A DNA stretch of 58,932 nucleotides from Eubacteriales bacterium (GTDB taxonomy: Bacteria > Bacillota > Clostridia > Oscillospirales > CAG-272): the NCBI GenBank assembly GCA_045602325.1, contig JAZSBH010000053.1, positions 1 to 58,932 of the forward strand. Direction: 5' to 3'. Shown in pieces: positions 1-58,932 of this stretch. The number at the start of each line of letters is the position of its first letter. The first letter of the stretch is position 1. Both the position numbers and the translations under genes were made by a program. A model generated the notes under the pieces. The model searched no databases, was not told where the DNA came from, and saw only the letters and a list, made by a program, of their open reading frames with translations.

Positions 1-57
1 TTTTTTGCAATACTTTTTTGACAGACTTTTTCGTCTGTCTTCTCGTCATGCGCTTTT

Positions 58-101
58 GTACGAAAAATCCACTTAACTCGGCTTTTTAGCTTTGTTAAGT
101 G
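58..101 (-). terminator. Putative rho-independent terminator after the acidic zinc-ribbon gene
   Basis: Stem CACTTAAC/GTTAAGTG (70-77/94-101) with inner GCT/AGC pairing. On the minus strand it is followed by GAUUUUUCG. Confidence 0.35.
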
Positions 102-174
102 CATTTTTCTGTTTCGCCATTATTTTAACTTAATGACATTGACCTTGCGATCTCCTCTTGATTGTGTCAGGAAA

Positions 175-726
175 TTACTCCTCGTCGACGGATCCGACGG
201 TGGTGTCAACGCCGTCCAGAGCCTTGAGGTCATCCTCTTCCACGATGCACTCGAACTTCTCGCCGCAGTTGGGGCAGCGGAGATTCTCGGGGTCAATGGT
301 GGAATCAAAGTTGATGACGTCGCCGCAGGCAGGGCAGATGACCTCGAAGTACTCGTCCTCTTCTTCATCCTCGAAGAAGTCATCATCGTCATCGTCAAAG
401 CCGCAGTCGAAATCGCAGCCGGCGCAGTCGCCGTCGCACTCGAAATCATCATCGTCCTCGAAGCTGTCATCGTCCTCGTAGTCCTCGTCGTCAGACAGGT
501 CATCCAGGTCGAGCAGAACCTCTTCCACGTCACCCAGATCCTCGTCAAGCTCCTCGCAGTAGTCCTCGAGGTCGCTCATCTTGGCCTGCATGTCGTCGAT
601 CTCCTCGGCCATCTCGATGACCATATCCAACAGAGCGGCGATCAGCTTGCCCTCTTTGGTGGTCTTGTCCAGCTCAACGCCGTCGCAAAGACCCTTGATA
701 TACATTGCTTTTTCAATCATTGCCAT
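175..726 (-). CDS. Acidic zinc-ribbon protein (CD1247 N-terminal-domain-like)
   Basis: 183-aa ORF with GGAG 8 nt upstream of the ATG. Helical N-terminus, long D/E-rich core, and a C-terminal CPACG...CPNCG ribbon. Lies directly downstream of efp. Confidence 0.7.
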   Translation of the reverse strand: MAMIEKAMYIKGLCDGVELDKTTKEGKLIAALLDMVIEMAEEIDDMQAKMSDLEDYCEELDEDLGDVEEVLLDLDDLSDDEDYEDDDSFEDDDDFECDGDCAGCDFDCGFDDDDDDFFEDEEEDEYFEVICPACGDVINFDSTIDPENLRCPNCGEKFECIVEEDDLKALDGVDTTVGSVDEE

Positions 727-788
727 GATAAGAGCTCCTTTTCTTATACGATCAGAAGTTGCCCGTTGCGGGCGGGGAGAGCCGCAAA

Positions 789-1346
789 TTAAGCGCGGGA
801 CAGGTACTCGCCGGTACGGGTGTCGATCTTCAGGACCTCGCCCTCGTTGATGAACAGGGGAACCTTGACCACAGCGCCGGTTTCCAGGGTGGCGGGCTTC
901 AGGGTGTTGGTGGCGGTGTTGCCGGCGAAGCCGGGCTCGGTTGCGGTAACCTGCAGCTCCACGAATGTGGGAGGCTCAACGCCCAGGATGGTGCCCTTGT
1001 AGGAGATGATCTTGCACATCATCTCTTCCTTAACGAACTGGAAGTTCTCGCCGACCTGATCGTGACCGATGAGGGTCTCCTCCCAGGTCTCGGTGTCCAT
1101 GAAGTGGTACAGATCGCCGTCGTCGTAGGAATACTGCATATCCTTGCGCTCGATGTACGCGTTCTCGAACTTGTCGGTGGGGTTAAAGGTACGCTCGGTC
1201 ACGCCGCCGGAGATGCAGTTCTTGATCTTGGCGCGGACGAAAGCGGCGCCCTTACCGGGCTTGACGTGCTGGAACTCGATGACCTGATAGACCACGCCGT
1301 CCATGTCAAAGGTCAGACCGTTCTTAAAATCGCCTGCTACTACCAT
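789..1346 (-). CDS. efp: Elongation factor P
   Basis: Internal Met (MVVAGDFKNGLTFDMDG...) preceded by GGAGG. Has the hallmark KPGKGAAFVRAKIKN loop and full-length EF-P-like sequence. The track ORF start at 1403 is an N-terminal over-extension. Confidence 0.96.
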   Translation of the reverse strand: MVVAGDFKNGLTFDMDGVVYQVIEFQHVKPGKGAAFVRAKIKNCISGGVTERTFNPTDKFENAYIERKDMQYSYDDGDLYHFMDTETWEETLIGHDQVGENFQFVKEEMMCKIISYKGTILGVEPPTFVELQVTATEPGFAGNTATNTLKPATLETGAVVKVPLFINEGEVLKIDTRTGEYLSRA

Positions 1347-1470
1347 TGTAAAATACCTCCAAAGGTTTATTTTTCTTGTTTGGTACGGACAGAACCTGCC
1401 CAAAAGGGGTTGTCCGCATACAGTTACATCCTATTATACACCAAAACTGTCATTTTGACAAGGGGGTAAA

Positions 1471-1495
1471 TGAAAGTTTTTTGAGGTTTGGGAGG
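1471..1495. repeat. GAAAGTTTTTGAGG-type intergenic repeat unit
   Basis: TGAAAGTTTTTTGAGGTTTGGGAGG. The same core recurs at 30051, 53951 and, inverted, at about 29395-29412. Confidence 0.6.
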
Positions 1496-1499
1496 TTTT

Positions 1500-1534
1500 T
1501 TTGAAAAAAGGACTCCCCGATGGTCGGGGAGTCC
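1500..1534 (-). terminator. Rho-independent terminator of sigma/anti-sigma cassette A
   Basis: Perfect 11-bp stem GGACTCCCCGA/TCGGGGAGTCC (1510-1534), followed on the minus strand by UUUUUUC. Confidence 0.75.
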
Positions 1535-1547
1535 GAAAAAACTCGAT

Positions 1548-2933
1548 TTATTGCAATGTGTCAAGGTCGATCCCGCGGCTTTCCAATTCCGCACGCAGGC
1601 GCTCGGGGAGGGTATCTACCGTTCCATCCTCCAGCTTGCGGATGCCGTATATGGATTTTGTATCGGAAGGCACCTCTTCGTGGGAGCAGCCGAGCAGAAC
1701 CTCCACATAATCTCCGCTGTTCAGATCAGCATATTTTTCCTTCACTGCTTCGGCTTCAAAGTAGAACTCGTAAAAACGCGTAGACATATTGGGAGATAGC
1801 TCGGCAACAAAGTACCGATGAGTTCCGTCGGTGATGAAGTAGCCGCGCCGAATGTAATAGGGTATGTGTGAACTCATGCCCAGGTGCGAAGTAGGACAAG
1901 TGGGCCCGTCCGCAACTTCAAAAGACAAGGTCATCCCGTATTCGTCAAAGATCAATTCATACTCTCCGACGGGAAGGGCGCTGTAGTTTCCGCCCGTTGC
2001 CTTGCTGATGGACAGTGTGTAATGTTCCTCGGCGTACTCGTCGGGGGCTACCTCCTCCCCTTCAAAAGCGTATTCGGCGGTCTGACTGCCCAGATGGATG
2101 CGCTCTCCATCCTCCATGCGGTAGAGAGACCAGCAATCGCCGCGACTGAGGGGAACCCCCGGTTCGTTGGCGCGGAAGTGGACGGACAGAGATACGTCTC
2201 GCGTGGTGTAGATGCTTTGTGTGAGTGTGACGGTGAAGGGAAGCTTCGGGGCTTCCGGGGAGGTGACAGTCTCAGCCTCGGTTTCACTTTCCCTCACGGT
2301 CTCCCCCACCGTAAACTCACACCAAGCCACCGACACGTACTTCTCCCCGTCATACTCCGTGGCGTGAAGGCGGTAGGTGCCGGGGGTCAGAGGCTTGGTA
2401 ATTCTGATGCTTTGGGTTAGCTTCGCGTACTCGTCGCGCTCAGGCTCATCATAACCGGCGTCCTCAGGATAGGCAATCCCTACGGTGACAGCTCCGTCGG
2501 AGGTCAGCTTTTCCAGGTGCCAGGCGTTATAGCGATTCACTCTTTCCCCTTTGGTCTTTCCCGTCATCACCGCCGTGATCCTCTCGGTACCCTCGGGGTA
2601 ATTCTCCATCTCGGTGGCTATGGTAAAGTTCACGCCGTGGTCGCTCATCTCAATGGTACTGCCTGCGGGTTGCTTTGGGGGATCGTAGGTAGGCGGTTCT
2701 TTCCCCGCACGAATAATGAAAATCAGCACGGCCAGAGCCACGATGCCCGAAATGACGGCGGCGCCCCAACCGCTGTTCAGGAAGCGGCGGAAGCCTCCCA
2801 TGGGCTTGGCGGGACGGGTAATCCCTGCCTCGGCCTCGTAGAGCATCTGCTCGGCGGCAAGAATATAGTTGTCGGGAATTCGGCTCATGGCGGCAAAGGC
2901 GTTCAGAGCGCGGGTCTGTTTACGGTCGGTCAT
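1548..2933 (-). CDS. Anti-sigma-like single-pass membrane protein, cassette A (non-LRR ectodomain)
   Basis: 461 aa. The start overlaps the sigma stop (ATGA). Short N-terminal helix (IPDNYILAAEQM), then TM SGWGAAVISGIVALAVLIFIIRAG, then about 380 external residues with no LRR signature. Confidence 0.8.
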   Translation of the reverse strand: MTDRKQTRALNAFAAMSRIPDNYILAAEQMLYEAEAGITRPAKPMGGFRRFLNSGWGAAVISGIVALAVLIFIIRAGKEPPTYDPPKQPAGSTIEMSDHGVNFTIATEMENYPEGTERITAVMTGKTKGERVNRYNAWHLEKLTSDGAVTVGIAYPEDAGYDEPERDEYAKLTQSIRITKPLTPGTYRLHATEYDGEKYVSVAWCEFTVGETVRESETEAETVTSPEAPKLPFTVTLTQSIYTTRDVSLSVHFRANEPGVPLSRGDCWSLYRMEDGERIHLGSQTAEYAFEGEEVAPDEYAEEHYTLSISKATGGNYSALPVGEYELIFDEYGMTLSFEVADGPTCPTSHLGMSSHIPYYIRRGYFITDGTHRYFVAELSPNMSTRFYEFYFEAEAVKEKYADLNSGDYVEVLLGCSHEEVPSDTKSIYGIRKLEDGTVDTLPERLRAELESRGIDLDTLQ

Positions 2934-3481
2934 ACGTGGTATCCCCTTTCGGTGAGATAGGCGCGGAGCTTTTCGCGAGTACGGTAGAGGCGGGCGGAGA
3001 GGTTGTTGGGCTTCATTTTGAAGGCCTTGGCCAGCCGCGCCACCGAGTGGCCGTGCCAGTAGCGCAGGACAAAGAGATTGCGTTCCTCGGCGGGAAGATC
3101 CTCCAGAAACCCCGCCAGCAGCATGGGCAGGTCGGAGTCGTCCTCCTCCTGCGCAGGTAAAATTTCGGCAAGCTCCTCCAGGGTCAGTTCGAATTCCCGA
3201 TTCTGTGTCTGGCGCTGACGGTAGCGGTCAATGGCGAGGTTGCGGGTGATCTTACCCAGAAACAGCCGTAGGACGGTGGGCTTTTGGGGCGGGATGGAGT
3301 TCCAGGTCTTCAGCCAGGTGTCGTTGACGCATTCCTCGGCGTCGGGGCGGCTGTTCAGAATATTCATGGCCACCGACAGGCAATAATGTCCGTAGACGCG
3401 GGCGGTATGCTCGATGGCGGATTCGTCGCGGGCGAGATAGAGAGCTACAATGTCCGCGTCGGTCATGGGTTTGCTGTTCAT
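2930..3481 (-). CDS. ECF-like RNA polymerase sigma-70 family factor, cassette A
   Basis: Start MNSKPMTDADIVALYLARDE preceded by AAAGGAGA. Region 2 motif DAEECVNDTWLKTWNSIPP and region 4 RYWHG...RTREKLRAYLTERGYHV. Confidence 0.9.
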   Translation of the reverse strand: MNSKPMTDADIVALYLARDESAIEHTARVYGHYCLSVAMNILNSRPDAEECVNDTWLKTWNSIPPQKPTVLRLFLGKITRNLAIDRYRQRQTQNREFELTLEELAEILPAQEEDDSDLPMLLAGFLEDLPAEERNLFVLRYWHGHSVARLAKAFKMKPNNLSARLYRTREKLRAYLTERGYHV

Positions 3482-3527
3482 GGTATGTCTCCTTTCGTTG
3501 GAGTGGGGGTATGTCCCCATTATACCA

Positions 3528-3536
3528 TATAAGACG
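3528..3536 (-). promoter_or_regulatory. Candidate ECF-type -10 element (CGTCTTATA) upstream of sigma A
   Basis: CGTCTTATA lies 55 nt upstream of the ATG. Related GTCTTATA, CGTCTAAT and CGATCTATATA motifs occur upstream of the three paralogous sigma genes. No -35 element could be defined. Confidence 0.4.
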
Positions 3537-3583
3537 AAGATTTTGGGGAAATATGATGGGATTTTTGAAAAAAGTTTCGAGAT

Positions 3584-3722
3584 TTCAAATTTGGGTTTAG
3601 AGGTCTGTTTGACGAAGATGGCGTGCCTTTGTTTTTGATAGCGGGCGCACCTGCGTGTGCGCCCGCGAACGCACATAGTGCGTTCAATTCCGAAGGGCTA
3701 AAACTCACCGATAAACTCCAAT
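3584..3722. repeat. REPIN/MITE-like element, copy a
   Basis: Left end TTCAAATTTGGGTTTAG and right end CACCGATAAACTCCAAT (degenerate). The interior has two perfect hairpins, GCGGGCGCAC/GTGCGCCCGC and GAACGCAC/GTGCGTTC. Confidence 0.6.
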
Positions 3723-3805
3723 CCCCCATCCTCGTCATTCTGCCCAACGCCCCTCCTTTCGTAAAAATTCTTTTGTGCAAGCAAACCAAAAATTCACAAA
3801 AAGCA

Positions 3806-3834
3806 TTGACAAGAAATCCGAAATGGTGTAAAAT
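3806..3834 (+). promoter_or_regulatory. Sigma-A type promoter of yicC operon
   Basis: TTGACA (3806-3811), 17 nt spacer, TAAAAT (3829-3834). Confidence 0.65.
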
Positions 3835-3884
3835 TGAAAATGTATAGATATGCCAAGAATATTTCCCGAAAGGAACAGGAATAT

Positions 3885-4781
3885 ATGAGAAGCATGACCG
3901 CCTTCGGCCGCGCACAGATCGCGGGGGAGGGCTATGAATTGACCGTCGAGCTCCGCTCGGTCAATAACCGTTATCTGGACTGGAATATCCGTCTCCCCCG
4001 TGCCTGGGCGGCACAGGAGGAGCGCATCAAAACCGCCTTGGGTCAGTTGGGGGTGAGTCGCGGCAAGGTGGATGTCAACGTTACCGTTGCAGATACCCGT
4101 ACCCAGTCGGGTGCCGCCGTGTTGGAGCCCGATCTGGAGGCCGCCCGCCGCTATCTGGAGGCCGCCCTGCTTCTGCGGGATGAGCTGAACGTGGATCATG
4201 ATCTGACCACCACCCGGCTTTTGACCCTCCCCGGGGTCATGGTGCCCGTCAAGGAGGATACGACCGAGGACGACGATGCCGTCTGGGCCAAGCTGTCCCC
4301 GGCCCTGACCGAGGCCGCCACCGCCTTCCTCGCCGCTCGCGAGCGGGAGGGAGCTCGACTGGGTGAGGACGTGCTGGCCAAGCTCACGGGTATTCGTGGC
4401 ATGGTGGCTACCATCGCCGCCCGCTCCGAGGAGAACATCCGTACCTACCGCGTCCGCTTTGAGGAACGCCTCCGTGCTGCTCTGGGCGAGACAGGAGCGA
4501 CCTTTGACGAAAACCGCGTGGTCACCGAGTGCGCCATCTACGCCGACCGCGTGGCCATCGACGAGGAACTGGTGCGCCTGGCCTCCCACTTCGACGCTCT
4601 GGAGGGACTGTTCAAGTCCACCGAGCCCGTAGGCCGCCGCATCGACTTCATGCTCCAGGAGACCAACCGAGAGATCAACACCATCGGCTCCAAGTGCTCG
4701 GATGCCGCCATGGCTCAGACCGTGGCCGATGTTAAGAGCGAGCTGGAGAAGATACGCGAGCAAATCCAAAATATAGAATAA
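3885..4781 (+). CDS. yicC: YicC/YloC family stress-induced protein
   Basis: MRSMTAFGRA...ELRSVNNRYLD...DEELVRLASH...NREINTIGSK are typical YicC N- and C-terminal signatures. The ATG at 3885 follows AGGAACAGGA. Confidence 0.9.
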   Translation: MRSMTAFGRAQIAGEGYELTVELRSVNNRYLDWNIRLPRAWAAQEERIKTALGQLGVSRGKVDVNVTVADTRTQSGAAVLEPDLEAARRYLEAALLLRDELNVDHDLTTTRLLTLPGVMVPVKEDTTEDDDAVWAKLSPALTEAATAFLAAREREGARLGEDVLAKLTGIRGMVATIAARSEENIRTYRVRFEERLRAALGETGATFDENRVVTECAIYADRVAIDEELVRLASHFDALEGLFKSTEPVGRRIDFMLQETNREINTIGSKCSDAAMAQTVADVKSELEKIREQIQNIE

Positions 4782-4863
4782 GTAGCTTTGACGCTCGCCG
4801 CGAGCCAATCCAGAATATAGAATAAAGACAAAATAAGACTGACGCAGAAAGGAAACCGATACC

Positions 4864-5142
4864 ATGAGATTCATCAATATAGGCTACGGCAACATGGTAG
4901 CCGTGGAACGCATCGTGACCCTGGTCAGCCCTGATTCCGCCCCTATCAAGCGTCTGATCCAGGACGCCAAGGACGACGGGCGCGTCATCGATGTGACCTG
5001 CGGACGCAAGACCCGCGCTGTCATCATCACCGATTCCGAGCACGTCATTCTGGCCGCCATCCAGACCGAGACTATCGCCAACCGCTTGGAGAGCGACGGT
5101 GACGTTGCCCTGGACGAGGCCGAGGACGAGGAAGAAGCCTGA
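4864..5142 (+). CDS. remA: RemA/DUF370 family regulator
   Basis: [32 protein letters not shown]...[21 protein letters not shown] is a canonical RemA-like sequence with an added acidic tail. Confidence 0.9.
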
Positions 5143-5183
5143 TCCAGCTCTGATTCTGATTCACAATTATAAGGAGATAAAAC

Positions 5184-5663
5184 ATGATTTACCCTACTAT
5201 CAAAGACCTTACCAAGGATGAGTACAACCGCTACGAGATCGCTTTGGCCACCGCCAAGTGCGCCCGCATGATTACCAACGAATACACCCGCCAGCGGGTG
5301 GAGGCCGAGCGTCAGATGACGGGCAACAAGGAAACGGATAAGCCCTTGAATACCATGATTGACAAGGAAGTCCGTGACGAGAAGGCCGTCAAGCTGGCCA
5401 TTGGCCGCATCTACAAGGGCGAGTACACCATCGTCCATAAGGATCCAGCCGAGCAGGAGCGGGAGGAGCAGGCCATCCTGGCCGGCATCAACCGTCCCTA
5501 CGAGGAGTTCAGCTTTGACGCTGAGGACGAGATCCTCGAGGACGAGACCCTTGAAGACGAGGATGCCGTGGATACCGAAGACGCCGATGGGGAGGACGGG
5601 ATCGCCGCTGAGGATGAAGCCGCCGAGTCCGCCGAGGAGTCCTTCGAGACCGAAGAGATCTAA
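5184..5663 (+). CDS. rpoZ: RNA polymerase omega subunit with long acidic C-terminal extension
   Basis: The N-terminus MIYPTIKDLTKDEYNRYEIALATAKCARMI matches the omega fold motif, and the position between remA and priA fits. The last ~70 aa are D/E-rich. Confidence 0.72.
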   Translation: MIYPTIKDLTKDEYNRYEIALATAKCARMITNEYTRQRVEAERQMTGNKETDKPLNTMIDKEVRDEKAVKLAIGRIYKGEYTIVHKDPAEQEREEQAILAGINRPYEEFSFDAEDEILEDETLEDEDAVDTEDADGEDGIAAEDEAAESAEESFETEEI

Positions 5664-5699
5664 ACCGTGACCCAACGAAATACCCAAGGAGGCACCGCC

Positions 5700-8246
5700 A
5701 TGGAGCAGGATACCGTTTTGCGCGATGCGGCCGTACCCACGTACGCCGGCGTACACATTTTAGGTAATCCGTTCTGCATTGACGGTGCCTACCATTATTT
5801 CATTCCTCATTTCATGGCGAGATCCGTGAAGCGGGGCGCCTTTGTGACCGTGCCCTTCGGCAAGGGCAACCGCAAACAGCTTGCGGTGGTGGTATCGGTG
5901 GGGGATGCCTCCGACCTGCCCCCCAACCTGACCCCCGATAAGATCAAGCCCATCGACGGCGTTTGCCGTGAAAAGCTGTTTTTGACCGAAAAACAGCTTT
6001 CTCTGTGCTTCTATCTGAAAGAGACTACCCTTTGTACCATGGGTGACGCGGTGCGTGCCGTAGTGCCCGCCTCGGCGCTGGCCACCCTGGTGGAGTATTA
6101 CCGCCCCTTGGCGGTGGAGGCTGACCGTTTCGAGAGTCGCCGTGCATCTCTGGCCGCGCAAGATCTCTTGGTATTGGAGTATATCCGTACCCGCGGCTGG
6201 GTGTCGGGACAGGCCGTGAAGCACCGCTTCGGTGCCAAGGCCGCCGTTTCCCTGGATCGACTCTGCGACAAAGAACTGATCGAGCGGGAATTGACGGTGC
6301 GCCAACCCGACGTGCCTACGGTTCGGACGTATGCCCTGAGCTGTCCCGTGGAGACCGCCAACGCTGTCCTGCGGGGGGAAAGGGGCTATCCTCGGGTGAC
6401 CTCCGAGATCCAGAAACGGGTGTTGGAGCTGTTGGCAGAGACTTGCCGAGAGGTGGAGGGAAATGAACTGCGCCAAATAACAGGAGCGAACGCCACCCAC
6501 CTCAAAGCCCTGGTGGATAAGGGGCTTCTCGCGGTCACCGAGGAGGAAGCCTACCATACCTCCGCCGAGGCCGAGGGGGAAGGCAACCGCACCGTCCATC
6601 GGTTGAGTGACGAGCAGACTGACGCGGTGGCCACCCTGGAGGCTCTGGCCGCGTCGGGAGAGCCCAAGGCCGCACTTCTCCACGGAGTAACGGGAAGCGG
6701 CAAGACCTGCGTCATCCTGGAGACCATCGATCGAGTGCTGGACAGCGGCCGCGGGGTCATTGTCCTACTCCCGGAGATCGGCTTGACCCCCCAGATGCTC
6801 CATATCTTCCACGCTCGCTACGGCCGCCGCGTGGCAGTCATCCATTCGGGGCTGTCGGCGGGGGAACGGTTGGATTCCCACCTCCGCATCCTGTCAGGAG
6901 AGGCCCCCATCGTGGTGGGCACCCGCTCGGCGGTATTCGCTCCCGTGCCCAATCTGGGTATGATCGTCATGGACGAGGAGCAGGAGCACACCTATAAATC
7001 CGACCAGGATCCCAAATATCACGCCCGGGATATCACCCGTTTCCGCTGTGCCACCGAGAATGCCCTCATGCTCCTGGCCTCGGCCACGCCGTCGCTGGAA
7101 AGCTACCAAAAGGCCAAAGAAGGGAAGTATACCCTCATCGCCATGAAGCACCGCTACGGGGCGGCGCGTCTGCCCGACGTCCATATCGTGGATATGCGAG
7201 GTGAGCCGGGCCACGGCAATCTGTCCCCCTTGGGGGAGATCCTGGCCAAGGAGATCGCCCGGGTCCACAGGGAAGGGAATCAGTCGGTGCTCTTCCTCAA
7301 TCGCCGCGGTTACAGCCATCAGACGGTCTGCCGCTCCTGCGGCCGCGCCGTCACCTGCCCCCGTTGCTCGGTGGCTATGAACTACCACGTACGGCGCCAT
7401 ACATCCGAGGGCGAGCTGGTTTGCCATTGGTGCGGCTCCCGCCGTGCCGTCCCCGACACCTGCCCCGATTGCGGTTCTCCCCATCTGATCCGTATGGGCT
7501 ACGGTACCCAGCGGGTGGAGGAAGAGCTGAATACGGTATTCCCCTCGGCGCGCATCATGCGTATGGACGCCGATACCACCACCACCAAATCTGCTTATAA
7601 CGATCTGCTGGGTGGCTTCCGTACCCACGAGGCGGATATCCTCTTGGGTACCCAGATGGTGACCAAGGGGCACGATTTTCCCGACGTGACCCTGGTCGGC
7701 GTGCTCATGGCGGATATGTCCCTCTATCTGGACGACTACCGCGCGGGGGAGAAGACCTTCTCCATGCTGACCCAGGTCATCGGCCGTGCCGGACGGGCGG
7801 ACAAGCCGGGGCTGGCGGTTATCCAAACCATGAACCCCGACAGCGAGGTCATCCGTCTGGCCTGTGCCCAGGATTACGAAACATTCTTCCAAAACGAGAT
7901 CCGCATCCGTCGTCTGCTCCAGTTCCCCCCCTTCTGCGATATGGTGCTTCTGACTTTGACCTGCCCCGACGAAAAGGAGCTGCAAAAGGCTTGTCTGCGC
8001 CTCTCGGAGGAGCTGCGAAGACAGAACACCGAGGTCTTTTCCGACGTGCCCGTCGTGGCCTTCGGCCCCTTTGAAGCCCCCGTCTATCGTGTGGACAACG
8101 TCTACCGCATGCGGATGGTGGTCAAGTGCCGCTTGAGTCGCCGTGCCCGCGCCATGTTCGCCGCTATCCTCACCACCTTCACCACAGACAGTCGCGGCAG
8201 TCAAAGGCCGATTTTGAGTATTGATTTCAATCCCAGCAGCATTTGA
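5700..8246 (+). CDS. priA: Primosomal protein N' (replication restart helicase PriA)
   Basis: Walker A GVTGSGKT, DEEQEH box, Cys-rich zinc region CRSCGRAVTCPRCSVAM...CHWCG...CPDCGS, and C-terminal IDFNP. The ATG at 5700 has AAGGAGG 8 nt upstream, so the GTG at 5667 is less likely. Confidence 0.95.
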   Translation: MEQDTVLRDAAVPTYAGVHILGNPFCIDGAYHYFIPHFMARSVKRGAFVTVPFGKGNRKQLAVVVSVGDASDLPPNLTPDKIKPIDGVCREKLFLTEKQLSLCFYLKETTLCTMGDAVRAVVPASALATLVEYYRPLAVEADRFESRRASLAAQDLLVLEYIRTRGWVSGQAVKHRFGAKAAVSLDRLCDKELIERELTVRQPDVPTVRTYALSCPVETANAVLRGERGYPRVTSEIQKRVLELLAETCREVEGNELRQITGANATHLKALVDKGLLAVTEEEAYHTSAEAEGEGNRTVHRLSDEQTDAVATLEALAASGEPKAALLHGVTGSGKTCVILETIDRVLDSGRGVIVLLPEIGLTPQMLHIFHARYGRRVAVIHSGLSAGERLDSHLRILSGEAPIVVGTRSAVFAPVPNLGMIVMDEEQEHTYKSDQDPKYHARDITRFRCATENALMLLASATPSLESYQKAKEGKYTLIAMKHRYGAARLPDVHIVDMRGEPGHGNLSPLGEILAKEIARVHREGNQSVLFLNRRGYSHQTVCRSCGRAVTCPRCSVAMNYHVRRHTSEGELVCHWCGSRRAVPDTCPDCGSPHLIRMGYGTQRVEEELNTVFPSARIMRMDADTTTTKSAYNDLLGGFRTHEADILLGTQMVTKGHDFPDVTLVGVLMADMSLYLDDYRAGEKTFSMLTQVIGRAGRADKPGLAVIQTMNPDSEVIRLACAQDYETFFQNEIRIRRLLQFPPFCDMVLLTLTCPDEKELQKACLRLSEELRRQNTEVFSDVPVVAFGPFEAPVYRVDNVYRMRMVVKCRLSRRARAMFAAILTTFTTDSRGSQRPILSIDFNPSSI
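8208..8234 (+). repeat. priA 3'-end segment that is near-duplicated at 8341-8367
   Basis: CCGATTTTGAGTATTGATTTCAATCCC versus CCGATTTTGAGTATGGATTTCTATCCG, 24 of 27 identical. Confidence 0.85.
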
Positions 8247-8296
8247 TGCAGGAAAGCCACGCTTTGAGGGCTTTCAAAATTCTTAATTTTTTTGAT

Positions 8297-8351
8297 TTTT
8301 CTGTAAGGTTTTCGAATTTTCCGTGTCTTATAGGGTAGAACCGATTTTGAG
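8297..8351 (+). promoter_or_regulatory. 55-bp promoter-region repeat, copy 1 (upstream of lipoprotein gene)
   Basis: TTTTCTGTAAGGTTTTCGAATTTTCCGTGTCTTATAGGGTAGAACCGATTTTGAG is identical to 9853-9907, which lies immediately upstream of sigma B. Confidence 0.7.
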
Positions 8352-8367
8352 TATGGATTTCTATCCG
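8341..8367 (+). repeat. Near-duplicate of priA 3' end
   Basis: 24 of 27 nt identical to 8208-8234. Overlaps the 3' edge of promoter-repeat copy 1. Confidence 0.85.
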
Positions 8368-8408
8368 TGAATCGGAGACGGAAAATTTTGCAATCGCCTA
8401 AAAAACAA

Positions 8409-8651
8409 TAGCCGATTGCAAAATGTTCAAATTTGGGTTTATCGGTGGGTTGGCACAGTCTTAAGGCTCCCTCCGGGAGGGAGCTGGCGCGAAGCGACTG
8501 AGGGAGAGTGCGCGAGTTAAAAGCCTAATTCTCTTTATCGGAAAAAAGCTTTTTACTCTATGCACGCGGGCTCCCCCACCGCTACGCGGAGGGGGCCTCA
8601 TAGAAAGTGCCCACCGATAAACTGCAATTTTCCTAATTATGCAATCGGCTA
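8409..8651. mobile_element. REPIN/MITE-like foldback element, copy b, with flanking 12-bp direct repeat
   Basis: Outer perfect 12-bp inverted repeat TAGCCGATTGCA/TGCAATCGGCTA. Inner termini TTCAAATTTGGGTTTATCGGTGGG / CCCACCGATAAACTGCAATTTT, GC hairpins, and an AT-rich centre. Flanked by CCTAAAAAACAA at 8397-8408 and 8652-8663. Confidence 0.6.
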
Positions 8652-8681
8652 CCTAAAAAACAAGAAAAGGAGAATCCAACC

Positions 8682-9713
8682 ATGAAAATGAAACGCCTTA
8701 CGATCATCGCCTTTCTGCTGGCCTCCCTGCTGATTCTTCCCGCCTGTGAGATCGCGGGAGACACCGAGACTCATGCTCCCGACACGACCGCCGAGGCCGT
8801 GGCGGACACCGAGACCCAAGCCGTGACCGAGGACGACAGCCTCACCCCGCCCCCTCTGCCTACCCTGGACAGCTACCAAGGCATGACCCCTGATGTGCCC
8901 TATACCTTGAAATTCTATTCCAACGGGGACGGCACCTGCGTTGTCAGAGATATCGTGGTCAATATGCTGTACGAGGGCACCTACACCGTGGAGATCCCCG
9001 AAACCTCCCCCGACGGGGATACGGTGGTGGAGGTGAGTTACCTCAGCACTACCTACAACCTGCCCCGCTACCTCACCGCGGAGGCCTACGCGACCCTGGA
9101 CGGGTGGTGGAAGGATTACTTCGACCGCTGTGTGGAGCAGGGGCTGATGGAGGCGGACGTGGCCGACTTCCGTCTGCGTCAAGCTCGTTCTTACTATATT
9201 CTGCGGGATGCTACTCTGAGCTCCACCGAGAATCTGGGGGCTGACGTGATCGCCCGCTTCCCCCTGTGCGAGCATATCCCCGTGTATGCCCTGGACATCG
9301 CCACCACCGAGGTAGAATTTGCCTACCTCTCCCAGCTCATGGCCGTGGCCGCTCCCTGGTACACCACCGAGTGGTGCTACGCCGAGCTTCTGGCCATGAA
9401 GAGACTGGCCGACGGCTTTGGGGTGGAGGATCCCCATCTGGAGGAAAGTCTGGCGGAGCACAGCGATAGCCTGGCCGGGGCTGAGGCCGTCCTCGTTCCC
9501 CATACCGTGACCAAATTGGTTGACCAGCTGCAGACCCTGTCCTCCATGGAGGTCCACCGCCTGATCTTCGACGGCACCATGGCGGAATTTGATGCCATCT
9601 TTTGGGGGCAAGTGAGCAAGATCATCATCCCCTATCCCATGACGGTTCAATGCACCGACGGCGAGCTGACGCTGGACAATCTGGAGGTCCGCTACCCCGT
9701 CCTGGCCGAGTGA
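8682..9713 (+). CDS. Lipoprotein with LRR-cap-like motifs shared with the anti-sigma ectodomains
   Basis: Signal peptide with lipobox LILPAC, and AAGGAGA upstream of the ATG. IPETSPDG and the C-terminal FDGTMAEFDAIF motifs also occur in the LRR partners of cassettes C and D. Confidence 0.8.
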   Translation: MKMKRLTIIAFLLASLLILPACEIAGDTETHAPDTTAEAVADTETQAVTEDDSLTPPPLPTLDSYQGMTPDVPYTLKFYSNGDGTCVVRDIVVNMLYEGTYTVEIPETSPDGDTVVEVSYLSTTYNLPRYLTAEAYATLDGWWKDYFDRCVEQGLMEADVADFRLRQARSYYILRDATLSSTENLGADVIARFPLCEHIPVYALDIATTEVEFAYLSQLMAVAAPWYTTEWCYAELLAMKRLADGFGVEDPHLEESLAEHSDSLAGAEAVLVPHTVTKLVDQLQTLSSMEVHRLIFDGTMAEFDAIFWGQVSKIIIPYPMTVQCTDGELTLDNLEVRYPVLAE

Positions 9714-9802
9714 GGGAAGGCGGCTGTATCAACGGTCAGTTGAGCCTTGCTTTGAATCCGGGAGGTAGCTGAACCTCTGTGTCGTTGTACTGCCGTATCC
9801 GT

Positions 9803-9838
9803 GAAAGCCACTCTTTCGGGGTGGCTTTCGGTTATTTT
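9803..9838 (+). terminator. Rho-independent terminator after lipoprotein gene
   Basis: GAAAGCCAC/GTGGCTTTC stem followed by GGTTATTTTG. Confidence 0.6.
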
Positions 9839-9852
9839 GAAAAAATTTCCGA

Positions 9853-9907
9853 TTTTCTGTAAGGTTTTCGAATTTTCCGTGTCTTATAGGGTAGAACCGA
9901 TTTTGAG
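9853..9907 (+). promoter_or_regulatory. 55-bp promoter-region repeat, copy 2 (upstream of sigma B)
   Basis: Identical to 8297-8351. Contains GTGTCTTATA, an ECF CGTC-like -10 candidate, about 40 nt before the sigma B ATG. Confidence 0.7.
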
Positions 9908-9924
9908 AAAGGAGCCCGTGCTAT

Positions 9925-10470
9925 ATGGAAGATATACGCATCATCGAACTCTACTTCGCCCGCGACGAGCAGGCCATCCGCCATACGGCGGACAAGTATG
10001 GGGCGTACTGTACCGCCGTGTCCATGAATATTCTGCACAGCGAGCCCGACGCCGAGGAATGTGTGAATGATACTTACCTCAAGACCTGGAACTCCATCCC
10101 CCCTACCCGCCCCTCCTCCCTGCGGCATTTTCTGGCCACCATCGTCCGCAACCTCTCCCTCAACCGCTGGCGCTCCTGGCACAGCGAGAAGCGCAATAAG
10201 GACATGGAGGTGTCCCTCTCCGAGCTGGAGGCCTGTTTTCCTGCGCCCGACGACGGAGACAGAGGGGAGTTGACCGAGCTGCTCAACGAGTTTTTGGCTG
10301 CCCTGCCTAAGCAGGATCGCATCATGTTCGTACAGCGCTACTGGTATTCCCTCACAGCCGCACAGATTGGGGGAGAACTGGGACTTTCGGAGAACGCGGT
10401 CTGGGTGCGCCTGCACCGCACCCGGGAAAAACTCCGAGATTATTTAGAGGAAAGGGGGTATCACGTATGA
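9925..10470 (+). CDS. ECF-like sigma-70 family factor, cassette B
   Basis: MEDIRIIELYFARDEQAIRHTADKYG...DAEECVNDTYLKTWNSIPP...RTREKLRDYLEERGYHV, with AAAGGAG upstream of the ATG. Confidence 0.9.
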   Translation: MEDIRIIELYFARDEQAIRHTADKYGAYCTAVSMNILHSEPDAEECVNDTYLKTWNSIPPTRPSSLRHFLATIVRNLSLNRWRSWHSEKRNKDMEVSLSELEACFPAPDDGDRGELTELLNEFLAALPKQDRIMFVQRYWYSLTAAQIGGELGLSENAVWVRLHRTREKLRDYLEERGYHV

Positions 10471-13400
10471 GAGGCGATCTGGTTTATGAATTGATCGGCG
10501 GCATCCGCGAGGAATTCGTGCGGGAAGCTGAGCCGAAGTGTCTCTCGGTGCTCCTGACTCCGGCTGATACGGCTGTACAGCCAAAGACCTCCGCCGGAAC
10601 ACCGGACACCGGACGCCGGCTGTACACGGTCAACCCTGAGGCCGTTTCCCGCGGGCACAAGCCTCCGCGCGCGGCCAAACGATGGATGACGGCGGCTTGC
10701 CTGGCCCTTGCTATCCTCCTGTCCGCTACGGCGGGACTGGGCGGCATGGCGCTGGTTGGCGGCATGAGCTCCATGGGTGACATGGGGATCACGTCGATGT
10801 TCGGATTCGATTTCGTATATAACTTGTTCCCCTTCCTGCAGCCCGATGAGACCGATACGGGAGCCGACGACACCGATATCGATGCGGAACCCGAGGAGAC
10901 AGAAAACCCCTGCTTGGAGGGGCATGATTGGCAGACGACCGACCTGCGGGAGAGCACCTGCTATGCCCGCGGCCGTACCGATTCTGTCTGTGCAAATTGC
11001 GGCAGGACCGACACTGTTTACACCGATCCCCTGCCCCACGACTACGTGGACGGCTACTGTACCGGCTGTGGGCTGATCGAGGGAGCCGCAGAGGATTGTG
11101 TTTTCCAAATAGACAGCGATCTGTTGGCTGCCATCGGCGAAAAGGGTGCCATCGTCACCCGCGTGAATGCCGCGGTGGACGGCGAGCTTATTCTGCCCAA
11201 CGTAGGTTACGTGGAAAACCACGGCCTTCTGTCGGTCACGGCCGTAGGATCAGGTGTTTTGTACGGCGTGGAGGATACCTCCGCCATCACCCGCGTGGTC
11301 TTCCCCGATTCGGTGCGTCGCATCAACGAGCGGGCCTTCCGTGACGTATCCAACCTCCGCGAGGTGGTCTGGCCCGCCATGCTGGAGGCGATCCACTCCC
11401 AGGCCTTCCAAGGCACAGCGCTGACTTTGCTGACCTTCCCCGAGGGCCTCCGCTCCCTGGGCGATAACGCCTTCTTTGCGTGCCACGCGCTGACCTCCCT
11501 TGCCCTCCCCGCATCGCTGGAGAAATTGGGCAACGAGGCCTTTTCGGGATGCACGTCCTTGACTTCGTTGACCTTTGCCGGCGGCGGCTTCGCCATGGAC
11601 GGCAATGTGTTTGCGGATTGTACCTCCCTGGAGACCGTGACCCTGCCCGAGGGGTTGGACGTGCTGGGCTCTGCCGCCTTTGCGAGATGCACGTCTCTGA
11701 AGAATGTGACCCTTCCCTCCACCCTGACGGATACGGGACGCTACGCCTTCTCGGACTGCACCGCTCTGGCCTCTATCCGCCTGCCTGACGGGATCGCGGT
11801 AGGGGACGGTTGCTTCCAGGGATGCGTCGCCATGACCTCCATCACCTTCCCGCCCAACACCGGTTACATCGGTAATTCCGCCTTTGCGAATACGGGACTC
11901 TGCGAGCTGATCGCCGAGGGGGATGTTCAAGGCTTCGATTCCGATGCCTTTGCCAACACTCAGTTGACCTCCGTGATCATTCCCGGATCCCTGCAAAGCG
12001 TCAACAGAGCCTTTGACGGGACTCCCCTGCGAGAGCTGGTGGTTCTCGGCAGCTGCGAAGACGGCGGTATCGGCTACAAGGCATTCCTCAATCACCCCAC
12101 TCTGGAGCGGGTGATCCTGCCCGACGGCATAACGCTCATCGCGGGGTCGGCCTTTGAGGGCTGTAGCAAACTTACCGAGCTTCGCCTGCCTGACAGCGTT
12201 CAGTTCATCTATGAAAACGCCTTCAAGAACTGCTCCTCCCTCGCCGAGATCCATCTGCCCGCCTCTCTGGAGGTCATGCGGGAGTTCGCCTTTGAAAAAT
12301 GCACCTCCCTGCGTACGATCGAGGTGCCCACTATGACCGCATCCAAGCAGGAATGGGAGCGAGGCGTGTTCAAGGGCTGCTCGGCGCTGGAAAGCATGAC
12401 GGTTCCCGAGAACATCTCGGTTCTGGAGGACAGCGTGTTCGCGGGCTGTACCGCCATGACGTCCATTCAACTGCCGGCTTCTCTGACCCACATCGGCTAC
12501 GACGCCCTGGCTCGTAGCGGCATTACGGCCATTGAGATCCCCAAAAAAGTGACCATGATCCGAAACGGCGCCTTCGAAGGCAGTGCCCTGCGGGAGATTT
12601 CCTTCCTGTGTCCCGGCTCGAAGCTGACCGTGGGCACAGCTGCCTTCGCCAAGTGCGACTTCCTGGAGACCGTCCGTCTTCCCGAGGGGCTGAATTATCT
12701 GGCTCCCTCCACCTTCGAGGACTGTACGGGGCTGAAGGAGATCACTCTCCCCGGCTCCATGAGTAGCCTGGATTGCTTCGCCTTCAGAGGCTGCACCGCC
12801 TTGGAGGTTCTGCATCTCCCCGCCGGTATTTCGAGCATCCACGAGACGGCATTTGAGAAGTGCCCCAATCTGCGGGAAGTGACCATGGACGGTACGGGTA
12901 CCCGCTACGAGGTCCTCAACAACTGCATCGTCATGGACAAAAAATACAACACCATGTTCCTCTGCACCACCGAGGTGGTTCTGTCTGCCGACATGGGCCT
13001 CACCTCCATAGGCAAAGAGGCCTTCAGTGGCCGCGCCATCCGCTCCTTGGTGATTCCTGAAGGGGTGACCGTCATTGAAGACGGCGCCTTCCAGAACTGC
13101 ACCGCCCTGGAATTCATCTCCCTCCCCTCTACCCTCACGACCATCGGGGATAGCGCGTTCGGAGGCTGTACGGCTCTGCAGAGCATTGAAATCCCCGCCT
13201 CGGTCAGTACCATCGGCCGAAACGCATTCTACAGCTGTACGTCCTTACAAAACATCATCCTCCCCACCGCCACTACGGTCATTGAGCGCGGCGCCTTCGC
13301 AGATTGCACCGCTCTCACCGAAATAACGATCCCCCAAGGTATTGTTAAGCTGGAGGCCTACGTCTTCTCTGGCTGTACCAATCTGCAAAAGATCTACCTG

Positions 13401-13592
13401 TCCTCCACCGTCAGCGTCTTTGAGGAGTATATCTTCAGCGACTGCAAGGCTCTCACCGAGGTGCATCTGGAGGGCAACGTCAAGAAGTGGGAGATCATCA
13501 TGAATAATTCGATCCAGTCCAACACGAATTTCACCGTCTACTGCAAGAACGGCATGATCGCCCCCGATGGGACTGTGACCCTCTACGAGTAA
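10467..13592 (+). CDS. Anti-sigma-like membrane protein with very large BspA-type LRR ectodomain, cassette B
   Basis: 1041 aa with an ATGA overlap with sigma B. N-terminal helix LVYELIGGIREEFV, a TM at about residues 74-100, and a Cys-rich module (CLEGHDW...CANCG...CTGCG). About 30 repeats of the LRR_5 pattern follow (P..V..IG..AF..C.SL..I.LP). Confidence 0.85.
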   Translation: MRGDLVYELIGGIREEFVREAEPKCLSVLLTPADTAVQPKTSAGTPDTGRRLYTVNPEAVSRGHKPPRAAKRWMTAACLALAILLSATAGLGGMALVGGMSSMGDMGITSMFGFDFVYNLFPFLQPDETDTGADDTDIDAEPEETENPCLEGHDWQTTDLRESTCYARGRTDSVCANCGRTDTVYTDPLPHDYVDGYCTGCGLIEGAAEDCVFQIDSDLLAAIGEKGAIVTRVNAAVDGELILPNVGYVENHGLLSVTAVGSGVLYGVEDTSAITRVVFPDSVRRINERAFRDVSNLREVVWPAMLEAIHSQAFQGTALTLLTFPEGLRSLGDNAFFACHALTSLALPASLEKLGNEAFSGCTSLTSLTFAGGGFAMDGNVFADCTSLETVTLPEGLDVLGSAAFARCTSLKNVTLPSTLTDTGRYAFSDCTALASIRLPDGIAVGDGCFQGCVAMTSITFPPNTGYIGNSAFANTGLCELIAEGDVQGFDSDAFANTQLTSVIIPGSLQSVNRAFDGTPLRELVVLGSCEDGGIGYKAFLNHPTLERVILPDGITLIAGSAFEGCSKLTELRLPDSVQFIYENAFKNCSSLAEIHLPASLEVMREFAFEKCTSLRTIEVPTMTASKQEWERGVFKGCSALESMTVPENISVLEDSVFAGCTAMTSIQLPASLTHIGYDALARSGITAIEIPKKVTMIRNGAFEGSALREISFLCPGSKLTVGTAAFAKCDFLETVRLPEGLNYLAPSTFEDCTGLKEITLPGSMSSLDCFAFRGCTALEVLHLPAGISSIHETAFEKCPNLREVTMDGTGTRYEVLNNCIVMDKKYNTMFLCTTEVVLSADMGLTSIGKEAFSGRAIRSLVIPEGVTVIEDGAFQNCTALEFISLPSTLTTIGDSAFGGCTALQSIEIPASVSTIGRNAFYSCTSLQNIILPTATTVIERGAFADCTALTEITIPQGIVKLEAYVFSGCTNLQKIYLSSTVSVFEEYIFSDCKALTEVHLEGNVKKWEIIMNNSIQSNTNFTVYCKNGMIAPDGTVTLYE

Positions 13593-13610
13593 ACCACCCA
13601 CAACAGCAAA

Positions 13611-13652
13611 ACCGCACCCAACCCCAAACGGGGAAGGGTGCGGTCTATTTTT
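13611..13652. terminator. Bidirectional terminator between convergent genes
   Basis: ACCGCACCC/GGGTGCGGT stem. T-run on the plus side (CTATTTTTG) and UUUGCUGUU on the minus side. Confidence 0.7.
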
Positions 13653-13664
13653 GTGCTACGGGGT

Positions 13665-16600
13665 TTATTCCTCTCGCTTTTTGCGGAAGAAGAGCGCGGC
13701 ACAACCCATAACAGCCAAGGCCGACAGGCCAATGGCGGAGGCACAGCCCTTACCTGCGGGCTGGGTCTCGTCGGGCTCTTCGGTGATGGCGGGGACATTG
13801 GTGATAGGCTCCTCGACGGAGGAGTCTGCAGGTTTGGAGGGAACCTCGTCGGCGGGGGTGGTTTCGGGAGTGGGCTCGGTCACGGGCTCGGTGTCCGCAG
13901 GCTCGGTTTCGATGTCCTTGCCGACCAAGGCCAGCAGCTTCCTCGCAAAGTCCTTGGCCTGGGTCTGGGTCAGGAGGGGGTTCTCCAGAGCCGCTACGGT
14001 GTCGGTGTATTCTTTGGCGGTCTCGTCGCCGCCCTCGGCTTTGAATGTGTCGATGGCGTTTTGCAGAACGGTCTTGTCGCAGACGGGCTTGCCGTAGGCT
14101 TCAATCTCGCCCAGCTGGAGCAGGAAACCGTCGTTGCCGCCGCCACGGAGCTTGGTGCCGGTGACACGGACAAAGCGGGCGCTCACGGGGGTATCAAGGA
14201 TGATCTCATACTTGGTGCCGCTTTCCTTGTCGGGCTCGCCCTTGACATCCTTCACGACGGTCCAGTTGAGGCCGTCCTCCGAGAGGGATACGGTAAAATC
14301 CTCGGGGAAGACACCGTTGTCTTCCAGGATGATCTTTTCCACAGCGAAGAGATCCCCGAAGTTTACACCCACGTACTCGGTGGCATTGGGGGAGCGGTTC
14401 AGACCCACGTTGGAGGTCCAGCCATTGCCGGTCTTGCCGTCGTTGACGTAGGTAATATCCCAGCCCCAGACCTGGTAGTGGGCGGGAGTGGTGGAGGAGT
14501 AGAAGGTCTTCTTGCCCTTGGCGATATTCTCGCCGTCCTTGTAGGTGATGACGGCACCGTCATCGTCCAGGAGGCTGAAGGTCTCGGGGGAAGGAACGCT
14601 TCCGTCGTCGCAGTAGATCTCGATCTCGTTGAGAGCCATGTAGCGTGCGCCCGAGGCGGTGCCCAGCAGGTCGATGCGGATGTAGCGGGCTTCCTGCTCG
14701 CCGATGTCCACCTTCATACCCTCGGTGGCTGTGATCTTGAGATCGGAGAGGGATTTCACCTCACGCCAGGTCTCGGCATCGTCGGATACCGAGATCTTCA
14801 GATCGGCGGGGAAGGCGTTGCCGTAATCGAAAATGGAGCCGGCGGGGTAGAGGTCGATGCGGTTGAACTTCAGGGTGCGACCCAGGTCGATGTCCACGTA
14901 GGAATCCTTGCGGTCGTTGGTTCTCCAGCCGTTGCCCTTGCCCTCGGAGAGGCGCTGGCCGTCCTGCAGGCAGGAAATGTACCAGCCGTCCGAGCCCACC
15001 GAGGTGGGGGCGGTGATCATAGCGTCCATGGCCAGATTGACGGTGGCCTCGGGCTGACCCTCGGGCGCCTTGTAGTAGTCGAAGCCCTCGGGGAGTGCGA
15101 TGAAGATGGCATCGCCGGCGGCCAGAGTGAACTTGATCTTCTGTCCGTCCATGGTCATGGGGGAGAGGGAGCCGTCGGTGCGGCTGACCTCAAAGAGGGA
15201 GGTGATGGCCTTGTCAAAGGTCAGCTCGATCTCCTGCTTGGCCGAGAAGTTGTTGTTGACCACCATCAGATAGTTGCGGCCGGTCTCCTTGTGGCGCATC
15301 CAGGACAGAATAGCGGAGTCCTTTTTGTCAGCCTGTACGAAGAAATCAGCGGGAACCGAGGGCTGGCCGTAGGTGTCGGGACCGTTGAAGTACACGCCCA
15401 GAGCGTCGCACTTGACCAGCGTTGAGCCAATGGCCAGTATCTCGTGGTTGATGGTCTTGACGGTCTCGTAGTGGGCGTTGGGGGTGCCGTCGGCGGCGAT
15501 GATACCGTCACGGAAGGGCTCGGAGCGATTCACGGGGGTGAACCAGGTGAAGAAGGAGAGCTGCTTGAAGCCAAAGGCCAGGGAGGCATACATCTCGTAG
15601 CGGATCTCGGTGTCGGTGGGACGGCGGAAGGCCACCTCCTGGCAGACAGTCTGGATGTAAAGACCCGTCTTGACGTCATTCTTCAGACCTACCTCGTAGC
15701 AGGAGCGGACGTTGTTGAAGAAGCCTGCCCGATCCATGGCGCCCGCCTGGAGCGGGAAGGGATAACGGTCGAACATTAGGTAGTCCAAGGGATACCCTGC
15801 TGCAGCAGTCAGTCTCGCCCAGTCGTTCATTTGCGCCTTGTAGATCTCCTCGGAGCCGTAAGCGCCGCTGGGAAGGAAGTTGAGGTGCATATAGGCGTGG
15901 GGAGCCGCCTTCTTCAGGTTGACGTAGGCGTTCAGGTAGGCGTTGGGGTTAAAGGGCTCGTCAAGGATGTAGAAGCCGTAGGCGCCGGGGACGTTCTTGT
16001 AGCGTGCCACAGCGGAGGCAATGGCGGAAGCGGATTTGTTGGCCAAACCGCCGCCGAAGTTGCCGTCGGAGACGGTCATGCCGATGCCGTACTTAGCGCA
16101 GAGCTCCAGCATCTTGGCCTGGTTCTCCACGGTGGCCAGGGTCTCCTCGCCTGCGCCCAGTACCCAGTTGACGCCGGCGTCGGCGATGAGCTTGTACTGC
16201 TCATCGGTGATGTAGGCGGGTGTGGGAGGCCAGAAGATGGAGATCATGATGTTGTCGTCAAAGGAATACTTCTTCTCCACCACCTCCACCGTGCAGGTGG
16301 CAGTCTGATTCAGGGCGGCGCAGGTCACCGTGACGGTGGTCTTGCCCAGCTTCTTTGGGGTGATGGTGCCGTCAGCAGCTACGGTGGCCACCGAGGTGTC
16401 GGAGCTCTTATAGGTGATGTCAAAGGTCTGGGAGGTACCCTTGAAAACCGGAGCGATCTTGTCGGTCTCGCCCACAAAGAGCTCCAGGGCGGTACGGTCA
16501 AGCGTCAGGACTGCCTCGGAGGCGCCAAATACCGCGATCTCACCCAACTGTGCCAGGGCGCCGTCGTGGCCTGTGGCGGGATTGCGCTCGATGATGTAGA

Positions 16601-17147
16601 GGCGGACGAACTTGGCCTGGGTTTTCGCAAAGGTATAGGTCTTGGGGGAGGACTGGTTGATGGAAACCCCTGCATCCTCAGCGACCTTGGTGAAGGTCTT
16701 GCCGTCGGTTGAGATCTGGATCTCATATTTGGCAGGGAACTGGCCGTTGGGGAACAGGGTCACGGCCGAGATCTCGGACTTGCTGACCAGCTCCAGGGTA
16801 ACGGTCACGGGCTTGGTGTGATCCAGCTCGCGGTCATAGGGGTCGCAGGACCAACCGCCGTTGCCGATGATGCCGTCGGTGAGCAGAACCTTGGCCCAGC
16901 GCTCGGAAGGCATTTCGTAGCTGTTTTGGCCGCCTGCTTTCAGGTTGGTGCAGGCCGAGAGGGTGACGGCGGCGTCCTTGGACACCAGCGTCGTACCCGC
17001 AGGGGCGTAACGGCCGACGTCCTCCTCGGCGGCAGCGGCCGTCAGGATGGAGGCAAAGCCCACGGCGGTCACGGTGCTCAGTACCATCAGAACGGCCAGA
17101 GCCAGGGTGCCTGCCCGGCGGACGAAGCGTGCAAATGAAGATGTCAT
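13665..17147 (-). CDS. Secreted multidomain glycoside-hydrolase-like surface protein (F5/8 type C x3, Big_2, TIM-barrel-like core, C-terminal TM anchor)
   Basis: Signal peptide MTSSFARFVRRAGTLALAVLMV...AAAAEE. Discoidin-type endings (LAQLGEIAVFG, ALNEIEIY, LLQLGEIEAYG) and a Big_2-like SSDTSVATVAADGTITPKKLGKTTVTV. A T/P/E linker precedes the C-terminal hydrophobic helix plus RKKREE. Start chosen at the Met with GGAGG 8 nt upstream. Confidence 0.82.
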   Translation of the reverse strand: MTSSFARFVRRAGTLALAVLMVLSTVTAVGFASILTAAAAEEDVGRYAPAGTTLVSKDAAVTLSACTNLKAGGQNSYEMPSERWAKVLLTDGIIGNGGWSCDPYDRELDHTKPVTVTLELVSKSEISAVTLFPNGQFPAKYEIQISTDGKTFTKVAEDAGVSINQSSPKTYTFAKTQAKFVRLYIIERNPATGHDGALAQLGEIAVFGASEAVLTLDRTALELFVGETDKIAPVFKGTSQTFDITYKSSDTSVATVAADGTITPKKLGKTTVTVTCAALNQTATCTVEVVEKKYSFDDNIMISIFWPPTPAYITDEQYKLIADAGVNWVLGAGEETLATVENQAKMLELCAKYGIGMTVSDGNFGGGLANKSASAIASAVARYKNVPGAYGFYILDEPFNPNAYLNAYVNLKKAAPHAYMHLNFLPSGAYGSEEIYKAQMNDWARLTAAAGYPLDYLMFDRYPFPLQAGAMDRAGFFNNVRSCYEVGLKNDVKTGLYIQTVCQEVAFRRPTDTEIRYEMYASLAFGFKQLSFFTWFTPVNRSEPFRDGIIAADGTPNAHYETVKTINHEILAIGSTLVKCDALGVYFNGPDTYGQPSVPADFFVQADKKDSAILSWMRHKETGRNYLMVVNNNFSAKQEIELTFDKAITSLFEVSRTDGSLSPMTMDGQKIKFTLAAGDAIFIALPEGFDYYKAPEGQPEATVNLAMDAMITAPTSVGSDGWYISCLQDGQRLSEGKGNGWRTNDRKDSYVDIDLGRTLKFNRIDLYPAGSIFDYGNAFPADLKISVSDDAETWREVKSLSDLKITATEGMKVDIGEQEARYIRIDLLGTASGARYMALNEIEIYCDDGSVPSPETFSLLDDDGAVITYKDGENIAKGKKTFYSSTTPAHYQVWGWDITYVNDGKTGNGWTSNVGLNRSPNATEYVGVNFGDLFAVEKIILEDNGVFPEDFTVSLSEDGLNWTVVKDVKGEPDKESGTKYEIILDTPVSARFVRVTGTKLRGGGNDGFLLQLGEIEAYGKPVCDKTVLQNAIDTFKAEGGDETAKEYTDTVAALENPLLTQTQAKDFARKLLALVGKDIETEPADTEPVTEPTPETTPADEVPSKPADSSVEEPITNVPAITEEPDETQPAGKGCASAIGLSALAVMGCAALFFRKKREE

Positions 17148-17186
17148 AGTCATATCCTCCTTATATATGGATAGGGGGTTGTGACC

Positions 17187-17215
17187 ATTATACAACATTC
17201 TGTTCAATAAGTCAA
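17187..17215 (-). promoter_or_regulatory. Sigma-A type promoter of surface GH-like gene
   Basis: Minus strand TTGACT, 17 nt spacer, TATAAT. Confidence 0.65.
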
Positions 17216-17235
17216 TAATTTTTATCCAAAACTTG

Positions 17236-17264
17236 TTGACATTTTCCGAAAACTGTGGTACTAT
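17236..17264 (+). promoter_or_regulatory. Sigma-A type promoter of intracellular GH-like gene
   Basis: TTGACA, 17 nt spacer, TACTAT. Divergent from the promoter at 17187-17215. Confidence 0.6.
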
Positions 17265-17317
17265 GGTGCTGCGGAGCGCAGGACGCTCCGACTCAATATG
17301 CAAGCGAGGATTTGAAT

Positions 17318-19405
17318 ATGGCAGATATGATCTTCGATAAGGCCGCCAGGCTCTGGCGTGCCGGTCAAGTAGACTTTGGTGCGGGCAGCATCAGCGTCCG
17401 CATCCGCTTTGCTCACTCGGCAAACACCTCCCTGGGTACCATCATGGCCGACGGCAAGGCTATCGGCGTCATCGCCTTCTCCAGCTACGACAGCGAGGAT
17501 ACCGAGGCGCGGTGCGAGATCGATAAGACCGCCGGTGTCCACGACGTCACCGTATCGGTCAAGGGTCGGGCGACCCTGCTCTCTCTTGAGGTCTCGGAGG
17601 AGCCGGTCTATGCGGGCATGACCTACGAGCCCGTCCCTGAAAAGGCCATTATGGATATGGGCTACGACGGCTGGGAGGCCACGGATATGCTGGGGCGCAA
17701 GGTGGCCTCGGTGGAGGACGTGAGCGCCAAGAAGAAGGAAAAGCAGGTGGGTATCTTCTACTGGACCTGGCACGAGGGGCACGCCAATCTGCGTCCCGTG
17801 GACGTGGTAGACGTGCTGTCCAAGTACCCCGCCGCCGAGTACCGCAAGGATCATCCCGCCTGGGGCGAGGGTCCCTTCCAGCCCTACTGGCATGAGCCCT
17901 TCTACGGCTTCTACCGCGATTCCGACCCCTATATCATCCGTCACCACGCCGCCCTGCTCTCGGCGGCAGGTGTAGACTTTTTGCTCTTTGACTGCACCAA
18001 CGGCGCCCTGGTCTGGCGCTCGGCCTACGAGCCCCTCTTCAAGGGCTTGCAGGAGGCTCGCCGCGACGGCATCAAGGTGCCCAAGGTAGCCTTCATGCTC
18101 AACTTCGGCCCCATGGAGACCACCGAGTGGATGCTCCGCGCCCTGTACCAGAACATCTACAAGCCCGGTCTGTACTCCGACCTCTGGTATATGCTGGACG
18201 GCAAGCCCATGATCATGGGTTACCCCGACGCCCTCCCCGCCGAGGGTGCTTGTGAGACCGATACCCGTATTCTGAACGAGATCCGGGAGTTCTTTACCTT
18301 CCGTCCCGGTCAGCCCGGCTACGGCTGTGGTCCCCAGACCAACAGCCAGTGGGGCTGGTTGGAGGTCTATCCCCAGCACAAGTACGTCACCCGTCCCGAC
18401 GGTAGCTGTGAGATGGTCACAGTCGGCGTGGGTCAGAATGCCAACAAGGATCGCATCTGCACCCACTTCAACGACGTGAAGACCTTCGGCAGAAGCTACA
18501 CCGGCAAGTACGGCCACGCCCTCCTCACCCCCGACTCCTACAAGCAGGGCTACAACGTCCAGGAGCAGTGGGAACGTGCCCTCGATCTGGACCCCGATAT
18601 CGTCTTCGTCACGGGCTGGAACGAGTGGATCATGGGTATGTGGCATGAGCCCTGGCTGAGTGACAACGACTCCACCCAGCTGGCCATGGTGGATCAGTAC
18701 GACCGCGAGCACAGCCGCGACATCGAGATGGACAAGGACGGCTATCTGGACACCTACTACCTCCAGCTTGCCCACAACATCCGCCGCTTCAAGGGCGCGT
18801 CTCCCCGTCAGGCGACCTCCCCCGCGGGTATCGTGGATCTCAAGTCGGGTAGTAAGGCCTGGAGCGCTGTGACCCCCGTCTACCGCAACCCCAAGGGCAC
18901 CACCATCCACCGTGATTGGGACGGCTTCGGTGACTACCACTACGTCAACACATCCGGCCGCAACGACATCGTGGAGGCCAGAGTCTCCCGCGACGCCGAG
19001 AATATCTATTTCCGTGTCAAGTGCGCCGATACCATTACCCCCCGCGAGGGCGACGGCTGGATGACCCTGTTCATCGACGCAGACCGCTCCAAGGCTACCG
19101 GTTGGGAGGGCTACGATTTCGTCATCAACCGCGTAGCAGGGAAAAAGAATCAAGCCTCGGTGGAGAAGTACGTCCGCACCCTGGAGGAGGGAAGCTTCAC
19201 CTGGGAGACCGTCGGCACCGCCACCTACCGCGTATCGGGCGACACCCTGACTATTGCCGTTCCCCGCACGCTGGTGGGCATGGAGGGCAAGCTGAACTTC
19301 GAGTTCAAGTGGAGCGATAATATGCAGGAGCCCACGGTCATGGACTTCTATGCCAACGGCGACACCGCACCGATTGGGCGGTTCAATTATCTGTATATGG
19401 AGTAA
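17318..19405 (+). CDS. Putative intracellular glycoside hydrolase (no signal peptide)
   Basis: Start MADMIFDK follows GAGGA. GIFYWTWHEG, FLLFDCTNG and VTGWNEWIMG are TIM-barrel GH-like motifs. C-terminal beta-sandwich ends in FYANGDTAPIGRFNY. The family assignment is uncertain. Confidence 0.75.
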   Translation: MADMIFDKAARLWRAGQVDFGAGSISVRIRFAHSANTSLGTIMADGKAIGVIAFSSYDSEDTEARCEIDKTAGVHDVTVSVKGRATLLSLEVSEEPVYAGMTYEPVPEKAIMDMGYDGWEATDMLGRKVASVEDVSAKKKEKQVGIFYWTWHEGHANLRPVDVVDVLSKYPAAEYRKDHPAWGEGPFQPYWHEPFYGFYRDSDPYIIRHHAALLSAAGVDFLLFDCTNGALVWRSAYEPLFKGLQEARRDGIKVPKVAFMLNFGPMETTEWMLRALYQNIYKPGLYSDLWYMLDGKPMIMGYPDALPAEGACETDTRILNEIREFFTFRPGQPGYGCGPQTNSQWGWLEVYPQHKYVTRPDGSCEMVTVGVGQNANKDRICTHFNDVKTFGRSYTGKYGHALLTPDSYKQGYNVQEQWERALDLDPDIVFVTGWNEWIMGMWHEPWLSDNDSTQLAMVDQYDREHSRDIEMDKDGYLDTYYLQLAHNIRRFKGASPRQATSPAGIVDLKSGSKAWSAVTPVYRNPKGTTIHRDWDGFGDYHYVNTSGRNDIVEARVSRDAENIYFRVKCADTITPREGDGWMTLFIDADRSKATGWEGYDFVINRVAGKKNQASVEKYVRTLEEGSFTWETVGTATYRVSGDTLTIAVPRTLVGMEGKLNFEFKWSDNMQEPTVMDFYANGDTAPIGRFNYLYME

Positions 19406-20010
19406 TGCGTATGAGAAATAGCTTGCGTCGCTTGGCTCTGTGCCTGTTGTCGTGCATACTGCTTCTGAGCATGGTTTCCTGCTCGGGGCTTTTTCCCAGC
19501 GAAATCCATGATTCCGGTCTGGATGCCTTCAGCACAGACGCATCCGAGCGAGGGCTCACGGCGTACTTGCTTCCGACTGACGGTTTTATTGAAAAATATG
19601 CGTATGTAGACGGTGACTACCATTATTTTGATAATCTCTATGTAAACGAGCAAGCGCTGGAAACCGCTTTCGCATATTTGGAATACGAAGCGGCTACCTA
19701 CGAGGAAGCAAAGCAGTTTTGTCTGGACAACATGAGCCTTTCTGCCGAGAACACGAAAGAATACAATGGGTATGTCTTTGCTGAAAACTTGGCACTTACC
19801 GAAAAAAACCGCTCGGAAGACGGAAAGGATCTGCGTTATCCCCGCTATTTTATCATGTTCGGTTATAACGATGCCTTGAATCGCCTGGTGTTCATCAGCC
19901 TATTCTGCGGTGATGAACACGCGGAAAAGGCGGCTGCAGCCGACACGGATTTCGAGGCGTTCCTGCAAGAGTTTTACGGCGAATACTACGATTTCGACAC
20001 GTCCGCATGA
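19405..20010 (+). CDS. Lipoprotein, unknown function
   Basis: The ATG overlaps the upstream stop (TAATG). Signal peptide with lipobox LSMVSC. Confidence 0.7.
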   Translation: MRMRNSLRRLALCLLSCILLLSMVSCSGLFPSEIHDSGLDAFSTDASERGLTAYLLPTDGFIEKYAYVDGDYHYFDNLYVNEQALETAFAYLEYEAATYEEAKQFCLDNMSLSAENTKEYNGYVFAENLALTEKNRSEDGKDLRYPRYFIMFGYNDALNRLVFISLFCGDEHAEKAAAADTDFEAFLQEFYGEYYDFDTSA

Positions 20011-20073
20011 TAAGCAACAACCCCACCCTGCTTCGACAGAGCGGGGTTTGAATACTTGTCACATGATTGTCAC

Positions 20074-20102
20074 TTGCTTTTCTGCCTGTTGTATGGTAAA
20101 AT
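20074..20102 (+). promoter_or_regulatory. Sigma-A type promoter of membrane HTH gene
   Basis: TTGCTT, 17 nt spacer, TAAAAT, with TG upstream of the -10. Confidence 0.5.
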
Positions 20103-20121
20103 GATAGCGGAGGTGATCTCA

Positions 20122-20727
20122 ATGGAATTCAAAGATAAACTCAAAGAACTCAGAACAAACGCCAATCTCAAGCAGGAGGATGTGGCGAACCGACTTTTCG
20201 TTTCGCGCACCCTTGTGTCCAAATGGGAGTCGGGCGACCGTTACCCCAGCGACGAGAATCTGGAACGCATTGCCGCACTGTTCCAAATATCCGGGGATGA
20301 GTTTACCGGCACAAAAGGGGAGGAGAACAAACTGAAAAAGGGTGCTGTGGCTGTTGCCGGCTTCAAAGCGTTCCTTATCCGTAACCGCACCGCGATCTTT
20401 GCATGGGTAAAGGTAATTCTTTCGGTCGGTTTGATTCCCCTGTGGTTTGTGGAATTCTTTATGGGGTGTCGTGAATCCGGTGGGATGGCGGCTGTTTTTC
20501 CGTTCAGTATGTACGACTATGCGCGGAAGTCGGATTGCTTGGTTCTGTCATATGCTTCCATAGGCCTTCTGGCCGCCTCGGCTGTTCTGGCGCTGTACAG
20601 TCTCCTGCGCCGTGACCGTGAAGAGATCCGCAAAATAAGCCACGTAATTTTGGGTGTTGCGGTCGGATCCTTTTTGCTCTTTCTGTTGTTGGCCTCCATG
20701 GCAAGCCACGGGACCGCCCTCTTTTGA
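20122..20727 (+). CDS. XRE-family HTH protein with C-terminal transmembrane domain
   Basis: LKELRTNANLKQEDVANRLFVSRTLVSKWESGDRYP is an HTH_3 motif, followed by about 4 hydrophobic helices. GGAGGTG upstream of the ATG. Confidence 0.8.
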   Translation: MEFKDKLKELRTNANLKQEDVANRLFVSRTLVSKWESGDRYPSDENLERIAALFQISGDEFTGTKGEENKLKKGAVAVAGFKAFLIRNRTAIFAWVKVILSVGLIPLWFVEFFMGCRESGGMAAVFPFSMYDYARKSDCLVLSYASIGLLAASAVLALYSLLRRDREEIRKISHVILGVAVGSFLLFLLLASMASHGTALF

Positions 20728-20735
20728 CAGAACGC

Positions 20736-20771
20736 CCCCGCTCTGCTCAAAGCAGGGCGGGGATTCTTTTT
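20736..20771 (+). terminator. Rho-independent terminator
   Basis: 12-bp stem CCCCGCTCTGCT/AGCAGGGCGGGG with a 3-nt loop, followed by ATTCTTTTTA. Confidence 0.8.
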
Positions 20772-20777
20772 ATAGAC

Positions 20778-21557
20778 CTATTTGAACAGAAAATTGACAG
20801 CCAGGATCACCGCACCCAAGGTGGCCAGAATGATACCCGTCACCCGATTCAGTACCTTGGGAGACGCCTTGTTAGCAAAGACTGCGGCGATCCGCGCCCA
20901 GATAAGGGTGAAGATCACGCAGAAGACCAGCACCCATAGGTCGGGGGCACCCCCAAAGGCGAAGTGGCTGACCGCCCCTGTCAGGGCGGTGAAGGTCATG
21001 ATGAAGACACTGGTTCCCACGGCGGTCTTGAGCTCGTAGCCCAGCACCGAGGTCAGCACCAGGAGCATCATCATGCCGCCTCCCGCGCCGACAAATCCGC
21101 AGATGAATCCGATCAGAGTGCCGCAGATCACCGATTGCCAAAACCGTTTCTTGGGGGAGACACCCTCCATGGCCTCCTTGGTGGTCATGACGGGCTTAAC
21201 AATGAACTTGATGCCCAACATAAGGGTCATCACCATGGAAAAGCTACCCATGGTGGTATTGGGCACCAGACTGCTCACAAAGCTGCCTACGGCGGTAAAT
21301 ACCAGCACCGATGCCAGCATGACTAAGCCGTTTTTGATGTCCAGATTCTTTTTCTTCCCGTAGGTGTAGGCGCTGACCGCCGAGGCCAGCACGTCGGACG
21401 CCAGGGCAATGCCCACCGCCTCGTAGGCGGGCATACCCAAAAAGGTGATCAGCATGGGGCTGATGACAGCCGCCGCACTCATACCCGCAAAGCCTGTACC
21501 CAGTCCTGCCCCCGCACCCGCAACAAAGCAGACCAGGAGCTTGATCCATATATCCAT
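20778..21557 (-). CDS. TauE/SafE family sulfite/anion exporter
   Basis: 259 aa with about 8 TM helices and repeated GAGAGLGTGFAGM / GFVGAGGGMMM motifs typical of TauE/SafE. GGAGG upstream of the ATG. Confidence 0.88.
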   Translation of the reverse strand: MDIWIKLLVCFVAGAGAGLGTGFAGMSAAAVISPMLITFLGMPAYEAVGIALASDVLASAVSAYTYGKKKNLDIKNGLVMLASVLVFTAVGSFVSSLVPNTTMGSFSMVMTLMLGIKFIVKPVMTTKEAMEGVSPKKRFWQSVICGTLIGFICGFVGAGGGMMMLLVLTSVLGYELKTAVGTSVFIMTFTALTGAVSHFAFGGAPDLWVLVFCVIFTLIWARIAAVFANKASPKVLNRVTGIILATLGAVILAVNFLFK

Positions 21558-21821
21558 AGAGAAACCTCCGTTTTTACCGTGTCCCTCGGATTATACCACG
21601 GAATTGTTACGCGGTTATAAAGATTGGAGTCAATGGAGCGTTTTTGGTAAAAAATTCACCGAAAAATCAGGAAGAATTTGCGCGAGGGGCCTATTGGTTC
21701 ATAAATTCGTTACAATAATATGGTATACTATAAGATGACTTATTGTGGCCGCGGCATCTGCGGGCGCTGAATTGATAAAAACCGCCTTCTCGAGGGAAGG
21801 CACAGAAAGGATCAACCATCC

Positions 21822-22901
21822 ATGATTAAGATCGAACATCTGGTCAAGAACTACGGCTCCAATTGCGCGGTGGACGACATCAGCCTGGAGATCGGGGAGG
21901 GCGAGATCGTCGGCTTCCTCGGCCCCAACGGTGCGGGCAAGTCCACCACTATGAACATCCTGACGGGCTGCCTCTCCAGTACCGCGGGACGGGTCAGCGT
22001 GGCGGGCATTGACGTGCTGGGCGACCCCCTGAACGCCAAGCGTCAGATCGGCTATCTGCCTGAGCAGCCTCCCCTGTACTTGGACATGACCGTGGACGAG
22101 TACCTGAACTTTAACTATGACCTCAAGGGCTGCAGACTCAACCGCGAGGCTCACATCGGCGAGGTCTGCGAAGTGGTGCGCATCGGGGACGTCCGCAAGC
22201 GGGTCATCAAGAACCTCTCCAAGGGCTACCGCCAGCGCGTGGGTATTGCCGGTGCCCTCGTCGGCTCCCCCAAGGTCATCATCTTCGACGAGCCCACCGT
22301 GGGTCTGGATCCCAAACAGATCATTGAGATCCGCAACCTCATCCGCTCTCTGGGCAAGGATCACACCGTCATTCTGTCCACCCACATCTTGCAGGAGGTG
22401 CAGGCAGTCTGCGACCGTATCGTCATCATCAACAAGGGGCGCATCGTGGCCGACGAGAAGACCGAGAACATTACCCGGGTCATCGAGAACAACCGCCGCT
22501 TCAACGCCAAGATCTGCGGCCCCCAGGAGCAGGTTCTGTCTGCCCTGCGTAACCTGCAGGGAATCGCCTATTGCGAGGCTTTGGCCGAGCGGGACGGAGA
22601 TGCCACCACCTACATGATCGAGTCTGCTCCCGGTGTGGATATCCGCAAAAAACTGTTCTTTACCCTGGCCGAACGTGGCTGGGCGCTGATCGGCCTGGAG
22701 GCGTTGGGTTTGTCCCTGGAGGATATCTTCATCACCGTCGTCAACAAGTCGGAAGAGGACGATACCCCCACCCGCTATACCCGCCGCGCCAAGACCAAGC
22801 AGAGAAGTGCTTTGGAATCCCAAGTGGCCGCCGGTCTCGTGGCCGACGCCGACAAGCGCCGCGAGAAGCAATCCTCCATCGGAGCCGAGGACAACGAGTA
22901 A
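21822..22901 (+). CDS. ABC transporter ATP-binding protein (GldA-like) with charged C-terminal extension
   Basis: Walker A GPNGAGKST, signature LSKGYRQR, Walker B IIFDEPTVGLD, plus an extra domain of about 110 aa and a K/R/E-rich tail. Confidence 0.93.
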   Translation: MIKIEHLVKNYGSNCAVDDISLEIGEGEIVGFLGPNGAGKSTTMNILTGCLSSTAGRVSVAGIDVLGDPLNAKRQIGYLPEQPPLYLDMTVDEYLNFNYDLKGCRLNREAHIGEVCEVVRIGDVRKRVIKNLSKGYRQRVGIAGALVGSPKVIIFDEPTVGLDPKQIIEIRNLIRSLGKDHTVILSTHILQEVQAVCDRIVIINKGRIVADEKTENITRVIENNRRFNAKICGPQEQVLSALRNLQGIAYCEALAERDGDATTYMIESAPGVDIRKKLFFTLAERGWALIGLEALGLSLEDIFITVVNKSEEDDTPTRYTRRAKTKQRSALESQVAAGLVADADKRREKQSSIGAEDNE

Positions 22902-22940
22902 TCTCGATTCCGAAAAAATACACGAAAAAAGGAAACTGTT

Positions 22941-23687
22941 ATGTTTGCTATTTACAAAAAGGAGCTTCGTTCCTTCTTCATCAACCCCATCGGGTATGTC
23001 TACACGGGAGCGTTTCTGGGTCTGGCGGCGCTGATCTGCTGCTACACCACCATCATGTCCTCCAGTTACGACACCTCCATGTACTTCACGGTTATGATGT
23101 TTGCCATGGCCGTGCTGATCCCCCTGCTCACCATGCGCCTCTTTGCCGAGGAGCGAAAGCTTCGTACCGAGCAACTCCTTCTGACCGCCCCCGTTACCAT
23201 TACGGGCATGGTCATGGGTAAGTTCCTAGCGGCGCTGACCGTCTTTGGCGGCTCTCTGCTGGTTTCCTGCATCAACTTCATTCCGATCTACGCCACCGCC
23301 GCCGCCGAGCGGGATAACCAGTCCTTCGAATACTACCACATCGGCCCCGTGACGGGTGAGCTGATCGGTAACCTCGTCGGTCTGCTCCTCATTGGTGCGG
23401 CCTTCATCGCTCTGGGCACGTTTATTTCTGCCCTCACGGAAAACCAACTGGCCGCGGCAGTCATCACCATCTCGGTGATCGTTCTCATGCTGGGTCTGGG
23501 TCTGCTCAACAACTTTATTGACGTCTACTGGATCCGCACCGTCCTTTCCTGGATCTCCATCTACTCCCGCTTCGGGAACTTCCAGAACGGACTCTTTGAC
23601 TTCGCCGCTATCCTCTACTACGCATCCATCTGCTTTATCTTCGTGTTCCTCACCGTCCGCGTCTACGAGAAGCGGAGATGGAACTGA
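22941..23687 (+). CDS. ABC-2 type permease (GldF-like)
   Basis: 248 aa. MFAIYKKELRSFFINPIGYVY start typical of the ABC-2/GldF family, with 6 predicted TM helices. Confidence 0.85.
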   Translation: MFAIYKKELRSFFINPIGYVYTGAFLGLAALICCYTTIMSSSYDTSMYFTVMMFAMAVLIPLLTMRLFAEERKLRTEQLLLTAPVTITGMVMGKFLAALTVFGGSLLVSCINFIPIYATAAAERDNQSFEYYHIGPVTGELIGNLVGLLLIGAAFIALGTFISALTENQLAAAVITISVIVLMLGLGLLNNFIDVYWIRTVLSWISIYSRFGNFQNGLFDFAAILYYASICFIFVFLTVRVYEKRRWN

Positions 23688-23720
23688 TCGAGGAACATAC
23701 AAGAGAAAGGATCTCATAAC

Positions 23721-25217
23721 ATGGCACATACAGCCTCCAAAAAAGCCCTCCGACACGGTGGCGTGACGGTGGCGCTGACGGTGCTCGTGGTGGTCATCAT
23801 CATTCTGCTCAACGCATCGGTCACGACTCTGGCCATGCGCTACGGCTGGTACGTGAATATGAACCCCACCCTGCTTTACCCTGTCACCGACACCTGCTAC
23901 GACTACCTGGATACCTACGTCATTCCTGACGCCAAGGAGGACATCCGCATCATCTTCTGCGACGACGAGGAGAACATCCGCGAGGATGCCACCCTTGCCT
24001 TCGTTCTGAATACCGCCGAGGAGCTGGCAGCACGGTACCCCGATACCGTCACGGTTGAGTACCTCAACGTCTGGGAAAACCCCAAGATCGCCCGTGAGTA
24101 CGGCGTGAAGGCATCCACCTCGGTGGTGGTGGCCTCCGGAGACGCCCACCGAGTCTGCACCCTGCGGGACTTCTTCCTGTTCCCCGCCGCAGATAACGAG
24201 ACCCCCGTGGCCTACACCGGTGAGAAGCGGTTCGCCGTCGCCATGAAGGCGGTGGTCTCTCCCGACGCTCCTGTGGCCTACTTTACCCTCAACCACGGCG
24301 AGTCCATGGAGGACTACGCCCTTATGTACGCCGTCACCGACGCGGGCTACATGATCAACTATCTGGACGCCCTGAATTTCGACATCCCCGAGGACTGCGG
24401 GCTCCTGGTCTCCTACAACCCCGCCCGCGACTTTACCGCCGTGGACGGTGTGTCGGGCATTTCCGAGATCGACAAGCTGGACGCCTACCTCAAGGAGGGC
24501 GGCAGATTCATGTGCTTTGTCTCGGCCGATACCTTTGCCGCAGGCGGCTTCGCCCATATCGAAGGCTATCTTGCAGATTGGGGTGTGACCTTTGAGCACA
24601 GCACGGGCGCCGAGGGCGTTGAGGAATGCTTTGCCATCCGCGACACCGCCCACTCTCTGACTACCGACGGTTATACCATCGTGGGTCAAGTTCCCACCGT
24701 GGGACGGGGCGGAGAGATCATGGCCGATCTGGACGGCACCCTTCGTATCTCCAACGCTACCGCCATCACCGTCGCCGAGGACTTTGCCGCATCGGGCGGA
24801 AGCTACGTCAGCGGCAGCCGTACCCTCACCCCCCTGCTCCGCTCCCATGCGGGTGCCGAGGCTTGGGCGGGCGGCCGTCCTGTGGACCGCACCGCCGAGG
24901 GCTACAACCTGGTGACGCTTACCCAGGATTCTGCCACGGGCGCGTCTGTGCTGGTCTGCTCCTCCACCGAGTTTGCCACAGAATCCACCCTACAGTCGGG
25001 CGTTTACGACAACGGCCCCTTCCTGCTCACCGCCATGGAGGCCATGGGCAAGGAGGAGATCCCCATTGATCTCAAATCCCAGCCCTTCTCGGACGATACC
25101 ATCCACATTCTCACCACCGCACAGGCCCGTAATATCACCATTGCCCTGGTAGCCGGTCCCGTATTGGCGGTGCTGGCCGTTGGGCTGATCGTACTCATCA
25201 GGAGGAAATTCGCATGA
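23721..25217 (+). CDS. GldG-like ABC auxiliary protein, copy 1
   Basis: 498 aa with N- and C-terminal TM helices bracketing a large external domain. Lies immediately after the ABC-2 permease, as in gldAFG-type loci. Confidence 0.75.
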   Translation: MAHTASKKALRHGGVTVALTVLVVVIIILLNASVTTLAMRYGWYVNMNPTLLYPVTDTCYDYLDTYVIPDAKEDIRIIFCDDEENIREDATLAFVLNTAEELAARYPDTVTVEYLNVWENPKIAREYGVKASTSVVVASGDAHRVCTLRDFFLFPAADNETPVAYTGEKRFAVAMKAVVSPDAPVAYFTLNHGESMEDYALMYAVTDAGYMINYLDALNFDIPEDCGLLVSYNPARDFTAVDGVSGISEIDKLDAYLKEGGRFMCFVSADTFAAGGFAHIEGYLADWGVTFEHSTGAEGVEECFAIRDTAHSLTTDGYTIVGQVPTVGRGGEIMADLDGTLRISNATAITVAEDFAASGGSYVSGSRTLTPLLRSHAGAEAWAGGRPVDRTAEGYNLVTLTQDSATGASVLVCSSTEFATESTLQSGVYDNGPFLLTAMEAMGKEEIPIDLKSQPFSDDTIHILTTAQARNITIALVAGPVLAVLAVGLIVLIRRKFA

Positions 25218-26914
25218 ACAACCAATCGAATATGCCTCGCCGCGGTCTCCACCGTTTCGTGGGTTCCGCCACTACGATCGCCGTGATCGCTGCGGTACTG
25301 GTGATCAACGTCCTGTTCTCCTTTATCGCTGACCGCCTTATGTGGCAGGTGGACGAGACGGTTACCAAGTATACCACCGCGGAAGGCGTGTCCATGTACA
25401 CTGCCACAGATGAGTTTCTGGGCGTCGTCCGTGATTACGCCATCCCCATGGTGGAGGAAATGAACGCCCAGCGAGTGAGTAACGGCGAGGAGCCCATCAC
25501 CATCAACGTTAAGTTTTGCACCGAGCGTGATAAGGTCTACGAAGCCGACAAGCTTCGTATGATCCAGTATACCGCCCTGGCTCTGCAAAAGGAGTTCCCC
25601 GACGCCATCAAGGTGGAGTACCTCAACATCGAGCAGAACCCCTCCCAGGTGCAGAAATATAAGGCAACTTCTTCCTCCAATATCTACTCCCACCAGATCA
25701 TCTTTGAGTTCGGTACCGAGTACCGCGTCTGCTCCTACGACTACTTTTTCCTCAAAAACGATTCTTCGGCCTCGGAGCATTGGGCGTACAACGGTGAGCA
25801 GAAAATGGCTTCTCTGCTCCTGGCGCTGACCCGCGCCGAGTCTCCCATTGCAGGCTTTATTACCAACCACGGCGAACAACTGGAGAACTGTCAGTCCTTC
25901 CGCAATCTGGTGGAACGGGCAGGCTTTGACGTGGTGGACATTGATCTTTCCAAGGACGAGATCCCTGCCGATTGCCGCCTGCTCATCTGCTATGACCCCC
26001 AGACCGACTTCATCGGCCTTGGTAATGCGTCCTACGTGGATGGCGACGAGAGCGAGATCGACAAGCTGGATGCCTTCCTGGATAAGGCCTACTCCTTCAT
26101 GCTCTTCGTGGATAAGGATACCCCCGAGCTCCCCGTTCTGGAGGAGTATATGGAGGAATGGGGTGTGACAGTGGCCCGTGCCGAGAACGCCGAGGGAGAT
26201 CTGGACAACCTGACCATCCGGGATCAGTCCATGAAGCTGGATAAAGATGGCTACATTCCCATGGCCGAGTATGTCACCACCGGCGGCGGTTCTTCCATCA
26301 CCGAGGATATGCGTAACGTTTCCTACCCCGCCAAGGTGGTCTTCCCCAACGCCACGGCCATCGTGATGTCCGAGTCTTACCGCAAAACCCACGTGATTCC
26401 CGATGACACCAACGGCGTCACCGAGGCCTACACCTATGGTTCCTACTACCGCAACGGCGTAAGCCGCTACTTCCACGACGTCTTCAAAACGGGACCCTCT
26501 GCCGCTGTGGAGGCCTTTGGCAAGCAGTATCAGGTGGCCACCCAGCAGGAGCGGTTCAATTTCATGACCATTTCCATTGAATCCCGTACCATTATGGAGA
26601 CCAATTACCTGTCCACCCAGGAGCCCTCCTACGTGGCTGTGTTCGGTTCTACCGAGTTTGCCTCGGATACCATCCTGGATTCGGCTGCCTACGGCAACGC
26701 CGACGCCCTCACCGCTACCCTTCGCCACATGGGCCGCGAGGTCATGCCCGCCGATCTGGAATTCAAGGCCTTTAAGGTCTATACGGTGGACACCGACGCC
26801 TACGTGCCCGATGCAGGCAAGGTCATTGGCGCCACTGTGTGCTTGACTCTCCTGCCCATTGCCATCTGTGTGATTGCGGGTGTTTGCGTGAACGTCAAGA
26901 GAAAGTACCGGTAA
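25214..26914 (+). CDS. GldG-like ABC auxiliary protein, copy 2
   Basis: 566 aa with the same topology as copy 1. The start overlaps the upstream stop (ATGA) and GGAGG lies upstream. Confidence 0.75.
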   Translation: MNNQSNMPRRGLHRFVGSATTIAVIAAVLVINVLFSFIADRLMWQVDETVTKYTTAEGVSMYTATDEFLGVVRDYAIPMVEEMNAQRVSNGEEPITINVKFCTERDKVYEADKLRMIQYTALALQKEFPDAIKVEYLNIEQNPSQVQKYKATSSSNIYSHQIIFEFGTEYRVCSYDYFFLKNDSSASEHWAYNGEQKMASLLLALTRAESPIAGFITNHGEQLENCQSFRNLVERAGFDVVDIDLSKDEIPADCRLLICYDPQTDFIGLGNASYVDGDESEIDKLDAFLDKAYSFMLFVDKDTPELPVLEEYMEEWGVTVARAENAEGDLDNLTIRDQSMKLDKDGYIPMAEYVTTGGGSSITEDMRNVSYPAKVVFPNATAIVMSESYRKTHVIPDDTNGVTEAYTYGSYYRNGVSRYFHDVFKTGPSAAVEAFGKQYQVATQQERFNFMTISIESRTIMETNYLSTQEPSYVAVFGSTEFASDTILDSAAYGNADALTATLRHMGREVMPADLEFKAFKVYTVDTDAYVPDAGKVIGATVCLTLLPIAICVIAGVCVNVKRKYR

Positions 26915-26929
26915 GATAAAGGAGATTCT

Positions 26930-29320
26930 ATGCAGGAAATACAACTGATATTTAATCCGGGCAAGGGAACCGTGCCTCTTACGCGGATCACCGCCATCAT
27001 CGGTGACCGCGTGGGCGCCATGCCCAAGCCCACCCGCAAGGGCTACGTCTTTTCCGGTTGGTATATGACCGGGATCGGTGACCCGGATGCGGCCGACGCG
27101 CGCCGCATCACCGCAGAGACGGTGCTGGATGAATCCCTCTTGGGGGGGGATCCCGCCAATATCGTACTCTACGCAGGCTGGAAGAAGCCCGCGGCTGCCT
27201 CGGTTTCCAAGAAGAAGAGTTCTCTTGCTACCCAGAAGCGCGCCATCGCGGTGCTCATCGTGCTGGCCATCGTCCTTGCTGCCGCTCTGGGCGCGGTGTC
27301 TGTCATCGTGGATATCTACGAGTACGAGGACTTCGACGGCGAGGAATACACCATCAAGAAAAAGAAGGGCGCATACGGCCTGTACCGGGACGGTGTGATC
27401 TGTGATATCAATAAGGACGGCTACTATCTGACCGATCTGGGCACCCAGTTGGACGTGGATCCCGAGACCGGCGAGTACGAGATCTACGCCGTGGTGGATA
27501 CCGAGGGCACCGAGGTGGTAGGTGTACAGCAGCGTGTGCTGATGTTCAAGCAGCTTACCTACGACCAGTCCTCCACCACCGACAGCTCCCGGGTCATCAA
27601 GAGCATTGAGGTCCACAATCGGGAGGGCGACTTTACTGTCAACCGCGGCGACGGCAACCGCTTTGAGGTGAAGGATCATCCCACCGCCATTCTGGTGGAT
27701 GAGCTCTTTGCCCAGCTTTCCAACGCCTGTGGCTATACCATCTCCATGCAGAGACTGGAGAACCCCGTCCGTCTGCCCGACGGCTCTATTGACTATTCCG
27801 AGTACGGTCTTGCGCCTGAAAAGCGGATAGAGAAGGACGAGGAAGGGAAGGATAAGCTGGACGGCGACGGAAACCCCGTGACCTACGACTACACCCCCAC
27901 CTGGTACACCGTGACCACCATGACAAACGAGTCCTACACCGTCACGTTGGGTGACGCTACGGTATCGGAGGCTGGCTACTACGCTCGGTATGAGGACAGA
28001 GATACGGTTTACATCCTCTCCTCCGTGAATATTGACGCGGCGGTTATGCAGCCCATCGAGGCGCTGATCAATCCCATGATGGTTTACCCCATGTCCCTGA
28101 ACACCTACTTCCAGGTGTCCAACTTCACCTATCACACCGACATCAACCACGCTGCCATCTATGGTGACATGGTGTTTGAGATGGTTGGCTTGGATCTGAG
28201 TACGGTCAAGCCGGATGAAAACGGTGAATATTCCGACGACATCAAGGAACAGATCGACAAGGCATCCCAGATGATCGAGGATATGGACGAAAAAGCGTTC
28301 GCGGAGATGTACGACCGTCTCTTTGAAAAGCATTCCCGGCTGGTGACCGCTTTCTCCTTCATCGATATGGACGAACGAACCGATACCCTGTATTCCTCTC
28401 TGCCTTACCAGATGTCCTCCGATTATATGGCGGGTTACCTGCCCAACTCGGACAACATCGGTAACGTCCTCCAGACCCTGTACAGCATGACCTTTGACGG
28501 TGTGGCCGTGCTGGGACCCACGGACGAAGAGCTGGACGAGTACGGACTTTCTACCCCCGCCCATGAATTTTCCTTTGTTTACAAGGATGCCGAGGGGCAG
28601 GAGTGGAACAACCATTTCGTAGTCAGTGAAAAGACCGAGGACGGTATGTACTACGGCTACTCTGAGATCTACGACATGATCGTCCGCATTCCCGAAAGTC
28701 AGGCAACCTATCTGGAGTGGGAGGAGATCGACTGGTACGAGCGGGAGTACTTCATGTTCAACATCGCCCACGTCCAGGAGATCAAGCTGGAGGGCGCGGG
28801 GATCGCTTCGCCTATTATCTTCACTCTGGATAACACCAAGACCGACCAGTCGGGCGGCATGGCCTCTGACAAGCTGGAGGTTTACGCCAACGGCAAGCTG
28901 ATGGATTACACCCTGACTGTGACCAAGCCCTCGGGCTCTACGACCACCGAGACCGCTACCTACAATTTCAAGCGTTTCTTCCAGGCACTTCTGACCGCCT
29001 CCATGGAGGGCAACGCCGAGCTGACCGAGGAGGAGATGGCGGATTTCCGCGATACCCCGGACAGCGATTGCTACCTGAAGATCACCATTCATGCCGATGA
29101 CGGCAAGGGGGAGACCGCTGATCTGGTCTACCGCTTCTACCGCTACACCGAGCGCAAGGCCTACTTCACCGTGGAGGTGCTGGACGGTGTGGTGGATTCC
29201 AACACGCCCCAGAACGGACAAGGCGTTTTCTACGTTCTCCGCTCCTTCTGCGACAAGCTGGTGGCCGATGCCTACCGCTTCATGGAAGGCACCGAGATCG
29301 TGGTGGATTCCAAGAACTAA
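26930..29320 (+). CDS. DUF4340-like membrane protein with N-terminal Listeria-Bacteroides (Flg_new-like) repeat
   Basis: 796 aa. The N-terminal ~85 aa contain KGYVFSGWY...LYAGWKK. A KKKSSLATQKR-TM follows, then a long external region as in DUF4340 partners of GldG loci. Confidence 0.7.
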   Translation: MQEIQLIFNPGKGTVPLTRITAIIGDRVGAMPKPTRKGYVFSGWYMTGIGDPDAADARRITAETVLDESLLGGDPANIVLYAGWKKPAAASVSKKKSSLATQKRAIAVLIVLAIVLAAALGAVSVIVDIYEYEDFDGEEYTIKKKKGAYGLYRDGVICDINKDGYYLTDLGTQLDVDPETGEYEIYAVVDTEGTEVVGVQQRVLMFKQLTYDQSSTTDSSRVIKSIEVHNREGDFTVNRGDGNRFEVKDHPTAILVDELFAQLSNACGYTISMQRLENPVRLPDGSIDYSEYGLAPEKRIEKDEEGKDKLDGDGNPVTYDYTPTWYTVTTMTNESYTVTLGDATVSEAGYYARYEDRDTVYILSSVNIDAAVMQPIEALINPMMVYPMSLNTYFQVSNFTYHTDINHAAIYGDMVFEMVGLDLSTVKPDENGEYSDDIKEQIDKASQMIEDMDEKAFAEMYDRLFEKHSRLVTAFSFIDMDERTDTLYSSLPYQMSSDYMAGYLPNSDNIGNVLQTLYSMTFDGVAVLGPTDEELDEYGLSTPAHEFSFVYKDAEGQEWNNHFVVSEKTEDGMYYGYSEIYDMIVRIPESQATYLEWEEIDWYEREYFMFNIAHVQEIKLEGAGIASPIIFTLDNTKTDQSGGMASDKLEVYANGKLMDYTLTVTKPSGSTTTETATYNFKRFFQALLTASMEGNAELTEEEMADFRDTPDSDCYLKITIHADDGKGETADLVYRFYRYTERKAYFTVEVLDGVVDSNTPQNGQGVFYVLRSFCDKLVADAYRFMEGTEIVVDSKN

Positions 29321-29340
29321 GGAACGGGGAGGCTTTGCTA

Positions 29341-29398
29341 AGGGGGCTTTGCCCCCTGGATCCCCACCAAAGGGACTTTTTGAAAAAAGTCCCTTTGG
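29341..29398. repeat. REP-like palindrome pair upstream of def
   Basis: AGGGGGC-TTT-GCCCCCT, then a ~15-bp inverted repeat CCAAAGGGACTTTTT/AAAAAGTCCCTTTGG. Confidence 0.8.
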
Positions 29399-29472
29399 AA
29401 ACCTCAAAAACTTGAACAAGAATTTCATTCTTGTGTCAAATCTTTTTGCTTTGACGAAAGGATCATACGATT

Positions 29473-29937
29473 ATGGCTAAACTTCAAATTCGCAAGGTAG
29501 GTGACGAGGCGCTGCGCAAGGTGTGCCGCCCCGTGGATGCCATTACCCCCCGCGTGCTGACCCTGCTGGACGACATGCTGGAGACCATGCGCGCCGCAAA
29601 TGGCGTGGGACTGGCCGCGCCCCAGGTGGGCATTCTCCGCCGCATCGTGGTCATCGAGGTAGAACCCGGCGAGGTCTACGAGCTCATCAACCCTAAGATC
29701 ATCGCCTACTCGGGCGAGCAGGACGGCCAGGAGGGCTGTCTCTCGGTGCCCGGTCAGTGGGGCATGGTCAAGCGCCCCATGAACGTCACCGTCCGCGCCC
29801 TCAACCGCAAGGGTGAGACTGTGGAGATCACCGGTCACGAGCTCCTTGCCCGCTGCTTCTGCCACGAGCTGGACCACCTGGACGGCACCCTCTACATCGA
29901 CAAGGCTTACTCCATGAACGATGAGGACGAGGAGTAA
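29473..29937 (+). CDS. def: Peptide deformylase
   Basis: GVGLAAPQVG, EGCLSVPG and HELDHLDG metal-binding motifs. Confidence 0.96.
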   Translation: MAKLQIRKVGDEALRKVCRPVDAITPRVLTLLDDMLETMRAANGVGLAAPQVGILRRIVVIEVEPGEVYELINPKIIAYSGEQDGQEGCLSVPGQWGMVKRPMNVTVRALNRKGETVEITGHELLARCFCHELDHLDGTLYIDKAYSMNDEDEE

Positions 29938-29963
29938 GGGATAACGGGAGAGCGGGGAACGAC

Positions 29964-29995
29964 GGGGGAAAACTTCTTTCAAGAAGTTTTCCCCC
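29964..29995. repeat. REP-like palindrome downstream of def
   Basis: GGGGGAAAACTTCTT/AAGAAGTTTTCCCCC, a near-perfect 14-15-bp inverted repeat. Confidence 0.8.
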
Positions 29996-30050
29996 GAACC
30001 CCCTTTCAAGAACTTTCAAATAGGGATATAGGATGGAAAAATATATGCTT

Positions 30051-30100
30051 ATTTGAAAGTTTTTGAAAAAAGTTTTTCGTGCGGGGTATGGGGCAGAGCC
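30051..30100 (+). repeat. Leader repeat shared by fmt and typA
   Basis: TTTGAAAGTTTTTGA...CGGGGTATGGGGCAGAGCCC. The same two blocks occur in the same order and orientation at 53951-53997. Confidence 0.7.
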
Positions 30101-30131
30101 CTATGATCCAGCCCCGAGAAAGGAGACAACT

Positions 30132-31070
30132 ATGCGCGTCGTATTCATGGGCACACCCGATTTTGCCCTGATTTCTTTGAAGGCTCTGGTGGAATCCGGG
30201 GAGGATGTAGTGGCTGTGGTCACCCAGCCCGACAAGCCCCGCGGGAGAGGTTACGTGCTGACTCCGCCCCCTGTGAAGGTCTATGCCATGGAGCAGAATA
30301 TTCCTGTCTATCAGCCCCAGACTCTGAAAAACGGTGCATTTGACGAGACTCTGGCTCAACTGGATCCCCAGCTCATCGTGGTGGTTGCGTACGGTAAGCT
30401 TTTGCCAAAGTCGGTGCTGGACTACCCCAAGCACGGCTGTATCAACGTCCACGGCTCCCTTCTGCCTGCCCTGCGAGGCGCGGCACCCATGCAGAGAGCC
30501 ATCATGGAGGGTCATCCCGTCACGGGCATCACCACCATGTACATGGCCGAGGGAATGGACACGGGGGATATGCTCCTGAAATCCGAGATGGCCATCGAGG
30601 AGGACGATAACTTCGAGACCGTCCACGACAAGCTGGCAGAGTGCGGTGCCGAGACCCTGCTCCGCACCATCGAAGCCTTGAAGGCGGGCACCTTGACTGC
30701 CACTCCCCAGGATCATACCCTGGCTACCCATGCTGCCAAGATCGAGAAGGCGGATTGCCTGATTGATTTTACCGTTGATGCTCACACGGTACACAACCGC
30801 ATCCGCGGCCTGTCCCCCATGCCCTTGGCGTTTACCCACACCCCCGACGGCAAACTCTTGAAGGTGCCCGCCGCCAAGCGGGGTCGATCTCCCGAGGTGG
30901 GCTCACTCGCCGCCCCCGGCACGGTGCTGTCTCTGGATAACGGCATCGAGGTCGCTTGCGGCACAGGCTCGGTGATCTTCACCGCCGTCACTCCCGAGGG
31001 CAAGGGGCGCATGAACGCCGCCGACTATGTGCGGGGACGGAAGGTGAGCGTGGGGGATGTGCTGGGCTGA
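30132..31070 (+). CDS. fmt: Methionyl-tRNA formyltransferase
   Basis: MRVVFMGTPDFAL, VVTQPDKPRGRG and INVHGSLLPALRGAAP motifs. The ATG follows AGGAGA, and the track ORF start at 30063 is over-extended. Confidence 0.95.
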   Translation: MRVVFMGTPDFALISLKALVESGEDVVAVVTQPDKPRGRGYVLTPPPVKVYAMEQNIPVYQPQTLKNGAFDETLAQLDPQLIVVVAYGKLLPKSVLDYPKHGCINVHGSLLPALRGAAPMQRAIMEGHPVTGITTMYMAEGMDTGDMLLKSEMAIEEDDNFETVHDKLAECGAETLLRTIEALKAGTLTATPQDHTLATHAAKIEKADCLIDFTVDAHTVHNRIRGLSPMPLAFTHTPDGKLLKVPAAKRGRSPEVGSLAAPGTVLSLDNGIEVACGTGSVIFTAVTPEGKGRMNAADYVRGRKVSVGDVLG

Positions 31071-31165
31071 TCCTCTTCGTATTTCTGAATTTTTCAGCTT
31101 TACATTGAATCAACAAATCCGTGGTATAATACCACAAACGAAACCTTCTTTGAAAGGAGCAAACT

Positions 31166-31885
31166 ATGTTTTTCGGTTTATTCTGGGGCGACTGGACCAT
31201 CCTCGTCCTGATCCCTGCCATGATCTTCGCCATTTACGCCCAAATCAAGGTGAAATCCACCTTTGAAAAATATGCCAAGGTCCACAATCGCCGCGGGCTC
31301 ACGGGGGCGGACGCCGCCCGTCGGGTGCTGGACGCCGCGGGGCTGTACAACGTTCGCATCGAGCGAGTCCACGGCCACCTGACCGATCACTACGACCCTC
31401 GGGAGAACGTCATCCGTCTGTCGGATGCCACCTATGCCTCCACCGGCATTGCCGCCGTGGGGGTAGCCGCCCACGAGGCGGGACACGCGGTTCAGCATGC
31501 CGTGGGTTACGTGCCCATCAAGGTTCGCGCGGCCATCATTCCCATGACCCGTTTCGGGTCTATGCTCGCTATGCCCCTGTTCATCATCGGTATGCTCTTC
31601 GCCGGCGGCGCTTACGCCGGCGGTGGGATCGGAGAGATCCTGATGCTGACGGGCATCCTGTTCTTCTCCTTCTCCACCCTGTTCCAGCTGGTGACCCTGC
31701 CCACCGAGTTCAATGCCTCCTCCCGCGCCATAAAGGCTTTAGAGGACGGAGGGCTTCTCGCCGATGACGAGCTTCCCGCTGCCAAGGCCACCCTCTCTGC
31801 CGCCGCCATGACCTACGTTGCCGCCTTGGCGTCCTCGCTGGCGTCTCTGTTGCGCTTGATTCTGATCTTCAATCGGAGACGGTAA
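31166..31885 (+). CDS. Membrane zinc metallopeptidase (YugP-like, Zn_peptidase_2)
   Basis: HEAGHAVQH zinc motif, an N-terminal TM and C-terminal TMs. This is the usual neighbour of fmt in Firmicutes. Confidence 0.85.
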   Translation: MFFGLFWGDWTILVLIPAMIFAIYAQIKVKSTFEKYAKVHNRRGLTGADAARRVLDAAGLYNVRIERVHGHLTDHYDPRENVIRLSDATYASTGIAAVGVAAHEAGHAVQHAVGYVPIKVRAAIIPMTRFGSMLAMPLFIIGMLFAGGAYAGGGIGEILMLTGILFFSFSTLFQLVTLPTEFNASSRAIKALEDGGLLADDELPAAKATLSAAAMTYVAALASSLASLLRLILIFNRRR

Positions 31886-31905
31886 AATCCATCATGAAAC
31901 GTAAT

Positions 31906-31945
31906 GCCAAGCCCCTTGCGAACAAAGGGACTTGGCGTTTTTTTG
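31906..31945 (+). terminator. Rho-independent terminator
   Basis: GCCAAGCCCCTT/AAGGGACTTGGC stem (1 mismatch) followed by GTTTTTTTG. Confidence 0.8.
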
Positions 31946-31979
31946 CGCAAACCGTGAAAAAATCTCACTCAACGTGTTC

Positions 31980-32008
31980 TTGCGTTTTCTTTTCGGATAT
32001 GCTATAAT
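31980..32008 (+). promoter_or_regulatory. Sigma-A type promoter of HTH/TPR regulator
   Basis: TTGCGT, 17 nt spacer, TATAAT. Confidence 0.55.
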
Positions 32009-32091
32009 GGAATCACCGGGGAAACAGCTGGCCCGGTTTCGCAAAACTCTGCGCAGAGGTTCATGATCGATCATACGAAAGGAAGTATGCT

Positions 32092-33330
32092 ATGAAACTG
32101 AATATTGGAAATATCATCCGCGACCGCCGCCGTACCATGGATCTGACCCAGGAGCAGTTGGCTGAGCGGCTGGGGGTGACCTGCCAGTCGGTCAGCCGAT
32201 GGGAGAACGGGCAGACCTACCCCGACATTGAGTTTCTCCCTGTGCTGGCGGATCTTTTCGGGATCAGCCTGGACGAACTGATGGGGCACACAAAATCCGC
32301 CAGAGAACAGCGACTGTCCCGTTTGTGGGACGAGGGGGAAGCCATTACCGATCCTGAGGCGAAATTTGACCATTTGGCTCGGATGAGGGAGGAATTTCCT
32401 GAGCAGTGGAGTATCGCTCACCGCATGTTGGAGCTCATCGCCAATCAAGGTATTCGCAAGGAGCATCTTCAGTCTCTTGCCATGGAGTTGTTGGAGAATT
32501 GCCCCAATGAGACGATTCGCTGGGATGTGACAAAGATCTTTCTGCATAACGCCGAGGAAGAGGCGATCACCTCCGAATTTCTGGCACGCTTTACCCAGCG
32601 CTTCGATCGGAATACGCTTTTGGAGACACGCTATTTGAAGCGAGAGGATTGGCCACGCTACCATGAGCTTCGTCGGCGGAATCTGATTCATCAGTTATTC
32701 AAGATCGTGGACGAACAGCTATGCGGGTGTGCGCCCGCTTCGGCTGACCATATTGTATGGGCACAAAAGACAGCCATGGAGATCATCCATCTGCTGACAG
32801 GCTATCGTGCAGAGCCATCGGCGGGGCTGATCGGCCTTGTGGATACTCAGCCGGATCTGTGGTTTGCCATCAAGTATTGGATCGGTCTCCGTTTATCCTG
32901 CGGATTAGCCGCATTAGGGCAAGCTGAGGAGGCACTTGCCGTTCTGGAGCACACCGTGACCGCTATCGAGACGGTTCTTCGCTTGCCCGAGGGCGCTGTG
33001 CTTTCCTACCGCACCCGTGCCTTGGAGCACACAGACTCCGTAATTGTGTCCCGCTATATGAAAGGCCCGTGGTGTTGCGTAGAGATTCAACCCGTGGATG
33101 AGGATCTCACGCTTACAGCGGCGGAGCTGGCGCATCTACATCAAACAGCGGAGGGCTTCTTGTGGTATCGTCCTTCCGAAAAGAACAAGGGCAACCGCAT
33201 TTGGTACGTGGATCTCTATCTGCTGGATGCAGATAAGGGCTGGGAGTGGTTCGATCCCATCCGGAAGCACCCGCGGTTCGAAGCCTGTGTGGCGAGGATG
33301 CGGGCATTACAGAACTCCGCTACACCATAA
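32092..33330 (+). CDS. XRE-family HTH regulator with long helical (TPR-like) C-terminal domain
   Basis: IRDRRRTMDLTQEQLAERLGVTCQSVSRWENGQTYPDIEFLPVLADLFGISLDELMG, then about 340 aa of helical repeat. Paralog of 57314-58474. Confidence 0.8.
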   Translation: MKLNIGNIIRDRRRTMDLTQEQLAERLGVTCQSVSRWENGQTYPDIEFLPVLADLFGISLDELMGHTKSAREQRLSRLWDEGEAITDPEAKFDHLARMREEFPEQWSIAHRMLELIANQGIRKEHLQSLAMELLENCPNETIRWDVTKIFLHNAEEEAITSEFLARFTQRFDRNTLLETRYLKREDWPRYHELRRRNLIHQLFKIVDEQLCGCAPASADHIVWAQKTAMEIIHLLTGYRAEPSAGLIGLVDTQPDLWFAIKYWIGLRLSCGLAALGQAEEALAVLEHTVTAIETVLRLPEGAVLSYRTRALEHTDSVIVSRYMKGPWCCVEIQPVDEDLTLTAAELAHLHQTAEGFLWYRPSEKNKGNRIWYVDLYLLDADKGWEWFDPIRKHPRFEACVARMRALQNSATP

Positions 33331-33345
33331 GCGAATACACAAAAC

Positions 33346-33390
33346 CCGCCAAGCCCTATCTTTACGACAGGGCTTGGCGGTTTGCTCATT
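33346..33390. terminator. Terminator hairpin (bidirectional potential)
   Basis: 12-bp stem CCGCCAAGCCCT/AGGGCTTGGCGG, followed by TTTGCTCATTTG on plus and GUUUUGUGU on minus. Confidence 0.7.
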
Positions 33391-33485
33391 TGTCCCACGG
33401 CGTTTTCGCCGGGGGCTTTGTGGAGGTGCGATTTCAGGAAATATATGGCATATCTCTTTTCAGAGGAGATATCGGATCGGGCGGC

Positions 33486-33743
33486 CTACTTCTTGAAGAG
33501 AGCCTTCAGTCCGCGGGGGTGATCCTCCTCGTGGGTGGCGCCCAGGAAGGTGTAGCCGCTTTGGGTGACGGCGGCTTCAATGGCGCTGTCGGGAATGTCC
33601 TGCTCGGTGAGAATGACGGTCTCCTTCTTCTTGTGGTTGGAGGTTACCTTTCTTACGGGAAGAGCTTTGCGGACGGCGTCGTTGACGTGGGCTTCGCACA
33701 TACCGCACATCATGCCGTCGACTTTCACGGTAATGCGGATCAT
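33486..33743 (-). CDS. Heavy-metal-associated (HMA) domain protein, CopZ-like
   Basis: 85 aa with GMMCGMCEAHV (GMxCxxC). The start overlaps the upstream gene's stop by 4 nt. Last gene of the feo operon. Confidence 0.8.
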   Translation of the reverse strand: MIRITVKVDGMMCGMCEAHVNDAVRKALPVRKVTSNHKKKETVILTEQDIPDSAIEAAVTQSGYTFLGATHEEDHPRGLKALFKK

Positions 33744-33979
33744 GGACTCACCTCCTCGGCGGGGGTGGCGGTCTTGGACTGCTCCTCGGCGGCTTCAGCG
33801 GGTTTGACTGTATTGGGGTGACAGTGACCCGCCATGGCGCATCCCGCACAGCCTCCGCAACAGGAGGATTTCCCCTTTTTCCTGTCGCGGACAAGGCTCC
33901 GGATCAGCAGAGCGAAAAAGGCGATGAGAACAGCGCAAATGAGAATGGTTCCGATATGTTGTGTCAGCCATGCAGACAT
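33740..33979 (-). CDS. FeoB-associated Cys-rich membrane protein
   Basis: 79 aa with an N-terminal TM, then RKKGKSSCCGGCAGCAMAGHC. Lies immediately downstream of feoB. Confidence 0.75.
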   Translation of the reverse strand: MSAWLTQHIGTILICAVLIAFFALLIRSLVRDRKKGKSSCCGGCAGCAMAGHCHPNTVKPAEAAEEQSKTATPAEEVSP

Positions 33980-34020
33980 AGGGATTTCCTCCTTTCGGGA
34001 AATATCGTGTGTTTGATGAT

Positions 34021-36183
34021 TTACTTGATCTTGACGGTCTGGGTCAGCTTACCCGACTCCTTGTAGGGGCGGAAGAGCTGGACCAGCATACCGATGGCCA
34101 GCGCGGCGGCGATGATCAGCCACAGGATATTGAGGCCGCCCATGGCGCCGGTGAAGAGCAGGCCGAACTGGTAGATGATGAGGGATACAGCGTAGGCGAA
34201 GAGGCACTGGTAAGCGATGGCAAAGGCGGTCCACTTGCCATTGTTCATTTCTCTGCGAATGGCACCCATTGCGGCGAAGCAGGGGGCGCAGAGGAGATTG
34301 AACACCAGGAAGGAGAAACCGGCCAGCTTGCCAAGACCTGCGAAGTCAGCCACACCGAAGACGGCGACGACCTCCTCCTTGGCGATCAGACCCATGAGGG
34401 TAGCCACGGCGGCGGTGGGATCCGAGAAGCCCAGGGGCGCGAAGATCCAGCCGATGGCGGAGCCGATGTAGTCCAGAATACTCATGCCGCCCTCGGGCAT
34501 CTCCAGGAACAGCCCGAAGTGGCCGTCAGCCACACCGAATACGGTGCCTGCCCAGATGATGACGGTGGAGAGCATGATGACGGTGCCCGCCTTCTTGATG
34601 AAGGACCAGCCGCGCTCCCACATGGAGCGGAGGACGTTGATGGGGGTGGGCAGATGGTACGCAGGCAGCTCCATGACGAAGGGAGCGGGGGTACCCGAGA
34701 AGAGCTTGGTCTTCTTGAGCATGATGCCCGAGACAATGATGGCGGCGATGCCGATGAAGTAGCAGAGGGGAGCCACCCACCAGGCATTGCTGAAGAGGGT
34801 TGCGGCGATCATGGCGATGATGGGGAGCTTGGCGCCGCAGGGGATGAAGGTGGTGGTGATGATGGTCATGCGGCGGTCGCGCTCGTTCTCGATGGTACGG
34901 GAGGCCATGATACCGGGGACGCCGCAGCCGGTGCCGATCAGGATCGGGATGAAGGATTTACCCGACAGACCGAACTTACGGAAGATGCGGTCCAGCACGA
35001 AGGCGATACGGGACATGTAGCCGCAGGCCTCCAGGAAGGCCAGCATGATGAACAGAACCAGAATCTGGGGAACGAAGCCCAGCACGGCGCCCACGCCGCC
35101 CACGATACCGTCCAGGAGGAGGCTGTTCAGCCAATCGGGAGTGTTGGCGGCGGTCAGACCCTGCTCAACCAGTACGGGAACGCCGGGGATCCACTGTCCA
35201 AAGAGGCTCCAACCCTCTCCGAACACCCCGTCGGTCATCCAATCGGTGGCGAAGGTGCCCACGGTGGAGACGGATATGTAGTACACCAGGAACATGATAA
35301 CGGCGAAGATGGGAAGGGCGGCTACGCGGTTGGTGACCACCTTGTCGATCTTTTCCGAGGTGGAGAGCTTGCCCGCGTTTTTGCGTTGGAAGCAGCCCTT
35401 GAGGATGGAGGAGATGTAGTTGTAACGTTCGTTGATGATGATGGCCTCGGCATCGTCGTCCAGAAGATGCTCGGTCTCGCGGATGTCCTGCTCAATGTGG
35501 GAGAGGATGGATAGATCCAGGTTCAACTCGGCCAGCACCTTATCGTCCCGCTCGAAGATCTTGATGGCGTACCATCTTTGACGGTCGGCGGGCATACCGT
35601 GGACGGCGGCCTCCTCGATGTGAGCCAGGGTGTGCTCCACCTCGCCCGAGAAGATGTGATGGGGAATGTTGCGGCCGTGCTTGGCGGTCTCGATGGCCAG
35701 TTTCATAGCCTCGTCAATGCCCGTGCCCTTCAGCGCCGAGATCTCCACGGCAGGACAGCCCATGCGGCGGGAAAGAGCCTCCAGGTCGATCTTGTCGCCC
35801 TGCTTGCGGAGGACGTCCACCATATTGATGGCCATGACCACGGGAATACCCAACTCGGTGAGCTGGGTGGTCAGGTAGAGGTTACGCTCCAGGTTGGTGC
35901 CGTCGATGATGTTGAGAATGGCATCGGGGCACTCGCCCACCAGGTAGTTTCTCGCGACCACCTCCTCCAGGGTGTAGGGGGAGAGGGAATAGATACCGGG
36001 CAGGTCGGTGATGATCACGGTTTCGTTTCCTTCGTGACCTTTGAGCTTGCCCTCCTTCTTTTCCACGGTGACGCCGGGCCAGTTTCCTACGAACTGGTTG
36101 GAACCGGTCAGGGCGTTGAACAGGGTGGTCTTACCCGTGTTGGGATTGCCCGCAAGGGCGATGCGCAGGGTGTTTGCTTCCAT
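34021..36183 (-). CDS. feoB: Ferrous iron transporter FeoB
   Basis: N-terminal G domain GNPNTGKTTLFNALTG, DLPGIYSL and NMVD, followed by a polytopic membrane domain. Confidence 0.96.
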   Translation of the reverse strand: MEANTLRIALAGNPNTGKTTLFNALTGSNQFVGNWPGVTVEKKEGKLKGHEGNETVIITDLPGIYSLSPYTLEEVVARNYLVGECPDAILNIIDGTNLERNLYLTTQLTELGIPVVMAINMVDVLRKQGDKIDLEALSRRMGCPAVEISALKGTGIDEAMKLAIETAKHGRNIPHHIFSGEVEHTLAHIEEAAVHGMPADRQRWYAIKIFERDDKVLAELNLDLSILSHIEQDIRETEHLLDDDAEAIIINERYNYISSILKGCFQRKNAGKLSTSEKIDKVVTNRVAALPIFAVIMFLVYYISVSTVGTFATDWMTDGVFGEGWSLFGQWIPGVPVLVEQGLTAANTPDWLNSLLLDGIVGGVGAVLGFVPQILVLFIMLAFLEACGYMSRIAFVLDRIFRKFGLSGKSFIPILIGTGCGVPGIMASRTIENERDRRMTIITTTFIPCGAKLPIIAMIAATLFSNAWWVAPLCYFIGIAAIIVSGIMLKKTKLFSGTPAPFVMELPAYHLPTPINVLRSMWERGWSFIKKAGTVIMLSTVIIWAGTVFGVADGHFGLFLEMPEGGMSILDYIGSAIGWIFAPLGFSDPTAAVATLMGLIAKEEVVAVFGVADFAGLGKLAGFSFLVFNLLCAPCFAAMGAIRREMNNGKWTAFAIAYQCLFAYAVSLIIYQFGLLFTGAMGGLNILWLIIAAALAIGMLVQLFRPYKESGKLTQTVKIK

Positions 36184-36212
36184 TCTTTACTGAACTCCTT
36201 CTGCTGGTCTTG

Positions 36213-36238
36213 TCGATGGTTAGCATGCGCTAACCATC
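36213..36238. promoter_or_regulatory. 11-bp perfect inverted repeat between feoA and feoB
   Basis: CGATGGTTAGC-ATGC-GCTAACCATCG. Shares the GTTAGC-N4-GCTAAC core with the repeat at 36543-36570. Confidence 0.5.
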
Positions 36239-36289
36239 GGGCGAAAAAATTTCGGGAATCTTTCGGAAAATGACTTTACGCGGGGCAGA

Positions 36290-36511
36290 TCATTCCACCT
36301 CGATCATGGCGGCGTCGGATTTACGAAGGGACAGCTCGTAGCCTCGAACCGTAACCTCCAGGGGATCGCCCAAGGGAGCGACCTTGCGGACGCGGATCTC
36401 CACGCCGCGGGTGATGCCCATATCCATGATGCGACGGCGAATGGCTCCCTCGCCGTGGATCTTGATCACGCGGGCTGTTCCGCCGATCTTGGTTTCACGT
36501 AACGTTTTCAT
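36290..36511 (-). CDS. feoA: FeoA family protein
   Basis: MKTLRETKIGGTARVIKIHGEGAIRRRIMDMGITRGVEIRVRKVAPLGDPLEV is the SH3-like FeoA signature. GGGAGG upstream of the ATG. Confidence 0.9.
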   Translation of the reverse strand: MKTLRETKIGGTARVIKIHGEGAIRRRIMDMGITRGVEIRVRKVAPLGDPLEVTVRGYELSLRKSDAAMIEVE

Positions 36512-36542
36512 GGTGTACCTCCCGTTGGCGGCCGTCCGTTTC

Positions 36543-36570
36543 ATGGCAGTTAGCCGCCGCTAACTGCCAT
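36543..36570. promoter_or_regulatory. 12-bp perfect inverted repeat (candidate operator or 5' stem-loop) abutting the feoA promoter
   Basis: ATGGCAGTTAGC-CGCC-GCTAACTGCCAT begins 2 nt downstream of the -10 hexamer on the minus strand. Confidence 0.55.
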
Positions 36571-36571
36571 A

Positions 36572-36600
36572 ATTATACTCACAGAAAGGGATTTTGTCAA
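36572..36600 (-). promoter_or_regulatory. Consensus sigma-A promoter of feo operon
   Basis: Minus strand TTGACA (36595-36600), exactly 17 nt spacer, TATAAT (36572-36577). Confidence 0.8.
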
Positions 36601-36627
36601 GAGGATTTAAATAATTTTTGGAATTTT

Positions 36628-36671
36628 GGAAAAATGAACACCCGCCACTCCGAAAACGAGGGGCGGGGGTG
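36628..36671 (-). terminator. Putative terminator after yccF
   Basis: CCCGCC/GGCGGG stem extended by CA/TG, followed on minus by UUCAUUUUUCC. Confidence 0.45.
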
Positions 36672-36686
36672 AGCAAAATGCACAAA

Positions 36687-37058
36687 TTATTTTGCTTTTC
36701 CGGAGCTGACTGTTGCTCCGAAGGGAAGGAAGGCCAGCTTCATGAGCTTAAAGGATTGAAGACCCATGGGAATACCGATGATGGTAATGCAGCAGATGAG
36801 GCCGGAAACGAGATAGGCGAGTGCCATCTCCCAACCGATGAGGATCGCCCAAACGACGTTGGCGACGGGGTATTTGTCGAATTGAGTTTGGACCTTGTTG
36901 CCAAAGGGCGCGAAGGTCAGCTTGGCCGCCTTGAAGCACTGCTTGCCGAGGGGAATGCCGATGATGGTGATGCAGAGCAGGATGCCCAGAAGTGCCCAGC
37001 TCAGTCCCAACCACAGGCCGCCAAAGATGAACCAGATAACGTTAGCAATGAGTTTCAT
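36687..37058 (-). CDS. yccF: YccF domain-containing inner membrane protein
   Basis: Two repeats of the IIGIP(L/M)G motif (CITIIGIPLGKQCFK / CCITIIGIPMGLQSFK). GGGAGG upstream of the ATG. Confidence 0.85.
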   Translation of the reverse strand: MKLIANVIWFIFGGLWLGLSWALLGILLCITIIGIPLGKQCFKAAKLTFAPFGNKVQTQFDKYPVANVVWAILIGWEMALAYLVSGLICCITIIGIPMGLQSFKLMKLAFLPFGATVSSGKAK

Positions 37059-37181
37059 AGCGCGTATACCTCCCAAAAGAGAATTGGATGCGGAATCGAT
37101 CCGTAGAACGTCTTCCTATCAAAAGGATAGCATAAATTTGCGGATTTGTCAACCCGGAGACGGGATTTTTCCAAAAAGCCC

Positions 37182-37210
37182 TTGTCAAATAAGAGTCGAT
37201 GTGCTATAAT
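37182..37210 (+). promoter_or_regulatory. Sigma-A type promoter of metF operon
   Basis: TTGTCA, 17 nt spacer, TATAAT, 32 nt before the metF ATG. No riboswitch-length leader is present. Confidence 0.7.
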
Positions 37211-37242
37211 ACAATCAATCGAATTATCTACGAGGTGCCCCT

Positions 37243-38130
37243 ATGAAAATTTCTCAACTGCTTGCCCGTGACGGCTTATCCCTGTCCTTTGAGGTGTTCC
37301 CTCCCAAGACCGACACCGCCTTTGAGTCGGTAAAGGCCGCCACCGAGGAGATCGCCGACCTGCGCCCCGCCTTTGTCAGCGTCACCTACGGCGCGGGAGG
37401 CGGCACCAGCAAGTACACCCTGGAGATCGCCAAGAATATCAAGGAAGCCCACGGCGTCCTCACCCTGGCGCACCTGACCTGCGTGTCCTCCACCCGGGAG
37501 ACGGTGCGCGCCCGCATTGAAGACATGAAGGCGGCGGGCATCGAGAACGTCATGGCTCTCCGCGGTGACATTCCCGCCGATATGGTGGGGCAGGATCGGT
37601 CGAACTGGCCGTACCGCTACGCCGTAGACCTGGTGCGTGAGCTGAAGGAGAGCGGCGCCGAGGGCGGGGCGGACTTCTGCATCGGCGGCGCCTGCTACCC
37701 CGAGGTGCATCCCGAATCTCCCCACCAGAAGGAGGATATCCGCTACCTCAAGGAGAAGGTAGACGCAGGGGTGGAGTTTCTGACTACCCAGATGTTCTTC
37801 GACAACAACCTGCTCTACAACTTCCTCTACAAGATCCGCGAGGCGGGTATCACCGTCCCCGTAGTACCCGGCATCATGCCCATCACAGCAGGGAACCAGG
37901 TGGCAAGAGCCATCCAGCTTTCGGGGTCGTTTATGCCTCGGCGCTTCGTGTCTCTGGTGGACAAGTTCGGATCCAACCCCGCTGCTATGAAGCAGGCGGG
38001 CATCGCCTACGCCACCGATCAGATCATTGATCTGTACGCGAATGGGATCAAAAACGTCCACGTGTACACCATGAATAAGCCCGACGTGGCGAGGAAGATT
38101 CTGGAGAATCTGTCGGAGATTTTGACATGA
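37243..38130 (+). CDS. metF: 5,10-methylenetetrahydrofolate reductase
   Basis: SFEVFPPKT, VSVTYGAGG, LTCV, ALRGD and TQMFFDN motifs. Confidence 0.93.
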   Translation: MKISQLLARDGLSLSFEVFPPKTDTAFESVKAATEEIADLRPAFVSVTYGAGGGTSKYTLEIAKNIKEAHGVLTLAHLTCVSSTRETVRARIEDMKAAGIENVMALRGDIPADMVGQDRSNWPYRYAVDLVRELKESGAEGGADFCIGGACYPEVHPESPHQKEDIRYLKEKVDAGVEFLTTQMFFDNNLLYNFLYKIREAGITVPVVPGIMPITAGNQVARAIQLSGSFMPRRFVSLVDKFGSNPAAMKQAGIAYATDQIIDLYANGIKNVHVYTMNKPDVARKILENLSEILT

Positions 38131-39089
38131 AAGAAACGAAATGGTACGTCAAGGTACTGATCGTCCTGCTCATCATTATCTGCGCTCCCCTCATTATCCT
38201 GCTGGCTCTCATCGCGGTGCCCCTCATCCTCATAGAAGGCGCCAAAGCGAAAAAGGCCTATTATAAATCTCCCTACTATGCGGATTTCAAGAAAAAGTAC
38301 ACCATGGGCATCACCACCGATCCCGTCTACCGTTTCTATAACGGCGCGGTGGCGCGGAAGCTCCCTGTGAAGTTCGGGGCGAAGCTCACCGGCCCCCTGT
38401 ACGGCATCTATGAGGGCACTATGTACCTGCTTCCCGATTTCGAGCAGATGGGGCTGTCCGAGGACGGCCGCGCCGTGTGGCAGGTCGATTACGATGGTGA
38501 TTGGATGGACTTTGAGGAGGCCTACGCCAAGCTGCTGTCGGATATGGCGGTCACGCCGGGAGACTCGGTCAAGCTTCTGGTAGAGCGGCGCATGATTACG
38601 GTCTGCGACCTCACCGAGACCCCGCCCCCCGCCTGCGTGTTCGTGACGCAGACCTATGAGACCGCCTTTGAGAATGAGGATTCCACCCTGAAGATGCGCA
38701 TTCCCCAAAGCGCAGAAGATCTGTACGGCATGATGCGAAAGACCCCCGATCTGTGCGGGGCGTTTGAACTGACCGAGGATCAGCAGGGCATCCGCTGGCG
38801 TGTCCGCGAGGATATCCAAATTACCCTTGGGGTCGATCCCCGTGACTGTTACGTGGGGGTGGAGAAGCTCCTGTTCGGTAAGATCGAGAGCGGGATCACC
38901 CATTGGCATCCCACCGAGTATGAGATCTACGATGAGGTCTGCAAGATCGGCAAGCGGGGGAACGTTCTCGTCCTCCGCCAGAGAGCCGGAAGCGGCGCGG
39001 TGCTGTACTCGGGAAGCAAAGCCGAGTGTCCCTATCAGCCCAACAAGAAGATCCTTTTCGGGAAATATTACTATATCGAAGCGAAATGA
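38127..39089 (+). CDS. Membrane-anchored protein of unknown function inside the metF-metH operon
   Basis: 320 aa. The ATG overlaps the metF stop (ATGA) and GGAGA lies 8 nt upstream. N-terminal hydrophobic hairpin, then a soluble domain with no motif I recognise. Confidence 0.65.
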   Translation: MKETKWYVKVLIVLLIIICAPLIILLALIAVPLILIEGAKAKKAYYKSPYYADFKKKYTMGITTDPVYRFYNGAVARKLPVKFGAKLTGPLYGIYEGTMYLLPDFEQMGLSEDGRAVWQVDYDGDWMDFEEAYAKLLSDMAVTPGDSVKLLVERRMITVCDLTETPPPACVFVTQTYETAFENEDSTLKMRIPQSAEDLYGMMRKTPDLCGAFELTEDQQGIRWRVREDIQITLGVDPRDCYVGVEKLLFGKIESGITHWHPTEYEIYDEVCKIGKRGNVLVLRQRAGSGAVLYSGSKAECPYQPNKKILFGKYYYIEAK

Positions 39090-39120
39090 ATTACAGCCAA
39101 GAAAGGCAACCGTAAAAGCT

Positions 39121-41571
39121 ATGAACTTCCGTACATTCCTTCCATCCAACCTCGTCATCCTCGACGGCGGCATGGGCACCCTCCTCCAGAAGGCGGGGCT
39201 CGCCCCCGGGGAACTGCCCGAGCGCTGGAACCTCACCCACGCCGATGAGGTGGTAGCCATCCACCGCGCCTACTTTGACGCGGGGAGTAACGTGGTCAAC
39301 ACCAACACCTTTGGGGCGAACATCCTCAAATTCTCTGCCTCCGAGCTGGACGGCATTGTCCGTGCCGCCGTAGAGAACGCCCGCCGCGCCGTCCGCGAGT
39401 CGGTGGGCACGCAGGAAAAATTTGTCGCCCTGGATATCGGCCCCACGGGGAAGCTCTTAAAACCCCTCGGGGACTTCGACTTCGAGGACGCCGTGGGGGT
39501 CTTTGCCGAGACGGTCAAGCTGGGCGTGAAATACGGTGTGGATCTTATTACCATCGAGACCATGAACGACAGCTATGAGACCAAGGCGGCTCTGCTGGCC
39601 GTCAAAGAGAATTCCGACCTCCCCGTGCTGGTGTCCTGCGCCTTTGGCGAGGACGGCAAGCTCATGACGGGGGCATCTCCTGCCGCCATGGTGGCCATGC
39701 TGGAGGGCATGGGCGCGGATGCCATCGGCGTCAACTGCTCCCTGGGTCCCAAGGCTCTGGCTCCCGTGGTGCGGGAGTACCTGCGTCTGGCCTCGATGCC
39801 CGTCCTGCTCAAGCCCAACGCGGGGCTTCCCACTGTGGTGGATGGTGAGACGGTCTACAACGTGGATCCTGCCGAGTTCGCCCGGGAGGTGGCCGCCCTC
39901 ATCCACGACGGTGTCCGCGTGGCGGGTGGGTGCTGTGGCACGACCCCCGAATATATAGCTGCGCTCACCGCCGAGATCAAGTCCATGGGTCTGATCGCCG
40001 CTCCCATCACGCCGAAAAACGACACCATGGTGTCCTCCTATACCCACGCCGTGACCTTCGGGGACGACCCCGCCCTCATCGGCGAGCGCATCAACCCCAC
40101 GGGCAAAAAGCGGTTCAAGCAGGCGCTGATGGAGCACGATATCGGCTACATCCTCTCGGAGGGCATCCGTCAGGAGGAGGCGGGGGTGGACATCCTGGAC
40201 GTCAACGTGGGACTGCCCGAGATCGACGAGCCCGAGCTGCTCACCGAGACGGTCTGCGAGCTCCAAGCGGTCACCGACCTGCCTCTGCAGATCGACACCT
40301 CCGACCCCGTGGCCATGGAGGCCGCTCTGCGGCGCTACAACGGCAAGGCCATGATCAACTCGGTCAGTGGCAAGGAGGAATCCCTGCGCACCGTCCTGCC
40401 TCTGGTTAAGAAGTACGGCGGTGTGGTGGTGGCACTGACCCTGGACGAATCGGGTATCCCCGACACAGCCGAGGGCAGAGTGCAGATCGCCCGCCGCATC
40501 CTGGACGCCGCCGCGGAATACGGCATTGACAAAAAGGACATCATCTTCGACACCCTGGCCATGACGGTCAGCGCCGCTCCCAATGCAGCGAACGTGACGC
40601 TGGAGGCATTGTCCCGCATCCGCCGCGAGCTGGGCTGTCACACCTCCCTGGGGGTATCCAATATTTCCTTCGGCCTCCCCGCCCGCGATGCCATCAACGG
40701 CACCTTCTTCGCCATGGCGCTGACCAGCGGTTTGACGGCGGCTATCATGAATCCCCACTCGTCCGACATGATGAGGACCTACCACACCTACCGTGCCCTC
40801 AAGGGCTTGGATGAGAGCTTTGCGGGCTATATTCGCTACGCCGAGACTCTGCCCGCGCCCTCCCCCGCCGCAGGGCAGGTACGCGCCCCTGTGAGTGGAG
40901 AGGCCGGAATGGCCGCCAAAAAGACCGCCGCCGAGGGCAGTACCCCTCTGCAAAAGGCCATCATCAAGGGGCTCCGTGAGCAGGCGGCGAGCCTGACCTC
41001 CGAGTTGCTGACCTCTACCCCCGCCCTCGATGTGGTGCAGAGCGAGATCATTCCCGCCCTGGACACCGTTGGCCAAGGCTTTGAGCGCAAAACCACCTAC
41101 CTTCCCCAGCTTCTCATGTCTGCCGAGGCCGCGAAAGCCGCCTTTGAGGTCATCAAGGGGAGCATGGCTGCCGCTGATACATCGGATTCGACCGAGGCAA
41201 AGATGCCCATTGTTCTGGCCACGGTCAAGGGGGATATCCACGACATCGGCAAGAACATCGTAAAGCTCCTTTTGGAGAACTACGGCTACCCCGTCACCGA
41301 CTTGGGACGGGACGTGCCCCTCGAGGCCGTGGTGGAGGCCGCCGTGCGGCTCCGCGCCCCTCTGGTGGGACTCTCCGCCCTCATGACCACCACCGTCCCC
41401 GCTATGGAGGAGACCATCAAGGCTCTTCGCAAGGATGCTCCCTGGTGCAGGATCGTGGTGGGCGGTGCCGTGCTGACCGCCGATTACGCATACGAGATCG
41501 GCGCGGACAAGTACGCCGCCGATGCCATGGAAACGGTACGGTATGCTGAGGAGATTTCCAAGGATTTGTAA
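39121..41571 (+). CDS. metH: Methionine synthase, short form (Hcy-binding, pterin-binding, B12-binding domains; no AdoMet reactivation domain)
   Basis: LDGGMGT...GCCGTTPE (Hcy S-methyltransferase), a pterin-binding region, and a B12 motif DIHDIGKN...G. About 816 aa. The track ORF start at 38800 is over-extended. Confidence 0.9.
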   Translation: MNFRTFLPSNLVILDGGMGTLLQKAGLAPGELPERWNLTHADEVVAIHRAYFDAGSNVVNTNTFGANILKFSASELDGIVRAAVENARRAVRESVGTQEKFVALDIGPTGKLLKPLGDFDFEDAVGVFAETVKLGVKYGVDLITIETMNDSYETKAALLAVKENSDLPVLVSCAFGEDGKLMTGASPAAMVAMLEGMGADAIGVNCSLGPKALAPVVREYLRLASMPVLLKPNAGLPTVVDGETVYNVDPAEFAREVAALIHDGVRVAGGCCGTTPEYIAALTAEIKSMGLIAAPITPKNDTMVSSYTHAVTFGDDPALIGERINPTGKKRFKQALMEHDIGYILSEGIRQEEAGVDILDVNVGLPEIDEPELLTETVCELQAVTDLPLQIDTSDPVAMEAALRRYNGKAMINSVSGKEESLRTVLPLVKKYGGVVVALTLDESGIPDTAEGRVQIARRILDAAAEYGIDKKDIIFDTLAMTVSAAPNAANVTLEALSRIRRELGCHTSLGVSNISFGLPARDAINGTFFAMALTSGLTAAIMNPHSSDMMRTYHTYRALKGLDESFAGYIRYAETLPAPSPAAGQVRAPVSGEAGMAAKKTAAEGSTPLQKAIIKGLREQAASLTSELLTSTPALDVVQSEIIPALDTVGQGFERKTTYLPQLLMSAEAAKAAFEVIKGSMAAADTSDSTEAKMPIVLATVKGDIHDIGKNIVKLLLENYGYPVTDLGRDVPLEAVVEAAVRLRAPLVGLSALMTTTVPAMEETIKALRKDAPWCRIVVGGAVLTADYAYEIGADKYAADAMETVRYAEEISKDL

Positions 41572-41581
41572 TTGTGTAGAA

Positions 41582-41625
41582 AAACCGCATCCCGTGGGAA
41601 TTTCCCTCGAGATGCGGTTTTCAAA
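41582..41625 (+). terminator. Rho-independent terminator of metH
   Basis: AAACCGCATC/GATGCGGTTT stem with an inner GGGA/TCCC stem, followed by a T-run that merges into repeat copy c. Confidence 0.7.
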
Positions 41626-41708
41626 TTTGGGTTTGTCGACCGGTTTGTTTGCACCTTTCTCTCCATGGCGAGAAAGGGACATAACTTACCGATAAACTGC
41701 AATTTGAA
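41620..41708. repeat. REPIN/MITE-like element, copy c (short)
   Basis: TTCAAATTTGGGTTTGTCG...ACCGATAAACTGCAATTTGAA with an internal CCTTTCT/AGAAAGG hairpin. Confidence 0.65.
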
Positions 41709-41739
41709 AGGCACCCCTTGTTGAAGTGCCTTTTTTCGA
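41707..41739. terminator. Hairpin terminator between convergent genes
   Basis: AAAGGCAC/GTGCCTTT stem. TTTTTTCG on plus and UUUCAAAUU on minus. Confidence 0.55.
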
Positions 41740-41751
41740 CGGTGAGAAATA

Positions 41752-42180
41752 TCAGAAATTTTCCTCGATGTACTTTTTGGTCTCGGAAAATTTTTCCACG
41801 TTTTCGAGGGTGAACTTCAACCCGCGGATCTTGATGTCGCCGCGATCCTTCGCAATCTGGAATTTGGACTGGTAGAATGTGAAATCACGGATTTCCAGAT
41901 CCTCCAGATGGAAGTAATTCATATTTTCCATGACGGAGTGACCCTGCAGAGTCACGGTTTTGTTGCGGAAGGAGATCTGCATCCAGCCCTGCTTCTTAGC
42001 GATGCCGATGATGATACCGAACAACAAAGCAGCCGTGGCCAGTATGCCGAGAACAGCGATCCAGTGGCCGATGGACGCGATCAGGATTGGAACAAAGATC
42101 ACCGCCAATGGAATACACATCATAAGGATGCGGCGGATGGGATTGGTCTTGGTGGAAAAATAGCGGTCGTTGGTATCCAT
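41752..42180 (-). CDS. Small membrane protein with C-terminal PH-like (bPH) domain, unknown function
   Basis: 142 aa with AAGGAGAA upstream of the ATG. Two TM helices, then a soluble beta-rich domain of about 70 aa. The domain call is tentative. Confidence 0.6.
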   Translation of the reverse strand: MDTNDRYFSTKTNPIRRILMMCIPLAVIFVPILIASIGHWIAVLGILATAALLFGIIIGIAKKQGWMQISFRNKTVTLQGHSVMENMNYFHLEDLEIRDFTFYQSKFQIAKDRGDIKIRGLKFTLENVEKFSETKKYIEENF

Positions 42181-42210
42181 AGCGTTCTCCTTTTTTATGT
42201 TATTTTTGCT

Positions 42211-43890
42211 TTACTGTTTGTCCGCAACCGCCTCGGCGATCAGTTCATCCACCTTGGCGCGAACAGCCAGCATCATGTCGGCGGATCTGGCGCAACGGGA
42301 GAACTTGATCTCCTTTCCGAATACAGCCTCGATCTCGGCGATGACCCGCTCTTTTCCGTAGAAGGATTCCGCCAGCTTCATGGCGCGGCAGTCCTCCAGC
42401 GCCTCGTGGAAGACGATGATACGGGTGGACTCGTAGGCGGTGCCGTCCTCGGCGGGGTAGACCGAGAAGGGGTCTCCCGCGGGAACCCAGTACTCGCCCG
42501 AGGTCTCGGCGTAGGGGTTGACCGTGTTGACAGAGCTCATGTTGTTGTAGAAGTTGTAGCCCCACTGGAGGAAACCTGCGATGTCGTACTTGTAGAACTG
42601 CATTCCGATGGAGCGGGTACGCCAGCCGGGCATGGCGATGAGGCGGTTAGAGACGTCCAGACACTGACCGCAGCAGTAGTAGGTCCACAGCCCAGGAACC
42701 TTACCCTCGATGAAGGGCTCAATGCTGTTGGTGGAGGGGATGGGGGTGGTGACGATGCCTTCGCAGTAGAACTCGTACTCCGACAGGGCGTCCATGATGG
42801 TGTAGCCCTCCAGAATGTCGGCTACCACGGCCTTGGACTTCTTGTACTGCTCCAGCTGGGTGATGTTGGGCTCGTCCGAGATGTGGAACAGGCAGCGCTG
42901 ATCGTCACCGCGCTGCTTCATGTGCTCCAGGAAAGCGGGCAGCATGGTGCGCAGGAAGCGGGTATACTCCTCGCCGGTGGCGTCGGTGTCCCAGCCGAAG
43001 ATACGCTTGTACTCACCATCAACGATCGCCATGACCTTGGGGGCATGCCCCGCGCCCCACTGGGTGAAGAGGTGGGAGATCTCAAAGTAGGGAATATCCA
43101 GGCGGTCGCACATGTCGATCCAGCGATCCAGTTTGTCGAAGCCGAAGGAGTATTCGCTTGCGCCATTGGCGCGGGTGACGGTGATATCCAAAAGCTGGGT
43201 GGTGGTGCGCTCGCCGCCGACGGCGGTATCCAAGGCGGGGGTGAACAGGGGGGTCAGGAGCAGGTTAATGCCGTTTTGACGGGCGGTGCGGGCGAAGTTC
43301 TCCACGATCTCCCAGTGACGCTCCGACCAGGGCTCGCAGTGGTAGTAATTGGCCAGGCAGTCACAGTGGAACCATTGGGTGACCTTCATATCCTGCGCGG
43401 GAAGCTCAGCGTTCAGCACCTCGATGGTGAGGGTCTCGGAGGAGATGGTGTCCTCGCCTGCCATGAGGCTGACCGTGACGGTATAGGAGCCTGCGGGGAG
43501 GTTGCCTTGGGGGTCAAACTGGATCCAGACAGCGCGGAGCTGGTTCTTCATCACCGAGATGGTGCCGCTGTAGTGGAGGGGCTGGAGCCAGTCGGGGTAG
43601 AGGCCGGGCTCCTTGGAGAGGTAGTTATCATCCTCGATCCCGGGGTAGATGGGGTAGGCTACGGGCACCAGCTCTACGGTGCGGGCGGAAACATATTCGG
43701 CGGGCAGACCCTCGATCTTGAGAGCCAGCATGGCGCGGTAAGGGGTATCGATGCCCACGAGGGTATGAAGGAGCTGGAAGGACAGCCGCTGGTTCTTCAT
43801 CATGCGGATGAAGGAGAGGGGGCGGTAGTCCTCAATACGGCTATTCATAAAAGGCTTTTCCAGGGAGGAGACCAGTTTGGTTTTGAACAT
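42211..43890 (-). CDS. DUF4091 / GH123-like glycoside hydrolase family protein
   Basis: 559 aa, cytoplasmic. Motifs QWFHCDCLANYY, LLLTPLFTPALDT, HISDEP and FLQWGYNFYNN are characteristic of the DUF4091 family as I recall it. Confidence 0.78.
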   Translation of the reverse strand: MFKTKLVSSLEKPFMNSRIEDYRPLSFIRMMKNQRLSFQLLHTLVGIDTPYRAMLALKIEGLPAEYVSARTVELVPVAYPIYPGIEDDNYLSKEPGLYPDWLQPLHYSGTISVMKNQLRAVWIQFDPQGNLPAGSYTVTVSLMAGEDTISSETLTIEVLNAELPAQDMKVTQWFHCDCLANYYHCEPWSERHWEIVENFARTARQNGINLLLTPLFTPALDTAVGGERTTTQLLDITVTRANGASEYSFGFDKLDRWIDMCDRLDIPYFEISHLFTQWGAGHAPKVMAIVDGEYKRIFGWDTDATGEEYTRFLRTMLPAFLEHMKQRGDDQRCLFHISDEPNITQLEQYKKSKAVVADILEGYTIMDALSEYEFYCEGIVTTPIPSTNSIEPFIEGKVPGLWTYYCCGQCLDVSNRLIAMPGWRTRSIGMQFYKYDIAGFLQWGYNFYNNMSSVNTVNPYAETSGEYWVPAGDPFSVYPAEDGTAYESTRIIVFHEALEDCRAMKLAESFYGKERVIAEIEAVFGKEIKFSRCARSADMMLAVRAKVDELIAEAVADKQ

Positions 43891-43985
43891 GGTATTGTTT
43901 CCTTTCGGCGGCGGTGCCGCGTGGATTTGGTGACTTTAGTATAGCATATTTTGGGGGATTCGTCAAGGGGCTTGGGTCGAACCGA

Positions 43986-44020
43986 CAGAAAAAGGCGAAA
44001 CGGTCGAGGGGACCGTTTCG
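43986..44020 (-). terminator. Terminator at the 3' edge of cassette C (direct repeat of 46871-46909)
   Basis: CGAAACGGTC/GACCGTTTCG stem followed on minus by CCUUUUUCUG. Confidence 0.7.
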
Positions 44021-44044
44021 GCGTACAATGCTGTGCGTGTTACT

Positions 44045-44809
44045 TTAATCAAATAATGAAATGTGAAGTTGCTTTTTAAGTCCTTTTTTGAGGTGATTCG
44101 GACGGAGAACTGTTAGATTCTCAATCTTGCTTCCACTGGTCAAAGGGGACTGCTTGCCATTTTGGACACATATGGCTTGGTTAGGCACGGATTGCAGAAG
44201 GAGAATGTGTTTTGCGGGGTCATTATTATTCGTTTGGGGGAGTTTTTTGACCCTGTCACGATTCTGATCCAAAATACGACCTTTGGCACGAAGAACTCTG
44301 ATGCCCGAGATTGGAAGTGACGTTCCGCCACCTTCGCGGATGACTCGGCCTTTGCTCGTTGGAGTAATGACGTATTCCTGTGAATTGGAAATCGTCAACG
44401 CGCGTCGGAAAGGGAAAACAATATCGATAAAATGGAGGCATAGGGTACCTTCGTCGGTGGTGATTTCTATGTCGCTTTTATTCGATGTGCCACTCAAAGA
44501 GGCAAAAGGAAAACGAGTTATGTGGAAACGGTATCGGCGGAATAGGCAAAGAAAGAACACCGACACATAGAAATATATTTTTTTGAGAATATAGATCAGT
44601 ATCGGAATTATGAAGACGAGAGTAAGCGCGAATGCCACGATAATCGCGGCAGCAATAACCAAGGTTTTCATGAGTGAGGTATGTCCGAAAACAATGTCCG
44701 CCCAAGAAAGGAACCCTTCGACCAAGAGGCGGGGTAAAGGCCATGTTAGTAGACTTATGACCAATAGAAGGGCGATCAGTATACCGAAAATGAGAAGTTT
44801 TCTTTTCAT
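44045..44809 (-). CDS. Membrane protein of unknown function, low GC, third gene of cassette C
   Basis: 254 aa with AAGGGGT upstream of the ATG. Three N-terminal TM helices, then a soluble domain of about 150 aa. Lies 34 nt downstream of the LRR gene. Confidence 0.6.
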   Translation of the reverse strand: MKRKLLIFGILIALLLVISLLTWPLPRLLVEGFLSWADIVFGHTSLMKTLVIAAAIIVAFALTLVFIIPILIYILKKIYFYVSVFFLCLFRRYRFHITRFPFASLSGTSNKSDIEITTDEGTLCLHFIDIVFPFRRALTISNSQEYVITPTSKGRVIREGGGTSLPISGIRVLRAKGRILDQNRDRVKKLPQTNNNDPAKHILLLQSVPNQAICVQNGKQSPLTSGSKIENLTVLRPNHLKKGLKKQLHISLFD

Positions 44810-44843
44810 GTCTTTACCCCTTTATAATTCATGAGATAGTGAG

Positions 44844-46232
44844 TTAATTCGCTGAACTGAATTGAACGTATGGACGCAGAATCTCTGCGGTTTTTTCGTT
44901 CATCTGAATCTTCGCCCAATCTTCGGCGGTGCCTGCGTATTCAATGACGAGGTTTTCCGAGGAAATGGCCGAAATATTGCCGATTTGGGTGACGGTGGAA
45001 GGGATCACGATGCGCTCCAGCGCGGGGCAGTATTGGAACATTTCAGCACCGAGAGTCTGCACACCATCAAGCAGAATGATCTCTTGCAAATTGTAGCATC
45101 TTGAAAAGCAATAATCAAGAATCACCACTGCGGATGTTTCTACATGAGTGAGACTGGAGCAGTTTGCAAAAGCTTCCATGCCGATCGATTGAACTTTCGG
45201 CATATTTACATGAGTTAAAGCAGTTGCGTCCTTAAATCCGTAATGAGCGATCTCCAAAACACCGGGAAGATCAATCGATTGCAAAGAAGTGCAGCCCCCA
45301 AAGGTACGATCTCCGCCGATAGCGACTACCGATGAAGGGACAGTTATGCTTTCAAGTGCGCTGCAACCATAAAAGACCGAGCCTGTGATAACGGAGCAGG
45401 AATCGGGTATGATGACCGAGGTAATCGTCGTATTTCCTTCAAAAGTGCCACCGTAAATTTGCTTCACACCATTGGGAACAACTACATCTCCGCCGTTACC
45501 GTTATAATCGATCAAGTTATCTGCATATATGACAAATTCCTCGGTGTGAGCATTCAGCCAAGGCGTGCCGTACATGGCGGATTCTTGGATGACGTGTTCG
45601 GGAGTGAGATTGATGTCTGTCAAACTTGAGCAGTGGTAGAAGGCATACGATTTTACACAGCCAAAGTTCTCTCCAACCGTAACCTTTTCCAAAGACAAAC
45701 AACCTAAAAAGGCATATTCAAATATAACCTCTACCGAGTCGGGGAGAATGACTTCGGTGATGTTGGTGTTCCCGCGGAATGCTTCTGGGCCAATGTATCG
45801 AACGATCAAGCCGTCGGGAGAGGTTTCGGGAATACGGACTACTTTGGTTTGCTTACTCATTTTTTTGCTTCCGCTGACATAGCAATAGCCTTCCTTTCCT
45901 TGAACGGGAGTATATTCCAAGCCCTCGGTATAGGAAACGTCTGTGTCAACTTCGGTGGTCTCGGCGGCACTCTCGGTGACGGGCGGGGGATCATTTGTGG
46001 TCACGGGCGGCAGGGTGGGCTCCCTCTGCCCCGCCAGGATAATGGCAGTCAACACCCCCAGCGCGACAACTCCCGAAATAATGGCTACCCCCCATCCGCT
46101 GCTTGCGAAGCGGGCAAAGGCGGACTCGCGGCGGGGCTTGGGGAGGACAGTATCCGGGGCGGGGGGCATACTGCCCAGGATGAACCGCTCGTCGATCTCG
46201 GTCATTTTTTGCGCGATAAGTATGGGCTTCAT
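44844..46232 (-). CDS. Anti-sigma-like membrane protein with BspA-type LRR ectodomain, cassette C
   Basis: 462 aa with an ATGA overlap with sigma C. N-terminal MTEIDERFILGSM, TM SGWGVAIISGVVALGVLTAIILAG, LRR_5-type repeats, and C-terminal cap YAGTAEDWAKI. Confidence 0.85.
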   Translation of the reverse strand: MKPILIAQKMTEIDERFILGSMPPAPDTVLPKPRRESAFARFASSGWGVAIISGVVALGVLTAIILAGQREPTLPPVTTNDPPPVTESAAETTEVDTDVSYTEGLEYTPVQGKEGYCYVSGSKKMSKQTKVVRIPETSPDGLIVRYIGPEAFRGNTNITEVILPDSVEVIFEYAFLGCLSLEKVTVGENFGCVKSYAFYHCSSLTDINLTPEHVIQESAMYGTPWLNAHTEEFVIYADNLIDYNGNGGDVVVPNGVKQIYGGTFEGNTTITSVIIPDSCSVITGSVFYGCSALESITVPSSVVAIGGDRTFGGCTSLQSIDLPGVLEIAHYGFKDATALTHVNMPKVQSIGMEAFANCSSLTHVETSAVVILDYCFSRCYNLQEIILLDGVQTLGAEMFQYCPALERIVIPSTVTQIGNISAISSENLVIEYAGTAEDWAKIQMNEKTAEILRPYVQFSSAN

Positions 46233-46783
46233 AAGCGATACCCCCTTTCATTCAGAAATGCACGGAGTTTTTCGCGGGTACGGGAGAGGCGCATGGTGAC
46301 GGCCTTGGGTGTGAGGCCATGGGTTCGTGCCAGTTCTTTTACGCTTTGCCCATGCCAGTAGCGGCCGCAGAAGAGCTGCCATTCGGGCTCGTCCAGGCGG
46401 CTCAAAAACTGATCCAGCAGGGCGGGGAGCTGATCTGCGTCCTCGTCCTTCATGGGGATACAGTCCCCCAGCTCCTCCAGCGCGACCTCAAAATCTCGGT
46501 TACGCTTGGCGGCGTGGTTGTACTCAAAGCGCTGGAGGGAGAGATTGCGCACGATCTTGGCTAGGAACGCCCGCAGGGAGCGGGGGCGTGTGGGCGGAAT
46601 GCTGTTCCAAGCTTTGAGCCAGGTGTCGTTGACGCACTCCTCGGCGTCGCGGCGGTCGTCCAGAATGCCCAGGGACAGTCGCAGGCAAAAGCCCCCGTAG
46701 TGACGGTCGGTCTCGGCGATGGCCTGCTCGTCCCGGGCGAAGTACAGGTCTATGATGCGGCGGTCGGTTTGCTGTTCATCCAT
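46229..46783 (-). CDS. ECF-like sigma-70 family factor, cassette C
   Basis: RRIIDLYFARDEQAIAETDRHYG...DAEECVNDTWLKAWNSIPP...RTREKLRAFLNERGYRL. The leader CCAACGAAAGGAGACAT is shared with sigma A. Confidence 0.9.
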   Translation of the reverse strand: MDEQQTDRRIIDLYFARDEQAIAETDRHYGGFCLRLSLGILDDRRDAEECVNDTWLKAWNSIPPTRPRSLRAFLAKIVRNLSLQRFEYNHAAKRNRDFEVALEELGDCIPMKDEDADQLPALLDQFLSRLDEPEWQLFCGRYWHGQSVKELARTHGLTPKAVTMRLSRTREKLRAFLNERGYRL

Positions 46784-46870
46784 ATTCGGGAATGTCTCCT
46801 TTCGTTGGTCTTAAAGGCCTTCACATATATAGATCGGAAAACCTTGGAAATGTCCCGCTTTTTGACAGAA

Positions 46871-46909
46871 AATTCAAAAAGCCGAAACGGCCGTGATGAC
46901 CGTTTCGGC
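46871..46909 (-). terminator. Terminator of lipoprotein gene / upstream edge of cassette C
   Basis: GCCGAAACGG/CCGTTTCGGC stem followed on minus by UUUUUGAAUUUU. Confidence 0.75.
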
Positions 46910-46924
46910 ATAGAAGCGTGGGAA

Positions 46925-48910
46925 TTACTCCAGGTTGATGCTCTTGATATAGATCACATCGCCCTCGGCGGAGAAGTCAAAATAGTCAAAGCGGATCAGA
47001 TTGATGTTCCCCTTCCAGTAGGAGTTGGAGGACAGCTTGACCTCCAAGGTGTGATACTCGCCGTCGGCGATGAGGTTCACGCGGATACGGGCGTTGCCGT
47101 CGGGGCCTGTGATCTCACCGGCGCAGAGGAAGAGGTCGCTCTGGTAGAAGGTGGTGCTGTTGCCCGCGGGAATACGGTACTCAATCTTCAAGGTCTGATA
47201 CTCTGCCGCTGACAGGGGGGAGGGGGCAGAGCCGTAGGGGATAGTCACGCTGACGTCGCCGATCGCACCGGCGGTGAGCTTGACGGCTCCCTCTGCCTCA
47301 TCGTACAGAATAGCGGTGTCCACGGGATTCGACAGCATGGCCAGGTTCTTGCCTTCGGTGAAGTCCAGCTTGGTGATGTCGCCGTCAACGGAAGGTAGGC
47401 GGCTACTCTGGTAGTTCTCGCGGAGGTTAGCGTTATCGGTGAAGTCCTTACGGGCGGTGAAGATCTCGCGGATCTCGGCGGTGGAGCCGGCGGCCAGCAG
47501 GTAGCTGTAGTGAATGGGCTGGAAGGACACCATCTTCAGGATGTTAACGGGAGCAACGTAGCCCGTGGATTCGGCCATATCGCTCTTGGAGCCATCGAAC
47601 ATGTAGCGGCCTGCCTTGAGCTGGTCGATGTTGGGGGCGTAGACGCCCAGGCCGTAATCGTCGGCACCGTTGATCCAGGCGCACCAGGTCTCGGTGTTCT
47701 TCTCCCGGAGGATGAAGGTGCACTGACCGGCATGGTCGCCCCAGAAGGGTAGATCGTTCTTGGAGGAGAGGGTATCCCCCGTCCAGGAATTCTCACCGCC
47801 ATACCAGACGAAGGTGTCCAGGTAACTGACGGTATAGAAGGCGGGGAGCTCCTGACCGCGGAAGGGATGCTCCCACCCCGAGTAGTCGGTGAAGCGGTTG
47901 TCCACCCGGATGCAGTCGGACTCCAGAATGTAGGTGTTCTCCATGTAGGAGGGGGTGAGCTGATTATCCAGCGACCAGTCCTGGGGTTGGGCTTTGATGT
48001 AGAGGGAGTTCTCGGTGATGACCAGGTCGATGAGACGGCTGGCGTTGTTGTACTGGTCGCCGCCCTGGACGGGGTTGTAGTTCCATTGGGTATCAAAGGA
48101 AATACCGGGCTCGTACACGCCGGGGATGGGACCCGTGCCGTAGAAGGACTGCTGGATGAGGCGGCCTGTGTCGTGCTTGTTGACCAGATTGACCAGATCG
48201 GGAATGGTGCACTTCTTGTCCTCCAGGTAGCTGACGGTACCGCCCCAGCCCAACTCGACGCCCAACTTGAAGCGTTCATTCTCCAGGTAGTAGGTGTTGT
48301 TGAGATCCTCCAGCTTTTCGGTGGACAGACCCGTTAGGGTGAATTCGGCGGGCTTGCCTGTGCAGGTCTCTATCCGCAGGCCGGTGAGATTGCGGGCACT
48401 GTTCCCCTTCAGAAAGCTGGGGTTCAGACCCGAGAAGGTACCGTCTCCCGCATCCAGGAAGTAGTATTCCTCGGTCTTTTTGCCCCGCTCGGTGAAGGCC
48501 AGCCAGACCTTCAGGGGCTCGGTGGAGGCATAGGTCATGGTGAAGCGGTTGAACCGCTCGTCGAAGGCCTCCTCGGAGAAGGTATAGGTCAGCTCCTCGG
48601 TGAAGGTGACAGTGCCCTTGTCCATGGCGGTGTAGCCCGTGACGGTGTAGGCAAGCCCCATGGGGGTGATCACCGAAGCGGAGCCGCCGTTCTCGGTGAC
48701 CTCAAAATCCTCGGGCATATAGATGGTCTCCCCCTCGGTGGCGGCCTCGGTGTCTGCCGAATCGGTGTCGGGCGTTGTGGCTTGGGTGGAGCTGTTGGTC
48801 CCCGTGGCGGTGGTATCGGCGGGCGTATCCCCTCCCGTACAGGCAACGGTACCCGCCAGCATCACGGAGGCCAGCAGGGCGGCAAGGATTCTCTTACAGG
48901 TGGTTTTCAT
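46925..48910 (-). CDS. Secreted lipoprotein, probable carbohydrate-active or binding protein (family unknown)
   Basis: 661 aa. Lipobox LAGTVAC, a T/D/P-rich linker, then large beta-rich domains. AGGAGAA upstream of the ATG. Confidence 0.78.
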   Translation of the reverse strand: MKTTCKRILAALLASVMLAGTVACTGGDTPADTTATGTNSSTQATTPDTDSADTEAATEGETIYMPEDFEVTENGGSASVITPMGLAYTVTGYTAMDKGTVTFTEELTYTFSEEAFDERFNRFTMTYASTEPLKVWLAFTERGKKTEEYYFLDAGDGTFSGLNPSFLKGNSARNLTGLRIETCTGKPAEFTLTGLSTEKLEDLNNTYYLENERFKLGVELGWGGTVSYLEDKKCTIPDLVNLVNKHDTGRLIQQSFYGTGPIPGVYEPGISFDTQWNYNPVQGGDQYNNASRLIDLVITENSLYIKAQPQDWSLDNQLTPSYMENTYILESDCIRVDNRFTDYSGWEHPFRGQELPAFYTVSYLDTFVWYGGENSWTGDTLSSKNDLPFWGDHAGQCTFILREKNTETWCAWINGADDYGLGVYAPNIDQLKAGRYMFDGSKSDMAESTGYVAPVNILKMVSFQPIHYSYLLAAGSTAEIREIFTARKDFTDNANLRENYQSSRLPSVDGDITKLDFTEGKNLAMLSNPVDTAILYDEAEGAVKLTAGAIGDVSVTIPYGSAPSPLSAAEYQTLKIEYRIPAGNSTTFYQSDLFLCAGEITGPDGNARIRVNLIADGEYHTLEVKLSSNSYWKGNINLIRFDYFDFSAEGDVIYIKSINLE

Positions 48911-48923
48911 AACGTGTTTCTCC

Positions 48924-48965
48924 TATCTTATATCTTGTATCTTGTATCTCGTATCTCGTATCTCA
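48924..48965. repeat. Heptanucleotide tandem array, 6 units
   Basis: TATCTTA TATCTTG TATCTTG TATCTCG TATCTCG TATCTCA. It fills the gap between the HAD stop codon and the lipoprotein RBS. Confidence 0.9.
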
Positions 48966-49646
48966 TTACACACCCAGCACGAGCAGGATCTCCCACAGCT
49001 CGTCCATGGTGGCGGCCACGGGCTGGTCGCCCAGGGCTTTCAGGAACTCATGGGAGCGGTAGCCCCAGGACACGCTGACGGCGTGCATTCCCGCGTTCTT
49101 CGCGGTCATGTAGTCCACGTCGCTGTCCCCGACGTAGACACACTGATCGGGGGTGAGGGGCTCGCCCAGCCGCTCGGAGGCCATCTCCATGATGGCGTAG
49201 GCCATGGCGGGGTCGGGCTTGGAGGGACGGTCGGGACGGTAGCCCTCGGCGGCGATAAAGGTGCCGTCGGCGAAGAGTTGGCTTGCCAACGCCTTCACAA
49301 AGCTGTCCTGCTTGTTGGAGTTCATGGCCACCAGGCAACGCTCATTCAGCTTGGCGAACAGCTCGGCCATACCGTCGTAGGGGGTGGTGAGGGTGTAGGT
49401 GTCGGCGTAGTGCCCTCCGTAGATGGCCAGCAGGCGGTCGATCTCCTCATCGGTGCGGGCGTCCTCGGGGAGGGCTTCCTCAATGTAGCGGCGGGTGTTG
49501 TAGTTCACAAACCGCAATACGCTCTCTCTGGTGTGGGCGGGGTAGCCGCACTCGGTCATGGTGCGGTTGAGACCCTCGACGATGCCCTCCATGGTGTCGG
49601 CGGCGGTGCCGTCCAGGTCGAAAATGACAAGCTTGATTTTGTTCAT
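48966..49646 (-). CDS. HAD-superfamily hydrolase (phosphoglycolate-phosphatase-like)
   Basis: FDLDGTAADT (motif I), a conserved Ser/Thr region, and VGDSDVDYMTAKNAG (motif IV). Confidence 0.88.
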   Translation of the reverse strand: MNKIKLVIFDLDGTAADTMEGIVEGLNRTMTECGYPAHTRESVLRFVNYNTRRYIEEALPEDARTDEEIDRLLAIYGGHYADTYTLTTPYDGMAELFAKLNERCLVAMNSNKQDSFVKALASQLFADGTFIAAEGYRPDRPSKPDPAMAYAIMEMASERLGEPLTPDQCVYVGDSDVDYMTAKNAGMHAVSVSWGYRSHEFLKALGDQPVAATMDELWEILLVLGV

Positions 49647-49678
49647 GATGGATTCCTTTTTCGAATCGTATTCAATTC

Positions 49679-49707
49679 ATTATAGCATATTTGGAGAGAG
49701 AAGTCAA
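49679..49707 (-). promoter_or_regulatory. Sigma-A type promoter of HAD-lipoprotein operon
   Basis: Minus strand TTGACT, 17 nt spacer, TATAAT. Confidence 0.7.
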
Positions 49708-49715
49708 GAGCGGAA

Positions 49716-49748
49716 GGAAAAAAGATGCCGCACGCGGGGTGCGGCATC
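49716..49748 (-). terminator. Terminator of cassette D
   Basis: GATGCCGCAC/GTGCGGCATC stem followed on minus by UUUUUUCC. Confidence 0.75.
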
Positions 49749-49752
49749 AAAA

Positions 49753-50913
49753 TTATGATTCGCCCTGAAATATGACCCGAGCCTCCCATTTCGCTTTGGA
49801 ATCGTCGTTATAGAAGGTGATCTTTTCCCAGTCCTTCCGCGTACCTGCGTACAGGAAAACGGCGGAATTGTCGGGCGGATCGGGTAAAAGGTGCAGAACA
49901 GATGGAGGAAGGGAAACGGTTTCCAGGGCGGGACAACCGTCAAATGCGGAGCCTTCCACAATCTCTAAATTCGGAAGCTCCACCGTTTTCAGCGAGTCGG
50001 CGCCGGTAAATGCCAGGTAGCCCAATTCTGTCAAAAGGGAGTTCTCTGTAGCCGTTACCGAGGTCACGGTATGACAGCCTTCAAAGGCGCCGCTTCCGAT
50101 CGAGCGTACGGTATCCGGCAAAATCACGTCGGTGGCGACTCCTTGATACTTCAGCAGAATACCGCGGAAGATCACGAATTCCTCGGTCTGTGACTCCAGC
50201 CAGGGAGTTCCCTCCATTGAGGCGGAGGTGAAGTAAAGCTTACCGTATTCGGGAGGGAGATCCAACTCGGAAAGATTGGTACAGTTTTTGAAGCAACCGG
50301 GGCTGAAAAGAACCCCTGTGTTTTTGTAGCACACACGAATACGCCGCAATGAGGAACAGTTTTCAAAGGCAGAGTCATCAACCGTAAATACGCCCAACGA
50401 CGAGGCACGGGAGAAGACCACCTCGGTGATGCTCGTGTTTCCGGCAAAGGCACCCTCGGCGACACCCAGCACGTCCCGCCCCTGATCGTCCTTGGGCGGG
50501 ATGTGGATCACGGTGACATCGGTGGCGGTTCCGATTCCCGCGACCTCGACCAGCTTGGGATTCAACTCGCGGTATTCCAGGCCTTTTGTGTAAGGTGGGA
50601 TGGGCTCATCGGTCTCGATCTCTGCCGGCTCGGATTCGGTGACAGCAGGGAAGGGGATATTGGTGCCGACCGGCGGGCCAACGGGATCCCTATGCCCGGC
50701 CATGATAATGAATGCCAGAACGCCCGCAGCCACGATCCCGCTGATCGCTGCCGCGAACCAGCCGCTTTCCCAGAAACGGGAATTATTTCTCGCCCGTCGG
50801 ACACGGGAGGGACAAGCCTTTGCCGCAGTCAGCTCGGGAAGCTCGGCGTCGGCAATGTAGGCGGCGTCGATATGCCCCAGGGCATAGGCCAGGGTGGTAC
50901 TCTGCTCCTTCAT
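49753..50913 (-). CDS. Anti-sigma-like membrane protein with BspA-type LRR ectodomain, cassette D
   Basis: 386 aa with an ATGA overlap with sigma D. N-terminal LGHIDAAYIADAE, TM SGWFAAAISGIVAAGVLAFIIMAG, LRR_5-type repeats, and cap YAGTRKDWEKI. Confidence 0.85.
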   Translation of the reverse strand: MKEQSTTLAYALGHIDAAYIADAELPELTAAKACPSRVRRARNNSRFWESGWFAAAISGIVAAGVLAFIIMAGHRDPVGPPVGTNIPFPAVTESEPAEIETDEPIPPYTKGLEYRELNPKLVEVAGIGTATDVTVIHIPPKDDQGRDVLGVAEGAFAGNTSITEVVFSRASSLGVFTVDDSAFENCSSLRRIRVCYKNTGVLFSPGCFKNCTNLSELDLPPEYGKLYFTSASMEGTPWLESQTEEFVIFRGILLKYQGVATDVILPDTVRSIGSGAFEGCHTVTSVTATENSLLTELGYLAFTGADSLKTVELPNLEIVEGSAFDGCPALETVSLPPSVLHLLPDPPDNSAVFLYAGTRKDWEKITFYNDDSKAKWEARVIFQGES

Positions 50914-51464
50914 ACCTTGAACCCCCTTTCGGTGAGATACTTGCGCAGACGCTCCCGCATACGGTGGAGCTTGACGTAGACCGTATTAGCGGTCATACCG
51001 TAGGCGTGGGCGAGATCGGCTACCTCGTAAAAGTACCAGTACCGCCCCAAGAACAGGTTGCGGTCTGTGGGATCCAGGCTGCCCAGAAAGCCATTGAGTG
51101 CTTCGGTCAAGGCGGGGTTGTCCTGGGCGGTATCGGGGGAGATCATGGTTAGCTCGTCCAGCGCCTCGGTCAGGTTGATATTGCGCTTTGCCCGCCGCAT
51201 GGCGCGGTAGCGGTCAATGGAGAGATGGCGCACCAAACGCCCCAGGTAGTCCTTGAGTGAGAAGGGCTTCTCGGGCGGAATGGTATTCCAGGCCTTGAGG
51301 TAGGTGTCGTTGACACACTCCTCAGCATCGGGCTCGCTCTCCAGGATCTGCACCGATATGGCGTGGATGTAGCTCCCGTAGCGGCGAGCGGTCTCGGTGA
51401 TGGCGCGCTCGTTCCGCTCCCAGTAGAGGCCGATGATGGAGGCGTCGTCAAGGTAGGGCTTCAT
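50910..51464 (-). CDS. ECF-like sigma-70 family factor, cassette D
   Basis: IIGLYWERNERAITETARRYG...DAEECVNDTYLKAWNTIPP...RMRERLRKYLTERGFKV, with AAAGGAG upstream of the ATG. Confidence 0.9.
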   Translation of the reverse strand: MKPYLDDASIIGLYWERNERAITETARRYGSYIHAISVQILESEPDAEECVNDTYLKAWNTIPPEKPFSLKDYLGRLVRHLSIDRYRAMRRAKRNINLTEALDELTMISPDTAQDNPALTEALNGFLGSLDPTDRNLFLGRYWYFYEVADLAHAYGMTANTVYVKLHRMRERLRKYLTERGFKV

Positions 51465-51488
51465 AGTAGCTCCTTTCGGGGGGATTTG

Positions 51489-51496
51489 ATTAGACG
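51489..51496 (-). promoter_or_regulatory. Candidate ECF-type -10 element (CGTCTAAT) upstream of sigma D
   Basis: CGTCTAAT lies 25 nt upstream of the sigma D ATG. The position where a -35 would fall (TAAACCC) lies inside the terminus of repeat copy d. Confidence 0.35.
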
Positions 51497-51502
51497 TTAC
51501 TG

Positions 51503-51811
51503 TTCAAATTTGGGTTTAGCGGTCTGTTGTCTGACGGAAAATGCGGTATAACCCAAACCCCCATCCGCCGCCCGTCGCATTCGCTGGGCGGCACCTTCCC
51601 CTGCGGGGAAGGCTAATATCTTATGTTTCTGCTATACTAAAAAACTTATAGACATCAATATGTTCTTGGTTAGCAAAGAGAGCGAAAACATATATCGTTC
51701 TTGCCTTCCCTGCGGGGGAAGGTGTCGCCAGCTCCTGCGGCGGCGACGGATGAGGGTTCGGGTCACACCGCTTCCTCTGTCAAAAAACTCACCGCTAAGC
51801 TGCAATTTGAA
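51503..51811. repeat. REPIN/MITE-like foldback element, copy d (long)
   Basis: Inverted arms of about 110 nt (51503-51613 versus 51703-51811, about three quarters identical by eye). Each begins TTCAAATT...TTAGCGGT and ends in a CCTTCCC..GGGGAAGG hairpin, around an 89-bp AT-rich core. Confidence 0.7.
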
Positions 51812-51843
51812 CATTTGCAATCCGTTCAATTGAATTTAGGATG

Positions 51844-52692
51844 TTACACGGGCGTCACGGTATACACGCAGATCCCCGTGACTCCCTCCCGGGGCAGTTC
51901 CTCGTCTATGGGAATCTCCCCCTTGGAGAGGTATGCAAACTCGGCAGCAGGGAAGGTGTGGGCGGGGATGGGCTGGGTCAGACGGCGAGGAGGAGGGGAG
52001 GATACGCCGTGAACGGTCTGATCTTTGTCCAAGAGAATGTATGTGCAGGCTGCTTCGACCTCCCGCGTGCCCATGTACTCCTCGGTGACGTCAAGCCGTA
52101 CGGGGTATACGCCCTTGCGGGGCTCTTTTGCGTCTTCTCCGCTGTACAGGGGCACCACCCGGAAGCCGTCGGTGCGAAAATCTCTTTCTGCGCTGGTACC
52201 CCGGAACAGGGTGGTCTCCAGGGTGTAGGAAAAGGAGTGGAAATCCCGCCCGGGACGGAAGCACAGGTACTTCTCCATGCCGCGCACGAAACCTTGGACG
52301 GTTTGCTTTTCCTGCCCCAGCACCCGCCCGGCGACGTTTAGGTAGGTGACGGTGACCGTGACCGTGACGTCGTACATGTTTTTGGCGCAGTTGGCCAGGC
52401 ATAGGAGAGCCATACATTCCTCACCGAAGGTGCATTTCTTTTCCTGCACCCGGAATCCTTTGACCATGACGTAATCGGGGGGCGTTTCCTTGCGGTTGCG
52501 TAGGTTGATCACGTCGTGGGCGGCAACGGCGATGAAGGCAATGATGAGCCAAGGGGCGGCTTGCCGGTACATGGCACCGAGCGGTCCGAGGTTGTCACGA
52601 GCCTTGCCTGTGCTTTGCAGATACAGTTCAAATCCCACGAGAAGAAGCAAAAAGACGGCGGCGATGATGATGTGTTTGGTTCGTTTTTTCAT
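51844..52692 (-). CDS. Membrane protein, unknown function
   Basis: 282 aa with AAGGAAC upstream of the ATG. Two N-terminal TM helices. Last gene of a three-gene minus-strand operon. Confidence 0.6.
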   Translation of the reverse strand: MKKRTKHIIIAAVFLLLLVGFELYLQSTGKARDNLGPLGAMYRQAAPWLIIAFIAVAAHDVINLRNRKETPPDYVMVKGFRVQEKKCTFGEECMALLCLANCAKNMYDVTVTVTVTYLNVAGRVLGQEKQTVQGFVRGMEKYLCFRPGRDFHSFSYTLETTLFRGTSAERDFRTDGFRVVPLYSGEDAKEPRKGVYPVRLDVTEEYMGTREVEAACTYILLDKDQTVHGVSSPPPRRLTQPIPAHTFPAAEFAYLSKGEIPIDEELPREGVTGICVYTVTPV

Positions 52693-52710
52693 AACAGTAG
52701 GTTCCTTGAA

Positions 52711-53190
52711 TCAGACGATCTTATCCTTCAAATACGCTCTATGTACGATCAGCCAGGATGCGGCGTCCAGGACGATGAAAAGCACCACGCAACCGATCAG
52801 CATAAAGGCTGTGAATACAGGGGTGCTGAAAATGATGCGGCCGCCTATGACGCACAGGATCACCAGATACGTACAGAACACCGCGATCTCCATCAGGAAG
52901 CTCTTGGTGCGGAACAGCTGTTTGATATCATGTCCTACGCGTAAATGAAACGTCTCGCTGGCATTTCGGTAGATTTTGGAGAGGTCACGGTCATTCTTGC
53001 GCACCTTGATGCTGACTCCAAAGGCGATGAGGGTGGGAACACCCAGCAGGATCAGATTTTGCACGAGAGGAACGTCCTTGAAGAAATTGGCCAGAGTGAC
53101 CAACAAAAAGGAGCCGAAGAAGTAGATGCCCAAAATGATGGCGGCGTATTTGATACTCTTTTTCAGAGTGCGGAGGTAAAGTTTGAACAT
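52711..53190 (-). CDS. Small 4-TM membrane protein, tandem paralog 2
   Basis: 159 aa, starting MFKLYLRTLKKSIKYAAI. AAAGGAGA upstream of the ATG. Paralogous along its full length to 53219-53695. Confidence 0.6.
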   Translation of the reverse strand: MFKLYLRTLKKSIKYAAIILGIYFFGSFLLVTLANFFKDVPLVQNLILLGVPTLIAFGVSIKVRKNDRDLSKIYRNASETFHLRVGHDIKQLFRTKSFLMEIAVFCTYLVILCVIGGRIIFSTPVFTAFMLIGCVVLFIVLDAASWLIVHRAYLKDKIV

Positions 53191-53218
53191 GAGCGTCTCC
53201 TTTCACACATATGTGATT

Positions 53219-53695
53219 TCAAATTTTATTTTTCAGATAGATCCTGTGAACCAACAACCAGGATACCGCGTTTAAAATAATAAATAAGATCACTGAACAA
53301 ACAATTATTATGATATTTCGCACCGGAGTTCCGCGGATAATGCGATAACCTATGACATATAAAAGAGCAAGGTAATGGCAGAACACCAGCAACTCAATCC
53401 AAAAACTTTTGGAGTGGAATATTCTCTTCAGATCTTCACCCACACGCAGTTTATCGGTATCACATGATTTTTGATAGGCTCGCTCAACATCGTAGTAATT
53501 CTGTCTGGCATCAATACTGACGATAAATGTTACCACGATAGGAGTTCCAACCGTAATGAGAAGGGATATGGCGGGGAACTTCAAAAAGAATGAGGAAACA
53601 ACGTACAGTAGTGCGCCGCCAAGAAAGCACACTCCTCCAAAAATACCGACATAGCGGATGCTTTTTACCAGCGTGCGCAGGTAGATCTTAAACAT
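53219..53695 (-). CDS. Small 4-TM membrane protein, tandem paralog 1 (lower GC)
   Basis: 158 aa from the internal Met MFKIYLRTLVKSIRYVGI, preceded by GGGAGAA. The track ORF start at 53821 is over-extended. Confidence 0.6.
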   Translation of the reverse strand: MFKIYLRTLVKSIRYVGIFGGVCFLGGALLYVVSSFFLKFPAISLLITVGTPIVVTFIVSIDARQNYYDVERAYQKSCDTDKLRVGEDLKRIFHSKSFWIELLVFCHYLALLYVIGYRIIRGTPVRNIIIIVCSVILFIILNAVSWLLVHRIYLKNKI

Positions 53696-53865
53696 AGTAG
53701 GTTTCTCCCTGTAATCCATTCTACAGGCCACGCCTGTATTTACTATACCGTTTTTCTGTGTCCAAATCTTACACTCCCCCGTAAATTTTTTGCCATGCGA
53801 TGAATTTCTGTCAAATCCCACAAAAACAATTCTCTACATTTGTTGAATATCGTTTTTTTCCATCT

Positions 53866-53894
53866 TTTCAAAACGGCCTTTTCTGTGATATAAT
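53866..53894 (+). promoter_or_regulatory. Sigma-A type promoter of typA
   Basis: TTTCAA, 17 nt spacer, TATAAT with an extended TGa. Confidence 0.55.
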
Positions 53895-53950
53895 GTAGGA
53901 TGGTAAAATGAAATATCGGGCGCAGCTTCCCTAAGCCGAATCAAAACTTT

Positions 53951-53997
53951 TTTGAAAGTTTTTGAGGATCGTCGACCGGGGTTTGGGGCAGCGCCCC
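53951..53997 (+). repeat. Leader repeat shared by typA and fmt
   Basis: TTTGAAAGTTTTTGAGG...CGGGGTTTGGGGCAGCGCCCC. Compare 30051-30100. Confidence 0.7.
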
Positions 53998-54016
53998 AAG
54001 AAAGAAGGATAAAACA

Positions 54017-55861
54017 ATGGTTCGTAACGACCTCCGCAACGTAGCCATCATCGCCCACGTTGACCACGGCAAGACCACCCTGGTGGACGGGCTTCTCAAG
54101 CAGGGCGGCATCTACCGCGACAACCAGGACACCGTGACCTGCGTCATGGACTCGGGGGCTCTGGAGCGTGAGCGCGGCATCACCATTCTGGCCAAGAACA
54201 CCGCCGTCCACTACAAGGACAAGAAGATCAACATCATCGACACCCCCGGCCACGCCGACTTCGGCGGCGAGGTGGAGCGCGTCTTGAAGATGGTCAACGG
54301 CGTTATCCTTCTGGTGGACGCCGCCGAGGGTCCCATGCCCCAGACCCGCTTCGTGCTCCAGAAGGCACTGGCCCTCAACCACCGCGTCATCGTCTGCATC
54401 AACAAGATCGATAAGCCCGACGCCCGCCTCGGCGAGGTGGAGGACGAGATCCTGGAGCTGCTCATCGACCTGGACGCCTCGGACGAGCAGCTGGATTCTC
54501 CCATGCTCTACTGCTCGGGCCGCGACGGCACCGCTTCCTTTGATCCCGACCATCTGGGCGAGGATCTCACCCCCCTCTTTGAGACCATCGTGGACTACAT
54601 CCCCGCCCCCGAGGGCGACGAGAACGGTCCCCTCCAGCTTCTGGTCTCCTCCATCGATTACAGCGACTACGTGGGTCGTATCGGCATCGGTCGTATCGAG
54701 CGCGGCTCCATTAAGGTGGGGCAGGAGGCCATGATCTGCAACTACCACTCGGGCGCCGCTCCCCGCAAGACCAAGATCGTCACCGTCATGCAGATCGACG
54801 GTCTGGTGCGTAAGCCCGTGGAGGAAGCCACCATGGGTGATATCGTCTGCTTCTCGGGCGCGGGTGAGATCACCATCGGTGATACCGTCACCGCCGTGGA
54901 CTGCCCCGAGCCCTTGGAGTTCGTCAAGGTCTCCGAGCCCACCCTAGAGATGACCTTCGCGGTCAACGATTCCCCCTTGGCCGGTAAGGAGGGTAAGTTC
55001 GTCACCTCCCGCCAGATCCGCGACCGCCTCTACCGTGAGCTGCTCAAGGACGTCTCCCTCCGGGTCAGCGACGGCGAGACCACCGACGAGTTCCGGGTGG
55101 CAGGCCGCGGCGAGATGCACCTATCCATCCTCATTGAGACCATGCGCCGTGAGGGCTTCGAGCTGACCTGCTCCAATCCCCGGGTGCTCTACAAGGAGAT
55201 CGACGGGGAGAAGTGCGAGCCCATGGAGCACATCACCCTGGACGTACCCAACGACTACGTGGGTCCCGTGGTGGAGAAGCTGGGTCAGCGCAAGGGCGAC
55301 CTGCTGGAAATGACCCCCCTGGGCTCGGGCAACCGTATGCGCATCGAGTACAAGATCCCCACCCGTTGCCTCTTCGGCTACCGCTCCGAGTTCCTCACCG
55401 CCACCCACGGCGAGGGCATCATGAATACCCTGTTCGCCGGCTATGAGCCCTACCGCGGCGAGGTCGTGATGAGATTTACCGGCTCCCTGGTGGCCTCCGA
55501 GGCGGGCGAGACTACCCGCTACGGTCTCTACAAGACCCAGGAGCGCGGCCAGATGTTCGTCGGCCCCCAGACCCAGGTCTATGAGGGCATGATCGTGGGC
55601 GAGAACCCCAAGAACGACGATATCGCCCTCAACCCTTGTCAGACCAAGCACATGACCGCCGTCCGCTCCACCGGCGCGGATGAAAAGCTGCTCCTGACTC
55701 CCCCCCGGATCTTCACCCTGGAGGAGGCCATCGAGTACATCAACGACGATGAGCTCATTGAGGTCACCCCCAAGTCCATCCGTCTTCGCAAGGTGATTCT
55801 GGACACCGAGACCCGCATGAAGGAAATGATGAAGAAGCGGAGAGCCCTGCAGGGGAAGTAA
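54017..55861 (+). CDS. typA: Translational GTPase TypA/BipA
   Basis: [30 protein letters not shown] and NKIDK G-motifs. About 614 aa with an EF-G-like domain order. Confidence 0.96.
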
Positions 55862-55927
55862 TCGCAAGGAAAAAGACATGGTCGGTTCTCTCTGCATTTT
55901 TAGCAGCGAAATGGCAGTCACAAAAAT

Positions 55928-55965
55928 ATCGGCAGAGAACTTGTTTTCTCTGCCGATTTGTGTTA
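55928..55965 (+). terminator. Rho-independent terminator of typA
   Basis: 12-bp stem ATCGGCAGAGAA/TTCTCTGCCGAT followed by TTGTGTT. Confidence 0.8.
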
Positions 55966-55969
55966 TAAT
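55941..55969 (+). promoter_or_regulatory. Candidate sigma-A promoter of the AT-rich gene, embedded in the typA terminator
   Basis: TTGTTT, 17 nt spacer, TATAAT. Confidence 0.4.
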
Positions 55970-55983
55970 GGTGCTAACAAAAA

Positions 55984-56066
55984 GCCTCCCTCCGGGAGGG
56001 AGGCCTTAGGATGCGCGTACCCTTAGGGGGATGGGCTTTGCCCTGTGCCTTTGTAAATACAAAGGC
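55984..56066. repeat. Cluster of GC-rich hairpins at the left edge of the AT-rich islet
   Basis: GCCTCCCT/AGGGAGGC (also present inside repeat copy b), a CCTTAGG direct repeat, GGGC-TTT-GCCC, and GCCTTTGTA/TACAAAGGC. Confidence 0.7.
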
Positions 56067-56099
56067 GAAACTGGCGATAAAGCAGAGCAATGGATAAGA

Positions 56100-56999
56100 A
56101 TGCTTATATACGGGGGTGGTGTAATTTTGGATAAAGAAATATTAGGAAAACTGTTGACAGTTTCTTTGACAAAATATAATTTTAAAAATTATGGTTCAAA
56201 ACTTTTTTATTTGGAGTTGAAAGATTCTATTATTATCTTGAAACAAACCGTGTACAATGGTGGAGCAGAAATATATTTAAGCATTATCATAAAAGAATGT
56301 CATCCCGAAATCGGCAAGATTACTAAAAATGTTCTAAATGATTGTTTGTTGATAGATACATATACTTCTAATAAATTGTTTTACAAAACGCTTGACGGCT
56401 ATCATTGGAATTTTTCCGATATAGACACAGAAGAATTCGATAAAACGATAGATGGATTTTATGATGAAAATATAAAGCCTTTTGAAATAGGTTATCATAA
56501 CGGCATAGAGCATTACAACGAGCTATATTCAAAAATCAACTATGGGCATCAAATCAAATTATTTAAGGATTCTGCCGAAAAAGTAAACCATCCTGAACTT
56601 GCTTCACACATAGGTCACGAATGGTTTTTATCGGATTATTATTACCTTGTATATGGGTGTAACATCGATTCAAGATTTGTTAATTCTAATACCGAAAAGT
56701 ACATCATTGAAAATGTTATAGAAAAATCTCCTGAAGAATTAAAGAGCAAGGATTTGACGAAATGGCGTAACGAGCGTTGCAAGGAAATATTTATCTCCAA
56801 AAAAATGTGGCGCAGATTTGGATATGGAATTACATTCCCTTTCATTGACGGAAAGCCTCTGAAATTTTTCGATACTGATATAAAAAACGGAAAACCAATA
56901 CAAATATACATAAACGAGGAAACCGGTGAAATATATCATTGCGTAATTATAGACAAGTCTAATCCAAATGGTGTAAAATATGAAATTTACAAAGCTTAA
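56100..56999 (+). CDS. AT-rich hypothetical protein (likely horizontally acquired)
   Basis: The open frame runs to 56999 and its composition is strikingly AT-rich relative to neighbours. The start is uncertain: ATG at 56100, or TTG at 56127 after GGGGGTGG. No motif I recognise. Confidence 0.55.
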   Translation: MLIYGGGVILDKEILGKLLTVSLTKYNFKNYGSKLFYLELKDSIIILKQTVYNGGAEIYLSIIIKECHPEIGKITKNVLNDCLLIDTYTSNKLFYKTLDGYHWNFSDIDTEEFDKTIDGFYDENIKPFEIGYHNGIEHYNELYSKINYGHQIKLFKDSAEKVNHPELASHIGHEWFLSDYYYLVYGCNIDSRFVNSNTEKYIIENVIEKSPEELKSKDLTKWRNERCKEIFISKKMWRRFGYGITFPFIDGKPLKFFDTDIKNGKPIQIYINEETGEIYHCVIIDKSNPNGVKYEIYKA

Positions 57000-57032
57000 T
57001 GGGATTTATTGAATCACGTTTCCAAATAACAA

Positions 57033-57072
57033 CCCCGACAGACCTCCAAAATCTGTCGGGGTTAATTATTTA
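57033..57072 (+). terminator. Rho-independent terminator of AT-rich gene
   Basis: CCCCGACAGA/TCTGTCGGGG stem followed by TTAATTATTT. Confidence 0.75.
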
Positions 57073-57094
57073 CTGCAGAACATTTTTCCTATCC

Positions 57095-57142
57095 GTAGGG
57101 GCGTTCTGTGAACGCCCGCGGGCGAACGCAGTTCGCCCCTAC
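57095..57142. repeat. Compound GC-rich hairpin repeat at the right edge of the AT-rich islet
   Basis: Outer stem GTAGGGG/CCCCTAC encloses GGGCG-N9-CGCCC and GGGCGAA-CGCAG-TTCGCCC. Shares CGCCCGCG..GAACGCA with the interior of repeat copy a. Confidence 0.75.
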
Positions 57143-57244
57143 CGTGCGTTATACAATTTCTCCGCTAGGAATATCTCTCCTTGGCCATGTCTTTTATGTG
57201 CTCAAATACAAACAATGGTTGTATCTGAAACAACTATTTGCTAA

Positions 57245-57273
57245 TTGTTTTTTCAGATGATGTATGCTATAAT
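57245..57273 (+). promoter_or_regulatory. Sigma-A type promoter of second HTH/TPR regulator
   Basis: TTGTTT, 17 nt spacer, TATAAT. The ATGCTATAATG context matches the paralog promoter at 31980-32008. Confidence 0.5.
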
Positions 57274-57313
57274 GACATTACACCGGTGAAACATATTGCA
57301 AGGAGGAACTTTT

Positions 57314-58474
57314 ATGCAACTGAATTTAGGAACCAAGATCCGCGAGCTTCGCCGCCGCGACGGGCGCACCCAGGAAGCTCTGGCAGAGGCGCTGGGCGTG
57401 ACCTCCCAGGCGGTATCTCGCTGGGAGTCGGGCGGGAGCTACCCCGACATGGAGATCATGCCGTCTATTGCCAATTATTTTGGGGTGAGTATTGACGAGC
57501 TGTTCGGGTATCACAGTACGCGGGAAAGAAAGATCGATGCCATCATCAAAAAAGTAGAGGCGTACAATTTAAGATACAGAGCTGACGGAGAATGGTTTGA
57601 CGAATGCATCTCCATTCTTCGTGAGAGTCTTGCGGAATTCCCGAAGAACGAACGACTACTTCTGGCTCTGGCCGACGTGCTCTCGGAGGCGGGATGGAGG
57701 CGCGACGGAGAAAGGCTCTACTATGATGACGAAGGGTATATGCAGCACGATCACGAAAAGCACAGACAAAACAACGCTTGGGCGGAGTCTGTCAAGATCT
57801 GCGAATATCTGGTTGACAATGCCGAAAACAACTCGACTGTGACAAAGGCTATATCGATTCTGGTGTTGCTATACAGAAATATCGGTGAATACGATAAGGC
57901 GATCTCCTATGCAGAGCGAATGCCTGAACTGCAAAAATGCCGCGAATATCTGCTCACCGATGCAACCGACGGAAAACAAGAGGCAGAATACATCGGAGAA
58001 TTCCTGCTCAAATCTGCCAAGGAATTCTCCGAGCAGCTTGTTTTTGGCTTGATCGTGAACCTGAACAATTTCAATACCGATATGCCTATTTGGAAGGTCA
58101 AGGGTGCAATCGGCATATTCGATTTGATCTGCGATGATGGGAACTTGGGCGCATATCATAATTTCGTATCCAAGCTGTATCTCTATCTTTCAAGATTACA
58201 ATGGGAACGGGGGTATCATGAGGATGCCTTTGCTTCACTGGATGATGCACTGAAGCACGAAAGAGCGTACGAAAAACTTATGGATGGCGAGGAGCATACA
58301 CTCACGGCATCGCTGGTGTCATTTGTGAAATATCGTATTGACGCTCCTGAGGGCTCCGTCAAGGAACTCCCCTTTGATTGGCCATTCTGGTGCTATCCCG
58401 ATTTTGATCAGGTCGAGAAAGAAATCAAGGCTGATCCCCGATGGAATGAGTGGGTCGCAAGAACCCAAGCATAA
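57314..58474 (+). CDS. XRE-family HTH regulator with long helical (TPR-like) C-terminal domain, paralog
   Basis: IRELRRRDGRTQEALAEALGVTSQAVSRWESGGSYPDMEIMPSIANYFGVSIDELFG, with AGGAGG upstream of the ATG at 57314. Confidence 0.8.
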   Translation: MQLNLGTKIRELRRRDGRTQEALAEALGVTSQAVSRWESGGSYPDMEIMPSIANYFGVSIDELFGYHSTRERKIDAIIKKVEAYNLRYRADGEWFDECISILRESLAEFPKNERLLLALADVLSEAGWRRDGERLYYDDEGYMQHDHEKHRQNNAWAESVKICEYLVDNAENNSTVTKAISILVLLYRNIGEYDKAISYAERMPELQKCREYLLTDATDGKQEAEYIGEFLLKSAKEFSEQLVFGLIVNLNNFNTDMPIWKVKGAIGIFDLICDDGNLGAYHNFVSKLYLYLSRLQWERGYHEDAFASLDDALKHERAYEKLMDGEEHTLTASLVSFVKYRIDAPEGSVKELPFDWPFWCYPDFDQVEKEIKADPRWNEWVARTQA

Positions 58475-58489
58475 TCTGCGTTCTGCTTT

Positions 58490-58520
58490 AAGCCCCGCCT
58501 TGGCGGGGCTTATCCCATTT
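58490..58520 (+). terminator. Hairpin between convergent genes
   Basis: AGCCCCGC/GCGGGGCT stem with a weak T-run (TATCCCATTT). Confidence 0.4.
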
Positions 58521-58932
58521 CAGGGAGTAAATACATGCCTCTCCACCCACCCGCACCCCGCGCACACGGGAATCGAGAGCAGAACCCACCGCACTGAGGC
58601 GTAGAGGCTGATCTGCCCCCACAGGTGGACGGCGTGTCCCGAATAGTCCCAGATGCCGAGATGCAGGCGGAGGTTGAGCAGATACCCAGCCGCCAGCTCC
58701 ACCGCCGTGATGATTGCCGCAGCCGGTAAAGCACGAAGTAAGAGGGGGGCTTGACGCAGGCGGCGGTTCATATAATAGATGGCCAAAAGGCACACCCCGC
58801 CGCAGACCGCCATGGTCCAATGGGAAAAACCCCGCAGGAGGACTTCCAGGAGATAGTAGAGCGCGCCCCCCGCTGAGAGCAGGAATACGGGGGCGGCAAA
58901 GCGGGAGGGGGAAGAAGGGGGAGTGTGGGTCA
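58520..58932 (-). CDS. Membrane protein of the putative ABC-transporter type IV (CmpB-like) family, 5'-truncated by window edge
   Basis: The frame stays open upstream of the track Met to the window end (…LYYLLEVLLRGFSHWTMAVCGG…). The GIWDYS motif is typical of that family as I recall it. Confidence 0.55.
   Translation of the reverse strand, partial: THTPPSSPSRFAAPVFLLSAGGALYYLLEVLLRGFSHWTMAVCGGVCLLAIYYMNRRLRQAPLLLRALPAAAIITAVELAAGYLLNLRLHLGIWDYSGHAVHLWGQISLYASVRWVLLSIPVCAGCGWVERHVFTP

Follow-up and report, generated by a model that had tools for sequence, protein, structure and literature searches.

In Clostridium (Acetivibrio) thermocellum, multiple paralogous SigI–RsgI operons occur within one genome, and each RsgI is a single-pass anti-sigma factor with a short cytoplasmic N-terminal domain and a paralogue-specific extracellular module; as far as the cited accounts go, the operons control their own expression, and signalling runs through proteolysis (PMC6056542, PMC10328401, PMC6582324). 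A second system of this organism, sigma24C–Rsi24C (Cthe_1470/1471), joins an ECF-type sigma factor to a membrane anti-sigma factor with a folded GH5-like extracellular module, and ECF sigma factors with ectodomain-bearing anti-sigma factors are thus already known in Clostridia (PMC3990059). In Bacillus and Clostridioides difficile, the ECF factor SigV is paired with the single-pass anti-sigma factor RsiV, whose ectodomain binds lysozyme, after which regulated intramembrane proteolysis follows (PMC9044953). Class II anti-sigma domains, known from CnrY–CnrH and NepR–EcfG, are very small cytoplasmic two-helix modules that clamp an ECF sigma factor (PMC6101532).

The gene pairs described here share the multiplicity and partner layout of SigI–RsgI, the ECF-type sigma factor of sigma24C–Rsi24C with a membrane partner, and the single-pass Firmicute arrangement of SigV–RsiV. 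They lie in the window (the whole stretch of DNA analysed, 58,932 nt), where four ECF sigma genes each overlap the gene of a single-pass membrane partner by ATGA (cassettes A to D):

1548..2933, minus strand: 461-aa partner A with N-terminal helices, a TM helix (about aa 55-76) and a beta-rich ectodomain without LRR
2930..3481, minus strand: ECF sigma A, 183 aa (Sigma70_r2 and r4_2; TIGR02937 78.6 bits)
9925..10470, plus strand: ECF sigma B, 181 aa (Pfam/NCBIfam profile matches)
10467..13592, plus strand: partner B, 1041 aa; N-terminal helix, TM helix, Cys-rich segment, long LRR_5 solenoid
10467-10535, plus strand: N-terminal helix of partner B, aa 1-23
10683-10763, plus strand: TM helix of partner B, about aa 73-99
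44045..44809, minus strand: low-GC (44%) membrane-protein gene downstream of partner C, in the same variable segment; no Pfam family
44844..45971, minus strand: ectodomain of partner C, BspA-type LRR_5 solenoid with C-terminal cap
45972..46232, minus strand: conserved module of partner C, aa 1-87; helices, TM helix, Pro-rich linker
46229..46783, minus strand: ECF sigma C, 184 aa (Pfam/NCBIfam profile matches)
49753..50913, minus strand: partner D, 386 aa; N-terminal helix, SGWFAAAISG TM helix, LRR_5 ectodomain
50910..51464, minus strand: ECF sigma D, 184 aa (Pfam/NCBIfam profile matches)

Sigma–partner pairs in the window and beyond

The eight ORFs named in the earlier note were all recovered with their coordinates and strands. 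The four sigma factors measure 181–184 aa and keep the quoted motifs invariant in alignment, and all four junctions of sigma stop and partner start read ...GTATGA..., as had been claimed. Pfam finds only Sigma70_r2 and Sigma70_r4_2 in the four sigma factors, and NCBIfam TIGR02937 scores them at about 62–78 bits (cut-off 42.9). This domain content places them among the ECF (group 4) sigma-70 factors, and by its profile matches each is a minimal sigma2–sigma4 ECF factor. Sigmas A, C and D are 49–54% identical to sigma B. The sigma proteins have no C-terminal extension, and their genes have no conserved neighbour other than the partner. The ORF of sigma A can be extended upstream to 3676; its start is placed at 3481 because a promoter (3518-3559) and a ribosome-binding site support that position.

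Among the named Firmicute ECF families (SigV, SigW, SigM, SigX, SigY and SigZ), all NCBIfam equivalogs score the window sigmas far under their cut-offs, with 38 bits against 190 for SigV and 34–38 against 209 for SigW. The cassettes thus differ from SigV–RsiV in the sigma factor, and no match to an RsiV-type domain turned up among the partners. Membership in SigI/RsgI was rejected as well, since the window sigmas have the canonical r4_2 region in the place of the sigmaI-C domain known from sigmaI (PMC7826278), and no RsgI-type family was matched by the eight window proteins (E ≤ 0.01) or by 71 full-length partners. In place of a conserved autoproteolytic periplasmic domain, the partners carry only a short A-G...P..PP motif followed by a variable domain, and ectodomains of the family differ even among orthologous loci. 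Compared by description, sigma24C–Rsi24C differs in having a GH5 rather than an LRR_5 ectodomain and in being a single copy rather than a multiplied family with swapped ectodomains.

Pairing holds in both directions across 2,636 ORF segments in 700 kb: a gene with the N-terminal motif directly follows 95 of 100 sigma ORFs, and a sigma gene directly precedes 87 of 88 motif ORFs. The 4-nt overlap is found in 79 of 82 pairs (77 related loci and the window). A search with the N-module only returned eight proteins of 66–928 aa, always with the module at residues 1–16; seven stand behind an ECF sigma gene with the 4-nt overlap, and the upstream gene of the eighth is cut by the contig end. Translational coupling through ATGA joins the sigma gene to that of a single-pass membrane protein with type II (N-in) topology. 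Because of this coupling, the co-occurrence in both directions, the purifying selection that acts on the N-terminal cytoplasmic helices, the N-in topology and the absence of any other conserved neighbour, the proposed link between sigma factor and membrane partner stands, and an anti-sigma role of the partner is well supported, if indirectly, by comparative sequence evidence. The partner probably keeps the sigma factor at the membrane. One natural in-frame fusion of sigma and partner occurs, at locus L005; it is degenerate, and no fused relatives were found.

The pairs are not peculiar to the source genome. With more than 5,176 sigma homologues at E ≤ 1e-10, they are by sequence members of a large Clostridial family, thousands strong. 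Roughly a hundred pairs span Oscillospiraceae, Lachnospiraceae, Peptostreptococcaceae and other families; draft genomes hold up to 12 copies, tandem arrays are seen, and one N-module type alone accounts for 440 representative clusters. The gene pair is very common in gut Clostridia yet unannotated: the N-terminal module has no family in current Pfam or NCBIfam, and partner examples named in RefSeq are annotated as hypothetical, which leaves an annotation gap for a large family.

The N-terminal module and the ectodomains of the partners

The first 25–45 cytoplasmic residues of the partner are short helices under purifying selection. Over the first 24 codons, partner B and its relative in L001 differ by seven synonymous codons and one non-synonymous codon. 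The whole cytoplasmic part (35–78 aa) is acidic and helical, and basic residues precede the TM helix. In the AF2 model of P0182, the cluster representative for partner C (pLDDT 83), two short N-terminal helices at residues 3–11 and 15–21 (pLDDT 62–82) are followed by a juxtamembrane helix (38–44) and the TM helix (46–68). The AF2 model of partner A, made without an alignment, is poor (pLDDT 40) and serves for secondary structure only. The TM segment RF..SGWGAA.ISG.VA..VL..II.AG is common to partners A, C and D, as noted earlier. Among 122 representatives, one face of the helix is conserved (G46, A50, V56, A67 and G68 at 92% or above) and PP75-76 follow.

As claimed, the partners have no zf-HC2 or RskA match. 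No class I anti-sigma domain (zf-HC2, RskA, RseA_N or DUF4179-linked), a three-helix bundle plus a fourth helix of about 80–90 aa in all, turned up among the Pfam matches of 71 partners at E ≤ 0.001. When the first 80 aa were searched by themselves, nothing but insignificant matches to DUF3379 and DUF4179 came up (best E about 0.004), and a structure database search found no relative of the N-module in the PDB. The module had been called unusually small, but there is precedent in the two-helix clamps of the class II domains CnrY and NepR (PMC6101532). The partner C model has two short predicted N-terminal helices that may act in this way; sequence similarity of these domains to the N-module is absent, and CnrY and NepR are small and lack large ectodomains.

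The extracellular parts are unrelated to one another, and 71 full-length partners match 15 Pfam families. The LRR_5 ectodomains reported for B, C and D hold up, at Pfam E-values of 1e-170 (eight stretches), 4e-60 and 1e-21 and scores of 559, 202 and 77 bits (cut-off 27.7), which makes them BspA-type LRR proteins; partner A has no LRR_5, only a sub-threshold Big_14 match. The C-terminal cap G-(T/N)-x-x-(D/K)-W-x-x-I was likewise found (B GNVKKWEII, C GTAEDWAKI, D GTRKDWEKI). Of the partners sampled, LRR_5 occurs in 20 of 71 and in 15 of 94. The best Foldseek matches for the partner C ectodomain model are BspA-type LRR_5 surface proteins with the same repeat and fold as B, C and D: 4FS7, 4GT6, 4H09, PcpA (4CP6) and TpLRR (6MLX). 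The familiar members of this group are lipoproteins, choline-binding or secreted proteins, and to our knowledge none has a sigma-linked N-terminal module. No LRR_5 anti-sigma factor is described in Pfam, NCBIfam or the literature searched, in agreement with the earlier note.

The ectodomain-coding part of the partner gene is exchanged between close relatives. In syntenic relatives, homology spans the sigma gene and the first 15–115 partner codons and then ends where the ectodomain is replaced, despite sigma factors that are 84–93% identical. Homology of partner A ends at 2700-2556 and resumes near 1530-1380, nucleotide homology of partner B to L001 ends at 10534, and that of partner C to L028 ends at 45970; L026 lacks a counterpart of 43970-46175. 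The ectodomain of partner D is 81% identical in L028 and replaced in L026, L027 and L039. The partner C ectodomain (47% GC) and the next gene are foreign in composition, with a GC3 of 0.50 against 0.76–0.77 (0.77 in the conserved module, aa 1–87), and by this measure the ectodomain looks horizontally acquired. This sharp break in homology and composition past the anchor shows domain swapping on a signalling scaffold among close relatives, and it bears on surface differences among strains of one gut species. Retention of the N-module with the sigma gene could be explained by adjacency alone if recombination occurs further downstream.

Promoters and candidate regulon

A bipartite motif with the -10 element CGTCT(T/A)ATA lies upstream of most sigma genes of the family and of sigmas A, B and C. 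The elements concerned are as follows:

3518..3559, minus strand: ECF-type promoter of cassette A, -35 CATCATATTTCC, -10 CGTCTTATA (PWM 36 bits)
8301..8342, plus strand: exact second copy of the sigma-B promoter (PWM 28.8 bits)
8682..9713, plus strand: gene for a 343-aa lipoprotein without a Pfam family; candidate member of the sigma-B regulon
9802..9830, plus strand: terminator-like hairpin between the lipoprotein gene and cassette B
9857..9898, plus strand: ECF-type promoter of cassette B, -35 CTGTAAGGTTT, -10 CGTGTCTTATA (PWM 28.8 bits)
46817..46858, minus strand: ECF-type promoter of cassette C, -35 GCGGGACATTT, -10 CGATCTATATA (PWM 27.7 bits)
46925..49646, minus strand: segment between cassettes D and C, with a HAD-like gene (48966-49646) and a gene for a 661-aa lipoprotein (46925-48910)

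The cassette A promoter is the top PWM match in the window (shuffled maximum 15.6 bits), and its -35 is kept in the A-clade orthologues L033, L036, L042 and L044. The cassette B promoter is kept in the B-clade loci L001–L004 and that of cassette C in the C-clade loci L022, L026, L027 and L028. By sequence, A, B and C each have the marks of ECF autoregulation, namely a promoter of their own in which the -35 is AAC-like and the -10 contains CGT. The -35 box co-varies by clade with the sigma-4 helix, which suggests insulated autoregulation of these three cassettes.

In the PWM scan of the 59-kb window, promoter sites were found only at cassettes and at one lipoprotein gene. The suggestion that neighbouring genes form the regulon holds for this gene (8682-9713), a good candidate because an exact copy of the sigma-B promoter precedes it, but not for the F5/8-type-C surface protein, the GH123 protein and the 661-aa lipoprotein, which lack a promoter site. 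The second promoter copy sits in a 61-nt direct repeat (8297-8357 and 9853-9913; repeat family D1). In L003, the orthologue of the lipoprotein gene is also preceded by an ECF promoter (at L003 3310), and L001 lacks the gene, with window positions 8248-9799 missing there.

Proposed switch, rival explanations and the cassette D region

Each cassette is rather likely to be a self-contained ECF sigma/membrane anti-sigma switch of an unannotated Clostridial family. The N-terminal helices would clamp the sigma factor at the membrane, probably as a two-helix, class-II-like module, and a change in the ectodomain (ligand binding, damage or shedding) would trigger a first cut near the conserved A-G...P..PP boundary, where the TM helix ends on the outer side, and then intramembrane cleavage. 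The first cut in RsiV is made by signal peptidase, and the conserved A-G of the partners would suit such a cut. The released sigma factor would drive its own operon in positive feedback and also a few envelope genes, such as the lipoprotein gene 8682-9713, and distinct -35 boxes would separate the four circuits. Recombination just past the N-terminal helix or the TM helix would fit new ectodomains, LRR_5 most often, to an unchanged sigma/anchor chassis. A more far-reaching reading is offered tentatively: the sigma factor and partner residues 1 to 25–90 may form a fixed signalling chassis that combines a very small anti-sigma domain of a new type with a TM helix conserved on one face, and gut Clostridia would fit interchangeable ectodomains to it by recombination, sometimes with foreign DNA. 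Every strain would in that case have its own insulated set of 4–12 or more surface-to-promoter channels, with BspA-type LRR as the commonest input.

The LRR ectodomains had been proposed as ligand sensors, but variable surface display fits at least as well as sensing because ectodomains are replaced in close relatives and that of C looks horizontally acquired; frequent replacement is unusual for a dedicated sensor. A rather unlikely but serious alternative is that the cassettes are expression units for variable surface proteins, in which the partner works mainly outside the cell, for example as a BspA- or PcpA-like adhesin or surface coat, the sigma factor only switches on its own operon, and anti-sigma contact provides feedback or bistability. 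On this view, the many paralogues and swapped ectodomains would provide surface variants in the face of selection by phage, host antibodies or niche, rather than ligand sensors that control other genes. Ectodomain exchange beside a stable sigma factor, the foreign composition of the C ectodomain and next gene, the tandem arrays, the presence of up to 12 copies per draft genome, and the restriction of promoter sites to cassettes and one lipoprotein gene (in the 59-kb window) all suit this explanation. So do the nearest solved structures, which are cell-surface LRR proteins of gut bacteria, T. pallidum TpLRR and PcpA, a pneumococcal vaccine antigen and adhesin. A mere anchor, however, needs no conserved TM face or juxtamembrane motif, and anti-sigma contact is still required, so this explanation differs from the proposed switch in purpose, not in mechanism.

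It is improbable that the N-module is just a signal peptide or signal anchor of unusual length, cut at the A-G boundary, that binds no sigma factor while the neighbouring sigma merely transcribes the gene and is controlled otherwise. Small and conserved, A67-G68 close the TM helix on its outer side and, with the prolines after them, would resemble a signal-peptidase site, Gram-positive bacteria use conserved signal-peptide motifs such as YSIRK, and the N-module matches no known anti-sigma domain in Pfam or the PDB. But the acidic, helical cytoplasmic part far exceeds a signal-peptide n-region, other exported proteins of the window carry ordinary signal or lipoprotein peptides, and the module was not found away from this sigma factor in either search (87 of 88 ORFs locally; seven of eight proteins in the N-module-only search, the upstream gene of the eighth being cut off). 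The sigma factor also lacks a C-terminal extension or another conserved neighbour that could act as regulator, and an in-frame sigma–partner fusion exists. That the pairs are chance neighbours or plain operon partners without a regulatory link, and the repeats in the window gene duplications, is scarcely credible, as pairing and overlap hold over roughly a hundred pairs in several families.

Few surface proteins of gut anaerobes are as abundant and as poorly understood as the BspA-type LRR proteins, and a sigma link for a sizeable share of them would supply a testable function. The chassis reading, if true, would give the first signalling role for LRR_5 proteins of gut bacteria. A sigma-binding helix of roughly 25 residues, combined with clade-specific -35 boxes, would provide compact orthogonal sigma/anti-sigma/promoter parts.

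Upstream of sigma D, no strong family promoter was found (PWM score only about 6); the sequence AAACCC-N15-CGTCTAAT, at about 51485-51515, is a weak candidate. The HAD-like and 661-aa lipoprotein genes between cassettes D and C, a segment with no promoter match in the PWM scan, are possibly co-transcribed with cassette D, given the short intergenic gaps and the same strand. This segment is syntenic in L022, L026, L027, L028 and L032.

The four cassettes and their family

The earlier note proposed four pairs of an ECF sigma gene and a downstream gene for a membrane protein (the partner), and ORF listing and translation bear these out at the following positions:

Cassette A: sigma 2930-3481, partner 1548-2933, minus strand
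Cassette B: sigma 9925-10470, partner 10467-13592, plus strand
Cassette C: sigma 46229-46783, partner 44844-46232, minus strand
Cassette D: sigma 50910-51464, partner 49753-50913, minus strand

Sigmas A-D are 181-184 aa long, contain only the domains Sigma70_r2 and Sigma70_r4_2 and score above the cut-off of the general ECF model TIGR02937, and none reaches the cut-off of a curated ECF subfamily model. Sigma B is 49-54% identical to the other window sigmas, and the sigma motifs quoted in the earlier note are invariant across the four. The junction is GTATGA in each pair, which makes the sigma stop codon overlap the partner start codon, as its ATGA claim had it. Its description of the partners also holds: B, C and D carry ectodomains (the external remainder of the protein) of the BspA-type leucine-rich repeat family LRR_5, which partner A lacks, and share the C-terminal cap G(T/N)xx(D/K)WxxI, and A, C and D have in common the membrane segment RF..SGWGAA.ISG.VA..VL..II.AG. 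A fifth candidate pair (29425-30009/25004-29428) was ruled out as ORFs on the non-coding strand facing real genes. Neither Rfam nor tRNA scanning of the window gave a match.

At E <= 1e-10, homologues of sigma B number more than 5,176. When one genome per species was scanned, at least 577 family loci turned up, mainly in uncultured gut Clostridia; among the carriers are Oscillospiraceae and Lachnospiraceae, MAGs from ruminant, horse and human, and the cultured species Intestinibacter bartlettii (DSM 16795), Vermiculatibacterium agrestimuris (DSM 112226), Brotaphodocola catenula and Alitiscatomonas aceti. The sigma gene overlaps the next gene by 4 nt in 79 of 82 cases (77 fetched loci plus the window), and the product of that gene has, in order, the N-terminal motif L..LG.IDD.FI.EA, basic residues, a TM helix (residues 35-80) and 100-950 more residues. 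Tandem arrays of the pair are common, and several draft genomes are rich in copies, JAFULU with 12 and JAGBAS with 8, counted in the fetched pieces only.

Pairing and the N-module

An HMM of the partners' first 40 residues was searched against all 2,636 segments between stop codons, each 90 aa or longer, from about 700 kb and gave 88 matches at i-E <= 1e-3, 87 of them with a sigma ORF immediately before and the remaining one at a contig edge. In the other direction, the motif ORF comes next in 95 of the 100 sigma ORFs with sufficient downstream sequence. Because this sample was centred on sigma genes, a second, unbiased search was done for the N-module (the N-terminal part of the partner, with cytoplasmic helices and the TM helix) of the A/C/D type, that is, with the SGWGAA-like membrane segment. 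A word-indexed search with the 95-aa N-module returned one protein only, and an exhaustive profile search of representatives was used instead, which yielded 440 representative clusters, 136 of them at E <= 1e-10. The N-module starts within residues 1-16 in every one of the best 150 matches, in proteins of 66-928 aa, and lies away from the N-terminus in none of them. When eight proteins found in this way were checked in their contigs, seven proved to be encoded immediately after an ECF sigma gene, the two genes overlapping by 4 nt; the gene upstream of the eighth is truncated by the contig end.

No family in Pfam or NCBIfam spans the partner N-module; a family search with the partners' first 80 residues gave insignificant matches only, and a profile of the same residues against PDB sequences gave nothing meaningful. 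The matches of 71 full-length partners include no anti-sigma family, in agreement with the earlier statement that no zf-HC2 or RskA-type domain is visible. In NCBI records, the three partners that come from named cultured species bear the name 'hypothetical protein', and one partner cluster additionally bears the UniRef name 'DUF4367 domain-containing protein'.

The AlphaFold2 model of the partner-C cluster representative (94-sequence alignment; pLDDT 83) predicts two short helices (residues 3-11 and 15-21), then a juxtamembrane helix (38-44) and a TM helix (46-68); beyond these come a Pro-rich linker predicted to be disordered and an LRR solenoid whose C-terminal cap is helical. Among solved structures, the model comes closest to cell-surface LRR proteins from Bacteroides, Faecalibacterium and Eubacterium, to pneumococcal PcpA and to TpLRR of T. 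pallidum. Partner A, modelled without an alignment, reached pLDDT 40 and was not used for fold search. Over the 24 codons of the N-helix, partner B and its counterpart in the related locus L001 differ by seven synonymous and one non-synonymous codon, other orthologue pairs being similar, and judging by such codon differences the N-helix is under purifying selection. Between paralogues, N-helix and TM helix showed no difference in divergence of the kind that would mark a specificity interface.

Ectodomain exchange and family promoters

Several MAGs share synteny with the window, at a nucleotide identity of 75-89%. In each, homology runs through flanking core genes, the sigma gene and the partner's first 15-115 codons, stops, and resumes past the partner gene.

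Cassettes C and D compared with related loci (L numbers; values are identities)
C and L028: sigma 93%; first 35 partner residues 77%; ectodomain unrelated (462 vs 635 aa); break at window 45970
C and L026, L032: LRR ectodomain, 37-40%; sigma 84-86%, a value among the L026, L028 and L032 orthologues
D and L028: ectodomain kept, 81%; sigma about 88-89%, an inferred value
D and L026, L027, L039: sigma 86-89%; first 35 partner residues 69-71%; ectodomain replaced

The yicC-linked locus of cassette A carries at least four different ectodomains (window; L033; L042/L044; L078). Across pairs with sigmas at least 85% identical, the first 35 partner residues average 81% identity and the ectodomains 35%, the latter being essentially unrelated in 45% of such pairs. 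In cassette C the homology break coincides with a break in composition, GC3 being 0.76-0.77 in sigma C and its N-module vs 0.50 in the ectodomain, and the gene after partner C has 44% GC; this points to acquisition from outside. The commonest recognisable ectodomain is LRR_5 (20 of 71 and 15 of 94 partners); most lack a Pfam match, and MG2, beta-propeller, Big_14, DUF4625 or RHS domains occur in a few. Further features of the window are:

52711-53190 and 53219-53821, minus strand: a paralogous pair of small multi-pass membrane proteins within a 44.6% GC stretch just upstream of the sigma-D region; L028 has a homologue directly before sigma D
56031-56999, plus strand: 322-aa ORF of 31.7% GC vs 57% for the genome, probably foreign DNA
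57296-58474: HTH_XRE-type regulator after that ORF, a paralogue of 32092-33330

Most family sigma genes are preceded by a conserved bipartite motif, which runs from a T-rich stretch through a -35 box and some 12 nt of spacer to the -10 element CGTCT(T/A)ATA, after which comes GGTGAAGG. A matrix built without the window's own sites finds exactly four sites in the 59-kb window (28-36 bits; best shuffled score 15.6), upstream of sigma A (3518-3559), sigma B (9857-9898) and sigma C (46817-46858) and at 8301-8342. The last is an exact copy of the sigma-B promoter within a 61-nt direct repeat and lies upstream of a lipoprotein gene (8682-9713, plus strand), which a terminator-like hairpin separates from cassette B. 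In locus L003, the promoter stands before the lipoprotein orthologue and the sigma gene behind it has none; in L073, L074 and L035, extra promoter copies precede membrane-protein genes. Sigma D has no family promoter upstream, only the weak candidate AAACCC-N15-CGTCTAAT.

The -35 box varies by sigma clade, is constant within a clade and tracks the sigma-4 recognition helix, a sequence pattern that autoregulated, mutually insulated ECF circuits would be expected to show.

-35 boxes and sigma-4 recognition helices by clade
Clade A: -35 box CATCATATTTCC; helix KPNNLSARLYRTREKLR
Clade B: -35 box CTGTAAGGTTT; helix SENAVWVRLHRTREKLR
Clade C: -35 box GCGGGACATTT; helix TPKAVTMRLSRTREKLR

The suggestion that neighbouring genes are candidate regulon members stands for the lipoprotein gene, with its sigma-B promoter copy, and is not supported for three others, which have no family promoter and point to host- or diet-glycan foraging:

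13665-17303, minus strand: large surface protein with three F5/8 type C domains and one Big_2 domain
17318-19405, plus strand: 695-aa protein with a weak CBM6 match
42211-43890, minus strand: GH123 glycosidase

The 1.55-kb segment 8248-9799, with the lipoprotein gene, is absent from the closest relative, L001. Close to each end is a copy of the 61-nt direct repeat with the sigma-B promoter (8297-8357 and 9853-9913), and the segment has the look of an insertion, or of a deletion through recombination of the promoter copies. Residues ~100-120 of the lipoprotein (EIPETSPDGDTVVEV) resemble the pre-LRR segments of partner C (RIPETSPDGLIVRY) and partner D (HIPPKDDQGRDVLG), and lipoprotein and ectodomains may have a common origin. 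A short repeat, TAAACCCAAATTTGAA, occurs four times in the window vs 0.01 expected (3584-3599, 8426-8441, 41620-41635 and 51503-51518, all minus strand); the copies are intergenic, each adjoining a different GC-rich palindrome, and the one before sigma D is 15 nt from CGTCTAAT. The element also occurs upstream of cassettes in L003, L012, L015 and L033.

The cassettes as putative sigma/anti-sigma switches

With moderate confidence, each cassette is read as a putative ECF sigma/anti-sigma switch, and the indirect evidence for a sigma/anti-sigma pair makes a strong case. ECF classification takes a conserved membrane protein at the +1 position as its criterion for a putative anti-sigma (PMC7826278); the window pairs have one there, and further support comes from the exclusiveness of the pairing in both directions, from selection acting on the cytoplasmic helices and from a conserved face of the TM helix. 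In 122 A/C/D-type representatives, picked with a profile covering that very segment and so somewhat biased, this face and the outer boundary are near-invariant (G46 94%, A50 100%, V56 97%, A67 92%, G68 99%, P76 98%). Even with that bias, this is more conservation than a simple anchor usually shows, and it would suit helix packing or protease recognition; the other exported proteins of the window carry ordinary signal or lipoprotein peptides, and it is very unlikely that the N-module is purely a signal peptide. The LRR domains may sense ligands, or may mainly serve as variable surface proteins under sigma feedback. The second reading is in keeping with rapid ectodomain replacement, foreign ectodomain composition and very local promoter matches; we regard it as less likely than the anti-sigma switch, with which it shares its proposed contact mechanism.

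The anti-sigma switch has precedents in class II two-helix clamps for the small cytoplasmic part of the partners (PMC6101532), and in RsgI (PMC10328401) and Rsi24C (PMC3990059) for Clostridia anti-sigmas with an ectodomain. Since sigma-4 is canonical and no RsgI-type domain appears among the Pfam matches, the pairs are not SigI/RsgI members, and the distinction drawn earlier is upheld. With NCBIfam models, membership of the window sigmas in a named Firmicute ECF subfamily was not found. A literature search returned no paper on an LRR/BspA anti-sigma or the N-module, consistent with the claim that no LRR_5-type anti-sigma has been characterised, and nothing relevant for DUF4367 with sigma or for ECF sigma factors in Lachnospiraceae/Oscillospiraceae. 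Thus, the unannotated putative anti-sigma module, the LRR_5 ectodomains and the swapping of ectodomains on a fixed sigma/anchor chassis appear to be new variations on a known type of system.

One related locus, L005, holds a natural in-frame fusion (7029-7743, plus strand; truncated by the contig end), of which nine database matches include no fused relative. A degenerate B-clade sigma, in which DADDCTHLA replaces DAEECVNDT, runs straight on into a partner N-helix and TM helix at the junction ...LAKRGVS-NVRESHIFGYADGICDELLLEAEP...
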